Below, one piece after another: positions 1 to 64,000 of a stretch of 64,000 bases of DNA. The notes beneath the pieces are model-generated. The model searched no databases and was not told where the DNA came from. It saw nothing but the letters and a program-made list of their open reading frames with translations. Position 1 is the first letter of the stretch, and every line of letters starts with the position of its first letter. The position numbers and the translations under genes were made by a program. The DNA is from an uncultured delta proteobacterium (lineage in GTDB: Bacteria; Desulfobacterota; Binatia; UTPRO1), in assembly GCA_963797545.1 (NCBI GenBank), contig CAWCPU010000005.1, positions 254,108 to 318,107 of the forward strand, in the 5' to 3' direction.

Positions 1-884
1 CCACCGGCTGCCTTGCTGCCGAGGACGCGCTGCAGAATGTCGCCGGCGTTCACGTCGCGCTCGGTGGTCCGCAGCGACACGTGGACCGAGCGCTGGAACG
101 TCCCGATGGCGCACGCCCACTCGACCTCGTCGAGGCGCAGGAGAAAGTCCGCGACCTCGGCGACCATGTCGGGATACTGCACCGCCGGCAGGATCGAGAT
201 CACCGCGCGGTCGTAGATCACCGCGCGCTCGATCGCGTCGCGGAACGCCTGGAAGTAGACGCGCGGCACCCGCGCATTCTCGATCTTCGCCAGCCGCCGC
301 TTGTTCGCGTACGGGTAGAGGAACTGCGCCGCCGCGATGTCGGCCGGCGTCGACTCGCGGCCGAGATCCTGGGTCTCGGCGGCGATGCCGTAGAAGAGCG
401 CCGTCGCGATCTTGCTCTCGATCTCGAGATGCGACTCGCGCACGTACTCCGTGAGGATCGTCGAGGTCGCGCCGTAGTCGTCGCGCAAGTCGAGGAAGCG
501 CACGTCGGCGTACGCATCGTACGCGGGATGGTGATCGATGACGACCGTCGGCACGCGCTCCGCCGGCAACGAGTTGTTCGGCCGTCCGGGCTGGGTGTCG
601 ACGAGCGCGATCTGCACGCCGTCGTGCAGCTCGACGCTCGCGACCGGCCGCAGATCGATGTTGAGGTAGGTCACCATGGCGCGGTTCTCCGCGCGCCCGA
701 CGATGCCGCCCTGGGCGATCACCGCCTCCTTCTTGAGGAGGCTCTTCACCAGGAACTTCAGCGCCGCCGCGCTCGCGAGCGCGTCGGGGTCCGGATTGTC
801 GTGTGGAAGAATGACCAGCGGCGCCGGACCCTCCAGCGCCTGGAGCAATCCGGCGAGCATCGTTTTGGGGGACGAACTCGCCAT
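1..884 (-). CDS. DHH family phosphoesterase (NrnA-like), 3' end runs off the window
   Basis: Manual translation from ATG at 884: MASSSPKT...ILPHDNPDPDALASA...LVDTQPG...VIDHHP...GATSTIL...SLRT; DxD and DHH motifs. Confidence 0.9.
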   Translation of the reverse strand, partial: MASSSPKTMLAGLLQALEGPAPLVILPHDNPDPDALASAAALKFLVKSLLKKEAVIAQGGIVGRAENRAMVTYLNIDLRPVASVELHDGVQIALVDTQPGRPNNSLPAERVPTVVIDHHPAYDAYADVRFLDLRDDYGATSTILTEYVRESHLEIESKIATALFYGIAAETQDLGRESTPADIAAAQFLYPYANKRRLAKIENARVPRVYFQAFRDAIERAVIYDRAVISILPAVQYPDMVAEVADFLLRLDEVEWACAIGTFQRSVHVSLRTTERDVNAGDILQRVLGSKAAG

Positions 885-1084
885 GAACCTCGCACGAACG
901 GTGCGAGCCGAACATTATAGGAACGCACCTGACCTTGTCCAAGCTCTATTCCGCGCCGATCGCCGAGCGCGCCGTGGCGCGAGCGCGCGCGGCGCGACGC
1001 GGGCGCGCGATCGCCGCACGGGCTCGCGGCGTCGGCCGCGCTGTGGTAGCAGCGAGCCATGGCGCGCGCGGCGCGAGTGCTTCG

Positions 1085-1936
1085 ATGAAGTCGGTGCGCG
1101 ACGGTTTTGCAGCCGCGGTCGCGACGGGAGACGACTGCGAGCTCGCGCCGGCGGCGCTCGAGATCGCGCGCGTCGCCTATCCCGATCTCGACGTCGGGCA
1201 CTATCTCGCCGAGCTCGACCGGCTGGCGGCGGCGGTGCGGCCGCGCCTCGCCGCCCTGCCGCGCGACCAGCACCCGATCGCCGCGGTGACGCGCTATCTC
1301 TTCGACGAGTGCGGATTCCACGGCAACAGCGAGGACTATTACGATCCGCGGAACAGCTACCTCAACGAGGTGCTGGAGCGGCGCACCGGCATCCCGATCT
1401 CGCTGTCGGTGATCTTGATCGAGACCAGCGCGCGGGTCGGCCTCGCGATCGAGGGCGTCGGCGTCCCGGGCCACTTTCTCGTGCGTGTGCCGAGCGGCGA
1501 GGGCTCGCTGCTGCTCGATCCCTTCTTCGGCGGACGCGTGATCGGCCACGACGAGGTGCTCGAGCGGCTGCGGACGTTCTATGCCGCCGGCGGCGGGCCC
1601 GCCGGCGGCAACCTGGTCCGCGAGCTGCCGCAGCTGCTGCAAGCGACGGCGCCGGTGGGCATCCTGGCGCGCATGCTCGCCAACCTGTTGCGGAGCTATC
1701 TCGAGCGCAACGACCACGAGCATGCGCTGGCGGCCGTCGACCTCGCGCTGGTGCTGAACCCCGAGTCGGCGGAGCACATGCGCGTCCGCGGGCTCCTCTA
1801 CGAGCAGCTCGACTGCGTCGCCGCCGCCGTCGACGACCTGCGGCGCTACCTCGATCTCGCGCCCCACGGCGCGCACAGCGTCGAGGTCCGCGAGCACCTC
1901 GCGCGGCTCGAGCGGGTCGCCGTCACGCTACACTGA
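1085..1936 (+). CDS. SirB1/transglutaminase-like core protein with C-terminal TPR
   Basis: GFHGNSEDYYDPRNSYLNEVLERRTGIPISLS, GVGVPGHFLVR, LDPF, RMLANL, RVRGLLYEQL. Confidence 0.9.
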   Translation: MKSVRDGFAAAVATGDDCELAPAALEIARVAYPDLDVGHYLAELDRLAAAVRPRLAALPRDQHPIAAVTRYLFDECGFHGNSEDYYDPRNSYLNEVLERRTGIPISLSVILIETSARVGLAIEGVGVPGHFLVRVPSGEGSLLLDPFFGGRVIGHDEVLERLRTFYAAGGGPAGGNLVRELPQLLQATAPVGILARMLANLLRSYLERNDHEHALAAVDLALVLNPESAEHMRVRGLLYEQLDCVAAAVDDLRRYLDLAPHGAHSVEVREHLARLERVAVTLH

Positions 1937-1940
1937 TGCC

Positions 1941-3380
1941 ATGATCGCGCCGCGCGGCTTTCGCAACCGGGCCGCGGCGGCGGCGGCGGACACCGAGCTG
2001 CACCGCAAGCTCGACGCCGCCTCGTTTCGCTTCCTCGCGAAACGCGCCGAGGTCTTCGCCGGGCTCGCCGACGGCGAGGCGCGCCGCGACCGCGCGCGCG
2101 CCGTCAAGGCGCAGGCGATCGCCTCGCTGCCGGCGCTGCTCGCCGAGCTCGAGTCGCGGTTCGTCGCCAACGGCGGCGTCGTCCACTGGGCGGCGGACGC
2201 CGAGGAAGCATGCACGGCCGTGCTGGCGATCGCGGCGCGCGCGGGCGTCCGGCTCGTCGTCAAGGGCAAGTCGATGGTCTCGGAGGAGATCGGCGTCAAT
2301 CGCCGCCTCGAGGCCGCCGGCATCGAGACCGTCGAGACCGACCTCGGCGAGTACATCGTGCAGCTCGCCGGCGAGCCGCCGTCGCACATCATCACCCCGG
2401 CGATTCACAAGTCGCAGGACGACATCGCGGCGCTCTTCACGGCGCGCCTCGGTGTCCCGCACGAACGGACGGCAGAGGCACTGACCGCGCACGCGCGCCG
2501 CGTGCTGCGCGAGAAGTTCCTCGCCGCCGGGATGGGGATCACCGGCGTCAACTTCGCGGTCGCCGAAAGCGGCACGCTGTGCGTCGTCGAGAACGAGGGC
2601 AACGGCCGCCTCGCCCTCACGATGCCGCGCGTCCACGTCGCGCTCATGGGCATCGAGAAGGTGATCGCGCGCGACGAGGACCTCGCGCCGATGCTCGAGC
2701 TGCTGCCGCGGAGCGCGACCGGACAGACGCTCACGAGCTACGTCTCGCTGGTACGCGGGCCGCGCGCCGCCGGAGAGCTCGACGGGCCCGACGAGGTCCA
2801 CCTGGTGATCGTCGACAACGGCCGCTCGCGGGTGCTCGCCGATCCCGGTCTGCGCGAGGCGCTCTACTGTCTGCGGTGCGGCGCCTGCCTGAACGCCTGT
2901 CCCGTGTATCGCCGCGTCGGCGGGCACGCGTACGGCCACGCGTACTCCGGCCCGATCGGCGCCGTGCTGGCGCCGGCGATGCTCGGCGTCGAGGCCGCGC
3001 CCGACGTGCCGTTCGCGTCGACGCTCTGTGGAGCGTGCCGCGACGTCTGCCCGGTCCGCATCGACATTCCGGCGCTGCTGCTTCGGCTGCGCGCGCGCGT
3101 CGTCCGCGAGCTGCGGCCGTCGGCCGGCGAGCGGCGGCTCGTCGGCGCCTGGGGACGGGTCGCGGCCTCCAGCCGCCTCTACGCGCTCACGGCCCGGCTC
3201 GCGCGCGCCGGCGCGGCCGTGCTCGCACGCGTCCCGCGCCTGGTCGCGATCGCACCGCCGCTCGCCGCATGGTCGCGGGCGCGGATGCTGCCGCGCCCGG
3301 CGTCGCGCTCGTTTCACGACCGCTGGCGCGCTCGCGCCGCGTCGCCGCACGTCACCACGCGGCGATCGGAGGACTCGTGA
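1941..3380 (+). CDS. lutB: Lactate utilization protein B (LutB/LldF, Fe-S)
   Basis: KGKSMVSEEIG, ETDLGEYIVQL, PSHIITPAIH, ENEGN, CLRCGACLNACPVY, STLCGACRDVCPVRID. Confidence 0.93.
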   Translation: MIAPRGFRNRAAAAAADTELHRKLDAASFRFLAKRAEVFAGLADGEARRDRARAVKAQAIASLPALLAELESRFVANGGVVHWAADAEEACTAVLAIAARAGVRLVVKGKSMVSEEIGVNRRLEAAGIETVETDLGEYIVQLAGEPPSHIITPAIHKSQDDIAALFTARLGVPHERTAEALTAHARRVLREKFLAAGMGITGVNFAVAESGTLCVVENEGNGRLALTMPRVHVALMGIEKVIARDEDLAPMLELLPRSATGQTLTSYVSLVRGPRAAGELDGPDEVHLVIVDNGRSRVLADPGLREALYCLRCGACLNACPVYRRVGGHAYGHAYSGPIGAVLAPAMLGVEAAPDVPFASTLCGACRDVCPVRIDIPALLLRLRARVVRELRPSAGERRLVGAWGRVAASSRLYALTARLARAGAAVLARVPRLVAIAPPLAAWSRARMLPRPASRSFHDRWRARAASPHVTTRRSEDS

Positions 3381-4081
3381 CCCGCGACGAGATGCTCGCC
3401 CGCGTGCGGCGCGCGCTCGGCGACACCGCCGTCCCCGCGCTCGCGCCGCTCGCGGTCGGTCGGCCGGGGAGGCGCGCGGCGGCGGGACCGGACGTCGACG
3501 ACACGCCGACCCTGCTGGCACGCTTCGCGGACGAGGCGCGCGCCGTCGGCGCCGTGGTCCATGCCGCGCCGACGCCGGCGGCCGCCGGCGAGCTGCTGGC
3601 GGCGCTCGCCGCCGCGGTCGCGACACGTCCGCACGCCGTCGCGTGGCGCTCGCCGATCGTGACCGAGGTGGTCGCGATCGCGCGGCGACTGCGTCCGGAT
3701 CTCGCGATCGTCGACCCCGCCGACGGCGACGTCCGCGCGGCGGAGATCGGGGTCACCGAGGCCGACGCGCTCGTCGCCGCGAGCGGCACGCTGGTCCTCG
3801 GGTCGGCGCTCCACCGCCATCGCGGCACCTCGCTGCTGCCGCGCGTTCACGTCGCGCTCGCGCCGGTCGAGCGCGTCGTCGCCGACCTCGCCGCCGCGTT
3901 CCGGCGCCTCGCCGACCGCGACGCCGTCGGCTCGTGCCTGACGTTGATCACCGGCCCGAGTCGTACCGCCGACATCGAGAAGAAGCTCGTGCTCGGCGTG
4001 CACGGTCCGTGCGAGCTCCACGTCGTCCTGCTCGGGACGCCGGCCGTGACGTCGCGGCCGGCCGGCGCCGCCGCACCCTGA
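3377..4081 (+). CDS. lutC: LutC/LUD domain protein
   Basis: GTG start overlaps lutB stop; TRDEMLARVRRALG, SLLPRVHV, ITGPSRTADIEKKLVLGVHGP. Confidence 0.88.
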   Translation: MTRDEMLARVRRALGDTAVPALAPLAVGRPGRRAAAGPDVDDTPTLLARFADEARAVGAVVHAAPTPAAAGELLAALAAAVATRPHAVAWRSPIVTEVVAIARRLRPDLAIVDPADGDVRAAEIGVTEADALVAASGTLVLGSALHRHRGTSLLPRVHVALAPVERVVADLAAAFRRLADRDAVGSCLTLITGPSRTADIEKKLVLGVHGPCELHVVLLGTPAVTSRPAGAAAP

Positions 4082-4085
4082 GCCG

Positions 4086-4823
4086 ATGCGCGTTCAGCTC
4101 ATGGTCACCTGCCTCGCCGACCAGCTCGCGCCGCGAGTCGGCGAGGCGACCGTCCGCATCCTCGAGCGTCTCGGTCACGACGTGATCTTTCCGGAGGCCC
4201 AGACGTGCTGCGGGCAGCCCCCCTTCAACGACGGCTTCCACGACGACGCGACGCGCGCTCGCGGCGCGCACCGTCGAGATCTTCGCCGCCCCGTTTCCCG
4301 TCGTCGTGCCCTCGGGCTCGTGCGCGACGATGGTGCGTCGTTTCTACCCCGAGCTCCTCGACGGCGCCGCGCACGAACGGCGGCGCGCGCGCTCGCGGCG
4401 CGCACCTACGAGCTCTCCGAGTTTCTCGTGCGCGTCCTCGGCGTCGCCGACGTCGGCGCGACGTTCGCCGGCCGGGTCGACCTACCACGACTCGTGTCAC
4501 CTGCTCCGCGAGCTCGGCATCCGCGACGAGCCGCGCCGGCTGCTGGCGCACGTCGCGCGGTCTCGAGCTCGTCGAGCTACCGCAGGCGGATCAGTGCTGC
4601 GGCTTCGGCGGCGCGTTCGCGGTCAAGTTTCCGGAGATCTCGGCCGCCATCATGGCGGCGAAGATCGCCGCGATCGAGAGCACCGGCGCCGACGCCGTCG
4701 TCGCCAACGACTGGGGTTGCCTGATGCACGTCGGCGGCGGTCTCCGCGGCCGCGGCGTCGAACGTGCGCGCGCTGCACCTCGCCGAGATCCTCGACCCGC
4801 AACGGCCGGCCGACGAGCCGTAG
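4086..4823 (+). CDS. lutA: LutA/CCG-domain Fe-S oxidoreductase (frameshifted)
   Basis: Fragments in three frames: VTCLAD...QTCCGQPPFN, PSGSCATM, YHDSCHLLRELGI, CCGFGGAFAVK, DWGCLMHV; end approximate. Confidence 0.85.
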
Positions 4824-5089
4824 TACGGAGGTGCTCGGCGCGTACGGTCCCGCGGCTCGACGATCCGAGCCTCGCCCTCGCACGTCGGCCGAGCGGCGGA
4901 TCGCCGCAGGATCGCGACGACAGTCGCCTTTGCCGCTCACGTCGCGTCTGGTACCGTTGATGCTTCACCGCGGAGGCCGGAGCACGCGGCGACACGCGCG
5001 CTCGTTTCCGCCGAGCGGGCGCGGCGCCGCGTGCTCCGGCCGCGCCGCGGCGTGACGGCGACCGGATCACACGACGCACGGAAGGATCG

Positions 5090-6543
<1,454 letters not shown>

Positions 6544-6612
6544 GGCGCCGGCGATGAGCGCAGCCGCGGACGCCTGCGGCGCGGACGAGCGCGCTGCCGC
6601 CGAGCGTCCGCG

Positions 6613-7976
6613 ATGAGCGCCACCGCTCGCACGACGAGATCGCCGACGTGCTGGCGACGCTCGAGGACGCGACGGCGCCGGCGCGACGGCGGCCGACGTC
6701 GTCTCGTGCAGAGCGTCGCCTTCGCCGCCGGCGTGCGCCTCGGCGAGGTCGAGAAGCTGCAGCGCGCGCGCGCGAAGCACCTCGGCCTGCGCGTCTTCGT
6801 CGGCGAGCGCAGCGCCGTCGCCGTCACCGCCGACTTCTCGGCGCGCCTCGCTCGCGCGCTTCGCCGCCGACGCGGTCGCGCTGGCGCGCGTCACCGCAGC
6901 CCGATCCGTTCAGCGGCCTGCCGGACGCGCGGCGAGCTCGCGACCGAGGTGCCCGACCTCGACCTCTACGACGCCGCGGCCGAGACGCCGGCGCCGAGCG
7001 ACGGCCTCGCGTGGGCAAGGCCGCCGAGGCCGCGGCGCTCGCCAGCGACCCGCGCATCACCAACTCCGAGGGCGCCGAGTTCGCGCAGGAGCGCCTCGAC
7101 GATCGCCTACGCGTCGACGCACGGCTTCCACGGCGGCGTACCGCAGCTCGAGCTTCTCTCTCGGCGTCCGCCGTCGCGTCCGACCGACGGCGCCATGCAG
7201 CGCGACTACTGGTACTCGCGCAGCGCCATCTCGCCGCGCTCGAGCCGCCGGCCGACGTCGGCGCGCGCGCGGCGGCGCGCGCGCTGCGGCGCCTCGGCGC
7301 GCGCCAGGTGCCGACGCAGGAGGTGCCGGTGGTCTTCGACCCCGAGATCGCCGCGACCTGCTGCGGCCACCTCGCCGGTGCGGTCTCCGGGCGAGCCTCT
7401 ACCGCGGCACCTCGTTCCTGCTCGGCAAGCTCGGCGAGACGATCGCCTCGCGCCACGTGACCGTGATCGACGACGGCACGCTTGGCCGGCGGCCTCGGCT
7501 CGAAGCCGTTCGACGGCGAAGGGCTGCCGACCCGCCGCACCGTCGTCGTCGAGGCCGGCGTGCTGACGAGCTACCTGTTCGACACCTACTCGGCGCGCAA
7601 GCTGCAGCTGCCGCTCGACCGGCAACGCCGCGCGCTCCGTCGGCGACTCGCCCGCCGCGGCGCCCGACGAACTTCTTCCTCGCCGCCGGCGACATCGCGC
7701 CGGAGGAGATCATCGCGCTCGGTCGCTCGCGGCCTCTACGTCACCGAGCTGATCGGCTTCGGCGTCAACCCGGTCACCGGCGACTACTCGCGCGGCGCCG
7801 CCGGCCTCTGGATCGAGCACGGCGAGCTCGCCTACCCGGTCGAGGAGATCACCATCGCCGGCAACCTGCTCGAAGATGTTCCGCGACATCGAGGTGGTCG
7901 GCAACGATCTGGTCTTCCGCCGCGCATCGCGGCGCCGACGATCAAGATCGGCCGCATGATGATCGCCGGGACGTGA
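6613..7976 (+). CDS. pmbA: TldE/PmbA family protein (frameshifted)
   Basis: VRLGEVEKL, MQRDYWY, SKPFDGEGL, GVNPVTGDYSRGAAGLWIEHGELAYPVEEITIAGNL; follows tldD; start approximate. Confidence 0.88.
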
Positions 7977-7992
7977 GGACCGGCGCCGCGCC

Positions 7993-9166
7993 ATGATCGC
8001 TCCCGCGCCCGAAGCGGCGCCGAGCGGGCCGCCGCATCGGCCGCCGGCGGTGACCCGGCCGCGCTGGGGCCGCCAGCTCGCGGTCGCGCGCAGTCAGCTC
8101 GTCGTCTTCTTCTTTTTCGCGGTGTTCAGCTTCCTGCTGTACCAGCTCTACCGGGTGTTCTCGGGGTTTCTCGGTCCGATCGCGTGGGCGGCGATCCTGG
8201 CGCTGGTGTTCTATCCGCTGTACCTGGTCGTGCTGCGGCGCTGGCGCGGCCGGAGCACCCCGGCGGCGCTCGCGCTCACGGTCCTGGTGACGGCGTGCGT
8301 GATCGTGCCGACGGTCCTCGCTGTCGAGCGTCGTCACGTCGCAGTCGGTCGGGTTCTACAAGCAGCTCAGCGACTACGTCTCCTCGGGCAAGCTCGACCA
8401 GGCGGTGCAAAGCATGCGGGTCTCGCGGGTCGGCAGCCTGGTGCAGCGCTTGAACCGTCAAGGCTGGGAGATCGACGTCGGCGAGATCGTCCGCAGGAGC
8501 GCCGAGCGCGTCAGCAACTTCGCGGTCACGCAGATGACCGCCGTCGCCCGCAACATCGCGACCTTCATCCTCGACTTCACCATCATGGTGTTCACGTTGT
8601 TCTTCTTCTTCCGCGACGGCGACCGCATGTATCGCAGCCTGCGCGACGTGATCCCGATGGATCCCGAGCACAAGGACGCGATCTTCTATCGGCTGTACGA
8701 GACGCTCTCGGCGGTGATGCGCGGCATGGTCGTGACCGCGGTCTTCCAGGGCATCATCACCTGGATCGGCCTCGTCCTGGTGAGCATGCCGTTCGCGGCG
8801 TTCCTCGGAGTCCTCGCGGGCTTGCTGTCGCTGGTGCCGATCGCCGGACCGCCGGCGGTCTGGATTCCGTGCGCGATCTACCTGTGGCTCGCCGGCGCGT
8901 CGATGCGCGCGCTGATCCTGGTGCTCTACGGCTCGGTGATCATCGGTCTCGCCGACAACGTCCTGCGACCGGTCCTGATCGGCGGCCGCACCCACCTGCC
9001 GACGATCTTTCTCTTCTTCGGCATCCTCGGCGGCGTCGAGGCGTACGGCTTCCTCGGGATCTTCCTCGGCCCGATGCTGCTCGCGGCGGTGATCGCGTTC
9101 GTGCAGATCTACAAGGAGGAGTACGCGCCCGCCGAGCCGGCGCCGGTTTCGCCGCCGGTCCCCTGA
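7993..9166 (+). CDS. AI-2E family transporter (frameshift near 8330)
   Basis: PIAWAAILALVFYP, FFFFRDG, GLADNVLRPVLIG, GILGGVEAYGFLGIFLGP. Confidence 0.88.
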
Positions 9167-9253
9167 TCGGACGCGGTGGAGGGCCGGCAGCGCCGCGCGG
9201 GCGAGCGCCTGCGCCTTCGGGTCAGCCGCGCCGGATCGCGCGGCCGGCGGGTC

Positions 9254-9874
9254 TCAGCGCCAGGACTCGAGGCCGGCGAGGTCGTGGATGCTGGCGCGCT
9301 GGTTCAAGCGCTGAATCCACGCGGCGACGTTCCGCCACTCGGGGTCGAGCTGGATGCCCAGGGCGGGCAGGATCACCGCCCGCGGCGCGTACGCGACGTC
9401 GGCGAGCGAGAAGTTGCCGACCAGCCACGAGCGGCCCCCGAGCGAGCCGTCGATCACCGCCAGCATCTGCATGACCTGCTGGCGCGCGGTCTGCAGACGT
9501 TGCGCGTCGCGCTCGCCTTCCGGCTTTCGCAGCTCGTGCATGATCTGCCCGGTCACGAGCAGGAATGCGTTGTCGGCATAATCCTCGAGGGTGCGCGCGC
9601 GGGCACGCGCGGCCGAATCCGTCGGCATCAGCTGCGGGTGCGGATATTCGTCCTCGAGATACTCGTTGATGATCGTCGAGTCGTAGACCAGGACCTCGTC
9701 GTCGATCAGCACCGGCACCCTGCCGAATGGGTTCAGCTTCAAGAACTCCGGCCGCTTCTGCTCACCGGCGCCGAGATCGACCGGGATGGTCTCGAAGGAC
9801 AGGTCTTTCTCGGCCAGCACGATGCGTGTCTTCTGACAGAACGGGCATTCCGGAGAATCGTACAGCTTCAGCAT
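9254..9874 (-). CDS. Glutathione S-transferase family protein
   Basis: CPFCQKTRIVLAEK, FLKLNPFGRVPVL, DSTIINEYLED, FSLADVA. Confidence 0.92.
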   Translation of the reverse strand: MLKLYDSPECPFCQKTRIVLAEKDLSFETIPVDLGAGEQKRPEFLKLNPFGRVPVLIDDEVLVYDSTIINEYLEDEYPHPQLMPTDSAARARARTLEDYADNAFLLVTGQIMHELRKPEGERDAQRLQTARQQVMQMLAVIDGSLGGRSWLVGNFSLADVAYAPRAVILPALGIQLDPEWRNVAAWIQRLNQRASIHDLAGLESWR

Positions 9875-9958
9875 CGCTCACCTCTCCCAACACCGGCAGT
9901 GGCTCGACCCCCAACCATCAGCACGCGACCTCACCGACGCGCTGCTCGGAAACGTTGC

Positions 9959-9989
9959 ACACTAGAGTAATTGCCCAGGTCGCGCAATT
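9959..9989 (-). promoter_or_regulatory. Putative sigma70 promoter of GST gene with overlapping dyad
   Basis: Minus strand TTGCGC-N17-TAGTGT in an AT-rich patch; AATTGC-N9-GCAATT at 9969-9989. Confidence 0.45.
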
Positions 9990-10111
9990 CGGGCGCGACG
10001 AATTTCTTAACTTTTTTCGCAGCGTCGATTGAGTGTGGCGCCGCGTTTCCGCGTATCGTGGGGAGGCTGAGCTTCGGCCGGCGTCATTCGGCGCGCGCCG
10101 GTGCGCGCCAA

Positions 10112-10969
10112 TCACGCGGGGTGATGGCGCCAGGCGTGGTACGAGCTCCGGACCAACGGCCCGGATTCGACGTACGCAAAGCCCATGGCACGTGCGTCGG
10201 CGCCGAGCTCGGCGAACTCCTCCGGCGCGAGATAGCGCGCAACTGGCAACTGCTCGACGCTCGGCCGGAGATACTGCCCGAGGGTCAGGATGTCGCAGCC
10301 TGCGCGTCGCAGATCCCGGAGCACCGCACGCAGCTCGTCCGCCTCCTCGCCGAGCCCGAGCATGAGCCCCGTCTTGGTCGGCAACGAGGGCCGCAGGCGT
10401 TTCGCCCGCGCCAGCAGATCGACGCTGCGCTCGTAGCTCGCCCCGGGCCGCGCCTGCTTGTAGAGACGCGGCACGGTCTCGGTGTTGTGATTGAGCACGC
10501 CGATCGGCGACCGCACCACCGCCGCCAGCGCCTCGGCGGCGCCCTGAAAGTCGGGGATCAGCACCTCGACGGTGCAGCCCGGGACACGGGCACGGATCTG
10601 GCGCGCGGTCTCGGCGAAGTGGCCGGCGCCGCCGTCGGCGAGATCGTCGCGGTTCACCGACGTCACCACCACGTGGCGCAGTCCGAGGCGGGCGACCGCA
10701 TCGGCGACCCGGCGCGGCTCCTCGGCGTCGACGGCGAGCGGCCGCCCGTGGGCGACCGCACAGAAGCGGCAGTTCCGCGTGCAGGTGTCGCCGAGCAGCA
10801 TGAACGTCGCGGTGCGATGCGCCCAGCACTCGCCGACGTTCGGGCACCGCGCCTCCTCGCAGACCGTGTGCAGGCGAAGATCGCGGACGATCGCCCGCGT
10901 CGTCTCGACCGCAGGGCCGGTCGGCGCGCGGACGCGAATCCACTCGGGATGGCGCCGCGCGACGCTCAC
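10112..10969 (-). CDS. lipA: Lipoyl synthase
   Basis: LHTVCEEARCPNVGECW, CTRNCRFC, NHNTETVPRL, SGPLVRSSYHA; GTG start overlaps lipB stop. Confidence 0.96.
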   Translation of the reverse strand: MSVARRHPEWIRVRAPTGPAVETTRAIVRDLRLHTVCEEARCPNVGECWAHRTATFMLLGDTCTRNCRFCAVAHGRPLAVDAEEPRRVADAVARLGLRHVVVTSVNRDDLADGGAGHFAETARQIRARVPGCTVEVLIPDFQGAAEALAAVVRSPIGVLNHNTETVPRLYKQARPGASYERSVDLLARAKRLRPSLPTKTGLMLGLGEEADELRAVLRDLRRAGCDILTLGQYLRPSVEQLPVARYLAPEEFAELGADARAMGFAYVESGPLVRSSYHAWRHHPA

Positions 10970-11694
10970 GGGCGAGCGTCCTCCGCGTGCGACGCGTCGA
11001 GAGAGGCGGCCTCGCGCGCGGCGCCGAGCAGGTCGGCGGCGGCTCGCACCCGCCCGTATCGCAGCTCGCTGGCGAACGCCTCGACGACGCGGTCCTCGAC
11101 TTCGGCGATCGCGGGCGCGCCGCCGGTCAGCTCCTCGAGCGACGTGACGCCGGTCCCGGCGAGCCCGCAAGGCACGATCGCCGCGAACGCGCCGCGCAGA
11201 TCGCGGACGTTGAGCGCGAAGCCGTGCATGGTCACCCAGCGGCGGATGCCGACGCCGATCGCGGCGAGCTTGTCGTTGCCGACCCACACACCCGTGAAGC
11301 CCGGGCGTCGCGTCGCGGCGACGCCGTACGCCGCGGCGACCGCGATCACCGTCGCCTCCAGCGCCCGCAGGTAGCGGTGGACGTCGCAGTCGATGCGCGC
11401 GAGATCGACGATCGGGTAGCCGACGAGCTGCCCCGGGCCGTGGTAGGTGACGTCGCCGCCCCGGTTCACGCGCACGACCGGCGCCGCCGCCGCGAGCACG
11501 TGCCGCTCGTCGCCGCCGCGCCCGAGCGTGATGACGGGCGTGTGCTCGACCAGGATCAAGCGGTCGACCGCGCCGGCGAGCACCGCCGATTGGCAGCGCC
11601 GCTGGTAGGCGAGCACGGCGCCGTACTCGCGGCGGCCGAGACGCGCGACCGCGAGCGTCCGCACCCGGTGCACGCGATCGCCGGCGGCCGTCAT
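10966..11694 (-). CDS. lipB: Octanoyltransferase LipB
   Basis: EHTPVITLGR, RGGDVTYHGPGQLVGYPI, KLAAIG, HGFALNV, IVPCG. Confidence 0.95.
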   Translation of the reverse strand: MTAAGDRVHRVRTLAVARLGRREYGAVLAYQRRCQSAVLAGAVDRLILVEHTPVITLGRGGDERHVLAAAAPVVRVNRGGDVTYHGPGQLVGYPIVDLARIDCDVHRYLRALEATVIAVAAAYGVAATRRPGFTGVWVGNDKLAAIGVGIRRWVTMHGFALNVRDLRGAFAAIVPCGLAGTGVTSLEELTGGAPAIAEVEDRVVEAFASELRYGRVRAAADLLGAAREAASLDASHAEDARP

Positions 11695-13166
11695 CCCGCG
11701 AAGCGCTCCCGCATCACCAGCACGATCGGGTTCTCGAGCAGGCGCTTCAGCTCCTCGAGGAAGCGGCCGCCGATGACGCCGTCGATGATGCGATGATCGC
11801 AGGAGAGCGTCACCGGCATCGTCCGCGCGGCGACGACGGCGCCGGCGCGCACCACCGGCCGCTCCTTGATCGCGCCCACCGCCAGAATCGCGGCTTGCGG
11901 CGGATTGATGACGGCGGTGAAGTCCTCGATGTCGAGCATCCCCATGTTGCTGACGGTGAAGGTGCCGCCGGAGAGGTCCTCGCTCGCGAACCGGCCGCGC
12001 TTCGCCTGCTCGGCGAGCCGGCGCGCCTCGATCGCGATCTCCTCGAGCGAGAGCTCGTCCACGTGCCGCAGGATCGGCACGATCAAGCCGTCGTCGACGG
12101 CGACCGCGAGGCCGAGGTTGACGTCGCCCTTCACCTCGATCGCGCCGTCGCGATACGAGGCGTTCAGCCTCGGGTGGCGCCTGAGCGCGAGCGCCGTCGC
12201 CTTGAGCACGAGGTGCGTGTACGTGATCGGCGTGCCGCTCAGCTCCGCCTCGTCGAGGGCGTGCTTCAGACGGACCGCCTCGGTCATGTCGATCGTGGTC
12301 CTGACGTAGAAGTGCGGGACGTCGCGGAACGCCTCGGTCATGCGGCGTGCGATCGACTGGCGCATGCGCGAGAGCTCCTGGCGCTCGGCGACGGCCGGCG
12401 CCGCGGCGCGCGCCGCCGACGGGCGCGTCGCACGCCCGGCGTCGTCACCCGCGGGCGGCGCCTCGCGGGTGCCGCGTGCCGCTCGCGCCGCGGCGCCAGC
12501 CTCGTCGACTTCGCGATCGCCGTCGTGGCTGGCGTGCGCCGGCCGCTCGGCCTGGCGGCGCCCTTGCACGTCCTCTTTCACCACGCGTCCGTCGGGACCG
12601 CTGCCGCGGACCGATCGCAGGTCGATGCCGCGCTCGGCGGCGATCTTGCGTGCCGCCGGAGACGTCTTGACGTCCGGACGCGACGCGGCGTCGCGCGACC
12701 GACGCCCGTCGACAGCAGTCGCGGATGCGCCGCCCGGCGCTCGCGCGGCCGCGGACGGCTCGTGGCCTGCGCGCTCCGTCGCCGCGGTTTCCCGCCGCGG
12801 CGGCGCGGCTGCCGCCGGCTCGCCCTCGTCCTCGTCGGCTTCAGTCGCGACGGCGGCGCTCCGCTCCGCCGCCCGTCCGTCGCCGGCCGCGGCCGCGTTC
12901 GCCGGCGCCCGGCGGCCGGCCGCCGCGCCGTGGTCGTCGACGACGGCGATCACCGCGCCGACGGCGGCGCTCTCGCCGGCGCCGACCTTGATCTCGCTGA
13001 GCACGCCGCTCTCCGCGGCCTCCACCTCCATGTCGGCCTTGTCGGTCTCGACCTCCGCGATCGGCTCGCCCGCCGTGATCGCGTCGCCGACGTTCTTCAG
13101 CCACTTGAGGATCATGCCCTCTTCCATCGTGTCGCTGAGCTTCGGCATGACGATCTCGACGGCCAT
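11691..13166 (-). CDS. Dihydrolipoamide acyltransferase (E2 of a 2-oxoacid dehydrogenase)
   Basis: MPKLSDTMEEG, lipoyl ETDKA, SPAARKIA...GSGPDGRV, GGTFTVSNMG, SCDHRIIDG. Confidence 0.93.
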   Translation of the reverse strand: MAVEIVMPKLSDTMEEGMILKWLKNVGDAITAGEPIAEVETDKADMEVEAAESGVLSEIKVGAGESAAVGAVIAVVDDHGAAAGRRAPANAAAAGDGRAAERSAAVATEADEDEGEPAAAAPPRRETAATERAGHEPSAAARAPGGASATAVDGRRSRDAASRPDVKTSPAARKIAAERGIDLRSVRGSGPDGRVVKEDVQGRRQAERPAHASHDGDREVDEAGAAARAARGTREAPPAGDDAGRATRPSAARAAAPAVAERQELSRMRQSIARRMTEAFRDVPHFYVRTTIDMTEAVRLKHALDEAELSGTPITYTHLVLKATALALRRHPRLNASYRDGAIEVKGDVNLGLAVAVDDGLIVPILRHVDELSLEEIAIEARRLAEQAKRGRFASEDLSGGTFTVSNMGMLDIEDFTAVINPPQAAILAVGAIKERPVVRAGAVVAARTMPVTLSCDHRIIDGVIGGRFLEELKRLLENPIVLVMRERFAG

Positions 13167-13172
13167 GCGGCG

Positions 13173-13178
13173 ATTATA
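13173..13178 (-). promoter_or_regulatory. TATAAT -10 box 6 nt before the E2 ATG (leaderless promoter candidate)
   Basis: Minus strand TATAAT-cgccgc-ATG, no Shine-Dalgarno. Confidence 0.55.
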
Positions 13179-13273
13179 GGGGCGAACCCCTGGGCAGGAA
13201 ACCGCGTGTCTCGCCGGCGGCGCCGGCACCGGCGCAGCCGGCGGCGACGTCCGGGGCGCCGACCGCCGACGGA

Positions 13274-13939
13274 TCAGCGGAGCGCGGGCGCCGCGGCGGC
13301 GACCGGCTCCGCGCACGGCGCGAACGACCGGCGATGGATCGGGCTCGGCCCATGCGCACGCAGCGCCGCGAGGTGCTCGCGGGTCGCGTAGCCGACGTGC
13401 CGGCAGAAGCCGTACTGCGGATAGCGCGCGTCGCACTCGCGCATGATCCCATCGCGATGCACCTTGGCGATGATCGAGGCCGCCGCGATCGAGTAGACGA
13501 ACGAGTCGCCTTTCGCGTAGCGCGTCTGCGGCACCAAGAGATCCGGGATGTGGCGGCCGTCGACGAGCACGTGCTCGGCGGCGACCGCAAGCCCCTCGAC
13601 CGCGAGCCGCATCGCCTTCAGCCCGGCTTGGTAGATGTTGAGGCGGTCGATCTCCGCCGGCTCGACGACGCCGAGCGCCGTCGCGACCGCGCGCTCGCGG
13701 ATCGCGACCGCGGCGCGCTCGCGCGCGTCGTGGGTCAGCATCTTCGAGTCGGCGATGCCGGGAATGGCGGTGCCGTCGGCGAAGATCACCGCCGCCGCGA
13801 CCACGGGCCCGGCGAGCGGGCCCATCCCGACCTCGTCGACGCCGGCGACGTAGGCGATGCCGGCGCGCCACAGCAGGCGTTCGAAGTGCAGCTCGGTCGT
13901 GATCCGTCGCGTCTTCCGCCGGCGCTTGCGTTTCGCCAC
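13274..13939 (-). CDS. rnhB: Ribonuclease HII
   Basis: AGVDEVGMGPLAGPVVAAAV, DSKML, VLVDG, KGD...IAAASIIAKVHRD, HRRSF. Confidence 0.95.
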   Translation of the reverse strand: MAKRKRRRKTRRITTELHFERLLWRAGIAYVAGVDEVGMGPLAGPVVAAAVIFADGTAIPGIADSKMLTHDARERAAVAIRERAVATALGVVEPAEIDRLNIYQAGLKAMRLAVEGLAVAAEHVLVDGRHIPDLLVPQTRYAKGDSFVYSIAAASIIAKVHRDGIMRECDARYPQYGFCRHVGYATREHLAALRAHGPSPIHRRSFAPCAEPVAAAAPALR

Positions 13940-13987
13940 GCGCGTCCCCCCCCGCGGGTCACGAGTCGCACGGCCGCGCGCGCGCTG

Positions 13988-15091
13988 TCAAGAAAACGTC
14001 CGCTCGACGAACCAGAACAGCGCGACCGCGAGGATGACGCCGGAGCAGACGCCGACGATCGCGCGCCGCTGCGGCGCGCGCTGGATCGCGGCGATCACCG
14101 GATACGCCAGGACGACGACGGTCAGCTGCCCCGCCTCGACGCCGAGATTGAACGCCAGCAACGATGCCGCGAGGTCGCGCGTCGGCAGGTGCATGCCGCG
14201 AAGGACGGACGCGAAGCCGAACCCGTGCACCAGGCCGAAGACGAAGGTGATGCGCCAGCGGCCGGCGCTCCGGTCGAAGACGACGTTCTCGAGCGCGACC
14301 CAGGCGATCGAGAGCGCGATCACCGCCTCGACGGGCCGGCTCGGCAGCGTGACGATCTCGAGGGTCGCGAGCGCCAGCGTGATCGAATGAGCGATCGTGA
14401 AGGCGCTGACGATCCCGATCAAGACACGCAGGCCGCCGCCGACGAGCAGGAGCGCGAGCAGGAAGAGGATGTGATCGTATCCGGTCGCGATGTGCTCGAC
14501 GCCGAGGAGGAAGAAGCGCCGGAACGTGGTCGCGACGCCGCCGCCGGTGTCGAAAACCACCTCGGTCGTGTCGCGGGTGAAGATCCGCTCCTCGAGGTGG
14601 TCGCCGTAGCGGATCTTGGCGAAGTCGTAGCCGTTGCCGCCGGAAACGGCGAGCAGCCCGAAGCGGATGCGGATCGGCGGATCGCCCGAGCACGGTCCAC
14701 GCAGGCGAAAGAGGACGCCGCCGTTGCCGACGAGGGAGAAGTCCTCGAGCGAGAGTGGACACGGGCGCCCGCCCGACTCGACGACGAGCGTCCGGTCGAA
14801 GAGCCGCCGGAGAAGGGGAAATACGGCCAGCACCTCGTCGGCCGTCAGCACCCCGTCGGCGTCGGTATCGGCATCGGGCACGTCGTGATTCGAGAGCGTG
14901 AGATCGTAGCGGACGCGGCCGTTCTCGATCGCGATCTCGGAATAGCTGACGCCCTGCTGGTGCGCCTGCGCCGGCGCCGCGCCGCCGGCGCCGGCGAGGA
15001 CGCCGAGCAACACGATCGCGCCCCAGCGGCGCGACGGCGCTCCTCGCCGGGCCGTCGCAGGCGATCGCCCGCCGCGGCGACGGGCAGGCAT
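13988..15091 (-). CDS. HupE/UreJ family membrane protein with N-terminal exported domain
   Basis: Signal peptide ending AQA-H; GVEHIATGYDHILFLLAL, FTIAHSITL, FGLVHGFGFA, FNLGVEAGQ. Confidence 0.9.
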   Translation of the reverse strand: MPARRRGGRSPATARRGAPSRRWGAIVLLGVLAGAGGAAPAQAHQQGVSYSEIAIENGRVRYDLTLSNHDVPDADTDADGVLTADEVLAVFPLLRRLFDRTLVVESGGRPCPLSLEDFSLVGNGGVLFRLRGPCSGDPPIRIRFGLLAVSGGNGYDFAKIRYGDHLEERIFTRDTTEVVFDTGGGVATTFRRFFLLGVEHIATGYDHILFLLALLLVGGGLRVLIGIVSAFTIAHSITLALATLEIVTLPSRPVEAVIALSIAWVALENVVFDRSAGRWRITFVFGLVHGFGFASVLRGMHLPTRDLAASLLAFNLGVEAGQLTVVVLAYPVIAAIQRAPQRRAIVGVCSGVILAVALFWFVERTFS

Positions 15092-15149
15092 CCAGCGGCC
15101 GCGCGCCGGGGCGACCTCCCCGCGAGGCGCGCGTCCTCGGCCGCTCGGC

Positions 15150-16382
15150 TCAGTGCTCGTGGCTTTCCTTCCCGAGCGCCACGTTTGCGATCTTTCGCAC
15201 GCGCGCGTCGGGATGATGCTCCGCCTGATCCTCGAGAACCTCGACCGCCTGCCACTTCCCCGAGCGCTTGAGCGCGAAAGCGGCGGCGGTCTGGGCGTCG
15301 AGCGTCCCGTGCTCGAGCACGTCCGCGAGCGCCGCGATCGCGGCCGGGCTGCCGATCCGCCCGAGCGACTCGGCGGCGGCGTTGATGCGTTCCTTGTCGT
15401 CCTCGTGCAGCGCCTTGGCGAGCAGCGCGACGGCGCGATCGCTCGTGACCCCGCCGAGCGCCTGCAGCGTCGCGACGCGGACCTCCGAAGCGGGATCGGC
15501 GGCGAGGATCGCCTCGAGGCGATCGAGCGCCGCGGGCGAGCCGTCTTGCGCCAGGCCGCGTACCGCCGCGATCCGGAGCGCCGGGTCGTCGCGCCGCGAG
15601 TACGCGAGCAGACGCGCCTCGTCCGGCGGCTTGCCGACGCTCACCAACGCGTCGACGGCGGCGGCCTCCAACGGACCGCCCGACGCGGCGATCTTCTCGG
15701 CGATCGCGCCGATGCCGGCGGCGCCGTGCCGGGCGAGATGGACCAGCGGCGCGGCGCGCACCGTCGGCGGGATGCGCGGATCGGCGAGAAACGCGGCGAG
15801 CGGCGCGAGCGCCTCCGCGTCGAGGAGCGGCATCAGCGCATCCCGCTCCTCGAGCGTCGCCAGCGCGTCGGCGCGAAGCCGCGGCACCGGACTGGCGAGC
15901 AGCGTGCCGAGGTGGCGGGCGGTCGCGGCGGGATCGTCACGCACCGTGAGGTACGTGACGAGCGGCTCGATCATCGCCGGATCGCTCAGGGTGGCGACGT
16001 CGGCGGCCGTGTCGAGCCGCTCGGTCCAGCGCCAGTACGTGCCCTCGCCGAGCGCCTCCCGATACGAGGTGTAGTTCGGCAACGGCACCGCGAAGACCAG
16101 CGTCCGCGTCCCGGTCGCGAAGTACGGCTTGGTCGTCGGAAAAAGCATCTCCTGCACGAGCATGAGCTCGCCGTCGAGCGCGCCGCCTTTGAGCACGCGC
16201 GCCGGCTCGACCGTGAAGACCTCGAGCTTGCCGCCCTCGGCGACGGCGGTCTTCGCAACCGTCCCGACCGCGACGACGTCGGACTGGTCGGCGAGATCGA
16301 AGACCGAGGCGGCGGTCGCAACCCGACCGGGCAGCCCGAGCCCGAGCGCACACGTGAGAGCGAGGGGGACGAAGCGACGCAT
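15150..16382 (-). CDS. Exported HEAT-repeat protein
   Basis: Signal peptide MRRFVPLALTCALGLG; repeated LRIAAVRGLA, VRVATLQALG, AAAESLGRIG units; ends ESHEH. Confidence 0.8.
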   Translation of the reverse strand: MRRFVPLALTCALGLGLPGRVATAASVFDLADQSDVVAVGTVAKTAVAEGGKLEVFTVEPARVLKGGALDGELMLVQEMLFPTTKPYFATGTRTLVFAVPLPNYTSYREALGEGTYWRWTERLDTAADVATLSDPAMIEPLVTYLTVRDDPAATARHLGTLLASPVPRLRADALATLEERDALMPLLDAEALAPLAAFLADPRIPPTVRAAPLVHLARHGAAGIGAIAEKIAASGGPLEAAAVDALVSVGKPPDEARLLAYSRRDDPALRIAAVRGLAQDGSPAALDRLEAILAADPASEVRVATLQALGGVTSDRAVALLAKALHEDDKERINAAAESLGRIGSPAAIAALADVLEHGTLDAQTAAAFALKRSGKWQAVEVLEDQAEHHPDARVRKIANVALGKESHEH

Positions 16383-16461
16383 GCGAGGACGCGGAGGAAA
16401 CCGATCCCGCGAGCCCGACGGCCCGCGGGGCGATGCGCAGCGGTACATTCGAAGCGTTCTA

Positions 16462-16493
16462 GCGGGGGCGGTCCCGGTTGGGAACGCCCCCGC
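16462..16493 (-). terminator. GC-rich hairpin after the metallohydrolase gene
   Basis: GCGGGGGCG...CGCCCCCGC stem 12 nt after the stop; no U-tract. Confidence 0.4.
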
Positions 16494-16504
16494 CCGAGGA
16501 GGGA

Positions 16505-19500
16505 TCAGGGAATCGTGACGCCCTTGTACATCCCGTCGCCGTCACGATCGACGAAGAGCGGGTTGGTGAGCGCCAGCGCGGTCACGCCGCAGTCGCCGGT
16601 CGTGACGCTGGCGAGCTGCGCGACGGTTGCGTTCACGTCCTGACAAGTGCCGAAGAACGGCGAGCACTGCGCGTTGTTCGCGCACGGCACGCATGCATTG
16701 GCGGTGCACGAGCGCTTGGAGATCGACGTCGGGTTCATCGGGAACATCGGCGGCGAGATGCCGTCGCGGCCGCGCACGACCACCACCACCCACGCATCCT
16801 GGCTGAGCGTGACCATCTGCGAGACGCTGCTGTGGAGCTGGAAATCGCCGTCGACGCCGGCGATCGTGCCCGGGATCACCGGGAACGTGTAATCCGGGGT
16901 GGCGGTGCAGACCTTCTTCGCGCCGCCGACGAAGTTCGCCGGCGTCGTCGTGCAGGACGGCACGTTGTTCACGTAGATCTCGATGATGTCGAACGGCGCC
17001 CACGTCGGGCTGTTGACGTCGACGTTGATGGTCGCGTTGCCGCTCACGACCGCGGGCGCGATCATCGGGTTGCCGAGCGCGTGCCGCGCGGTCATGCCGC
17101 TGTCGCCGACGATGCTCACCTTGACGAACGGCCCGTTGGTGAGGATCGCGCGCCCGTCGTTCAGGTTGTCGGCGAGCTCGGTCGGCGAGATCGACGACGG
17201 GTCGTCCGTCGACGACGCGATCATCGTCCGCGGACCGCCCGCCTGGACGACGGTCGTGGTGTGCGTGTCGGAGTCGGCGACCATCGCCTTCCGTTGCAGC
17301 GGGTGCGCCGCGTCGAAGTTGTTCAGCATGTTGAAGTAGTCGCCGAGGTTCTCGCCGATCGCCAGGGCGTTCTGCGCGCGGCCGTTCTCGATCCAGATCT
17401 CGAGCGCGGTCAGCTCGTCGGTGTAGAGGTTGGTGATCGACGGGTCCTGTCTGACCGCGGCCGGGCTCGTCGAGGACTGCGGCGGCACGGCCGTGGTGTC
17501 GATGCCGTGGAGGCGGAAGAAGCCGAGCGTCGGGCTGTTGAAGTGATTCGCCTGAACGACGTGCGCGTTGTACGGCGGCGCCTTCGCCACCAACGCCATC
17601 TCGTCCGGGCTGAGATCGTAGCTGCCGTCCGACGGATAGCCGAAGCCCGCGGGCTCGCCGTCACGGCCCCAGTCGAGCGCACCGCCGGTGACGCTCGCCG
17701 GATCGACGGCGGAGAGCGGATAGGCGCCGAAGTGGCCGCTGTCGAAGTACGTGATCTCGTCGCTGACCGCGGACTTCACGAGCGCGCTCGCGCCGGGAAT
17801 CGCGGCGATCTCGCTCGAGAGATCGGTCACGAAGTCGTGATCGCTGGCGACGAAGTAGTTCACGCCTTCGGCGAGCATCGTCACGATGCGCTCGCGCTTG
17901 GTGATCTGCGAGTCGGGGCTGTTGATCAGATGGACGTGATGATCCGCCGAGACGAAACCGGTGGTATCGACGACGCGCGTGAGCGTCGCGTTGATGACCA
18001 GCGGCGAGCCGGGGCTGCCGGCGGGAACCGCGGTGACCGCGGTCTTGAAGACGCTGTACTCCGGCCCGTGCGAGACCACGAACTGGTACGAGCCGGGCGG
18101 CACCGCGAACACGCCGGTCGTCCCGGTCGGATCGGCGAACTGCACCTCCGGGAGACCGTAGATCGTGCCCTTCTCGCGCGCGTCGTAGCCGAAGACGTTG
18201 CCGCTGACGCTCGCCAAGACCGCGTTCTCGACGATCGTCGGATCGGGCGCGGCGTCGAGCCCGACGACGGAGACCTTGGCCGGCAACGGATTCGACCCGT
18301 CGTCGATGTTCACCTCGACGAAGCCGGTCGCGGGCACGTCGAAATCGACGACGGTCGTACCGCCGCCGATCTTGATGTCCTTCTCGACCGGAACCGCGCC
18401 GCCGCCCTCGTAGGGATAGCCGAGGATCTTCACCAACGCCTTGTACTCGCCCTTCGGCAGCGTCCCTTGGAAGTAGCCGCCGTCCTTGGTGACGAAGACG
18501 TCGACCAGCCCCGATTGCGCGGTGCGATCGCCGGGGACGCGGGTGATCGCGACCCGCGCCCCGTCGTGCGGCACGCCGGCGACGGTCACGGTGCCTTGCA
18601 CCCAGCCGGTCTTCTTCGCCGTCGGATCGACGATCTGGTACTCGGGATCGGTGCTGGCGACGAGCTTGTGCCGTGCGTCGAGGACCTTCCCCATGCCGTT
18701 GTCGCTCACCGCGAAGAAGCGCGTGAACGAGTTCATCCCGCCGGCGTCGATGTGAAAGGCGCCGGCCGGCTTGTTCGCGTCGGGTGAGAGCAGGATCGGC
18801 ACGATGTTCTGGCCGTACAGCGGCACCGTCACGCCGGATTGCGTGAAGGAGCTGGTGAAGTCGTAGAGCTGCGGAATCAACCCGTACGAGACGCCGAGCG
18901 CCTCGCCGTAACCGACCCAGCCGAGATAGTTGAAGGTCTGCTGGCCCGTCGACTGGTCGCCGCCGATGCGAATCGCCGCCTCGCCGAAGCCCAGGCCGGG
19001 CGCGAGGAACTCGAGCTGCGCGCCGCCGCTCACGTAATCGCCGACGTAGAGGTCGAGCGGCGAGCCGCCGGTGTTCTGCACGATCGTCTCGATCTTCAGG
19101 AAGTCGTCGCCCGGCCGCAGCGTGTACTCGTTCATGATCGTGGTCGGGATGTCGTTGTCGCGCGCCAAGGGCGGAATCGACAGCGCCGTCGAGAAGCCCT
19201 TGATCGCGACCTGCGGATCGATCGGATCGAAGAGGTCGTCGGGCCCGACGGTTTGGATCTTCGCGGGTCCACCGCCGGCGCCGCTGCTGACGACGCTGAT
19301 GCTGGTCGGATTGTCGGTCGAGGAGATGTTGATGAGCGGCGTGATCTCGCGGAACGCGTCGTGACCCGGCGGGTACGGCGCCGACCAGGGAATCGGACCC
19401 ACCTTGCGCTGGAAGTCGGCGTCCATCAGGTGGCCGCCGTAGGTCAGCATGAAGCTGAACTCGCGGCCGGTGTCGCGGATGATGAAGCGGACGCGGTCGT

Positions 19501-20227
19501 TCTCGATGAGCCAGTCACCGACGCGGCCGTAGGCGACGGGCCCGCCGATCAGCTCGGCGGCCGACGTCACCTGCCGCGCCGACGCGAGCGGCTGGGTCGC
19601 GATCGCCGGGTTCGGCACGCACGTGAACTTCACCGTGTCGCTGTCCTTCTTGCCGAGCGCGTCGATGAACTGGACCTTGATCTTGCCCTTCCCTTTCTTG
19701 ATGCCCTTCTTCAGCGGCACGACGAACGTGCCCTCGCTCGAGCACACGTCGTGGGTCGCGCCCGCGCTCGGGACGATGCTCGCCAGCTCGGTGTCGAGGT
19801 TCCGCCGGTTGTCGCGGTTGAACGGATTCTTGTCGGGCTTGGTCGCGTCCTTGACGCTCGGCGACTTCAGCACGTAGCTCGCGGCGGTCGTCGGCGTGCA
19901 GGTGAAGCGGCTCGTCGACTCGTCGACGTTGACGCACACGCCGACGCTGAACGTGCACTGGCCGGGAGTGAGATCGAGGTCGCACGACGGATCGTTGTCG
20001 AGGCAGGTGATCTTCGCCGTCGGGAAGCCGTGGTTGTCGGGCGGCGGCACCGGCGTGACGGAGAACTCGACGAAGCAGTCCGCGGAACCCTTGCCGCCGG
20101 GGACGCAATCGTCGACGTTCTGGACCGTTCCGCCGACCGCACACGCGGCATGGACGAACCGCGCCGGACCGACGACGATCAACGCGAGAACGGCGGTGCA
20201 CAGAGCGAGCCGTGCGAGCGATTTCAT
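16505..20227 (-). CDS. Large secreted CehA/McbA-like PHP-fold metallohydrolase with Cys-rich N-terminal domain
   Basis: Signal peptide; ADHHVHLINSPDS, ASDHD, SDEIT, GHFGAYPL, ANH, ADSDTH, GGPRT, TNGPFV; GAGG RBS before ATG 20227. Confidence 0.8.
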   Translation of the reverse strand: MKSLARLALCTAVLALIVVGPARFVHAACAVGGTVQNVDDCVPGGKGSADCFVEFSVTPVPPPDNHGFPTAKITCLDNDPSCDLDLTPGQCTFSVGVCVNVDESTSRFTCTPTTAASYVLKSPSVKDATKPDKNPFNRDNRRNLDTELASIVPSAGATHDVCSSEGTFVVPLKKGIKKGKGKIKVQFIDALGKKDSDTVKFTCVPNPAIATQPLASARQVTSAAELIGGPVAYGRVGDWLIENDRVRFIIRDTGREFSFMLTYGGHLMDADFQRKVGPIPWSAPYPPGHDAFREITPLINISSTDNPTSISVVSSGAGGGPAKIQTVGPDDLFDPIDPQVAIKGFSTALSIPPLARDNDIPTTIMNEYTLRPGDDFLKIETIVQNTGGSPLDLYVGDYVSGGAQLEFLAPGLGFGEAAIRIGGDQSTGQQTFNYLGWVGYGEALGVSYGLIPQLYDFTSSFTQSGVTVPLYGQNIVPILLSPDANKPAGAFHIDAGGMNSFTRFFAVSDNGMGKVLDARHKLVASTDPEYQIVDPTAKKTGWVQGTVTVAGVPHDGARVAITRVPGDRTAQSGLVDVFVTKDGGYFQGTLPKGEYKALVKILGYPYEGGGAVPVEKDIKIGGGTTVVDFDVPATGFVEVNIDDGSNPLPAKVSVVGLDAAPDPTIVENAVLASVSGNVFGYDAREKGTIYGLPEVQFADPTGTTGVFAVPPGSYQFVVSHGPEYSVFKTAVTAVPAGSPGSPLVINATLTRVVDTTGFVSADHHVHLINSPDSQITKRERIVTMLAEGVNYFVASDHDFVTDLSSEIAAIPGASALVKSAVSDEITYFDSGHFGAYPLSAVDPASVTGGALDWGRDGEPAGFGYPSDGSYDLSPDEMALVAKAPPYNAHVVQANHFNSPTLGFFRLHGIDTTAVPPQSSTSPAAVRQDPSITNLYTDELTALEIWIENGRAQNALAIGENLGDYFNMLNNFDAAHPLQRKAMVADSDTHTTTVVQAGGPRTMIASSTDDPSSISPTELADNLNDGRAILTNGPFVKVSIVGDSGMTARHALGNPMIAPAVVSGNATINVDVNSPTWAPFDIIEIYVNNVPSCTTTPANFVGGAKKVCTATPDYTFPVIPGTIAGVDGDFQLHSSVSQMVTLSQDAWVVVVVRGRDGISPPMFPMNPTSISKRSCTANACVPCANNAQCSPFFGTCQDVNATVAQLASVTTGDCGVTALALTNPLFVDRDGDGMYKGVTIP

Positions 20228-20374
20228 GAACTCCTCCTCTTTCGAGATACGATGGTGGACTCTCACCGCCGGGAACGATGAGAGACGGCACGCCTGAATG
20301 CCCGACAGCGGTTCCGGCGTCCGGGCCCGACGCGAGATGCGAACCCGCGGAGGAGCCGAAATGCCGTGGCGCCG

Positions 20375-20404
20375 ACGCTAATGACGACTGCCGGGCGCTG
20401 TCAA
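20375..20404 (-). promoter_or_regulatory. Putative sigma70 promoter of the metallohydrolase gene
   Basis: Minus strand TTGACA-N18-TAGCGT; palindrome ACCGTACGGT at 20416-20425 just upstream. Confidence 0.45.
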
Positions 20405-20515
20405 GCAAAATCGCAACCGTACGGTAACCTTGGCGCGGCGCGACCGGCAGGCGACGGCGGCGAGCGCCGGCATCGGGCCTTGACAGACGAAGGGCCGGCG
20501 GACGAGCTTCCGGCG

Positions 20516-21481
20516 ATGGACGCGACGCCGGTAGCACCCGTGGACTCGGCGACCGTGATCGTGCTGCGGCGGCGGCGTGGCGGCGAGTGTGAGGTCCTCC
20601 TCGTCGAGCGCCATGCGCAAAGCCGTGCGTTCGCCGGAGCGTCGGTCTTCCCGGGCGGCGTCCTCGACCCCGCGGACGCGGCGCCGAGCGTGCAGTCGGC
20701 CTCCCGAAACGTGACGCCGTCCGCGGCAGCCGCGCGCCTCGGCGAAGATGTCCCGCCGACGGCGGCGCTGGCGTTCTGGATCGCCGCCGTACGCGAGCTC
20801 TTCGAGGAAACCGGGGTCCTCCTGGCGGAGGCCGGCGGCACGTCGGCCGCCGCGAGCACGGTTGCGGTCCGTGAGCGGATGCGGCAGCGCCGGGCCGCGC
20901 TGCTCTCCGGAGCGCTCACGTTCGCCGACCTCGTCGCCGAGGAGCAGCTCGTGATCGCAACCGATCGATTGCGATACTTCTGCCGATGGATCACCCCGGT
21001 CGCCGCGCCGCGCCGGTACGACGCACGCTTCTTCGTCGCCGAGCTCTCCGACGGCCAGGAGCCGCTTCACGACGAGCGCGAAACGATCGCCACCGTGTGG
21101 ATCAGCCCCGCCGACGCCATCGCCCGGGCCGAAGCCGGCACCATGGTCCTCGCGCCGCCGACGCTCCGCACGCTCGAGGAGCTTCGCGACCTCGGCACCG
21201 TCGACGCGATCCTCGCGGCGGCCGACCGCCGTCGGGTCACGCCGATTCTCCCGAAAGTGACGACGATCGACGGCGCTCCCGCCATCCTCTACCCCGCGGA
21301 CTCAGAATACGAATCGATCGATGCGAGCGACGCCTCGACACGCTGGAGGAGCGCGAGCAAGGATCCCGCGATCTATCCGCGGTCGACATCGCCACCAGAC
21401 GACCCGACGAGCGCCCCCCGCGACCGAGTCCTCCTGCAAAACGGCGTCTGGCGAAGCGTCCGCACTCGTGGAACGCGGTGA
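20516..21481 (+). CDS. NUDIX hydrolase (NUDT19-like)
   Basis: DSATVIVLR, VFPGGVLD, AAVRELFEETGVLL, RWITP...RRYDARFF, PPT. Confidence 0.9.
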   Translation: MDATPVAPVDSATVIVLRRRRGGECEVLLVERHAQSRAFAGASVFPGGVLDPADAAPSVQSASRNVTPSAAAARLGEDVPPTAALAFWIAAVRELFEETGVLLAEAGGTSAAASTVAVRERMRQRRAALLSGALTFADLVAEEQLVIATDRLRYFCRWITPVAAPRRYDARFFVAELSDGQEPLHDERETIATVWISPADAIARAEAGTMVLAPPTLRTLEELRDLGTVDAILAAADRRRVTPILPKVTTIDGAPAILYPADSEYESIDASDASTRWRSASKDPAIYPRSTSPPDDPTSAPRDRVLLQNGVWRSVRTRGTR

Positions 21482-21541
21482 GGGGGAGAGGTTTGTGAGG
21501 GTGTTGGCTTCCGCCCTCACAAACCTCTCCCCCTCACCGCG
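21474..21541. repeat. Perfect 28-bp inverted repeat (REP-like or bidirectional terminator)
   Basis: cgcggtgagggggagaggtttgtgaggg, 12-nt loop, ccctcacaaacctctccccctcaccgcg; lies between convergent genes. Confidence 0.85.
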
Positions 21542-21565
21542 AGCATGCGTCCAGACACGCCTGCC

Positions 21566-22600
21566 TCATCCGCCGCTCCGCGCGACCTCCCGCCCGAGCG
21601 CGATCCGCTCGGCGACCGACAGCTTCGCGACGTCCGCCGCCGCGACCGCGTCCATCAGCGGCCGCAGACCCCGGCGGTTCGCCACTTGAATCGTGAGTCC
21701 CGGGCGCCCGTTCAGCTCGAGAACGAGCGGTCCGCGCTCGGCATCGATCACCACGTCGACGCCGAGATATCCGAGCGGGACGGCGCCGTAGCACTCCGCC
21801 GCGAGCTCCACGACGCGGTCCCAGTCCGGGACCCGCACGCCCACGACCGGGCGGCCGAGATCCGGGTGCGTCGCCGTCGGACGCCCGCGCATCGTCCCGT
21901 ACGAGGTGACGCCGGTCACGAGATCGACGCCGACGGCCATCCCGCCCATGTGCAGGTTGGCGCGGCCGTCGGAGAGCCGGGTCGGCAAGCGCAGCATCGC
22001 CTGCACCGGGACGCCGCGAAAGACGAGGACGCGAACGTCCGGCACGCCGCGGAAGCTGATCGCGCCGAGCACCGGATCGTGGCGCACCCGGGACTCGATC
22101 AGCACGTCGTCACCGTGCGGCGTCAGCGAGAACGCGCCGGCGAGGATGTCGGCGCAATGGCTCTCGAGATCGGCGAGCGAGATCTCGCTGCCGCTCGCCT
22201 TGACGAATCGAGACCCGCGCCGGCCGGCGATCACTTGCACGCCGCCGCCGCCGGACCCGCGGGCCGGCTTGACGACGAACTCCTCGCGCCCCCGCACGAG
22301 CTCGCCGAGGCGGCGAAGATCCCAGGGCACCTCGAGCTCGGCGAAGGTCTCCGGGACGGGAATGCCGCGTGCCGCGAGCGTGCGCTTCGTGGTGGGCTTG
22401 TGGTCGACGACGGCGAACAGCTGCGGCGGATTGTAGGGCACGAGGAACACCAGGTTGCGCCGGTTCATCCCGACGGCGTCGCGACCGACGGTCCGCAGGT
22501 CGTCGACGACGTCGCGCGCGCGCTTCGCCACCCGCGTGAGCCAGCCCTCGCGCCGCACGCCGCCGTGCGCGGCCGAGCCGGCGATCGGCTGCTCCGGCAT
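21566..22600 (-). CDS. Alpha-L-glutamate ligase-like ATP-grasp protein (RimK-related)
   Basis: GMNRRN, VDHK, FVVKPARGSGGGG, GVPDVRV, MLRLPTRLSDGRANLHMGG, LGYLGVD, LELNGRPGLTIQVAN; ATG overlaps the upstream stop (TGATG). Confidence 0.9.
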   Translation of the reverse strand: MPEQPIAGSAAHGGVRREGWLTRVAKRARDVVDDLRTVGRDAVGMNRRNLVFLVPYNPPQLFAVVDHKPTTKRTLAARGIPVPETFAELEVPWDLRRLGELVRGREEFVVKPARGSGGGGVQVIAGRRGSRFVKASGSEISLADLESHCADILAGAFSLTPHGDDVLIESRVRHDPVLGAISFRGVPDVRVLVFRGVPVQAMLRLPTRLSDGRANLHMGGMAVGVDLVTGVTSYGTMRGRPTATHPDLGRPVVGVRVPDWDRVVELAAECYGAVPLGYLGVDVVIDAERGPLVLELNGRPGLTIQVANRRGLRPLMDAVAAADVAKLSVAERIALGREVARSGG

Positions 22601-24957
22601 CACTGCTGGGTGAGCCGGGCACGGCGAGCGAGATCGTAGAAGCGCGCGTACTCGAGCAGGCGGAGACCGCGCCACTTGCCGATCAACACCTCGAGCACGA
22701 TCACGCCGATGAGGATCTCGGGATACGAGAGGATGATCGACTGCACGCCGCCGCGCTCGATGATCAGGTAGCAGGCGCTGCACACCACGAGCGTGTTGAT
22801 CGTCAGGCGAAGCGCCTGCCGCGTTCCCGCCTCGACTTGCGTCGTCGTGAAGTTCTCGATGACGTTCGACATGATGACCATCGGGAAGATGCTGACGTTC
22901 AGCAGCGCGCCGATGCCGAGATACGCGCCGACGACGGTCAGGCCCGCCATCATCGCGGAAACGAGCGCGATCAGGATCGCGAGCCGCGCGACGAGCTGGA
23001 TGCGGATCCATTGCAGCGCGGCGCGCGAGACGACGCCGAGCCCGACGATGACGCAGAAGATCACCACCCCCCACGCCAGTCCCGTCATCAAGAACGCCAG
23101 CGACACGATGACGGGCGCGAAGGTGCCGAAGGTCTCGACCCCGACCAGGTTGCGGAACATCACGACGATGCACGCGATCACCGGCAGGACCAGGATCAGG
23201 TTGATCGCTTGGAGCGGCACCTGCGCGATCACCGCCTCGGACCAGGCCGCGACCAGCGATCGCCGCCAGCGCGCGAGGTGGTGAACCTCCTCCTCGCCGA
23301 TCACCAGCGGCCGGATGTCCCACAGCGCCGCCGCCTCGACCATCGGCACGCCGTCGAGGAGATTGGCGCGGGCGATCGTCCACAAGGTGAGGAGCGGCGC
23401 TTTCGGATTCACCAGCACGAGCTCGCCCGGGTCGATCAGCGTGTAGAGCACCGAGCCGAGCACCCGGCCGACCGCGCGCGGGAAGCCGCCGGCGATCACG
23501 ATGCGCGCGTCGCGCAACGCGATCCCCTGCTCGCCGAGCTGGAGCAGCGCGTACAGTCCGGCTTCGTCGTCGGTCGACACCAGCAGCAGGTGAGACTCGG
23601 CGACGGCGTCGAAGTTGTTCGCGATCAGGCGCTGGAGGTAGTTCTCGCGAAAGTAGCGGGATTCGAAGCGGGCGCTCAGGAAGACGACGCTGATCGATCG
23701 CTGGCGCGCGTCGTCGACGATCTGATCGATGACGCCGTCCGCAATGAGATGGTCGCTGATCAGCACGACCGACGCGACCGGCCGCTCGGCGTAGAACGCG
23801 AACGTCCGGACGCGGTCGGTCTCGCGGCGGATCTCGCGGGCGCGCGCGCCCTCGCGCGTCGCGGTCCCGGTGTCCTGCTCGAGCAGCGATCGCCGCGTCA
23901 CCTGATGGATCAGGACGTCGTAGCGGAAGCCGATGTCCGCGGTGTGCTCGATCAGCGGCAGATCGCCGTAGTAGAGCGTCAGGTAGTTCGTCGGCACGTG
24001 GGCATAGTTGCCGTTCGCCGGGTCGAAGGGCACCCACGTGCCGCCGAGCCACGCCTCGACCCACGAGATCGTCGACCGCTTGCGCGCCGCGTCCTCCAGT
24101 CGGATGCCGCCGACGAAGCGCGCGGGTATGCCGACGCTGCGAAAGAGCGCGACCAGCAAACGCGCCTTGCCCGCGCCGGTGCCACGCTCCGCGGCGAGCA
24201 CGCCGAGCGCGTCGCTCGGCGCGCTCTCGCTTTCCGAGCTGCGGAGGAACGACGCCGCGTACTGATAGAGCGACCACGCGATCTCGTCGACCCGCTCGGT
24301 GTCGCGGGTCAACGCGGCGGCGCGGCGCTTGAGCGCCGGGGCGTCGCTCTGGATCGCATCGCTCGCCGCGAGATACGGCGCGCCGTCTTCGAGGCGCGGG
24401 TTCTCCGCGAGCGCGACGCGCGGCACGTCGAACCAGAGATCGGCGGTCCGGGCGGTGAACGCATAGCTGATGTCGCCCTGGGTCGGGCGGACGGCGTTGG
24501 CATCCCAGTGGACGCGCAGGTTCGGCGCGCGCGCTTCCTCGCGGAACCGGAACGCGCTCGGGCGGATGGCGCGGCTCAAGATCGCTTGCCGTCCGTCGGA
24601 GACGGGCACGAGCATGCCGACGTGCACGGCGTCCGTCATCGGATCGACTTGCATCGAGACGGCGACGTTCCAGTACGTGATCGCCGGCTTCGCGTGCTGC
24701 GGCTTCGCCGGCTCGTCGGAAGGAGTCAAGACCGGCGTGTCGGCGCCGCGGCGCCCCGGGGCCTTCGGCGCCTCCATCAGCGGCGCGTCCTCGGCGTCGA
24801 GATCGGTGCGGCGGCCCTGCGGGCGACGATCGCCGCCGATGCCGCGCTGGGCGCCGGGACCGGTCGCCTGGGTGCCGGGCGCGTCGCCGCGCGCCGCCGA
24901 CGCGCCGAGCACCGCGACGACGACCACGACCAGGGTGCAGTGCCGGACGGCGAGCAT
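22600..24957 (-). CDS. Inactive transglutaminase domain fused to 7TM domain
   Basis: KARLLVALFRSVGIPARFVGG, WVEAW, VPFDP; C-terminal FRNLVGVETFGTFAPV, RLAIL, IFPMVIMS, GKWRGLRLLEYARF; alternative GTG start at 25089. Confidence 0.85.
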   Translation of the reverse strand: MLAVRHCTLVVVVVAVLGASAARGDAPGTQATGPGAQRGIGGDRRPQGRRTDLDAEDAPLMEAPKAPGRRGADTPVLTPSDEPAKPQHAKPAITYWNVAVSMQVDPMTDAVHVGMLVPVSDGRQAILSRAIRPSAFRFREEARAPNLRVHWDANAVRPTQGDISYAFTARTADLWFDVPRVALAENPRLEDGAPYLAASDAIQSDAPALKRRAAALTRDTERVDEIAWSLYQYAASFLRSSESESAPSDALGVLAAERGTGAGKARLLVALFRSVGIPARFVGGIRLEDAARKRSTISWVEAWLGGTWVPFDPANGNYAHVPTNYLTLYYGDLPLIEHTADIGFRYDVLIHQVTRRSLLEQDTGTATREGARAREIRRETDRVRTFAFYAERPVASVVLISDHLIADGVIDQIVDDARQRSISVVFLSARFESRYFRENYLQRLIANNFDAVAESHLLLVSTDDEAGLYALLQLGEQGIALRDARIVIAGGFPRAVGRVLGSVLYTLIDPGELVLVNPKAPLLTLWTIARANLLDGVPMVEAAALWDIRPLVIGEEEVHHLARWRRSLVAAWSEAVIAQVPLQAINLILVLPVIACIVVMFRNLVGVETFGTFAPVIVSLAFLMTGLAWGVVIFCVIVGLGVVSRAALQWIRIQLVARLAILIALVSAMMAGLTVVGAYLGIGALLNVSIFPMVIMSNVIENFTTTQVEAGTRQALRLTINTLVVCSACYLIIERGGVQSIILSYPEILIGVIVLEVLIGKWRGLRLLEYARFYDLARRARLTQQ

Positions 24958-25085
24958 CAGCGCACGTCGAGGATGCCATGCGCCGGCGAGGATGCCTACC
25001 TCGGAGCCGACCGCGCCGGGTCGCGCGCGGGGACGCGCGACCGCGACGGCGCGGCAACCGCGGGAGCCCGGCACCGCGACGGCGC

Positions 25086-26252
25086 TCACCGTGCCGACGC
25101 GAGGACGTCGGCGAGCACGCGCTCGGGCGCGAAGTGCTCGCACGCGAGCGCCCGCGCCGCGGCGCAGTGGCGCGCGTAGTCGCCGGCGAGGGCGCGCACC
25201 GCGTTCGCCGCGTCGGCGAGGTCGCGGAACGCGAACAGACCGTCGCCGACCGGCAGCCGCCGTCCGAAACCGGTGTCTTGATTCACCGCCGGCCGTCCGG
25301 CGGCGAGGTAACAGGCGCTGCGGTCGCTGAACCAGCCGCTCGCGAGCCGCACGTTGACGTCCTTGGCGACCGTGAACTCGCCCTTCGACTCGCGGATGAA
25401 CGCGCGGTACGCCTCGGGATCGCTCGAGACGGCGAGCGGATCGACGATCTCCCAGCCGGCGTCCTCGAGCCGTCGCCGGTCGTCCGGGTAGCCGGCGACG
25501 TCCATCGCGATCCGAAAACGCTCGCCGGTGACGCGCGGCAGCTCGAGGAAGCGCAGCCACTCGGTCCGCTTGCGCCAGCCGAAGACCTCGCCGGCGAAGG
25601 CGACGTCGCGCCCGGCGCTGTCCCATTTGCCGATCGTCGTATACGCGGCGCCGGCAACCGGCGGCAGCGGCTCCCAGGACGCGGCGTCGATCGGCTGCCG
25701 GAGCGGCCGCCAGCCGACGCCCGCGGTCGGGATGCGGCACGGCGGCGCGCCGATGTTCTCGCCGAGCGTGAAGTGCACGTCGTGCTCCTCCACCATCGCC
25801 CGCAACCGGGTGTCGCCCTCGACGAGGCGGAGCTGCGTATAGGCCGGGTCGAGGTCGACGTACGCGGTCCGCGCGCGGGGGAACCACGCGCGCGGCAGCA
25901 GGTTCACGCCGCCGAGATTGACGACGAGGTCGGCGTCGGTGAGCGCGGCGCGAGCGGCATCGCGCGTGGCGCCGTGGAATCGATCGGCGGCCGCGTCCCA
26001 GAAGCACCACGCGCCGCCGAATCCGTGCCGATCGAGAAAGCTGCGCGCGAAGCCGACGCCGTGCTCGTACCCCGCGGTCACCATCGCCGGCGCGCCCGGC
26101 ACGTACGCGTCGGCGTAGTAGCTGGTGTCCTCGTAGAAGAACACCTCGCAGCCGAGCGCGCGGAATCCGAGGAGGAAGTGCAAGGCCTGCCAGGCGTAGC
26201 CGCCGAGCGGGAAGCGCACGAGGTAGCCGGCGACGACGACCCGCGGTCCCAC
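25086..26252 (-). CDS. Putative GT-B glycosyltransferase, paralog 1
   Basis: FPLGGYAWQALHFLLG...YED; DLDP; TLGENIG; SKGEFTVAKD...SGWFSDRSACYLAAGRPAVNQDTGF. Confidence 0.75.
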   Translation of the reverse strand: MGPRVVVAGYLVRFPLGGYAWQALHFLLGFRALGCEVFFYEDTSYYADAYVPGAPAMVTAGYEHGVGFARSFLDRHGFGGAWCFWDAAADRFHGATRDAARAALTDADLVVNLGGVNLLPRAWFPRARTAYVDLDPAYTQLRLVEGDTRLRAMVEEHDVHFTLGENIGAPPCRIPTAGVGWRPLRQPIDAASWEPLPPVAGAAYTTIGKWDSAGRDVAFAGEVFGWRKRTEWLRFLELPRVTGERFRIAMDVAGYPDDRRRLEDAGWEIVDPLAVSSDPEAYRAFIRESKGEFTVAKDVNVRLASGWFSDRSACYLAAGRPAVNQDTGFGRRLPVGDGLFAFRDLADAANAVRALAGDYARHCAAARALACEHFAPERVLADVLASAR

Positions 26253-26253
26253 G

Positions 26254-27417
26254 TCACGCTCCCGCGTCGGCGACGAGGCGGCGGAGTATGCGCGCCGCAT
26301 CGAACGCGTCGGCGGCGAGCGCGCGCGCGCCGGCGCAGCGCCGCGCGTAGCCCTCCTCGACGGCGGCGAGCGCGGCCGCCGCCTGCTCGACGTCGGCGAA
26401 CGGCAGGATCGCCTCGCCGATCGGATAGTGCGGCGCGAGGCCGGTGTCCTGGACGACGACCGGACGGCCGGTCGCGAGGTACGACGCCGATCGCGTGCTG
26501 AACCACCCGCTGCGCGGCGCGACGTACGCCTCCTTGGCGACGCTCAGCTCGCCGCGCGAGCCGGCGATGTACTCGCGGTAGGTCTCGAGCGTCGCCGACG
26601 CCGTGCGCGCGTCGATGATCCGCCAGCCCGACGCGCGCAGCGCGGCGATCGGCGCCGCGCCGGCGAGCGCCACCTCGAGCGTCGCGCGCGTCCGCGCCGG
26701 CAGGCCGAGGATCTTCGCGAACTCCACGTCCTTCGCGCCGTAGCACCGGCCGCCGAAGACGGGCGGCGTGACGTCGGTCTTCCAGGACATGACCGTCGTG
26801 AACGCGCCGCCCGCGGGCGGCGCGCACGGCGGCCAGTCGGCGAGCACGATCGGGTGACGCGTCGGATGCCAGACGAGACCGGCGGTGGGAATCGCGCACT
26901 CCGGGCGCCCGATGTTCTCGGCGAAGGAGAAGAACACGTCGTGGCGCCGGATCATCGCCGCCGAGTACGCGACGTGCTCGTCGGCGGTACCGGCGTCGGC
27001 GGCGACGAGCTTCGCCTGGCTGTAGCACGGGTCGGTGTCGACGTAGGCGGCGACGCCGCGACCGCGGTACTCGTCGCGGAGCCAGCACGCGCCCGAGACG
27101 TTCACCAAGAGGTCCGCGTCGCGACAGCAGACGCGCAACGCCGTCTCGTCCATCCCGTGGAGGCGCCCGTGCGGATCGCGAAACGCCCAGGGGACGCGCC
27201 GATCGCCCCGGTGCAGCACGCCCGCGAGGTGCGCGACGTTGGCGCGCGCGTCGTCGCTGTAGGTCTCCGCGGCGGGGTCGTACACCCACTGGCCGGTGTC
27301 CTCGAGGTAGGTCACGTCGGCGCCGAGGTCCGCGAAGCCGTGGACGTACTGCAGGTAGTCCCAGGCGACGCCGGCGACGGGATACGTCGCGATGAGCCCG
27401 GTCACGATCACGCGCAT
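26254..27417 (-). CDS. Putative GT-B glycosyltransferase, paralog 2
   Basis: YPVAGVAWDYLQY...LED; DTDP; SFAENIG; SRGELSVAKE...SGWFSTRSASYLATGRPVVVQDTG. Confidence 0.75.
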   Translation of the reverse strand: MRVIVTGLIATYPVAGVAWDYLQYVHGFADLGADVTYLEDTGQWVYDPAAETYSDDARANVAHLAGVLHRGDRRVPWAFRDPHGRLHGMDETALRVCCRDADLLVNVSGACWLRDEYRGRGVAAYVDTDPCYSQAKLVAADAGTADEHVAYSAAMIRRHDVFFSFAENIGRPECAIPTAGLVWHPTRHPIVLADWPPCAPPAGGAFTTVMSWKTDVTPPVFGGRCYGAKDVEFAKILGLPARTRATLEVALAGAAPIAALRASGWRIIDARTASATLETYREYIAGSRGELSVAKEAYVAPRSGWFSTRSASYLATGRPVVVQDTGLAPHYPIGEAILPFADVEQAAAALAAVEEGYARRCAGARALAADAFDAARILRRLVADAGA

Positions 27418-27546
27418 GCGCCTGCGTTCTCTATCGGCTCCCACGCCGCGGGTCACGCGGCACCGGGCGCCGTCCTCGCCGTCTTGACGTCCCGACCATG
27501 CGGTGCGTAGTCACGACGCCGAGACGCCGATCGTCTCGCCAAGGCA

Positions 27547-28125
27547 ATGGATCCGAAGCCGAGCTCGCCGCCGCACGTCTCGCGGCCAGCACCGTCGGTC
27601 GCGAATCGCCGCGCCGCGAAGCGCGCGCGGCCGATCGTCTGGCGGTTCGTCGTCTTCTATCCCCTCTCCGTCCTCGCCGTCGCCGGCTTGCTCGCGACGG
27701 ACTTCGTCGCCGAGCGGGTCGACGTTCCGGTCAACGTCCTCACCGCCCGCGCCGCGGCGGCGCTGTTGAACGCGATCGGCTTCGCCACCGTGCCGCACGG
27801 GATCAATCTCACGCACCTCGGGCAGACCGTCGCGGTCAGGACCGGGTGCAGCGGCCTCGAGCTCCTCGGCGTCCTGGTACCGGCGATGCTGCTCTTCCCG
27901 GCGTCGGCGCGGGCGAAGGGCCTCGGCGTCGCGGCGGCGGTCGCGGTGCTGCTCCCGCTGAACGCGCTCCGCGTCGCGTCGCTCTGCCTGCTGCTCGCGG
28001 CGAGCGCCCCTGCGTTCGAGCTCGCGCATCTCTACTTCTGGCAGGCGGCGCTGATCGGCTGCCTGTTCGCGTTCTTCCTCGCGTGGGTGCGTACCGTCGC
28101 GTGGGCGAGACCCGCAAGCTCCTGA
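27547..28125 (+). CDS. Exosortase/archaeosortase family protein (short, XrtH-like)
   Basis: Multi-TM; catalytic triad motifs GCSG (Cys), LNALRV (Arg), AHLYFWQ (His). Confidence 0.82.
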   Translation: MDPKPSSPPHVSRPAPSVANRRAAKRARPIVWRFVVFYPLSVLAVAGLLATDFVAERVDVPVNVLTARAAAALLNAIGFATVPHGINLTHLGQTVAVRTGCSGLELLGVLVPAMLLFPASARAKGLGVAAAVAVLLPLNALRVASLCLLLAASAPAFELAHLYFWQAALIGCLFAFFLAWVRTVAWARPASS

Positions 28126-28752
28126 GCGGCGCCCTGGTCTTCGCGGGCGTCTACACGGCCGCTTTCCTACTCTGGACCGCGACCAACCTCGAGCAGCACC
28201 TCTGGCTCGAGCCGCTCGCGGCGGGCGCGCGGCTGCTCACCGCGATCGTCGAGCACCCGCCGGTGACGGCCGCGATCGTCACCGCGCCGGGATGGATCTG
28301 GGTCACGACGGTCTCGCTCGGTGGGAGTCGAGCTGCATCACTTCGGGCTCGTCGGCGCGACCTTCACGAGCGCGGTGCCGATCCTGCTCGCGCTCGTCGC
28401 CGTCGCGCCGGGCATCGCGCGCCGCGACCGCCTCCGGCTCCTCGGCGTCGCCCTCGCCGGGCTGCTGGTGTTGAACGTCGCCGCCGTCACCTGTCTCATC
28501 GAGGCGACGTACCTCCGCATCCCCGACATGGCGGCGAGCGACCTCCTGCGGACGCAGCGCGCGCTCGCGCCGCTCTATCGCGCCGCCGAGAAGGCGCTCG
28601 GGAGCTACATGGCCGAGCTCGGCATGCTCGCGGTGGTCTTCGGCGCCGGCTTCCTCGCGACCGGCGCCGGCAGCGCCGCGGGCGCCCCCGGGCGGAACGA
28701 CCCGTGCCCGTGCGGCAGCGGCGCGAAGTTCAAGCGCTGCTGCGCGCGCTGA
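28101..28752 (+). CDS. Membrane protein with C-terminal SEC-C Zn-binding motif (frameshift near 28320)
   Basis: Hydrophobic segments in two frames (LVFAGVYTAAFLLW; VPILLALVAVAPG); ends PGRNDPCPCGSGAKFKRCC. Confidence 0.7.
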
Positions 28753-28836
28753 CGCCGCGGCCGGTCCGCGCCTCACGACCGCGCGAGCGCCGACCGGACG
28801 CGACGGCGGGCGCCGTGAGACATCGGAGCCGGTCGC

Positions 28837-30051
28837 TCACGCGAAGGCCGCGTCGAGCATCCGGCCGAGCACGCGCTCGGCCGCGAAGTACTCCGCCGCG
28901 AGCTCGCGCGCGGCCGCGGCGTGCGCGCCGTACGCGTCGGCGACGTTCCGCACCGCGGCCACGGCCGCCGCGCAGTCGTCGAATCCGACCACCCCGAGGC
29001 CGCTCGGGACGACGGCGCTGAACCCGGTCTCCTGCGTGACGACCGGCTTGCCGGCCGCGAGGAAGCAGGCGCTGCGGTCGCTGAACCACCCGCTCCGCGG
29101 CCGCACGTAGATGTCCTTCGCGACCGTGAACTCGCCGCGCGCGCCGCGGATGAAATCGCGGTACGCGTCGAGGTCGGCGGAGAGCGGCCGCGGATCGACG
29201 AGCTGCCAGCCGCGGGCCGCGAGATCGGCGCGGATCGCCGCGTCGATCGGGTCCATCGCGAGCTCGAACCGCACGCCCGCGAGCCGCGGCACGTCGAGGA
29301 CCGAGAGGAAGTTGCGGTGCTTCGACCACCGATAGGTCTCGCCGCGGAACTCGACGTCCTTCCCCTTGTTCTCCCAGGTCGCGATCGTGCGAAAGCAGCG
29401 CGCGACGTCCTCCACGGCGCCGGCACGGCGGCTCGCCGCCCCGGCGCCCTGGGCCGCCCCGCTCCACCAGTCGAGGACGACCGGCGGCCGCGTCGGCACC
29501 CAGCGGAAGCGTTCGATCGGCACGCGGCACCGCGGCGTGCCGAGCAGCTCGCCGTAGGTGAAGAGCACGTCGTGCGCCGCGAGGAACGCGATGCTGTCGG
29601 CGTCGCCGTTCGCGACCCGCATCTGCTCGTAGACCGGATCGGTCTCGACGTAGCACAGCCGCGCGCCGCGCTTGTGCTCGTCGCGCGGCCGCGTCGCGCC
29701 GCAGACGTTGAAGACGACCTCGGCCGATCCGTAGAGGCCGTCGACCCGCGCCTTCGTCATGCCGTACCAGTCGCCGGTGAGCGCGTCCCAATACGCCCAG
29801 CGATCCGCGAAATCGATCCGGCGCATCGCCGCCGCGAGCGCGGCGACGTTCGCCCGCGCGTCGGTCGCGATGCTGTCGTGACGCGCGTCGTAGGGCGGCG
29901 CGCCGGAGTCCTCGACGTAGTACACGTCGCAGCCGAGCGCGCGCAGGCCCGCCACGTAGTGGAGCGCCTGCCAGACGACGCCGGCGAGCGGGTACTGCCC
30001 GGCGATGCCGAGGACGACGACGCGCGGGCCGCGGCGCGACGCGGAGCCCAT
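28837..30051 (-). CDS. Putative GT-B glycosyltransferase, paralog 3
   Basis: YPLAGVVWQALHY...VEDS; ETDP; TYGE; ARGEFTVAKD...SGWFSDRSACFLAAGKPVVTQETGF. Confidence 0.75.
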   Translation of the reverse strand: MGSASRRGPRVVVLGIAGQYPLAGVVWQALHYVAGLRALGCDVYYVEDSGAPPYDARHDSIATDARANVAALAAAMRRIDFADRWAYWDALTGDWYGMTKARVDGLYGSAEVVFNVCGATRPRDEHKRGARLCYVETDPVYEQMRVANGDADSIAFLAAHDVLFTYGELLGTPRCRVPIERFRWVPTRPPVVLDWWSGAAQGAGAASRRAGAVEDVARCFRTIATWENKGKDVEFRGETYRWSKHRNFLSVLDVPRLAGVRFELAMDPIDAAIRADLAARGWQLVDPRPLSADLDAYRDFIRGARGEFTVAKDIYVRPRSGWFSDRSACFLAAGKPVVTQETGFSAVVPSGLGVVGFDDCAAAVAAVRNVADAYGAHAAAARELAAEYFAAERVLGRMLDAAFA

Positions 30052-30091
30052 CGCGCTAGCCGCTCTCGCCGGGTCGCGGAGCCGTCATCGC

Positions 30092-31880
30092 CTAGCCGAT
30101 CGCGCCGCGCTTGGCGCGGACGCCGAACTGCGCCTCGTGGAGCCGGGCGAACGCGCCGCCGCGCGCGACGAGCTCGTCGAACGTGCCGCTCTCGGCGACG
30201 ACGCCCTCGCGGAGCACGACGATCCGATCCGCGTGGCGCACGGTCGACAGGCGGTGCGCGATCACGAACGTCGTGCGCCCGCGCATCAGCTCGTGGAGCG
30301 CGGCGATGACGAGCGACTCGGTCTCGGCGTCGAGCGCCGAGGTCGGCTCGTCGAGGATCAGGATCGGCGCGTCGCGCAGGATGGCGCGGGCGATCGTCAA
30401 GCGCTGGCGCTCGCCGTCCGACAGGGTCGCGCCTTGCTCGCCGACCGGCGTCTCGAGACCGAGCGGCAGGCGCGCCAGCAGCCCGTCGAGCTGCGCCAGG
30501 CGCGCCGCCCGCGCGACGTCGGCGTCCGCCGCGAACGGGCTGCCGTAGGCGACGTTCTCGCGGAACGTCGTCGGAAAGACCAGCGACGGCTGCAGCACCA
30601 TGCCGATCCGGCTCCGCAGCTCGCGCAGGCGAAACTCGCGGACGTCGACGCCGTCGAGCAGCACCCTGCCGGCGGTGGGATCGAAGAAGCGCGCGACCAG
30701 GCTCACCAGCGTCGTCTTGCCGGCGCCGGTCGCGCCGACGATCGCCGTCACCTCGCCGGCGCGCGCGGTCACGTCGACGTCGCGGAGGACGGGACGGCCG
30801 GCGACGTACTCGAACGCGACGTGCTCGAACCGCACCTCGCCGCGGAGCCTCGCCGGATCGAGCGTGCGATGCCCTTCCGCCAGGTCGGGCGTGGTCTCGA
30901 GAATCTCGAGGACCCGGCGGGCACCGGCACGGGCGCCCTGCACCATCCCGATGGTCTGGCTGATGCTGTTGATCGGCGCGTACAGCGACGCGAGGTAGCT
31001 GGTGAAGACGAGGATCTGCCCGATCGTGAGCGCGCCCGCGAGCACGTGCGTCGCGCCGACCCAGAGCACGAGCGCGGTGCCGAGCGCGACGATCACGTTG
31101 ATGCCGCTCGCGTACACCGTCTGGAGGACGTACAGGCGCCAGTTCGCCTGCAGGCTCTCGGTGCTCGAGGCGAGAAAACGGCTGCTCTCCTCGTCCTCGG
31201 TGGTGAACGCCTGGATGACGCGGATCGCGGCGATGCCGCGCTGGGTGACCGAGTAGAGCCGGCTCTCCTTCTCACGCGCATCCGTCGCGACCGCGGTGAT
31301 TCGCCGGCCCATCAGCGAGATCGCGACGAAGATCACCGGGCAGACCGCGAGCGCGACCAGCGTCAGGACGGCGTCGATCCGCAGCATGATCGCCATCATC
31401 CCGGCGAACAGCGCGACCGAGGTCATGATCGGAAAGACGCCGTTCATGCTGAGCGTCTGGATCGCGAAGGTGTCGGCGGTGACGCGGTAGAGCAGATCGC
31501 CGACCTCGCGGCCGCCGTGGAAGCGCAGCGACAGGCGCTGCAGGTGCTGGTACAGGTCGCGGCGAAAGTCGTTCACCATCCCCTGGCCGACCCTGATCGT
31601 GGTGGCGTTGTGGAGGACGCTGAGGAGCGCCAGCACGCCGTAGAGCGCGACCAGGCCCGCGCACGCGACCAGCAAGAGCGCGCGCGGCGAGCGGCCGGCG
31701 AGCGGTCCGGCGCGTCATCGGCGCGCCGCCGAGGACGTTGTCGACGACGATCTTCAGCGGCCACGGCTTCAACAGCTCGCCGGCGCTGATCAGGATCACC
31801 TGCACGACCGCGAAGGCGAACGCCACCCGGTACGGCCGGAGGTAGTGCGCGATCGTGCGCGCCAGCGGGAACGCGCTCAT
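30092..31880 (-). CDS. ABC exporter, fused TMD-NBD (MsbA/NdvA-like; frameshift near 31700)
   Basis: LLKPWPLKIVVDNVLG; HLQRLSL; Walker A GATGAGKTT; LSDGERQRL; ILDEPTSALD; IAHRLST. Confidence 0.92.
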
Positions 31881-31902
31881 GCGTCTCGCCGGGTCGGGCG
31901 CC

Positions 31903-34444
31903 TCAAACGCGCGACTCGACGGCGACCAGGCCGAGCTGCTGCGAGACGATCTCGAGCACCTGGTAGATCACGCGTCCCAGCCGGAAGCTCTGGTAGGCGA
32001 TCGACACCGCGGTGAGGCCGCCGAGAACCGCCGCGACGATCGCGAGCTCGGAGATGCCGGCGTAGGCGCCGACCGCCACCAGCAAGCCCCAGGAGCCGAG
32101 CGCGAGCTTCGCCGCACGCGAGGTCTTGACGGCGCAGCGCACGTTGAAGAGCCGCCGTCCGCCGCCGTGGTTCTCGACCGCGACCCGGAGCTGCCCCTTC
32201 GCCACCACGCCGCCATGGACCTCGAGGTCCCAGCTGCTCCAGCCGAGGTCGTGGGCGATGAGATACTTCCGCGGCAGCAGGAACCGCATCACCGACCTCG
32301 AGGAGGGCCTCCTTCTCGTCGCCGCCGTCGCTCCAGTACGCGAGCAGGAAATCGCGCCGCAGCCACCGGACGCGGGCCCGCTGCGTCGGCTCGGCGAAGC
32401 GGATGCGCTCGACGTCGTTGAGTCCCTTGATCCGCCAGCGGTAGCGCTCGTAGCTGCGCACGAGCGGGCCGAGGTAGATCAGGACCGCGACCAGCAAGCG
32501 TCCGCGCCAATCGTCGTAGCGCGGCTCGATCCGGGCGCGCATCGCGCTCGACAGCGACGAGACCAGGGTGATCGCGAGCGGCACGAGCGCGAGCGCGAGG
32601 TGCTTGCCGGCCGCGAGCGCCGCGATGACGATCAGCGCGCCGACGAGATTCCACTCGAGCGTGAACGGCAGATGCTCGAACAGCGACGACGGCGGCTCGT
32701 AGAGCGTTTGAAAGAGGCCGCGGCCGAAGGTGCCGGAGTAGATCGCCGGTCGGCGCGAGAACAGCGAGGTCGTGAAGTCGCCGTAGATGCGGCCGAGCCA
32801 GCGCGACTGGCCGAGCATGTTGAAGCGGTACGGATGCTTGAAGTAGAGCAGCGCCTCGGCCTTCCCGTAGCCGCGCTGCTGGCGGAGATAGTCGCGGACG
32901 GTGTTGCGGCGGAAGTGCCAGACCATCGCCCCCGGGCTGAAGCCGATCGCGTAGCCGCGATTCTGCAGGCGCCAGCACACGTCGACGTCGTCGCCCGCGG
33001 CCGCGAAGATCGGCTCGAAGCCGTGTACCTCCTCGAGGGCGCGCTTGGTGAAGGCCATGTTGCAGCCGGGAATGTGCTCGGCGACCTCGTCGTCGAGGAG
33101 GACGTGCGTCGGTCCGCCGGGCGCCGCCGCGACGTAGGCGGCGACCGCGCTGTCCTCCGGCGGCGGGAAGTTCGGCCCGCCGACGGCGACGAAGCCGTTC
33201 TCGACGAACTTGTAGACGAGGTACGTCAGCCAGTCCGGATCGACGACGCAATCGGAGTCCGTGTAGGCGACGATCTCGCCGCTCGCGGCGCGCATCCCGA
33301 CGTTGCGCGCCACCGACAGCCCGCGGTTCTCCTGGTTGATCAAGCGGAACGCCGGGTAGCGCTCGGCGATCGCGCGCGTGCGATCCTTCGACCCGTCGTT
33401 GACGATCACGACCTCGTAGTTCGGGTAGCGGAGCTTCTCGAGCGAATCGAGGCATGCCGCGATCGTGCGCTCGGCGTCGAAGGCGCAGATCACGACGGAG
33501 ACCTTCGGGTAGCGGCCGAGCGGCGGCGGCAGCGGCCCCGCGAACTGCGCTTGCACGGCGCGGAAGGCCGGCTTCCGCTTGCGGTCGCGCGTCACCAGGC
33601 CGAACGACCAGTCCTCGACCTGCGAGCCGCCGGTGAACCAGTCGTCGGTCCACGAGAAGACGCAGGTGCCGGCGACGCCCGACTCGAAGCCGGCACGCAC
33701 CTGCCACGCCAGGATCTCCGCCTGCGTCGCCTCGCCGAGCCGTCTCGAGTCGATGCCGTGCTCGGTGATGACGAGCGGCCGGTCTCCCGCGATGTTCTGG
33801 AGCCGCAGCAGATAGCGCCGGAAATCGCGTTCGTGGTGGAGGTAGACGTTGAAGCTGACGAAATCGACGTCGTCGACGTCGAGGTACTCGGTCGGCGGGA
33901 AGTTCGCGTAGGTGACGAGCGCGGTCGGCTCGATCGTCTTCACCTCGTCCCGCAGCGTGCCGAGGAAGCGTTCGATCTTCTTGGGTCCGTACCAGCGGAC
34001 GATGTCCGGAGGGATCTCGTTGCCGATCGCGTAGGCGAAGACCGCCGCGTGGCCGGCGCACTGACGCACGGCGCGGCGAACGGCCTCACGAATCTCGGCG
34101 ACGAGCTTCGGGGAATCGAGGAAACAGACGTGCTCCGCCCAGGGGATTCCCACGAGGACGCGGAGATCGAACGCCTCGGCGCGGTCGAGCAACCACCGCG
34201 GCGGCGCCGTGAAGGTGCGGAGCGTGTTCGCGCCCAGCTCGCGCATGAGGGCGAAGTCGCGTTCCACCATCTCCCGCTCCGGGAATTGATCGCCGTGCGA
34301 CGCTTGCGCGAACGGACCGTAGGAGACCGCGCGCACGTAGAATTTCCGATCGCCCGCCCAGAAGAATTTTCCTCGGACGTCGACCGGCCCGGGATCGGCG
34401 GCGGTCGCGAGCGAGACCGAGCGAGCGGCGGGGCTGGCCGTCAT
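31903..34444 (-). CDS. GH-A clan TIM-barrel domain fused to GT2 glycosyltransferase and C-terminal TM region (frameshift near 32290)
   Basis: N-terminal ANTLRTF, AIGNEIP, SFNVYLH, ITEHG, FSWTDDW; GT2 SVVICAF, VNDGS, ARNVG, YTDSD, GCNMAF, AGDDVD, QQRGYG. Confidence 0.88.
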
Positions 34445-34722
34445 GCGAGCGTCGGGCGTTCCAGGGCGTGGCCCGTTCCACCGCCGAGGCGTCGCGAGCG
34501 ATCGTCACTCGACGCGATCAGATCAGTCGCGCAGGCGCGCATGCCGTGCCGGGTTTTGTATCTCCTCGCACGGCGTTTGGACAGTACGACGGCGGCGCCG
34601 AACGCGCGCGCTCACGACGTCGTCGCCCGGCGGTTCCCACGCCACGGCCTCGCGCAGCCTACCCCGGTGCCGACGCGCAGAACCCGAGACCGCGGGCAGA
34701 AGTGCGGGCGGCGTGCGCCCGC

Positions 34723-35364
34723 TCAGGGCTCGTCGGCGTGGCCGCGGAAGCGCTGGCCGCCGTTTTCCGCCACGCCCGACCCGTAGCGTCCTTCGAAGCA
34801 CTCGCCGCTCGCGGCCTGCAGCTGCACGCGCAGCGGCACCGTCACCGGCAGATCGGGCAGGTGAAGCTGCCGGCCGCGACCCTTCAGGACGATGCGACCG
34901 CGGCCGCCGCGCCGCGCGTCGAGGTAGACCTTGGTGAGACCGTTCGGCAGGCCGGTGCCGGTCCGGTACCGGAAGCCGGTTCCGGTCTGCCGCCAGTAGC
35001 TCGCGGCGGGCGCGGTCGCGGCGAAGAGCAACGAGGTCTCGCCGCCGCTCCCCTCACCGTAGAGACAGAACGCGTAGTCGCTCGTCGTCGTCGGATCCGC
35101 GAACGCGAGAGCCTGCGCCGAGGCGCCGCGGTACCACTTCCAGACCACGTTGTCGCGGCGGTGCGACGCTCGCGTGTTCATCCAGAGGCGCGTCGGATGC
35201 GGAGGCGTCGGCGTGATGCAGCCCGTGATCGGCGCCGGCGCGCAGGTGAAGTCGGCGGCGAACGACGCCGCAACGACGAAGGCGCTGATCGTTATCGTGG
35301 CTGCGAGCGACGCGCATACCCGCGCGATGCGCCGAGCGCGGCCGGATCCGACTGGATCGTGCAT
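34723..35364 (-). CDS. Hypothetical exported protein
   Basis: GGAGG RBS; signal-like N-terminus; VVWKW...FADPTTTSDYAFCLY...VQLQAASGECF beta-rich domain. Confidence 0.65.
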   Translation of the reverse strand: MHDPVGSGRARRIARVCASLAATITISAFVVAASFAADFTCAPAPITGCITPTPPHPTRLWMNTRASHRRDNVVWKWYRGASAQALAFADPTTTSDYAFCLYGEGSGGETSLLFAATAPAASYWRQTGTGFRYRTGTGLPNGLTKVYLDARRGGRGRIVLKGRGRQLHLPDLPVTVPLRVQLQAASGECFEGRYGSGVAENGGQRFRGHADEP

Positions 35365-35614
35365 GAGCCTCCACCTTTCACGAGACGTGGTTGTCACAGT
35401 ATCGAACGGGCACCGCGGCTGAAGATTGGCGGTGAGTGCCTATCCGGAGCCGGTCGGCTTGTCCAGCGATTTTTCACTCGACCTGCCGGAGTCGTCTTCC
35501 TGGACACGGCTGACTCGGGTGCGCTGCCCGCGACCAGGCGATCGCGGTCGCGCGACGATCGAGAAGGTCGGCGCGCCGCTCGTCGCGACCTCGCATCGTC
35601 TCGTCGTTCGGTGA

Positions 35615-35688
35615 TGCTGGTGGAGGGACTCGAACCCCCACTTGGCTGATTTTAAGTCAGCTGCCTCTGCCGCTTGGGCTACACCAGC
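35615..35688 (-). tRNA. tRNA-Leu(TAA) with short variable region
   Basis: GCTGGTG/CACCAGC acceptor, GCTGA-CT TAA AA-TCAGC anticodon arm, variable CAAGT, GGGGG-TTCGAGT-CCCTC, A73; CCA not encoded. Confidence 0.9.
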
Positions 35689-35698
35689 CGAGTGTGAG

Positions 35699-35771
35699 AG
35701 GCGGCGAGCGGATTCGAACCGCTGCATCGAGGTTTTGCAGACCTCTCCCTTAACCACTTGGGTACGCCGCC
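35699..35771 (-). tRNA. tRNA-Cys(GCA)
   Basis: GGCGGCG acceptor, GAGGT-CT GCA AA-ACCTC, GGTTCGAATCC, U73. Confidence 0.96.
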
Positions 35772-35861
35772 CGGAAGCGGCGTTCGTACCACAGGGCCGA
35801 ACGAAGCGGCAACCAAGCGTGCGTCGCGCGAGGAGGCGGCCGATCGTCGGAGGGTCGGGTC

Positions 35862-35937
35862 GCGGCGGCGGCGTGACGTCCTCCTCCGCGCGACGGAAGC
35901 CGACGTCGCGCGGAGGAGGACGTCACGCCGCCGCCGC
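35862..35937. repeat. Perfect 34-bp inverted repeat
   Basis: gcggcggcggcgtgacgtcctcctccgcgcgacg, 8-nt loop gaagccga, exact reverse complement. Confidence 0.85.
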
Positions 35938-36180
35938 TGCTCGATCGGCGCGCGCATCGGCGTCATCCCGCGAGCCACGTAGCGGACGCCATCGGCAGTG
36001 AGCGCTCCGAAGACCGCGGTCGAGCGGTGCAGCGGCGCCGCTCGATGCGTGGGCGCGACCGATCGATCGGTTCGTCAGACACGGGACGCATCGGGATCGT
36101 GCGCATGCAAGGAGGTGCCGCGGATCTCGACGGGTGATTCGCGTTGCTTGGGTGACACGAAGTTCCTAGAATCGGCGATC

Positions 36181-36952
36181 ATGCGCTCGGGTGCGACGCT
36201 GCTGGCGATCGTTGTCCTGCTCCTCGCTGCTCCGGCGCGCGCCGAGATCTATCGCTGGGTCGACGACGGCGGGGACGGTGCATCTCGACGACGACATCGC
36301 GCGGGTGCCGGAAGCGCAGCGCGCGACCAGCCGCGTCTTCCGTTCGCGTCCGGCTGCGCCCGCGCCGGCCGTGAGCGGACCGACCGAGGGCGCATTCGCG
36401 AGCGCGATTGCGCGGGAGGTCGGTCTCCTCCGGAGCGATCTGCAGGATCCGGTCTCGGTGCTGCAGATCGTCGGGATCTATCCGACGACCGGCTGGCACC
36501 CCGCCGACGCGCTGTCGCCGGCCGTCGTCGACGAGGTGGTCGGCGCCGCGCGCGCGGCGGCGCGGGGCCGTCGTCTGCGGGCGTCGGAGGCGACCGTCGA
36601 AGCCGCCGTGCTGCGGGTCGCGTCCTCGCTCGGCGTTGCGGGTCCGGCGCCGGCCGCGCCGCCCGACCTGCCGCCCGCACCCGAGCCGGCGGTACCGATC
36701 GTGGTGGCGCCCAGCATCACGGTCGAGTCTCCGCCCGTCGTCGTGAGGGTCGTCGAGCGACCGCCGCGCCCCGTGCTGTCCGGCTACCCGACGTTCGCGT
36801 ACGGCGTGCCGTTCGCGCCCTTCACACCGCGCGTGATCGGCCCGATTCCCGATCGCATCACGCCGCTCTCGAGCCCGGCGGGGCGGCTGCACGGGCCGCT
36901 GGTCACGCCGCTGCGCCCGCCGGGACGCTTCACGCGCCCGATGGGATTCTGA
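36181..36952 (+). CDS. Exported DUF4124-domain protein, Pro-rich C-terminus (frameshift near 36270)
   Basis: Signal peptide ...APARA-EIYRWVDDGG / TVHLDDDIARVPE. Confidence 0.7.
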
Positions 36953-37019
36953 CGAGCTCGGCGGCCAAGGACCGCCGACGGCCGCCGTTCGGCCCCACCC
37001 TCGTTCGAAGGAGTCGACG

Positions 37020-38034
37020 ATGAAGCTCGATACGGTGCTCGCTCCGATGGGTTTGCGCGACGTTCCGGCGTTCGCGCGCGCGGCAGAGGCCGTCGGGTTC
37101 GACGGCCTGTGGACGGCGGAGACCAGCCACGACCCGTTTCTGCCGCTGGCGCTGGTCGGCGAGCACAGCGAGCGGCTCGAAGTTCGGCACCTCGATCGCG
37201 GTCGCCTTCCCGCGCAGCCCGCTCGTGCACGCGCAGATCGCGTGGGACTTGCAGGCGCAGTCGAACGGCCGCTTCATGCTCGGGCTCGGGACGCAGGTGA
37301 AGGGCCACAACGAGCGTCGCTTCGGCATTCCGTGGCAAGCGCCGGGGCCGCGCCTGCGCGAGATGATCCTCGCGATCCGCGCGATCTGGGACTGCTGGCA
37401 GAACGGCACCAAGCCGGCCTTTCGCGGCGAGCACTACCAGTTCACCTTGATGACGCCGTTCTTCAACCCCGGACCGATCGCGCATCCGAAGATCCCGATC
37501 TACATCGCCGGCGTGAACACCTACATGTGCCGGCTCGCCGGCGAGCTCTGCGACGGCTTGCACGTGCACCCGTTCCACTCGCTCCGCTACCTGCGCGAGA
37601 GCCTGCTGCCCGAGGTCGAGGAGGGTCTCACGAAGGGCGGCCGGCGCCGCACCGACCTGACGCTCTCGACGAGCCTCTTCGTCATCACCGGCGAGAGCGA
37701 CGACGAGATCGCGCGCGCGAAGGACGCGGTGCGCATGCAGATCGCGTTCTATGCCTCGACGCGCACCTACGTCCGCGTCCTCGAGACGCACGGCTGGGGC
37801 GACACCAGCATCCGGCTGAACGACAAGGCGGCGAAAGGCGACTGGACCGGCATGGCCGCGGAGATCACCGACGAGATGCTCGATGTGTTCGCGATCACCG
37901 CCGCATGGGACGAGATCCCGGCGAAGGTGAAGGCGAAGTACGACGGCATCCTCGATCGCGTCGGCTTCTATTTCCCGTACCGTCCCGGCGCCGACGACGA
38001 GCGTTGGCGGTCGATGGTGCGCGCATTCGCGTGA
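37020..38034 (+). CDS. LLM-class, probably F420-dependent oxidoreductase (frameshift near 37180)
   Basis: GFDGLWTAETSHDPFL; AFPRSP; SNGRFMLGLGTQVKGHNERRF; FTLMTPFFNPGP; HPFHS; FYASTRTY. Confidence 0.9.
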
Positions 38035-38062
38035 GCGCGGCGCCGACCGCCGCGACACGCTG

Positions 38063-38344
38063 ATGCTCGGACGGCGCAAGAGCCGCACGCGCGGCACGCG
38101 CGTGCGCTTCGCGATGGAGGGGCAGCGGCGGGTCGTCACCGTCGAGGGACGGGATCTCCGGAGGTGGAGCGGCAGCGGCTGCGACGTTTGCTGCAGTCGC
38201 TGCCGATCCGCACCGGCACCGTCGTCGTGCATCGCGATTGGACGGGTCGGCGGCGCCTCGACCTTCAGCGCCGAGATCCCCGAGCCCCTGCGGCAAGTGA
38301 TCCGCAACATCTTCGGCAACCTCTCGGCACTGCGCATGCCCTGA
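38063..38344 (+). CDS. Small DUF3634-like protein (probably frameshifted)
   Basis: C-terminal TFSAEIPEPLRQVIRNIFGN; coding-like middle segment in another frame. Confidence 0.45.
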   Translation: MLGRRKSRTRGTRVRFAMEGQRRVVTVEGRDLRRWSGSGCDVCCSRCRSAPAPSSCIAIGRVGGASTFSAEIPEPLRQVIRNIFGNLSALRMP

Positions 38345-38380
38345 CACAGCGGTGTGCCGCGCGCGCGCCGCGCAGACGCG

Positions 38381-39835
38381 ATGGCGCTTGCGCAACCCTT
38401 CGAATCGCCGACGTCCGGCGGGTGGCATGGAACCGGCTTCTCGGGACCGCGTGAGCACCGCCCAACCGAATCATGCGGTACCCGCCGCCGGCGCACCGCG
38501 CCGTCGAGGGACACGCGCGCGACTCTTCGACCTGCACCTCACGATCGGCGCCCTCCTGCTCGCGGGCAGCGGCGCTGGCTATGCGTCGCGACCGCTGCCC
38601 GTCGCCGTGTTCGCATCGGTGTTCGCGGCGTGGTTGCTCTGCGGGCGGCGTTCTTCGCCGGCTCGCATCGCGCACCGACGACGACGCGCGACGCGGAGCG
38701 CCTCACCGCCGAGCTGCACGCGACCGTCGCCCGCTTGGCCGCGTCCGAGGAGCGCTACCGGGCGATGATCGAGAACGCCGGCGACGCGATCCTCACCTTC
38801 GACCTGAACGACCGCATCGGCTCGCTGAACGGCGCCGCCGAGCGTCTCTTCGGCTGGGAGCGCGCCGACCTGATCGGCGCGCCGGCGCGCCGGCTCGTCG
38901 CCGACGAGAGCGTGCGCGCGTTGCAGCGGTGGACCCGCGCCCATCTGCTGACGCCGACCGAGAACGACCGAGCTCGAGATGACCGCCGTCCACCGCGAGG
39001 GTCGCATCCTCCACCTCGACGCGCACGCGGCGGTGCTGCGCAGCCAAGGCGTGCCGATCGGGGTCGAGGTCGTCTGCCGCGACGCGACCGTCCGCAAGGA
39101 GCTCGACCGTCTGCGCGCCGACTTCCTCGCGATGATCGGCCACGACATCCGCAACCCGCTCGGCGCGATCTTCGGCTACACGGAGATGATGCTGGACTCG
39201 CCTCACCCGGTCTCGAAGGAGCACCGCGAGCTCCTGCTCCGCATCAACAGCAACACGCGGACGGTCCTGACGCTCGTCGGCAACTTCCTCGACGCGTCCA
39301 AGATCGAGGCCGGGCACGTGATCCTCGAGCGTCGCGACGTCGACGTGAACAGCGGTCGTGCAGCGCACCGCCGACCAGTACACGGCGCACGCGCAGCTCA
39401 CCGGGATCGACCTGCGCTCGCAGCTCGCCGCGGATCTGCCGACGATCGCCGCGGACGCCTGCAGGTGGAGCGGATCGTCGCGAATCTCCTGACCAACGCC
39501 ATCAAGTTCACGCCCCGCGGCGGTCACGGTGACGCTCGCGACCGAGCGCCTGCCGTCGAGCGTCGCGGTCGCGATCGCCGATACCGGGCCCGGCATTCCG
39601 CCGCACGAGTTCTCCCGCATCTTCCAGCGCTACGCCCGCGAGCGGCGACCGCACCCAGGAAGGGACCGGCCTCGGCCTCTACATCGTCGGCACGCTCGTC
39701 GAGGCGCACGGCGGCTTCGTGACGATCGACAGCACGCCGGGCGCGGGCACGACGTTCACCGTGTATCTGCCGATCGCGGAGTGGCGCGCGCGCGGCGACG
39801 TGCTGGCGCCGCCGGCGACGGCGACCACGCACTGA
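38381..39835 (+). CDS. PAS-domain sensor histidine kinase (frameshifted)
   Basis: [16 protein letters not shown]...[10 protein letters not shown]; H-box GHDIRNPL; [10 protein letters not shown]; DTGPGI; GTGLGL; GTTFTVYLP; start approximate. Confidence 0.85.
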
Positions 39836-39947
39836 TCACCGCGCGTCCGCGCCGCACGTCGGTCGGCGCGCCCGTCCTCCGCCGCGCAAGCCGCGCCGCC
39901 GCGCCGCTCGACGCGCTCGCCGACGTCCACCGGAGCGCGCGCGGCGG

Positions 39948-40705
39948 CTAGGCCGGATGCAACAGCGAGCGCGCGCGGCGGAACACGCTCGCGAGCATCG
40001 CGGCGCTGAGGCGGCGCGTCTGCGTGTTCTGGCGGCTCGGATGGAACGAGGCGATCAGCGTCACGTCGGCGAGCGTCGTGACCGCGCCGTGCGCGAACCG
40101 CGGCAGCGGCCGCGGCAGCAGCGCGCCGCGCGCGCGCTCGGTCGCGAGCACGGTCGCGAACGCGACGCGGCCGAGCGCGACGATGACCTGCACCCGGCCG
40201 AGCAGCTCGCGCTCTCGAACGAGGTACGGCCGGCAGCGCGCGAGCTCGACGACCGACGGCCGGTTGTCCGGCGGCGCGCAGCGCGCCGCCGCGGTGATGT
40301 AGGCGTCGTCGAGCGCCAGGCCGTCGTCGGCGGCGACCGAGTGCGGCTGGCTCGCGAAGCCGCGTCTCGTGCATGCGCGCGCATGCAGCCACGTCGCCGC
40401 TCTGATCGCCGGTGAACATGCGACCGGTCCGGTTGCCGCCGTGCGCGGCGGGCGCGAGGCCGACGACGAGGAGCCGCGCTGCGGGATCGCCGAAGCCGGG
40501 CAGCGGCCGGCCCCAGTACGTCTCGTCGCGAAACTGGCCGGCGCTTCACGCGCGCGACCAGCTCGCGATGCGCGACGAGCCGCGGGCACAGCCGGCAGAT
40601 CACGATCCGGCGAGCGAGCGCCGCGAGCGACGCATCGGCGGCGAGGCGACGCGGACGGCGCCCCGACGGACCCACGTCGACGCGGCGCTTCGGCGTCATC
40701 GGCAC
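39948..40705 (-). CDS. Uracil-DNA glycosylase family 5 (UdgB-like; frameshifted)
   Basis: CRLCPRL; [11 protein letters not shown]; [19 protein letters not shown]; RCAPPDNRP; [10 protein letters not shown]. Confidence 0.88.
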
Positions 40706-40751
40706 GTCGAGGCCGTCGCCGCCCGACGGCGCCGCATCGCCGTGCGCACGG

Positions 40752-41090
40752 TCACTCGCCGATGTAGCGCACCTGGCCGCCGTCGACGACGACGCTCTGC
40801 GGGATCTGCTTCGGCGCGAGCCCGTGCCGGGTACGGAGATGGGTCACGAAGGCGACACGATCGCGAAACGGCCGCGCGTGCGCGACGCAGAAGTACGGCG
40901 GCCGATCGACCGCGACGACGCCCGGCAGGGCGTGGTGCGAGCCACCGAACGGGAAGACGACGCCCGGCGACGGCGACTCGAGCGGGACGGTGACGAAGAG
41001 GTCGGGCCGTGCGCGGACGCCGTCGCCGGCACCCGCGACGCTCGCGCCGCAGAGGCATGACAGGACGCCAATCGCGAGCGCGATCCGCAC
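40752..41090 (-). CDS. Small exported hypothetical protein with zinc-finger-like motif
   Basis: Signal peptide; YFCVAHARPFRDRVAFVTHLRTRH. Confidence 0.6.
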   Translation of the reverse strand: MRIALAIGVLSCLCGASVAGAGDGVRARPDLFVTVPLESPSPGVVFPFGGSHHALPGVVAVDRPPYFCVAHARPFRDRVAFVTHLRTRHGLAPKQIPQSVVVDGGQVRYIGE

Positions 41091-41303
41091 GGGGCGAATA
41101 TCTCACGACCCGTGCGGTCCGGGAACCGCCGATCGTCAGCCGTGGAATCGCGACGCCGCCAGGCCGCCGACGATTGCGATCTCCGTGACCGCGACGTCGA
41201 GCGCTGGGCGATCTCGGCGCAGCGCGAGCTGCACCGGCAGCCTGCGGCCTGGCGCCGGCAGTCTGCGGTCTCGGGCGCGAGCCAGCCCCGGGCCTCTCAC
41301 GCG

Positions 41304-42380
41304 TCAGCCGCCGAGCCACGCTGCGAGCCGCTCCGTCGACTCGCGGCCGCGCGCCCAGAGCAGCGCGACCGCCCGCTCCGCATCCCAGGTGCCGGCGGAC
41401 TCCCCCGGGAGGACGCGAGTCTCCTGCGGCATCGTCAGCAGCGTCGGCTGGAGAAACGGGTACTCGCCGACCCAGTCCGCGACCGGCGAATCCGAGAAGT
41501 ACGGGAGCGGCTGTCCCCGCGCCGCGCGCGGATCGGTGCCGCGGGACGTCAGGTACGCGAGCCGCGCGCGCCAGATGGCATCCGCCGTCCGGTGGTACGC
41601 GACGATCTCGTCGAGCGCGGCGCGCACCGTCGCCGCCGCCGCGCTCTCCGGGAACCCGAGCGCGTCGACGGCGCGTTCCGCGTCGGCGAGACGCCGCTCG
41701 TAGAGCGCGAGCGGCACGTTCGGCTCTGCGGCGGCAGCGAGCGCGCGGAGCGGCGCGAGCGCTGCCGTCGCCGCGGCGATCGTCTCGGCCGGCACCTCAC
41801 CCCGCGCAGGGAGCGCCGTTTCGACGTGCGCGTGATGACCGGGCCGCACCCGTGCCGCCGCTCGTGGCGCGGCGCCGCCGCTCGCCTTTCGTGGCTCGGC
41901 CGCGGCGCCGGTGCGCCCGTCTGCCGCCGTCGCCGTTCCGGCCGCCTTGCCGCGATCGTGCGTCGCCGCGACCGCGGCTCCCTCGGCGAGGCGACCGGGC
42001 GCCGCGAGCACGCGTACGTCGCCGTCGCGCTCGACCAGGAGAAGCAGACGCAAGCCTTTGGCGAACGCCTCGGCGGCGGCGCTCTCGAGATCGACGCAGC
42101 GATCGACTCGGTTGCCGTTCGCCTGACGTACGACGTCTCCCGGCCGCGGTCCCGCGTCCGAGCCGCTCGCGGCGCCGCTCCCCTCGCCCGCGCTCGGCTC
42201 GCCCGTGCAAGGCACGACGACGACGCCGCGCCCGCCGATGCCGCGTTCCTCGGCGACGACGGCGAAGACCGCCGGAAGCTCGCAGCGCGTCGCCGCCCAC
42301 GCTTCACCCGCGTTGGCGCAGGCGATGGCCAGCAGGGTCAGCAACAAACGGCGCCGCGAGCCCGCGATTCGGTGACGCAC
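41304..42380 (-). CDS. Exported hypothetical protein with PDZ-like N-terminal domain
   Basis: Purine-rich RBS, then GTG; signal peptide; GPRPGDVVRQANGNRV...LLLLVERDG. Confidence 0.55.
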   Translation of the reverse strand: MRHRIAGSRRRLLLTLLAIACANAGEAWAATRCELPAVFAVVAEERGIGGRGVVVVPCTGEPSAGEGSGAASGSDAGPRPGDVVRQANGNRVDRCVDLESAAAEAFAKGLRLLLLVERDGDVRVLAAPGRLAEGAAVAATHDRGKAAGTATAADGRTGAAAEPRKASGGAAPRAAARVRPGHHAHVETALPARGEVPAETIAAATAALAPLRALAAAAEPNVPLALYERRLADAERAVDALGFPESAAAATVRAALDEIVAYHRTADAIWRARLAYLTSRGTDPRAARGQPLPYFSDSPVADWVGEYPFLQPTLLTMPQETRVLPGESAGTWDAERAVALLWARGRESTERLAAWLGG

Positions 42381-42516
42381 TCCCCCCTTTTTTCTCCGGC
42401 GTTCTCCCACGTTTCCGGAATTGTTCGCCGTGTCGCGTTCACCTAACGTACACGGCACGCGGCAGGACGGCCGCACGGTTCTCGCAGCCATTCTGGCGAC
42501 AGCATGGTCGCGAGTG

Positions 42517-42554
42517 GGGCGGAGGCAAAAGGGGGGCCTCCGCCCTATTTTTTT
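42517..42554 (+). terminator. Intrinsic terminator-like hairpin with no upstream plus-strand gene
   Basis: GGGCGGAGGC-aaaaggggg-GCCTCCGCCC followed by TATTTTTTT. Confidence 0.6.
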
Positions 42555-42722
42555 GCCCGCCTCCATGACGGCGGCGGCGGATCGCACGCTCGGCCGCATC
42601 CGCGCGGCAGCCATCGATTGCCGCGCCTGCGCGCGCTTCCGATCCCGCTCCGGCACCTCCGTCATCAGCGCGCATCAATCACAGAGGTCGCGCGATTTCC
42701 ACCGCGCTGCTACCACGGGCGG

Positions 42723-44532
42723 ATGCCGGACGACCCATCGATCGACTCGCCCGCCGGCGCAGACGCCGGGATGCGTTGGAACCTCGAGCGGCTCTACACC
42801 GGACCGGACGACCCCGATCTCGACGCCGACACCCGCGCGGCGCACGAGCGCGCGGAGCGCTTCGCCGCCGGCTATCGCGGCCGGATCGCGGGCGGGACGC
42901 TCGAGGCGTCGGCGCTCTACGACGCGCTCGTGGAGTACGAGGCGATCCAGGCGCTCGGCGCCCGGCCTGGGTACTACGCGTCGCTGCTCGCGGCGGCGGA
43001 TACGCAAAACCCGGTCGCGCTCGATCTCGAGCAGCGCACGCACGAGGCGCAGGCCGAGCTCCGTACCGTCCTCGTCTTCTTCGAGCTCGAGCTGACCGGC
43101 GTTCCGGATGCCGCCTTCGCACGCTGGGCGGACGACCCCGCTCTCGCGAGCTACCGCCACTTCCTGCTCACCGTGCGGCGGTTCAAGCCGCATCTCCTGA
43201 GCGAGGCCGAGGAGCGCGCGCTCACCCGTAAGGACGTGAGCGGACGCGCAGCGTTCGTGCAGCTCTACGACGAGCTCAGCGGGTCGCTCCGCTTCCGTCT
43301 CGTCGTCGACGGCGAGCAGCGGGAGCTCACCGACGGCGAGGTCATGGCGCTCTTCCATCATCCCGACCGTGCGATCCGCCGACACGCTCTCGAGGTCTAC
43401 CTCGAACGCTACGCCGCCGAGCGCTTGCCGCTGACCGCGATCTTCAACGCGCTCCTCCTCGACCATCGCATCGACTGCGAGATGCGGGCGTATCGCGACC
43501 TCGCCGCGCCGACCCATCTCGCGAACGACGTCGACGCCGAGGTCGTCGGCGGCGATGATGGACGCCGTCGCGCGGCACTACGACGACGTCCGGGAGTATT
43601 TCGGCGTCAAGGCCCGGTTGCTCGGACTGCCGCGGCTCGACCTCGCGGACGTCTACGCTCCCGTCGGCGTCGCCGACGCCCGCGTGTCCTACGCCGACGC
43701 GCGCACCACCGTCCTCGACGCCTTCGCGCGCTTCACGCCGGCGTTCGCCGATCTCGCCCGCGGCTTTCTCGACGATCGCTGGGTCGACGCCGAGATGCGG
43801 CCCGGCAAGCGCCATGGCGCGTTTTGCGCCGCGCTCGCGCCCGGCGAGCATCCGTACGTCCTCATGAGCTACGCCGGCACCGGCCGCGACGTCGCGACGC
43901 TGGCGCACGAGATCGGCCACGGCGTCCACTACCTGCTGGCGGGCCGGCAGAGCTTCCTCAACTACGAGGCGCCGCTGGTGCTGGCGGAAACGGCGTCGGT
44001 GTTCGCCGAGATGCTCGTGACGGCGCACCTGGTCGCGACCGCGCCGGACGCGGCGACGCGCCGCCGCCTCCTGGTCGAGACGCTCGACGAGATCTACGGC
44101 ACGCTCTACCGCCAGCACGCATTGACCCGGTTCGAGCTCGCGGCACACGCGGCGCGACGCGAGCGCCGGCTCTCGACCGACGAGATCTGCCGTTTGTGGA
44201 CCGACGCCCAGCGCGACCTCTTCGGCGACGCCGTCGAGATCCCGGCCGCGTACCGCTTCGGGTGGGCGTACATCCCGCATTTCATCCACAGCCGCTTCTA
44301 TTGCTACGCCTACGCCTTCGGCGAGCTGCTGACGCTCGCGCTCTTCGATCGCTATCGCGCCGAGGGCGCGGCATTCGTGCCCGACTATCTCGAGCTGCTC
44401 GCAAGCGGCGGCAGCGCCGATCCGGCGTCGCTGCTGGCCCGCTTCGGCTTCGACGTGCGCTCGCCGGCGTTCTGGGATCGCGGCTGCGCGACCGTCCGGC
44501 GCATGGTCGAGGAGCTGCGCGCGACCGTCTGA
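42723..44532 (+). CDS. M3 family oligoendopeptidase F (frameshift near 43550)
   Basis: WNLERLY; RFKPHLLSEAEE; RPGKRHGAFC; TLAHEIGHGVH; LAETASVFAE; IPHFIHSRFYCYAYAFG. Confidence 0.92.
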
Positions 44533-44635
44533 CGCGGCCGCCGAAGCGCGGAACACGATCGCCGAACGCGCGGGACGCGGCTGCTCGCCGCGCGCGCGAC
44601 CCGCTCTCCCGCCTGGCGGTCTCTCGTCGACGGGC

Positions 44636-45366
44636 TCAGCGCTCGATGCGGAGCCGGGGAATCGCAAGGTCGGCGGCGACGCCCGCGCTCCGAGCGCGAT
44701 GCGGTCGCGACCGGCGATCCGCCGGCGTCGAGCGGGCGACGGCCTCCCACGGCGCGACTCGCGCGCAACAGCTCGTCGACCGCGACGCCCGCGAAGCGCG
44801 GCGCGAACCGCGCGAGCTTCCTCCGCCCGGCCGCGAGCAGCGTCGCCGCGGCCTGTTCGTTGCCGCGCTCGAGATGATGAAACGCGACGGCGATCTGTAT
44901 CAGCCCTTGCAGGAAGACGCGGCGGTCGCCGTCGGCATCCCGCCAGGCGCGCTCCAAGACCTCGTGGACCTCGAAGAAGAGATCGCGGCGCCAAAGACGC
45001 CGCCGCTTGGCGGAGGGCGATCGTCACGTGCTCGCGGGCTCCGGCGCCCGACCGCGTTCACCGCGGTGGTACTCGGCCGCGCGCGGCGGCGCCGCGCGCG
45101 AGCCGCTCGAGCGCCGCGTCGCGATGCCGCAGCAGGGCGTCGGCGGGACGCACGGTCACGTCCGCCGTCGTCGGAGCGTCGCCGACCGTGAACGCGCCGG
45201 TCGCCGCCAAGCGTCGCGCGAGCGTGCGCGGGAGACTCGCGCCGCCGGCGGCGAGCACGGCCTTCATCGCCTCGACCAGCGCGCGGTCGTGTTCGTCGTC
45301 GAGGGCGGCGACGATCGCGGACGCGACGGCGTTCCGCACGACCAGCGCCGCGGCGAGCGGGCTCAC
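44636..45366 (-). CDS. DUF309 domain protein (frameshifted)
   Basis: [12 protein letters not shown]...[19 protein letters not shown]; GTG overlaps the patatin stop. Confidence 0.75.
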
Positions 45367-46634
45367 GCGAAGAGGGCCGCGATCTCGTCCGCCTGGCGCG
45401 CGGCGTCGGCGTGACCGAGCGCGATGAGCTCGCGGGTGTACGCGGCGTCGAACAGGACGTACGAGAGCAGGTCGGCTTCCGATTCCGGAACGCCGCGCAC
45501 CGCCGAGCTGCATGACCAGGTCGGCGACCATGCGCGCCGGCCGGAACGAACGCGCCCGGCGGTTGTACGCCCGCCCGGCGAGGCGGCCGAGGTCCTCGGA
45601 CGGGCGCACCACGCATTCCCTCACGACCCGGTAGTTCGCGCCGCGGTTGGCGCGGATGATCTCGTTGATGCGCGGCAGGAACTCCGGCCCGAAGGCGGCC
45701 TCGCCGCCCGCGAGCACCGCGTTCATCAGGCGCATCCGCTGCAGGTCGTAGTCGATGTGGTCGAGGAGGAGCGCGTTCAGCACCTTGCCGAGGAGGTACG
45801 CGGGGTTGTTGTACGCGACCTCGCGTTCGCTCGCCGCTTCCTCGACGCGCGCGTCGGGCGGGTAGCGGAGCGCGATCAGCAGGAGGCGGTCGGCGCCCAG
45901 GCGAAGCGCCGGCGAGAGCGGGGTGTTCAGGCGCATGCCGCCGTCACAGTAGAAATGGCGCCCGATCCGCACCGCCGGAAAGAACAGCGGGATCGCGGCC
46001 GACGCGAGCGTGTGCAGCGGACCCGACCGCCGACAGCCGCGCGACCACGTACGGGTCGTATTCCCACGGCGTCAGCGCCACGCCGCGCCCGTCGACGAAG
46101 ACCACCGCGCGTCCGGAGGCGATCTCGGTGCACGACACGCAGAGGACGGTCCGCGAATCCCGCAGATTCGGCCGCAGCTGCCGCCACGGAATCTGCTCGC
46201 GTACCAGGTCCTCGAGCGCGGCGGTGTCGAGGAGACCGGGCAGCCGATCCGGCAGCTTGCCGCCGAGATCGCGCGGACGGCTGAACGGGCCGCCGAAGAT
46301 CCGCGACGGGAATGCGGACGAGGTCGCCGATGCTGAGGCGATACACGCTCTCGACCGAGAGCGAGTCCCAGACCGACGCCAGCCGCGCCGCGCGCGTCTC
46401 GTCGTCCTCGTGAAGCGTCGCGCACCAGTACGACGCGTGGATCGCCCCGACGGACGCGCCGCTGACGACGTCGAACGCGACGCGCCGTCCGAGCAGCTTC
46501 GGGAGCTCGCGCATGAGGTACGAGAGCACGCCCGCCTCGTAGGCGCCGCGCGCGCCGCCGCCGGAGAGCACGATCGCGATCCGCGGTCGCGGCTCGCCCG
46601 CGTCCGGCGCGCGCGCTCCGCCGGTGATCGTCAT
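45363..46634 (-). CDS. Patatin-like phospholipase (frameshifted)
   Basis: [46 protein letters not shown]. Confidence 0.9.
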
Positions 46635-46685
46635 GCGGGAGAAGATCGCGGCCCCGGCTGAACGCCGGGGCCGGAGCGCGTCGAG

Positions 46686-46759
46686 AGCGGGTGAAGGGCT
46701 TCGAACCCTCGACCCCGACCTTGGCAAGGTCGTGCTCTAGCCAACTGAGCTACACCCGC
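46686..46759 (-). tRNA. tRNA-Gly(GCC)
   Basis: GCGGGTG acceptor, CGACC-TT GCC AA-GGTCG, GAGGGTTCGAAGCCCTT. Confidence 0.96.
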
Positions 46760-46770
46760 GGAAGGACGTC

Positions 46771-46799
46771 ACCTTACGGAGCGCATGGAAGGCTGTCAA
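46771..46799 (-). promoter_or_regulatory. Sigma70 promoter of tRNA-Gly
   Basis: TTGACA-N17-TAAGGT 11 nt upstream of the tRNA. Confidence 0.65.
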
Positions 46800-46829
46800 T
46801 CATCGCGCGGCGTCGCGCGGCCGCGTGCG

Positions 46830-47474
46830 TCAGCCATCGACGGCGCCGCGCAGCGCGCGCAGCCGACGATACACGCGCACGTGATAGTCGGCCGCCGACC
46901 ACAGGCTGATGAGCACCGAGATCCACAGGAAGTACATGCCGGCGACGTGGAAATCGACGTAGGCATAGCGGTAGTGCAGCAGCAGACCGACGAGGGCGAA
47001 CATCTGGAAGATCATCTTGTACTTTCCGAGCTCCTCGGCGCCGACCACGATGCCCTCGCCGAGGGCGATCGCGCGGAGACCCGTCACCGCCAGCTCCCGG
47101 CCGACGATCACGACCACGAGCCAAGCCGGCACGCGCGGCTCGCACGGCGCCACGTCGGCGCACGGCATCGCCGCCAGCATGATCAGCGCCGAGGCGACGA
47201 TCAGCTTGTCCGCGAGCGGGTCGAGGAACTTCCCGAGCGTCGTGACGATGCCGTACTTCCGCGCCAGAAAGCCGTCGTAGTAGTCCGTCAGGCAGGCGAC
47301 GAAGAAGAGCAGCGCCGCGAGGAATCCCGCGCGCCGCCCGGGATCGTTCATCAGGTACACGATCGCGGGGATGATCGCGATGCGGAGCGAGGTGAGGACG
47401 TTCGGCGCCGTCCACACCAACGCCGGCCGGCGCAGCGGCAGCGGCCGGGTGTCCGCCGAGGGCGAAGGGGTCAC
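46830..47474 (-). CDS. pgsA: CDP-diacylglycerol--glycerol-3-phosphate 3-phosphatidyltransferase
   Basis: PNVLTSLRI, TDYYDGFLARK, LGKFLDPLADK, RELAVTGLR, GKYK. Confidence 0.95.
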   Translation of the reverse strand: MTPSPSADTRPLPLRRPALVWTAPNVLTSLRIAIIPAIVYLMNDPGRRAGFLAALLFFVACLTDYYDGFLARKYGIVTTLGKFLDPLADKLIVASALIMLAAMPCADVAPCEPRVPAWLVVVIVGRELAVTGLRAIALGEGIVVGAEELGKYKMIFQMFALVGLLLHYRYAYVDFHVAGMYFLWISVLISLWSAADYHVRVYRRLRALRGAVDG

Positions 47475-47579
47475 TGCCCTACCCCCGCGCCGACGCGGCG
47501 CCGCGCCGCACCGGCGACGTCGCCGTCAGGCACCACGACCTCGTCGAGCCGAGCAGCGCGCGAGCGCTCCGGCGCTCGA

Positions 47580-48230
47580 TCAATGCGCGAGCGCGAAGGC
47601 TTGCTGGAGGAAGTGCTGGCGGAACTGGAGCACGCGCCAGACGTACTCGCGCGTCTCCTGGTATGGGGGAACGCCGCCGTAGCGATCGACGGCTTCCTCG
47701 CCGGCGTTGTACGCCGCGATCGCCTTCACGACGTTGCCGTCGTAGCGATCGAGCAGCATGCGGAGATGCTGCACGCCGCCGCGGATGTTGTCGGCGGGCT
47801 CGTGGACGTTGCATACGTTGTGGCGCAGCGCCGTCTCCGGCATCAGCTGCATCAAGCCGCGCGCGCCTTTCGGCGAGATCGCGTCGGTCCGGAACGCCGA
47901 CTCCGCCTTGATCACCGCCTTCACCAGCGCCTGCTCGACGCGATACCGGCCCGCGACCTCGGCGATGATCGGATCGTATTTCCGCGCGTCCGCGGCCCCG
48001 CCGACGCGCCCGGCGCTGAACCCGCTCGCGCGCACCCCGACCGGGTCGCGCATCATGATCTTGAACGACTTGTCGGTGGGAACGTTGGTGAAGTGCAGCA
48101 CGCCGTAGCGATCGCGCTTGGAGTAGATGTCCGCCGCGACCGCGTTCGGTGAGAGCAATGAGATGAGCGGAAGGAGCAGCGATCCACAGAGCAGAACCGC
48201 GACCCGTCCCCTGACCCGCACCCCCAGCAT
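47580..48230 (-). CDS. SLT-family lytic transglycosylase with DUF4124-like N-terminus
   Basis: VIKAESAF, SPKGARGLMQLMP, AAYNAG, VPPYQETREYV. Confidence 0.92.
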   Translation of the reverse strand: MLGVRVRGRVAVLLCGSLLLPLISLLSPNAVAADIYSKRDRYGVLHFTNVPTDKSFKIMMRDPVGVRASGFSAGRVGGAADARKYDPIIAEVAGRYRVEQALVKAVIKAESAFRTDAISPKGARGLMQLMPETALRHNVCNVHEPADNIRGGVQHLRMLLDRYDGNVVKAIAAYNAGEEAVDRYGGVPPYQETREYVWRVLQFRQHFLQQAFALAH

Positions 48231-48332
48231 CGCGCGTCACCATAGTCAACGCCGTCGACGCGCGTCAACGCGTAAACGTACCCGATCGACGTTTTTTTCA
48301 CGCGCGGCCATACCTGCCGATGCGATCGCCGG

Positions 48333-49949
48333 TCAGAGATCTGACGGCGCGACGATGGTGTCGTGCCGCCAATGCGCGTCGTCGCGCTCCGGGTAGTCGA
48401 GGGTGAAGTGCAGGCCGCGGCTCTCGCGCCGCAGCAGCGCCGAGCGGACGATGAGCTCCGCCACCGTGGCGATGTTGCGGAGCTCGAGGAGATCGTCGGT
48501 GACGAGGAAGTCCCAGTAGTACTCGCGGATCTCGTCCTGCAGCATCGCGATCCGCTTGCGGGCGCGCTCGAGCCTGCGGTTCGAGCGCACGATGCCGACG
48601 AAGTTCCACATCGTGCGCCGCACCTCGTCCCAGTTCTGCGTCACCACGACCGACTCGTCGCTGTTGACCGCCGTGCCGGGATTCCAGTCCGGCAGCGCCG
48701 GCGGAACCGCCGAGTCGCTCGCGAGCGTGGCGCGCGCGTGCACCGCGGCGCGATGCCCGAACACCAGCGCCTCGAGCAGCGAGTTCGAGGCGAGCCGGTT
48801 GGCGCCGTGCAGTCCCGTCATCGCGACCTCGCCGCAGGCATAGAGCCGGCCGAGCCGCGTCAGGCCGTCGCGGTCGGTGACGACGCCGCCGCAGAGGTAG
48901 TGCGCCGCCGGCACGACCGGGATCCACTCGCGCGTCGGATCGATGCCGAGCTCGCGGCAGCGGCGGACGATGTTCGGAAACCGCTCCTCGACCCAGCTCG
49001 CGGGCTCGTGCGTGATGTCGAGATAGACGTGCTCGCAGCCGCGGACCTTCATCTCGTGGTCGATCGCGCGTGCGACGACGTCGCGCGGCGCGAGCTCCGC
49101 GTCCGGGTGGTAGCTACGCATGAACGGCAGGCCGTTCGGCAGCCGCAGGATCGCGCCCTCGCCGCGCAGCGCCTCGGTGATCAAAAACGACTTCGCCTTG
49201 GGGTGATAGAGGCAGGTCGGGTGGAACTGGAAGAACTCCATGTTGCCGACGGCGGCGCCGGCGCGGAAGCCGATCGCGACGCCGTCGCCGGTCGCGACGT
49301 CGGGGTTGGTCGTGTAGAGGTACACCTTGCCGGCGCCGCCGGTGCAGAGCACGGTGACGCGCGCGCCGACCGTGCGGACCGCGCCGCTGCGCCGATCGTA
49401 GACGTACGCGCCCCAGCAGCTCACGCGTCCGCTGGCGCGGCCGAGCTTGCGGTCGGTCAGGAGATCCACCGCGAGCGCGTTCTCGAAGATCGTGATGTTG
49501 GGGTGACGGCGAACCGCGACCGTCAGCGCGCGCACGATCTCCTGGCCGGTGAGATCGCCGGCGTGGAGCACGCGGCGTCGCGAGTGGCCGCCCTCGCGCC
49601 CGAGGTCGTACTCGACGGCGTCGCCCTCGACGCGCGAGTCGAAGTGGGTGCCGAGCGCGATCAGGTCGCGGATGCGCTCCGGCCCGTCGCGGACGACGAT
49701 CTCGACGATGTCCTCGTGGCACAGACCGGCCCCGGCCGCGAGCGTGTCGCCGATGTGGGCCTCGAAGGAATCCTCGGGGCTCCACACGCTCGCGACGCCG
49801 CCCTGAGCGTACGACGAGTTGCTCTCGTCGCTGCGGTCCTTGGTCACCATCGCGACGCTGCCGTGATCGGCGACGCCGAGCGCGAAGGTCAGGCCCGCGA
49901 TGCCACTGCCGATGACGAGGTAATCCCAGTGCTCGCTGGGAGGGGCCAT
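48333..49949 (-). CDS. nadB: L-aspartate oxidase
   Basis: GSGIAG, YAQGG, REGGHS, QFHPT, EALRGEG, ELAPRDVVAR, PAAHYLCGG, GLHGANRLASNSLLE. Confidence 0.96.
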   Translation of the reverse strand: MAPPSEHWDYLVIGSGIAGLTFALGVADHGSVAMVTKDRSDESNSSYAQGGVASVWSPEDSFEAHIGDTLAAGAGLCHEDIVEIVVRDGPERIRDLIALGTHFDSRVEGDAVEYDLGREGGHSRRRVLHAGDLTGQEIVRALTVAVRRHPNITIFENALAVDLLTDRKLGRASGRVSCWGAYVYDRRSGAVRTVGARVTVLCTGGAGKVYLYTTNPDVATGDGVAIGFRAGAAVGNMEFFQFHPTCLYHPKAKSFLITEALRGEGAILRLPNGLPFMRSYHPDAELAPRDVVARAIDHEMKVRGCEHVYLDITHEPASWVEERFPNIVRRCRELGIDPTREWIPVVPAAHYLCGGVVTDRDGLTRLGRLYACGEVAMTGLHGANRLASNSLLEALVFGHRAAVHARATLASDSAVPPALPDWNPGTAVNSDESVVVTQNWDEVRRTMWNFVGIVRSNRRLERARKRIAMLQDEIREYYWDFLVTDDLLELRNIATVAELIVRSALLRRESRGLHFTLDYPERDDAHWRHDTIVAPSDL

Positions 49950-50044
49950 TCAGGGCGCGAGGCTACGCCCCAGCGGAGGACGGGTCAATTCGACACGCGT
50001 GCGACGAGCGGGACGGCGGCCGAGGGACGAGCGGGCGGCGGACG

Positions 50045-51466
50045 TCAGGGCTCCTCGTCGGCCTCGAAGAGGACGAGCTGGCGGTGGTTGCCGGTGTCCT
50101 CGAACGGCACCGGGTAGCGGCCGGTGAAGCATGCGTCACAGAAGCCGTCGCGCTTGCCGTCGAGAAACGCGTACAGACCGTCCTCGCTCAGGTAGGCGAG
50201 CGAATCGGCGGTGATGTAGCGGCGGATCTCGTCGCTGTCGTGCGACGACGCGATCAGCTCGCTGCGCGTCGGCGTGTCGATGCCGTAGTAGCAAGGGCTC
50301 CGCGTCGGCGGCGAGCTGATCCGCATGTGCACCTCGCGCGCGCCGGCGGCGCGGATCATCTTGACGATCTTTCTGCTGGTGGTGCCGCGCACGATCGAGT
50401 CGTCGACGACCACCACGCGCTTGCCCTCGAGCACGCTCGGCTGCGCGTTCAGCTTCACCTTGACGCCGAAGTGCCGGATCGCGTCGCGCGGCTCGATGAA
50501 GGTGCGGCCGACGTAGTGGTTGCGGATGAGGCCCATCTCGAAGGCGAGCCGCGCCTCCTCGGCGTAGCCGATCGCCGCGGGCACGCCGGAATCCGGCACC
50601 GGCACGACGATGTCGGCGGCGACCGGCGACTCGCGCGCGAGCTGGCGCCCGAGCTCTTTCCGCGCCTGGTACACGTTGCGGCCGAAGACGATCGAGTCGG
50701 GCCGCGAGAAGTAGACGTGCTCGAAGATGCACGACGCGCGCGCCACCGGCGGGAACGGGTGGTAGGTGTCGATGCCGCCGCGCGACAGGACCACGACCTC
50801 TCCGGGCTCCACCTCGCGCTCGTACGTCGCGTCGATCAGGTCGAGCGCGCAGGTCTCGGATGCGACGACCCACGCGCCCTTCACCTGTCCGAGGACGAGC
50901 GGGCGGAACCCGTAGGGATCGCGCACCGCGATCAGCTTCTCCGGCGAGAGGAAGACCAGCGAGTACGCGCCACGCACCTGCTGGAGCGCTTCGACCACCC
51001 GGTCCTCGAGCGTCGGGGCGCGCGAGCCCGCGATCAGGTGGACGATGACCTCGGTGTCGACGGTCGACTGGAAGATCGAGCCGCGCTCCTCGAGCCGGCC
51101 GCGCAGCTCCTGCGCGTTGACGAGATTGCCGTTGTGCGCGACCGCGAGCCCGCCGCCCTCGTACTCGACGACGAGCGGCTGCGCGTTCTTCACGTGCGAC
51201 GCGCCGGTCGTGGAGTAGCGGTTGTGGCCGATCGCGGCGTCGCCCTTGAGGCGGCGGACGATGTGCTCGGGAAAGACGTCGGCGACGAGCCCGACGCCGC
51301 GATGCGAGACCAGCACGTGACCGTCGGACGAGACGATTCCCGCCGACTCCTGGCCGCGGTGCTGGAGCGCGCACAGCCCGAGGTAGGCGAGGTTCGCCGC
51401 TTCGGGATGTCCGTAGACCCCGACGACACCGCACTCCTCGTGGAACCCGTCGCCGTTGCGCGCCAT
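50045..51466 (-). CDS. purF: Amidophosphoribosyltransferase
   Basis: [40 protein letters not shown]. Confidence 0.97.
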
Positions 51467-51550
51467 GCGAGACTCCTCGGAGATCGAGCTCTCGGTACCG
51501 CCGGACGGTCGTGCGGCCGAACGCTCACGCGGAGGGACTCCTTGGGAATA

Positions 51551-53783
51551 TCACTCCGCGGTCTGACCCGCGAGCACTCGTTCGAGGCCGGTGCGCCAGC
51601 GCTCGCGCAGCGCGACCACGTCCACGTCGATCCAGTCGCCGATCTCGAGCCGTTGACCCCGCACCTCGCCGAGCACCGCCATCGGCACGTCCTCGCGTCG
51701 CGCGATCTCGCGCAGCCGGCCGAGATGACGGCGCCGGACCGAGACGACGAGGCGCGCCTGGCTCTCGCCGAAGAGCAGCGCGTCCGGCCGCAGCCCGGTC
51801 TCGATGTCGATGCTTCGCGCCGAGCACGCGGCCGCCCTCGTCCGAGATGCAGCACTCCGCGAGGGCGACCGCGAGGCCGCCTTCCGCGACGTCGTGCGCC
51901 GAGCGCAGCAGCCCTTCGCGCGCCGCCGTCACCGCGACCCGGATCAGGCGCCGCTCGCTGTCGAGGTCGACCCACGGCAGCGACCCGCGCACCTGATGAT
52001 GCACGACCGCGAGGTACTCGCTGCCGCCGAGCTCCTCGCGATTGCGGCCGAGCAGGACGACGGCGTCGCCCTCGCCCTTGAACCACTGGGTGACGCGCTG
52101 GCTCGCGTCCTCGAGCAATCCGACCATGCCGATCACCGGCGTCGGCGGGATGCTCTGGCCTTCGGTCTCGTTGTAGAAGCTCACGTTGCCGCTCACGACC
52201 GGCGTGCCGAAGGCGAGGCAGGCGTCGCGCAGGCCGGCGATCACCTGCTGGAACTGCCACATGACGTCCGGCTTCTCCGGGTTGCCGAAGTTGAGGCAGT
52301 TGGTGACGCCGATCGGCTCGGCGCCGGTCGCGGCGAGATTGCGCGCCGCCTCCGCGACCGCGCTGACGGTGCCGACGTACGGATCGAGGAGGCACAGACG
52401 GCTGTTGCAGTCGAGCGTCATCGCGATCGCCTTCTGCGTGCCCGGCAGGCGGACGACCGCCGCGTCCGATCCGGGCCGGACGATCGATCCGCCGCCGACG
52501 TAGGTGTCGTACTGGCGGTAGATCCACTCCCGCGACGCGAGATTCGGCGACTCCAGCAGGCGCTCGAGCGCGTGCGTGTAGTCGCCGGGCTCGGCGAGGT
52601 CGCGCAGGACCAGCCGCTGGGGGTCGTCGCCGTCGGTCGGCTCGAGCGCCGGCCGGTCGTAGACCGGCGCGTCCGTCGTCAGCGCCGCGACCGGGATGTC
52701 GACGACGCGACGGCCCTGCCAGTCGGCGCGCAGCCGGCCGCTGTCGGTGACGGCGCCGATCACCGCCGCGTCCAGGTCCCAGCGCGCGAACAGCGCTTGC
52801 ACGGCCGCTTCCGAGCCTTGCCGGACGACGAGCAGCATGCGCTCCTGCGACTCCGAGAGCAGGATCTCGTACGGCGTCATGCCGTCCTCGCGAAGCGGAA
52901 CCCGCGACAGGTCGAGATCGATGCCGACGCCGCCGCGGCCCGCCATCTCGGCCGACGAGCTGGTGAGACCGGCGGCGCCCATGTCCTGGATCGCGACCAG
53001 GTGCGCGCTGTGCGCGGGGGACATCAGCTCGAGGCACGCCTCGAGCAAGAGCTTCTCGGTGAACGGATCGCCGACTTGCACCGTCGGCCGCTTGCTTTCC
53101 GCCTCGGCGCCGAACTCGGCCGAGGCGAGCAGGCTGGCGCCGTGGATCCCGTCGCGCCCGGTCTTCGAGCCGACGTACATCACCGGGTTGCCGATCCCGG
53201 CGGCCTCGGCGCGGAAGATGCGGTCCGCGGACACCACCCCGAGCGTGAAGGCGTTCACCAGGATGTTGTGGTCGTACCCCGGGTCGAAATAGACCTCGCC
53301 GCCGACCGTCGGCACGCCGATGCAGTTGCCGTAGTGGGCGATGCCGGCGACCACGCCGCGGAGCAGGTAGGGCGTGCGCGCGTGCGCGACGCCGCCGAAG
53401 CGCAGCGAGTTCAGGTTCGCGATCGGCCGCGCGCCCATCGTGAAGATGTCGCGCAGGATGCCGCCGACGCCGGTGGCGGCGCCCTGGAACGGCTCGACGA
53501 ACGACGGATGGTTGTGGCTCTCGATCTTGAAGACCACCGCCAGGCCGTCGCCGACGTCGAGGGCGCCGGCGTTCTCGCCGGGCCCTTGCAGCACGCGCGC
53601 GCCGGTGGTCGGCAGCTGCCGGAGATGCGTGCGGGAGCTCTTGTAGCTGCAATGCTCCGACCACATCACCGAGAAGACGCCGAGCTCCTCGAACGTCGGC
53701 GCGCGTCCGAGCGCCGCCTCGATGCGCGCGTACTCGTCTGCGGTCAGCCCGTGCTGGAGCGCGGTCTCGACGGTGATCTGCAT
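51551..53783 (-). CDS. purL: Phosphoribosylformylglycinamidine synthase PurL (frameshift near 51810)
   Basis: [53 protein letters not shown]. Confidence 0.96.
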
Positions 53784-53814
53784 GTGCGACGACCTCTGCG
53801 CGCGGGCGCGGTGG

Positions 53815-54546
53815 TTACGGTCCCGAGACGACCTTCGAGCTCGGCGCGTCGACGGCGCTCCCGGAGGACGCGATCACCGACAGGAAGATCTTGCGGCCGT
53901 CCTCGCCGCCGACGAGCCACTCGCACGCGTGCTCCGGATGCGGCATCAGGCCGAAGACGTTGCCGCGCGCGCTGCGGATGCCGGCGATCGCCGCGAGCGA
54001 GCCGTTGGGGTTCGACTCCGCCGTCACCCTGCCCTGCGCGTCGGTGTAGCGCAGCACCACCTGCCGGCCCGCTTCCAGCGCCTTGAGGGTCGCGGCGTCG
54101 GCGACGTAGCACCCCTCGCCGTGCTTGATCGGCAGGTCGAGCACGTCGCCACGCCGGCAGCGGTTGGTGAAGATCGTGTCGGCGTCCTCGACGCGGACGT
54201 GAACGCGCTCGCAGAGAAAGCTGAGCCCGCGGTTTCGAATCAACGCGCCCGGGAGGAGACCGGCCTCGCAGAGGATCTGAAAGCCGTTGCAGATGCCGAT
54301 GACGCGCCCGCCGTCGGCGGCGAACGTCTCGACGCTCCGCATGATCGGCGAGAACCGCGCCATCGCGCCGCAGCGCAGGTAGTCGCCGTACGAGAAGCCG
54401 CCCGGCAGGACGACGCAGTCGAGGCCGTCGAGCGTGGCGTCCTTGTGCCAGAGCCGCACGACCGACTCGCCGAGCAGGTGCTCGAGCACGTACGCGACCT
54501 GCGCGTCGTCGTTCGAGCCCGGAAACGTGATCACGCCCCAGCGCAT
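53815..54546 (-). CDS. purQ: PurQ glutamine amidotransferase
   Basis: [28 protein letters not shown]. Confidence 0.96.
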
Positions 54547-54654
54547 GTCGCTCGAGTCTAGCGTGCGGCGGCGCGAACCGCGACCTGGGGAGCGGCGAGG
54601 CACACCGCACGAGACGCCGGAGCGCGCGGCGACCGCCTCAGGCGCGCGCGGCCG

Positions 54655-54915
54655 TCACGCCGCATGGCCCTCGACCACCTCGAAGCGGAAGTCCTCGATC
54701 ACGCGGTTTGCCAGCAGCCGCTCGCACATCTCGCGGACCCGCGACTCGGCGCTCTCGCGGCTGACGTCGGCGACCTCCATCTCGAGGTACTTCCCCAACC
54801 GGACGTCGCCGACCTCGGGATAGCCGAGCGCGTGCAACGACTGCTGGATCGCCTTGCCCTGCGGGTCGAGGATTCCCTGCTTCGGCGTCACGAAAACGCG
54901 GGCGAGCCAGCGCAT
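54655..54915 (-). CDS. purS: PurS
   Basis: GILDPQGKAI, VRLGK, CERLLANRVIE. Confidence 0.95.
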   Translation of the reverse strand: MRWLARVFVTPKQGILDPQGKAIQQSLHALGYPEVGDVRLGKYLEMEVADVSRESAESRVREMCERLLANRVIEDFRFEVVEGHAA

Positions 54916-54934
54916 GGGATGCAGAGCCTCGCGG

Positions 54935-55654
54935 TTAGGCAGCGCCGACGCGGCGGGCGATCTCCTCGTACGCCTCCTCGACGCGCCCGAGATCGCGGCG
55001 GAAGCGATCCTTGTCCATCTTCTCGCCCGAGCCGCTGTCCCAGAACCGGCAGGTGTCGGGACAGATCTCGTCGCCGAGGAGGATCTTGCCGTGATGGCGG
55101 CCGAACTCGACCTTCATGTCGACCAGCACGATGCCGCGCTCCTTCAAGTACGGCTGAAGGACCGCGTTGATGCGCTCGGTGAGCGCAACCATCTCGTCGA
55201 GCTCGCCCTTGGTCGCCATCTCGAAGACGAGCACGTGCCACTCGTTGATCATCGGGTCGTCGAGCGGGTCGCTCTTGTAGAAGAACTCGATGATCGGCCG
55301 CGGCAGCACGCGGCCCTCCTCCATCCCGAGCCGCTTCGCGAGGCTGCCCGCGACGACGTTCCGGATCACCATCTCGACCGGAACGATCTCGAGCCGGCGG
55401 ACGAGCATGTTGCGGTCGTCGAGCCGGCGCACGAAGTGCGTCGGCACGCCGTTCTGCTCGAGCAGCCGGAAGAAGACCTCCGAGATGGCGTTGTTGAGGA
55501 AGCCCTTCTGGGCGATCGTGCCGCGCTTCTTGGCGTTGAAGGCGGTGGCGTCGTCCTTGAAGTACTGAATCAGCAGATCGGGATCGGCGGTTGCGAAAAG
55601 CTTCTTCGCCTTGCCCTCGTACAGCTGCTCGCGCGCCTCGACCGACTCGTTCAC
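54935..55654 (-). CDS. purC: SAICAR synthetase
   Basis: LYEGKAK, FKDDATAFN, YKSDPLDDP, DEICPDTCRFWD, DKDRFR. Confidence 0.96.
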   Translation of the reverse strand: MNESVEAREQLYEGKAKKLFATADPDLLIQYFKDDATAFNAKKRGTIAQKGFLNNAISEVFFRLLEQNGVPTHFVRRLDDRNMLVRRLEIVPVEMVIRNVVAGSLAKRLGMEEGRVLPRPIIEFFYKSDPLDDPMINEWHVLVFEMATKGELDEMVALTERINAVLQPYLKERGIVLVDMKVEFGRHHGKILLGDEICPDTCRFWDSGSGEKMDKDRFRRDLGRVEEAYEEIARRVGAA

Positions 55655-57012
55655 GTGCGCCCCCCGCGAGAATGTGGTGCCACCGCTGCGCGCCGCTGCG
55701 ACCGGCGTGACGGACCTCTGGTACCCAAGCCCCGTCGAAAGAGCAAGTCGAGATGCGCGAGGTGTCGCGCCGGATCCAGGAGACGATCGATGTCGGCGCG
55801 CGTGAGGCGCTTTCGCACCTCGTCCTCGGCCGCGAGCGCGTCGGCGAACGAGCGGCCGCCGTCGAGCGCCGCGTGCGCCGCGCGCTGTACCCAACGATAC
55901 GCGTCCTCGCGCGCGGCGCCGGCGCGCACCAAGGCGAGCAGCACGTCCTCCGAGAGCACGACGCCGCCGCTGCGGTCGAGGTTCGCCCGCATCCGTTCCG
56001 GCCGCACCACCAGCCGCTCGAGGACGCCGGTGAGGCGCGCCAGCATGAAGTCGAGCGCGATCGTCGCGTCGGGCGCGATCACGCGCTCGACCGACGAGTG
56101 GCTGATGTCGCGCTCGTGCCAGAGCGCGACGTCCTCGAGCGCGGCGCCGGCGTAGGCGCGCAGGAGACGCGCGAGACCGGTGACGTTCTCCGAGAGGATC
56201 GGGTTGCGCTTGTGCGGCATCGCCGACGAGCCCTTCTGCGCGCTCGCGAACGGCTCCTCCGCCTCGCCGACCTCGGTGCGTTGCAGGTGCCGGATCTCGA
56301 CCGCGATGCGCTCGAGCGCGGCGCCGAGGAGCGCCAGCGTGGTGAAGAGCTCGGCATGGCGGTCGCGCGCGACGACTTGGGTCGCCACCGGCTCGGGCGC
56401 GAGGCCGAGGCGCTCGCAGACGTAGCGCTCCACCGCCGGGTCGACGTTGCCGAAGACCCCGACCGCGCCGGAGATCTTGCCGACCGCGACGCCGCGCGCG
56501 GCGGTCTCCAGACGGGCGCGATTGCGGAGCGCCTCGGTGTGCCAGCCGAGCGCCTTCAACCCGAAGGTGATCGGCTCGGCGTGCATGCCGTGCGTCCGGC
56601 CGATCATCAGCGTGTGCTTGTGGCGAAGCGCGAGGTCGCGCAGCGTCGCGATCAGTCGATCCTGCCCTTCGAGCAGCAGCGCCGCCGCGTCGCGGAGCTG
56701 CAGCGCGAAGCCGGTGTCGAGCACGTCCGACGAGGTCAGCCCGAGGTGGAGAAACCGTCCGTCCGGTCCGACGGTCTCCGCCACTTGCGTGACGAAGGCG
56801 ATCACGTCGTGGCGCACCTCCGCCTCGAGCGCCTCGATGCGCGCGACGTCGATGCGCGCCCGCTTGCGGATCGTGCGGGCCGCGCGCGCCGGGACCTCGC
56901 CCCGCGCCGCCAGCGCCTCGCAGGCGAGGATCTCGACCTCGAGCCAGTGGCGGTAGCGCGTCTCGTCGGCCCAGATGCGCGCCATCGCGGGCCGGGTGTA
57001 GCGCGCGATCAT
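55651..57012 (-). CDS. purB: Adenylosuccinate lyase
   Basis: MIARY, HLGLTSSD, GRTHGMHAEP, SSAMPHKRNP, WHERDISHSS. Confidence 0.96.
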   Translation of the reverse strand: MIARYTRPAMARIWADETRYRHWLEVEILACEALAARGEVPARAARTIRKRARIDVARIEALEAEVRHDVIAFVTQVAETVGPDGRFLHLGLTSSDVLDTGFALQLRDAAALLLEGQDRLIATLRDLALRHKHTLMIGRTHGMHAEPITFGLKALGWHTEALRNRARLETAARGVAVGKISGAVGVFGNVDPAVERYVCERLGLAPEPVATQVVARDRHAELFTTLALLGAALERIAVEIRHLQRTEVGEAEEPFASAQKGSSAMPHKRNPILSENVTGLARLLRAYAGAALEDVALWHERDISHSSVERVIAPDATIALDFMLARLTGVLERLVVRPERMRANLDRSGGVVLSEDVLLALVRAGAAREDAYRWVQRAAHAALDGGRSFADALAAEDEVRKRLTRADIDRLLDPARHLAHLDLLFRRGLGTRGPSRRSQRRAAVAPHSRGGRT

Positions 57013-57013
57013 C

Positions 57014-58441
57014 TCAGCCGAGGGCGCCGAACACGCCGCTGTCGACCCGCTGCCGCCGCAGGTTGCCGAGGAGGACGAGACCGCAGCGCTCCGGCACGAA
57101 CAGCCGCTCGGCGAGCGCGATCACGTCGTCGTTGGTGACGGCGTCGATCCGCGCCGCGACCTCGGCCAACGGCACGTCGCGGCCGTGATAGATCTCGTCG
57201 AGCGCGAGCCGCTCCATGCGGTGCTCCGAGGTGTCGAGACCGAGGAGGATGCTGCCCTTGATCTTGCCCTTGGCGCGCGCGAGCTCGGCCGGCGTGACCC
57301 CTTCGCGTTTCAGCAGGCGCAGCTCGCCGACGATCGCCTCCACGACCTCCGGTACCCACGCGGCACGGGTGCCGGCGGCGACGCCGAGATAGCCGGTGTC
57401 GCGATACGAGCTCAGAAAGGACTCGATCGAGTAGGCGCGCCCGCGCTGCTCGCGGATCTCCTGGAAGAGCCGCGAGCTCGGGCTGTCGCCGAGGGTGGCG
57501 TTCAACACCGCCGCGGCGGCGCGGGCCGGGTCGCTCGCGCCGACGCCGCCGGCGCCGAGGTAGAGCTGAACCTGGGCCAGGCGCCGCTGGTGCATCGCGA
57601 TTCCCGGCCGCACGACCGGCGGCGCGCCGTCGCCGAGTGCCGCCGCGCCGTCCGCCGCCGCGAAGTGCCGCGCCACCTCGTCGACGAACGCCTCGTGACG
57701 GACGTCGCCGGCGGCGGCGACCACGATGCGATTCGGGCGGTAGCGTTCGGCGATCAGCCGGAGGCACGCCGCGCGGTCGAACGTCTCGACCGTCGAGCGC
57801 GACCCGCACACCGGCAGGCCGAGCGGATGGTCGGCCCAGTACGCGAGGTGGAAGAGGTCGCCGACGTAGTCGTCGGGCGTGTCTTCGATCTCGGCGATCT
57901 CCTCGAGGACGACCTCCTTCTCGCGCTCGATCTCCTCGGCGTCGAGCCGCGACGACAGCACGATGTCGCCGAGGAGGTCGATCGCCAGCGTGGCGTGCTC
58001 GCCGAGCACCTTGGCGTAGTAGCAGGTGTACTCGCGGTCGGTGTCGGCGTTGAGGACGCCGCCGATCGCGTCGATCTCCTCCGAGATCTCGGCCGCGCTC
58101 CGGCGCGCGGTTCCTTTGAAGAATAGATGCTCGAGGAAATGCGAGATGCCGTTCCGCGCCGGCGGCTCGTAGCGCGAGCCGTTCTCGACCCAGATCCCGA
58201 CCGCGACCGACGTCAGCCCCGGGACGCGCTCGGAGACCACGCGCAGGCCGTTGCCGAGAACGGTCTTCGCGACCGCACCCGACCCGTCGTCGCGACCGGC
58301 GGTCGCAGCCGGGTCGGCGGCCGCCGCCATCCGGCCGGACGCGCCGATTCCTTCGTGCACCGCGGCAGGCGTCGCGAACGGTGCCGTACCCTGCGCCGCC
58401 GCTGCCGGACGGACCGCTCCCCTGGCGTCCTCCCCGACCAT
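57014..58441 (-). CDS. M16 family zinc peptidase
   Basis: [14 protein letters not shown] (HxxEH), [10 protein letters not shown]; usual position after pnp. Confidence 0.93.
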
Positions 58442-58463
58442 CGTCGTGCTCGCCGAAGTCGGC

Positions 58464-60560
<2,097 letters not shown>

Positions 60561-60643
60561 GAAATGTGCTCCCCTCCCCGATGTGGGGTCGTCTACTCCG
60601 TGGTCCGATGGCGAGGGAGACGGGTTGGGGACGCGTGCGGAAA

Positions 60644-60925
60644 CTACTTGCGGATACCGAGGCGCTCGATGACGGACTTGTAGCGCGCAACGTCGGTCCG
60701 CTTGAGGTAGTCGAGCAGACGACGGCGCTGTCCGACGAGCTTCAAGAGACCCCGTCGCGAATGATGATCCTTCGCGTGCGTCTTGAAGTGCTCGGTGAGA
60801 TAGCTGATGCGTTCGCTGAGCAGCGCGATCTGGACTTCGGGCGACCCGGTATCGGTCTCGTGCCGGCGGTAGGTCTGGATCAGCTCCTGGGTATGCGCTT
60901 CCGCGCTGCTCGTTCCTTCTCCCAT
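60644..60925 (-). CDS. rpsO: 30S ribosomal protein S15
   Basis: [39 protein letters not shown]; start uncertain. Confidence 0.96.
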
Positions 60926-60988
60926 ATCCTTCTCGTCGACGCGGAGCAGTAACATGCGGCTTTCGAGTTGTAAAGTCGGGACCCTCTC

Positions 60989-61029
60989 CGGGTAGTGGTC
61001 CCTTAGGTGTCAACGGGGACCACTACCCG
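60989..61029. repeat. 14-bp perfect inverted repeat between Rhs and rpsO
   Basis: CGGGTAGTGGTCCC-N13-GGGACCACTACCCG. Confidence 0.75.
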
Positions 61030-61050
61030 TCTGCGCTCGTCGCGATCGCG

Positions 61051-64000
61051 TCAGCTGACGACGCCGAGCAGGATCGGGAGGGTGTACGGGAGCTTCAGGA
61101 CGCGTCCCGTGCTGAGCCTCTTGTAGGCGGGCACCACGTCCTTGAGCGCGAAGCGGTTGTGGAACAGTCGCCAGCGCTCGCCTTCGACGACATACCTCGT
61201 CATCGACGGGATGTCGTTCGGCACCGTCGGCGGAAGCTCGATGACGTACTCCAGACGGTTCGGAAAGCTCCGCGTGTCGCGCACGTCGCGGAAGTCGACG
61301 CCGACATGCCAATCCTCACCCGAGAACGAAGTGTAGAACCTGCGGAACGCCAGGACGTGGTCGGTGAGCCGAATCGGCTTCGGCGTGAACGACGCCGCGA
61401 TCTCGTGCGCGAGCTCGCCGGAATTGGCGAGCTTGGTGCCGGGAAGTCTCTCGGTCGTGGTCAGATACTCGAAAACGCCCGTCGCGATGAGCGTCTTCAC
61501 GTCGTCGTGGTCCGAGGACGGAACCGGCCGAGGACGGAGAAGGTAGGCGACGAAGAACACCACCGCCAGAATCGCCAGAACGAGGGCCGATTCGAGCAGC
61601 GACGCTTCGCCCGAGGGATCGCGCGCGTTGATCGGATTCGCGTTCGCGTAGAGATACCGATGCAGCGACACCGGATCGAAGATGCTGCCGCGGGCGGGAT
61701 CCGTCGTGATGAACCGGCCGGTCTGCGGCGCGTAGTAGCGGGCGCGGAGGTAGTAGAAGCCGACGTTCGGATCGAACTGCTCACCGGTGTAGCGGTAGAG
61801 GTTCACGGTCGCGCCGGTGCGCGCGAGCTCCACGCCGAACGCGTCGTAGGTGTAGGTGTCGGTCACGGCGCCGGTCTCGTCGGTCAGCTGGCGCGTCGAG
61901 AGGCGGCCGTCCGTGACGTAGAAGCGGGTCTCGGCGCCGGATCGCGTTTGGCTGATGAGCGAGCTGCCACGCGTGTAGGTGACGACGCTCGCGCCGTCGC
62001 TCTCGACGACGACCTCGGCGTTCTCCTGATTCCTGTCGAGGACGAATGCGGTCGTGACGCCGCCCACCGTCTTCGTCGTCCGCATGCCGTCGGCGTCGTA
62101 GCCGTAGATGACGACGCCCGGGTGCGCGCCGGTCGCGACGTCCGCCCCGATCAGACGATTCTCGGCGTCGTAGTCGTAGACGTCGGTTTGGGCGGCGTGG
62201 CCGCGGGTCTTCAAGTTGCCGTTGTCGTCATAGGTCGACGTCACGACCGATGCGCCGGTCGTCTCGGTCAGCACACGATCGTCGGCGTCGTAGGCATACG
62301 TCGTCACCGTCCCGGAGCGGCTCATCTCGGTCCGGTTGCCGACGGCGTCGTAGGCGTAGCTCACCGTCTGATCGTTCGCCGCGCCGGGCTCGTCGATCGC
62401 CTCCTGCGTCAAGCGATAGACGTGATCGTACGCGTACGAGACGCTGCGCCCGGTCGTCGCCGGCCCGCCTTCGACGACCTGGATCCGGTTGCCCGTGGGT
62501 CCGAGCGTGTAGGTGTACGACGAGAGCGGGCCGTTGGCGTTCTCGTTCACGACCTTCACGAGCCGGTTGAGGTCGTCGTAGATGTAGGTGGTCGTCACGC
62601 CGTTCGGATAGGCGGTCGTCGCGAGGTCGCCGACGGCGTCGTAGCCGTACGTCGTCGTGCCGGCGCCGTCGACGACCGTCGCCAGACGGTTCGCCGCGTC
62701 GTAGGTGTAGGTCGTCGTCCCCTCGCTCGTGACCATCGACGTGCGGTTGCCCGCCGCGTCGTACTCGTACGTCACCGCCGTTCCCGACGCCGCGTGGTCC
62801 TCCAGCATCCGTCCGCGCTCGTCGTAGACGAAGGTCTCGTCGCCCGCCTGCAGCCGCAGGCCGGTGGGGGTGAACGCGTACGGCACGGCGCCGGTCGGTA
62901 GCACCTTCTCCGTGAGCTGGTTGGCGGCGTCGTACACGAACGTCGTCGTCTGCCCCGCGAAGTCGACGTGCGTCACCAAGCGGCCGATCTCGTCGTACGC
63001 GAAGGTCTCGTGCTCGCCGAGCGGGCGCGTCCGCGACAGCAGGTGGTTGAGCGCGTCGTAGGTCATCGTCGTCGTGTGCCCGTTGGCGTCGACCTCGGTC
63101 ACGAGATTGCCGCGCGCGTCCCAGCCGTACGTCGTGACGCCGCCCTCGGCGTCGGTGACGCCGACGAGGCGCCCGGCGTCGTCGTACGCGAACTGGGTCG
63201 TCTCGCCCGCCTGATCCGTCTTGGCGATCTGCCGGCCGGCGGCGTCGTAGGCGGTGGCCTCGGTGCTGCCGTCCGGCAAGACGATCGTCGTCGGGTTGCC
63301 ACGGCCGTCGTAGGCGAAGCTCTCCGCGTGACCGAGGGCGTCGGTCGCCTCGACGACCCGTCCGTGGCTGTCGAACGTCTGCGTCGTCGACGCGCCCGTC
63401 GGGTCGGTGATCGTCTGGGTGTTCGGGCCGTACGCGAACGTGGTCGTATTGCCGCGCTCGTCCGTCGAGCCGACCACGCGGCCGGCCGCGTCGTACGCCG
63501 TGCTCGTCGTCGAGCCGTCCGGGTTCACGACCTTGGTGTTGCGGCCGACCGGATCGTACTCGTAAGCCGTCGTCCGACCGTCGCGATCGGTGACGCCGAG
63601 GAGCTGCGCCGCGGCATCGTACGAGCGCGTCTCGGTCGAGCCGTCCGGGAAGGTCGTGACGGTGAGCCGGCCGAGCGCGTCGTACGCGTAGTGCGTGACT
63701 TGACCGGCGGCGTTCGTCGACGACGCCGGCTTGGTGCCGTCTCCGATCGCGCTGTACGTCGTCGTCGTGTGGCGGCCGAGCGCGTCCACGGTCTCGACCA
63801 TGCGCTGCGCATCGTCGTACACGAACGCCGTCGACGCGCCACCCTTCGTGATCGCGGTCAGCTTGCCGTTGGCGTCGACGCCGAACGTCGTCACCACCCC
63901 GAGCGGGTCGGTCTCGGACGTTCGGAAGCCGGCGGTGTCGTAGGTGAACGTCGACACGTGGCCGAGCGGATCCGTGCTGGTGAGCAGGTTGCCGGCGGCG
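61051..64000 (-). CDS. RHS/YD-repeat protein with Rhs core and variable C-terminus (5' end outside window)
   Basis: Dozens of YDxxGR repeats; core YTGEQFD...YYLRARYY...GRFITTDP...YANANPINARDPSG. Confidence 0.95.
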   Translation of the reverse strand, partial: AAGNLLTSTDPLGHVSTFTYDTAGFRTSETDPLGVVTTFGVDANGKLTAITKGGASTAFVYDDAQRMVETVDALGRHTTTTYSAIGDGTKPASSTNAAGQVTHYAYDALGRLTVTTFPDGSTETRSYDAAAQLLGVTDRDGRTTAYEYDPVGRNTKVVNPDGSTTSTAYDAAGRVVGSTDERGNTTTFAYGPNTQTITDPTGASTTQTFDSHGRVVEATDALGHAESFAYDGRGNPTTIVLPDGSTEATAYDAAGRQIAKTDQAGETTQFAYDDAGRLVGVTDAEGGVTTYGWDARGNLVTEVDANGHTTTMTYDALNHLLSRTRPLGEHETFAYDEIGRLVTHVDFAGQTTTFVYDAANQLTEKVLPTGAVPYAFTPTGLRLQAGDETFVYDERGRMLEDHAASGTAVTYEYDAAGNRTSMVTSEGTTTYTYDAANRLATVVDGAGTTTYGYDAVGDLATTAYPNGVTTTYIYDDLNRLVKVVNENANGPLSSYTYTLGPTGNRIQVVEGGPATTGRSVSYAYDHVYRLTQEAIDEPGAANDQTVSYAYDAVGNRTEMSRSGTVTTYAYDADDRVLTETTGASVVTSTYDDNGNLKTRGHAAQTDVYDYDAENRLIGADVATGAHPGVVIYGYDADGMRTTKTVGGVTTAFVLDRNQENAEVVVESDGASVVTYTRGSSLISQTRSGAETRFYVTDGRLSTRQLTDETGAVTDTYTYDAFGVELARTGATVNLYRYTGEQFDPNVGFYYLRARYYAPQTGRFITTDPARGSIFDPVSLHRYLYANANPINARDPSGEASLLESALVLAILAVVFFVAYLLRPRPVPSSDHDDVKTLIATGVFEYLTTTERLPGTKLANSGELAHEIAASFTPKPIRLTDHVLAFRRFYTSFSGEDWHVGVDFRDVRDTRSFPNRLEYVIELPPTVPNDIPSMTRYVVEGERWRLFHNRFALKDVVPAYKRLSTGRVLKLPYTLPILLGVVS

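Follow-up and report, generated by a model that had tools for sequence, protein, structure and literature searches.

Among the described systems for making and exporting periplasmic glucans, the cyclic beta-1,2-glucan synthase Cgs unites GT84 with GH94 in a cytoplasmic synthase with a fused glycan-processing domain, the product of which is exported by the ABC half-transporter ChvA/NdvA. To our knowledge, Cgs has no partner from the GT-B family considered here. In NdvB, which makes cyclic beta-1,3-glucan in pseudomonads and Bradyrhizobium, a glycanase-like TIM barrel of clan GH-A, a GT2 domain and membrane helices are likewise combined in one polypeptide, which starts from a signal peptide, exposes its GH17 domain to the periplasm and separates GH from GT2 by a membrane region; according to PMC10237404, the NdvB product is tied to osmoregulation and periplasmic glucans bear on hypo-osmotic tolerance. 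GH157 is described as an endo-beta-1,3-glucanase family (PMC10229575; PMC10637969), and its characterised members, as presented in PMC10229575, are degradative enzymes acting at the cell surface or secreted. The rlo operon of Pseudomonas aeruginosa is of another kind: a ligase matched by TIGR02291 and PF14397 is encoded beside an inactive transglutaminase-7TM protein with a stop/start overlap. As described in bioRxiv 10.1101/2025.03.18.643919, this operon bears on hypo-osmotic tolerance, and RloBC homologs of Proteobacteria occupy a three-gene operon of their own.

The window analysed here is a 64,000-nucleotide stretch of genomic DNA, in which counterparts of both kinds of system are neighbors (Table 1). 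Its host is an uncultured soil bacterium. Seven minus-strand genes, their junctions and an antisense exosortase insert, all proposed by the initial annotation, were found as claimed, and the coding status of the seven genes is backed by GC3 frame analysis. We consider it probable that they represent two separable modules lying side by side in this lineage, the first (module 1: GH-GT2 fusion, MsbA-type ABC exporter and one to four GT-B copies) assembling and exporting a glycan, and the second (module 2: ATP-grasp ligase and transglutaminase-7TM protein) being of the RloB/RloC type.

Table 1. Features of the two-module locus (positions in the window)
Feature	Position	Strand	Remarks
GH157-like/GT2/membrane fusion	31903..34444	-	~847 aa read through; frame change ~32293-32296
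MsbA-type ABC half-transporter, exporter	30092..31880	-	~595 aa read through; frame change ~31706-31712
GT-B paralog 3	28837..30051	-	GT4-like glycosyltransferase family, no Pfam match above cut-off
SEC-C multi-pass membrane protein	28077..28752	+	second gene of antisense cassette; frame change ~28320-28329
Small exosortase-family protein, nearest XrtH	27547..28125	+	antisense to cluster
GT-B paralog 2	26254..27456	-	42% identity to paralog 3
GT-B paralog 1	25086..26252	-	likely start GTG 26252; alternative start ATG 26300
Spacer, GT-B paralog 1/7TM gene	24958..25085	-	G+C-rich hairpin
Long-form inactive transglutaminase-7TM, RloB-like	22600..24957	-	785 aa
ATP-grasp amidoligase, RloC-like, "alpha-L-glutamate ligase-like"	21566..22600	-	344 aa

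Direct reading of the sequence gives gaps of 22 nt between the GH-GT2 stop (31905-31903) and the ABC start (ATG 31880), 40 nt between the ABC stop and the start of GT-B paralog 3, and 1 nt between the stop of paralog 2 (26256-26254) and GTG 26252; the ortholog of paralog 1 in related locus L004 also starts directly after the stop of the paralog 2 gene there. The 7TM and ligase genes overlap as TGATG (22602-22598). A possible GTGA overlap suggested for 25086-25089 stands only in part: paralog 1 does stop at 25088-25086 and an in-frame GTG is present at 25089, but ATG 24957 is the more likely start of the 7TM gene, as it opens a signal-like N-terminus and leaves a gap of 128 nt. This spacer folds with a minimum free energy of -81.5 kcal/mol (z-score -2.78, equalled by 1 of 200 shuffles), and its sequence is not conserved (mean column identity 54% across seven relatives). 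The search within it found no promoter-like site, and terminator-like sites occur there no more frequently than by chance.

The fusion protein matches GT2 (1.9e-33) and Glyco_hydro_2_C (3.6e-9) in Pfam, and in relatives it is encoded by one intact open frame ending at the stop equivalent to 31903-31905. The closest solved relative of its GH domain, by sequence and by fold, is the endo-beta-1,3-glucanase LaGH157 (PDB 9fz9, 9g4n), matched by phmmer at 1.1e-12 (9fz9), with GH2 as the next PDB family at 0.001; the identity is only 18-20%. In the AF2 model of an ortholog from another locus (L009; pLDDT 77.9) LaGH157 is again the top Foldseek match (2.3e-13), with beta-glucuronidase barrels of GH2 nearly equal to it structurally (E ~1e-12). 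The GH domain retains both catalytic glutamates of clan GH-A, which align with those of LaGH157, E143 lying in an NE motif and E228 in a TE motif, the latter paired with E224, which was mutated in the laminaritriose complex. Across 20 orthologs no variation is seen in these glutamates, in the catalytic motifs or in the GT2 motifs. Unlike NdvB, the fusion lacks a detected signal peptide, and no membrane segment intervenes from GH to GT2, its TM-like segments following the GT2 domain only, so that the GH157-like domain is joined directly to GT2 and, differing in this also from LaGH157, is predicted to reside on the cytoplasmic side as part of a synthase. The GT2 domain carries QQxGYG in place of canonical QxxRW, by structure it comes closest to GT2 enzymes that are non-processive or act with polyprenyl phosphate, and its matches include the lipid-acting Glyco_transf_21, HpnI and CruG as well as structures of PcManGT, DPMS and GtrB type. 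The strongest model is that of MftF, an enzyme making an oligoglucose chain.

The fusion is accompanied by GT-B genes and by an ABC exporter of its own, which further distinguish the locus from NdvB. The ABC protein contains PF00664 and PF00005; its best NCBIfam models, MsbA or MsbA-related (421-428 bits) and glucan-exporter ones (NF010178, 366 bits against a cut-off of 733; TIGR01192, 275 against 585), all score below their cut-offs, and the PglK model matches as well. Intact orthologs are present in loci L004 and L021, the latter spanning the MsbA model (572 positions) from 3 to 571. The three GT-B paralogs, 40-44% identical in pairs, are the only copies of their family in the 6.24 Mb genome. 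For paralog 3 no Pfam or NCBIfam family was found above cut-off, and paralog 2, the ortholog of which occupies the equivalent position in related loci, falls narrowly short of PF13524 (24.4 bits, cut-off 25). Their assignment as GT-B enzymes is borne out by the AF2 model of paralog 3 (pLDDT 90.2), which adopts the two-Rossmann GT-B fold and has as top Foldseek matches the GT4 retaining enzymes PimA, BshA, tll1591 and the methylmannose polysaccharide mannosyltransferase (hits include 7qsg; E 3e-9 to 1e-6), although identity is 9-14% and the Pfam GT4 models do not match. The family possesses invariant motifs of its own, GE[FL]TVAK and SGWFSDRS, and its profile collects 4969 cluster representatives at E<=0.001. 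Among 15 long homologs scanned, ABC exporter domains are part of five and GT2 domains of nine, whereas an ATP-grasp or transglutaminase domain occurs in none; the natural fusions of other organisms include ABC-GT-B and ABC-GT-B-GT2.

The ligase of module 2 covers positions 2-276 of the 278 of PF14397 (ATPgrasp_ST, 1.5e-72) and exceeds the TIGR02291 cut-off (335 bits against 314.2). In the 7TM protein PF01841 spans residues 216-313 and PF14402 residues 575-776, with a hydrophobic segment at 1-19 and TM-like segments across 582-759. Its transglutaminase domain was expected to be inactive, and indeed the catalytic Cys and His are absent: cysteines are found only at positions 7, 596, 635, 726 and 729, leaving none within 8-595, and there is no histidine in residues 151-319. 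The ligase gene directly adjoins the 7TM gene in seven of nine loci bearing the latter, the other two being cut at a contig end, and in all 12 further loci, in agreement with the earlier view of the pair as a recurring module. As far as sequence goes, module 2 is of the RloC/RloB type of the Pseudomonas rlo operon. It differs in the length of the 7TM protein, which has 785 aa against 508 positions of the RloB model, with about 230 extra residues before the membrane part, and NF052267 (RloB) matches the 7TM part only (138 bits, cut-off 900). An RloA-type retropepsin (PF05618) was not found in this genome, which is 68.6% complete, and the pair stands beside glycosyltransferase genes in this lineage.

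Of the antisense cassette, the exosortase-family gene was found in only one of 80 related loci (L004). Its product exceeds the cut-off of TIGR04178 (38.3 bits against 23) and remains below that of TIGR04177 (XrtH; 71.1 against 86). The second gene encodes a C-terminal SEC-C motif (PF02810, 6.9e-10); an intact ortholog of 225 aa lies at L004:4333-5010 on the minus strand, and two frames are needed to align the copy in the window with it.

The grouping of GH-GT2, ABC and GT-B genes into one unit of glycan synthesis and export, already suggested by the initial annotation, is sustained by the natural fusions and by synteny: 34 of the 80 loci anchored on the GT-B family contain the core, 29 of them in the order GH-GT2, ABC, GT-B. 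One GT-B copy is present in 16 core loci, two in 5, three in 12 and four in 1, and the ABC gene is absent at some loci (L073, L081). Record labels of core loci include Binatia, Methylomirabilota, Rokubacteria, Aliidongia and Thermodesulfobacteriota, but the phyletic breadth of module 1 is uncertain because labels of metagenome bins are unreliable, two of them reading Klebsiella and Nitrosotalea. The same annotation had placed both modules in one pathway and had pointed to the adjacency of the pair to the GT block in other genomes as a way to check this; elsewhere such adjacency is for the most part rare, which speaks against the single pathway. Core loci with no less than 6 kb of sequence downstream number 23, and the 7TM gene was detected in 8 of them; seven of these have labels of Binatia type (Candidatus Binatia or a Deltaproteobacteria bin), and the eighth, L007, is labelled Polyangiaceae. 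In a class sample of 200 genomes the long 7TM form occurs in 53 and the GT-B gene in 108, 63 of the latter lacking the long 7TM form. Both genes lie within 10 kb of each other in 26 of the 53, belonging to two families only: they directly adjoin in 16 (all from family f1) and are 1.4-9 kb apart in 10 (all from family f5). In three more genomes 222-311 kb of the same contig separate them, in 12 they are on separate contigs, eight have no GT-B gene at all, and for four GT-B positions were not listed. Of five genomes that carry the core under labels of other phyla or lineages, four have no PF14402 match. Co-occurrence of the modules in 45 class genomes, against 29 expected for independent genes, speaks against full separability, but this figure is confounded by kinship. 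Antisense PIG-L and acyl-CoA dehydrogenase genes lie between the modules in three loci (L011, L012 and L016). Also against full separability, one and the same acyl-CoA dehydrogenase ortholog (68-84% identity between orthologs, 41% or less to paralogs) is a neighbor of the GT core at some loci and of the 7TM pair at others, which fits an old shared locus of both modules.

Three genes of the window show frame changes relative to intact orthologs from independent assemblies (Table 1); the open frame extending to 31877 is a wrong-frame tail, and the one starting from 31675 leaves out the true N-terminus of the ABC protein. If these shifts in the GH-GT2, ABC and cassette genes were real, the cluster would be a decaying relic and its pathway no longer made in this organism, as might be suspected from the concentration of all three within 4 kb and from the position of the GH-GT2 shift outside any obvious homopolymer run. 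We find this very unlikely. Most likely they are assembly errors, since the assembly is rich in such events: the window contains 25 stop-less same-strand frame switches (4.25 per 10 kb of coding sequence), and over 400 kb of the contig the density is 3.64 per 10 kb, about four times the 0.92 of 11 related loci. Moreover, an unrelated luciferase-like gene is frameshifted too (~37183), completeness is only 68.6% despite just 15 contigs, and coding-type GC3 bias runs unbroken through each shift. Another reading changes the product of module 1 from a free glucan to a membrane glycolipid or lipid-linked oligosaccharide: a lipid acceptor would first be glycosylated by the GT2-membrane protein and then, at the membrane face, extended by PimA-like GT-B enzymes, and its transfer to the outer leaflet would be the task of the MsbA-like ABC protein acting as a flippase. 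The MsbA and PglK models, the lipid-acting GT2 matches, the similarity to PimA, which acts on phosphatidylinositol, the acyl-CoA dehydrogenase and PIG-L genes that are neighbors in relatives and the retention of the transferase at the membrane by ABC-GT-B fusions all speak for it. Yet the supporting matches are all below family cut-offs, a fused and catalytically intact endo-glycanase-like domain is hard to reconcile with a short glycolipid, and MftF, the strongest GT2 model, builds an oligoglucose chain; we rate the glycolipid as rather unlikely.

Unlikely, in our estimation, is also the single seven-gene pathway, in which the ligase adds glutamate or another amino acid to the module 1 glycan, yielding an anionic periplasmic polymer. 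Attachment could occur at a uronic carboxylate or at a glucosamine amine that the PIG-L deacetylase of relatives would expose, and handling of the modified product in the envelope would fall to the 7TM protein. The modules share one strand with gaps of 61-162 nt in five loci and in the 16 family f1 genomes, with a sixth such locus (L010, gap 135 nt, less than 6 kb of downstream sequence), come close in the 10 family f5 genomes and are linked across the class by the acyl-CoA dehydrogenase neighbor. The Pfam name of PF14397 is "Sugar-transfer associated ATP-grasp". A GT4-like transferase, a PIG-L deacetylase and an ATP-dependent ligase constitute the logic of bacillithiol and mycothiol synthesis, which the gene set parallels, and BshA is among the structural matches of the GT-B paralog; finally, the rlo operon and periplasmic glucans are both tied to hypo-osmotic tolerance. 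Against this, module adjacency is limited to two families of one class, the modules may be hundreds of kilobases apart, each also occurs without the other (eight long-7TM genomes and 63 GT-B genomes), PF14402 is missing from most core-bearing genomes with other labels, and 15 fusion proteins never join GT-B to module 2 domains. Antisense genes split the modules in family f5, a 128-nt spacer with a strong hairpin divides them in the window, and RloBC homologs of Proteobacteria have their own operon (bioRxiv 10.1101/2025.03.18.643919). We regard a "glutamylated glycan" made jointly by both modules as possible, with weak support.

With two separable modules as the preferred reading, the direct adjacency would be specific to the host's family and would have arisen when the antisense deacetylase and acyl-CoA dehydrogenase genes, which lie between the modules in a related family, were lost. 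In module 2 the cytoplasmic ATP-grasp amidoligase would have as its partner a membrane protein, the transglutaminase domain of which is extracytoplasmic and catalytically dead. In module 1 the glycan would be assembled on the cytoplasmic side and then exported: the GT2 domain would build a short chain of beta-glucan type, the fused GH domain would cut or transglycosylate it, GT-B enzymes would add further sugars, and the product would cross the inner membrane through the MsbA-type ABC protein. By analogy, this predicted logic resembles that of Cgs with ChvA/NdvA, with GT2 and a GH157-like domain instead of GT84 and GH94. Judged from gene content and sequence, module 1 is a real, uncharacterised and widespread unit of glycan assembly and export, the product of which may be a beta-glucan.

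Because the G+C content of the window is about 71% and open frames alone are therefore weak evidence, genes were called from third-position GC and a seven-state frame segmentation combined with comparison with relatives. All seven minus-strand genes proposed by the initial annotation for 21566-34444 were recovered in this way, interrupted by an antisense pair of plus-strand genes (Table). Every junction named there was found, including a gap of 22 nt from the GH-GT2 stop (31905-31903) to the ATG of the ABC gene at 31880, 40 nt from the ABC gene to GTB3, 1 nt from the GTB2 stop to the GTG at 26252, and the TGATG overlap at 22602-22598. The GTGA at 25089-25086, taken earlier for a possible overlap of GTB1 with the transglutaminase-7TM gene, is indeed present in the sequence, but as the start of the latter gene ATG 24957 is preferred since the N-terminus encoded from there is hydrophobic and resembles a signal peptide. 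In L004, the closest related locus, the 7TM frame is closed 30 nt past the GTB1 stop, so that there the start cannot overlap this stop. A long hairpin rich in G+C can form in the spacer left between the two genes (-81.5 kcal/mol, z-score -2.78), with a perfect 10-bp stem as its core and no U-tract after it, and the spacer sequence varies among relatives without conservation. Scanning 21000-36500 gave no promoter-like sites and four terminator-like sites versus 4.5 expected, a chance-level outcome that carries little information. The minus-strand run ends at 21566, given that the NUDIX gene downstream is convergent with the ligase gene; this gene and the protein gene beside it keep the same place next to the ligase in five related loci (L004, L005, L007, L009, and L086), and the whole block is thus syntenic within the family.

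Location of the features discussed, from the window (plain positions), the rest of the same genome (C5, the contig of the window, and C6), related loci (L) and the modelled GH-GT2 ortholog of locus L009
Feature	Location	Strand	Remark
Luciferase-like monooxygenase gene	37005-38034	+	frame change at ~37183
GH-GT2 fusion	31903-34444	-
ABC exporter	30092-31880	-
GTB3 (GT-B paralog)	28837-30051	-
Membrane protein with SEC-C motif	28077-28752	+	antisense insert; split at ~28320-28329
Exosortase-family gene	27547-28125	+	antisense insert
GTB2 (GT-B paralog)	26254-27456	-
GTB1 (GT-B paralog)	25086-26252	-
Spacer with hairpin	24958-25085	-
Transglutaminase-7TM protein	22600-24957	-
ATP-grasp ligase	21566-22600	-
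NUDIX-domain gene	20366-21481	+
Protein of ~1250-1290 aa	16505-20266	-	no Pfam match; beside NUDIX gene
Dense runs of frame switches	4254-8320; 38969-40538
IPTL-CTERM sorting-signal match	C5:1230937-1231017	-	27.7 bits, above cut-off
Second exosortase-family match	C6:319619-319780
Inserts of 1.2-1.5 kb between GTB3 and GTB2	L007:11158-12658; L008:2663-3854		same site as antisense insert
Acyl-CoA dehydrogenase ortholog	L011:9530-10732	-
TIM barrel	L009 model, residues 25-305
GT2 domain	L009 model, residues 318-545
Helices	L009 model, residues 595-684
Beta domain	L009 model, residues 698-781
Two terminal helices	L009 model, residues 783-843

Several of these genes are broken in the assembly. The GH-GT2 fusion is a single ORF in seven related loci (L004, L005, L007, L009, L010, L012, and L021), where it closes with a membrane segment that is conserved; this segment is out of frame in the window, where 34444-32297 can be aligned with the relatives in one frame and 32292-31909 in a second. 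The first ~60 residues of the ABC protein (31889-31713) are likewise out of frame with the remainder, the SEC-C gene is split while its L004 counterpart is intact (225 aa), and the luciferase-like gene changes frame relative to intact orthologs in L007 and L010. A scripted count of same-strand frame switches without a nearby stop codon gave 25 for the window (4.25 per 10 kb of coding sequence), 126 for the first 400 kb of contig C5 (3.64 per 10 kb), and 17 for 11 related loci (0.92 per 10 kb), 11 of the latter coming from only two loci, L017 and L023; within the window two dense runs were noticed. The genome is assembled into 15 contigs, yet is 68.6% complete. From such sequence comparison the frameshifts are, with good probability, assembly errors, and gene models of this frame-error-rich assembly need checking against relatives.

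The antisense cassette was seen in no locus other than the window and L004, which belongs to the same genus; it is a recent insert that splits the glycosyltransferase block into two transcription units. Its first gene exceeds the cut-off of the exosortase family model (TIGR04178, 38.3 bits versus 23) and stays below that of the XrtH subtype (71.1 bits versus 86). The IPTL-CTERM candidate encoded elsewhere on contig C5 is a possible substrate of this XrtH-like exosortase, and a second exosortase-family match lies on contig C6. Two other related loci carry inserts at the same site, with ORFs that are unrelated to the cassette proteins and have no Pfam match; the GTB3/GTB2 junction may be prone to insertion.

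The initial annotation regarded the GH-GT2, ABC, and GT-B genes as a unit for synthesis and export of a glycan, and this part of the proposal is supported by the conserved core and by gene fusions. Mapping the window proteins onto 80 loci anchored on the GT-B family, with 10 kb flanks, revealed the core in 34 of them, counts across kin not being independent and metagenome-bin labels being unreliable; GH-GT2, ABC, and GT-B genes follow in this order in 29 core loci, the ABC gene is missing from two, and three end at the contig end. The two loci lacking it (L073 and L081) have GT-B directly after GH-GT2; in these an exporter may be dispensable, or its gene may lie at another site. In 15 long homologs of the GT-B family scanned for fused domains, GT2 domains accompany GT-B in nine, ABC exporter domains in five (P0132, P0134, P0142, P0145, and P0148), ordinary GT4/GT1 domains in four, a methyltransferase in two, and a sulfotransferase, TPR repeats, or a tandem GT-B in one each; fusion with ATP-grasp or transglutaminase was met in none of the 15. 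The case for joint action of the core genes rests most strongly on the ABC-GT-B and ABC-GT-B-GT2 fusions. The remaining 46 loci, mostly from Stellaceae-type bins, show GT-B in a different setting: genes for a PMT_2 GT-C enzyme, a methyltransferase, and a GT2 come after it, with a DegT-type aminotransferase and an epimerase alongside, which is an envelope-glycan context too. In eight Stellaceae-type loci (L028, L038, L039, L053, L056, L059, L075, and L076) the lone GT-B is directly followed, on the opposite strand, by a luciferase-like monooxygenase gene whose product shares 48-49% identity with the window copy; in the window, L007, and L010 such a homolog is located a few kb upstream of GH-GT2.

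The three GT-B paralogs are 40-44% identical among themselves, and the genome holds no further copies. They belong to an unrecognised family on which current models stay below cut-off: no Pfam or NCBIfam model scores above it, the curated GT4/GT1 models PF00534, PF13439, and PF13692 match none of the three, and PF13524 reaches 24.4 bits, under its cut-off of 25, with one paralog only. The AF2 model of GTB3 (pLDDT 90.2) has the GT-B fold, and Foldseek returned 229 PDB matches at E<=0.001, with GT4 enzymes of 9-14% identity leading among the matches listed. A word-based search with the family collected 4972 proteins at E<=0.001, and a profile search over 1.84 billion representatives collected 4969 at the same threshold, 3327 at E<=1e-10, and 1210 at E<=1e-30; when clustered at 50% identity, this GT4-like family amounts to some 5,000 clusters. 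Look-ups in Protein Atlas gave only "glycosyltransferase/hypothetical" and 7TM-transglutaminase clusters.

Structure of the GH-GT2 fusion was considered on a model of the L009 ortholog (pLDDT 77.9), in which a TIM barrel is followed by GT2, helical, and beta domains. The closest relative of the window GH domain in PDB is LaGH157, an endo-beta-1,3-glucanase (9fz9; E 1.1e-12, identity 18-20%), the next family being GH2 at 0.001; Foldseek also placed LaGH157 first with GH2 barrels close behind. E143 and E228, invariant in 20 orthologs, align to the NE and TTE(224)FG motifs of LaGH157, and with its TIM barrel, acid/base Glu (NE), and nucleophile Glu (TE) the modelled domain conforms to the clan GH-A pattern. 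Two reports describe GH157 enzymes as endo-beta-1,3-glucanases (PMC10229575, PMC10637969). Motifs of the GT2 domain invariant in the same number of orthologs, assigned by eye, are DGS-D, DSDC, GDDVD, and QQxGYGKAE, the last of which differs from the QxxRW of processive GT2 enzymes of NdvB type (D, DxD, TED, Q(Q/R)xRW). Neither a signal peptide or N-terminal hydrophobic segment nor a transmembrane segment between GH and GT2 was detected in the fusion, and its hydrophobic segments come after the GT2 domain. NdvB, in contrast, has a signal peptide, a periplasmic GH17 domain, and a membrane region between GH and GT2, while the GH domain here is nearest to GH157; assignment of the fusion as NdvB is therefore ruled out, there being no signal peptide, GH17 Pfam match, or inter-domain membrane segment.

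The exporter combines a six-helix membrane domain (PF00664) and a nucleotide-binding domain (PF00005) in one polypeptide, and its intact ortholog from L021 aligns over positions 3-571 of the MsbA model (572 positions). Scores remain below both MsbA-type equivalog cut-offs (421 bits versus 602 and 428 versus 780). In intact orthologs the protein is a full MsbA-type half-transporter. The supported form of the unit is more specific than originally drawn and comprises a cytoplasmic GH157-like/GT2 fusion, the ABC exporter, and proteins of a GT4-like family beyond the Pfam models. In architecture, a cytoplasmic fusion with a dedicated ABC exporter departs from NdvB as well as from Cgs with ChvA, the two routes by which cyclic or periplasmic beta-glucans are known to be made. 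As the product, a beta-glucan-type oligosaccharide is our leading, though tentative, guess, with a glycolipid as the main alternative. In the openly accessible literature searched neither a characterised member of this set nor an account of the cluster was found.

The two genes at the downstream end form a pair of their own. The ligase passes the cut-off of TIGR02291 (335 bits versus 314.2) and matches PF14397 end to end (1.5e-72). The 7TM protein carries PF01841 and PF14402. As Cys is absent from residues 8-595 and His from residues 151-319, its transglutaminase domain cannot be catalytic; this bears out the inactive state ascribed to it earlier, with catalytic Cys and His missing, and rules out an active enzyme. 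The ATP-grasp and 7TM families of Pfam reportedly stem from work of Iyer et al. in 2009. Searched as a whole against PDB by phmmer, the 7TM protein had no match, and the NCBIfam RloB model gave 138 bits versus a cut-off of 900, with the 7TM part alone matching; the protein is a longer form than RloB. A preprint on P. aeruginosa describes RloA as a secreted retropepsin, RloB as an inactive transglutaminase-7TM protein, and RloC as an ATP-grasp enzyme; loss of rloB or rloC rescues, genetically, the hypo-osmotic lethality of a triple protease mutant, and the roles in hypo-osmotic tolerance, cell shape, and biofilm are genetic phenotypes from this species only (bioRxiv 10.1101/2025.03.18.643919). 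That RloC belongs to TIGR02291/PF14397 we infer from its description in that preprint. The RloA family PF05618 has no match in the genome under study, at 68.6% completeness, and no protease occurs among the neighbours examined.

Whether this pair belongs to the glycan pathway was judged from how regularly it accompanies the core. The 7TM gene is present in 8 of 23 core loci having at least 6 kb downstream, seven of them labelled as Binatia-type and one (L007) as Polyangiaceae; the gap to it is 61-162 nt in five and 2.4-5.8 kb in three, in which genes for a PIG-L deacetylase and an acyl-CoA dehydrogenase lie in antisense orientation between the modules, joined in L016 by a GT2 and a sulfatase gene. 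In a sample of 200 genomes of the class the long 7TM form occurs in 53 and the GT-B gene in 108, and 63 of these 108 lack the long form. The 7TM gene directly adjoins GT-B in 16 genomes, all of one family (f1), and lies within 1.4-9 kb of it in ten, all of another (f5); the two are on the same contig 222-311 kb apart in three (G214, G222, and G169) and on different contigs in 12, GT-B positions are not listed for four, and eight genomes have no GT-B gene. A further family, f81, possesses GT-B in 19 of 25 genomes and the 7TM gene in none of the 25. Short RloB-like forms of other families were never found on the contig of a listed GT-B match, and among five genomes with the core whose labels name other phyla or lineages PF14402 was present in one, on another contig, and absent from four.

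Older association is suggested by the acyl-CoA dehydrogenase. Eight of 12 loci where the 7TM-ligase pair stands apart from any GT-B have a divergent gene for this enzyme adjacent, whose product shares 68-78% identity with the L011 enzyme encoded next to the core, and nine neighbours of the core in loci without 7TM are 70-84% identical to the same protein (a tenth, in L024, 42%), while paralogs in the genome under study reach at most 41%. The ortholog (L011, L087-L094, and L014-L027) is often accompanied by a PIG-L deacetylase and is absent from the window locus; no close ortholog of it was found in this genome (best 41%), whose best PIG-L match, 43%, is on another contig. The pattern fits an old order of GT core, PIG-L with acyl-CoA dehydrogenase, and 7TM-ligase, parts of which were lost or moved in different lineages. 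It is still one lineage and hence roughly one evolutionary event. The earlier claim that the pair works in the same pathway finds no support beyond lineage-specific adjacency, and we regard it as improbable. The fuller reading, that of an ancient Binatia locus in which the core oligosaccharide is amidated by the RloC-type ligase and handled by the RloB-type protein, seems to us likewise improbable. According to it, the cytoplasmic beta-glucan synthase-glycanase fusion, the exporter, and the new GT4-like family would make a periplasmic oligosaccharide, which the ligase would amidate with an amino acid, either at a uronic carboxylate or at an amine that the PIG-L deacetylase had exposed on a sugar, and the modified product would then be handled by the 7TM protein. 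Literature on periplasmic glucans with ATP-grasp turned up only eukaryotic enzymes, which are not relevant here.

If true, this scheme would provide the first concrete substrate lead for RloBC, tied to osmoregulated periplasmic glycans, and even the coupling as such, unlikely as it is, would suggest substrates that can be tested for a system with ties to antibiotic tolerance and biofilm formation in Pseudomonas. Only through such coupling would the adjacency of the two modules be of consequence. The glycan set itself is widespread, and its GT4-like family is distributed in mostly uncultured bacteria of soil and sediment.
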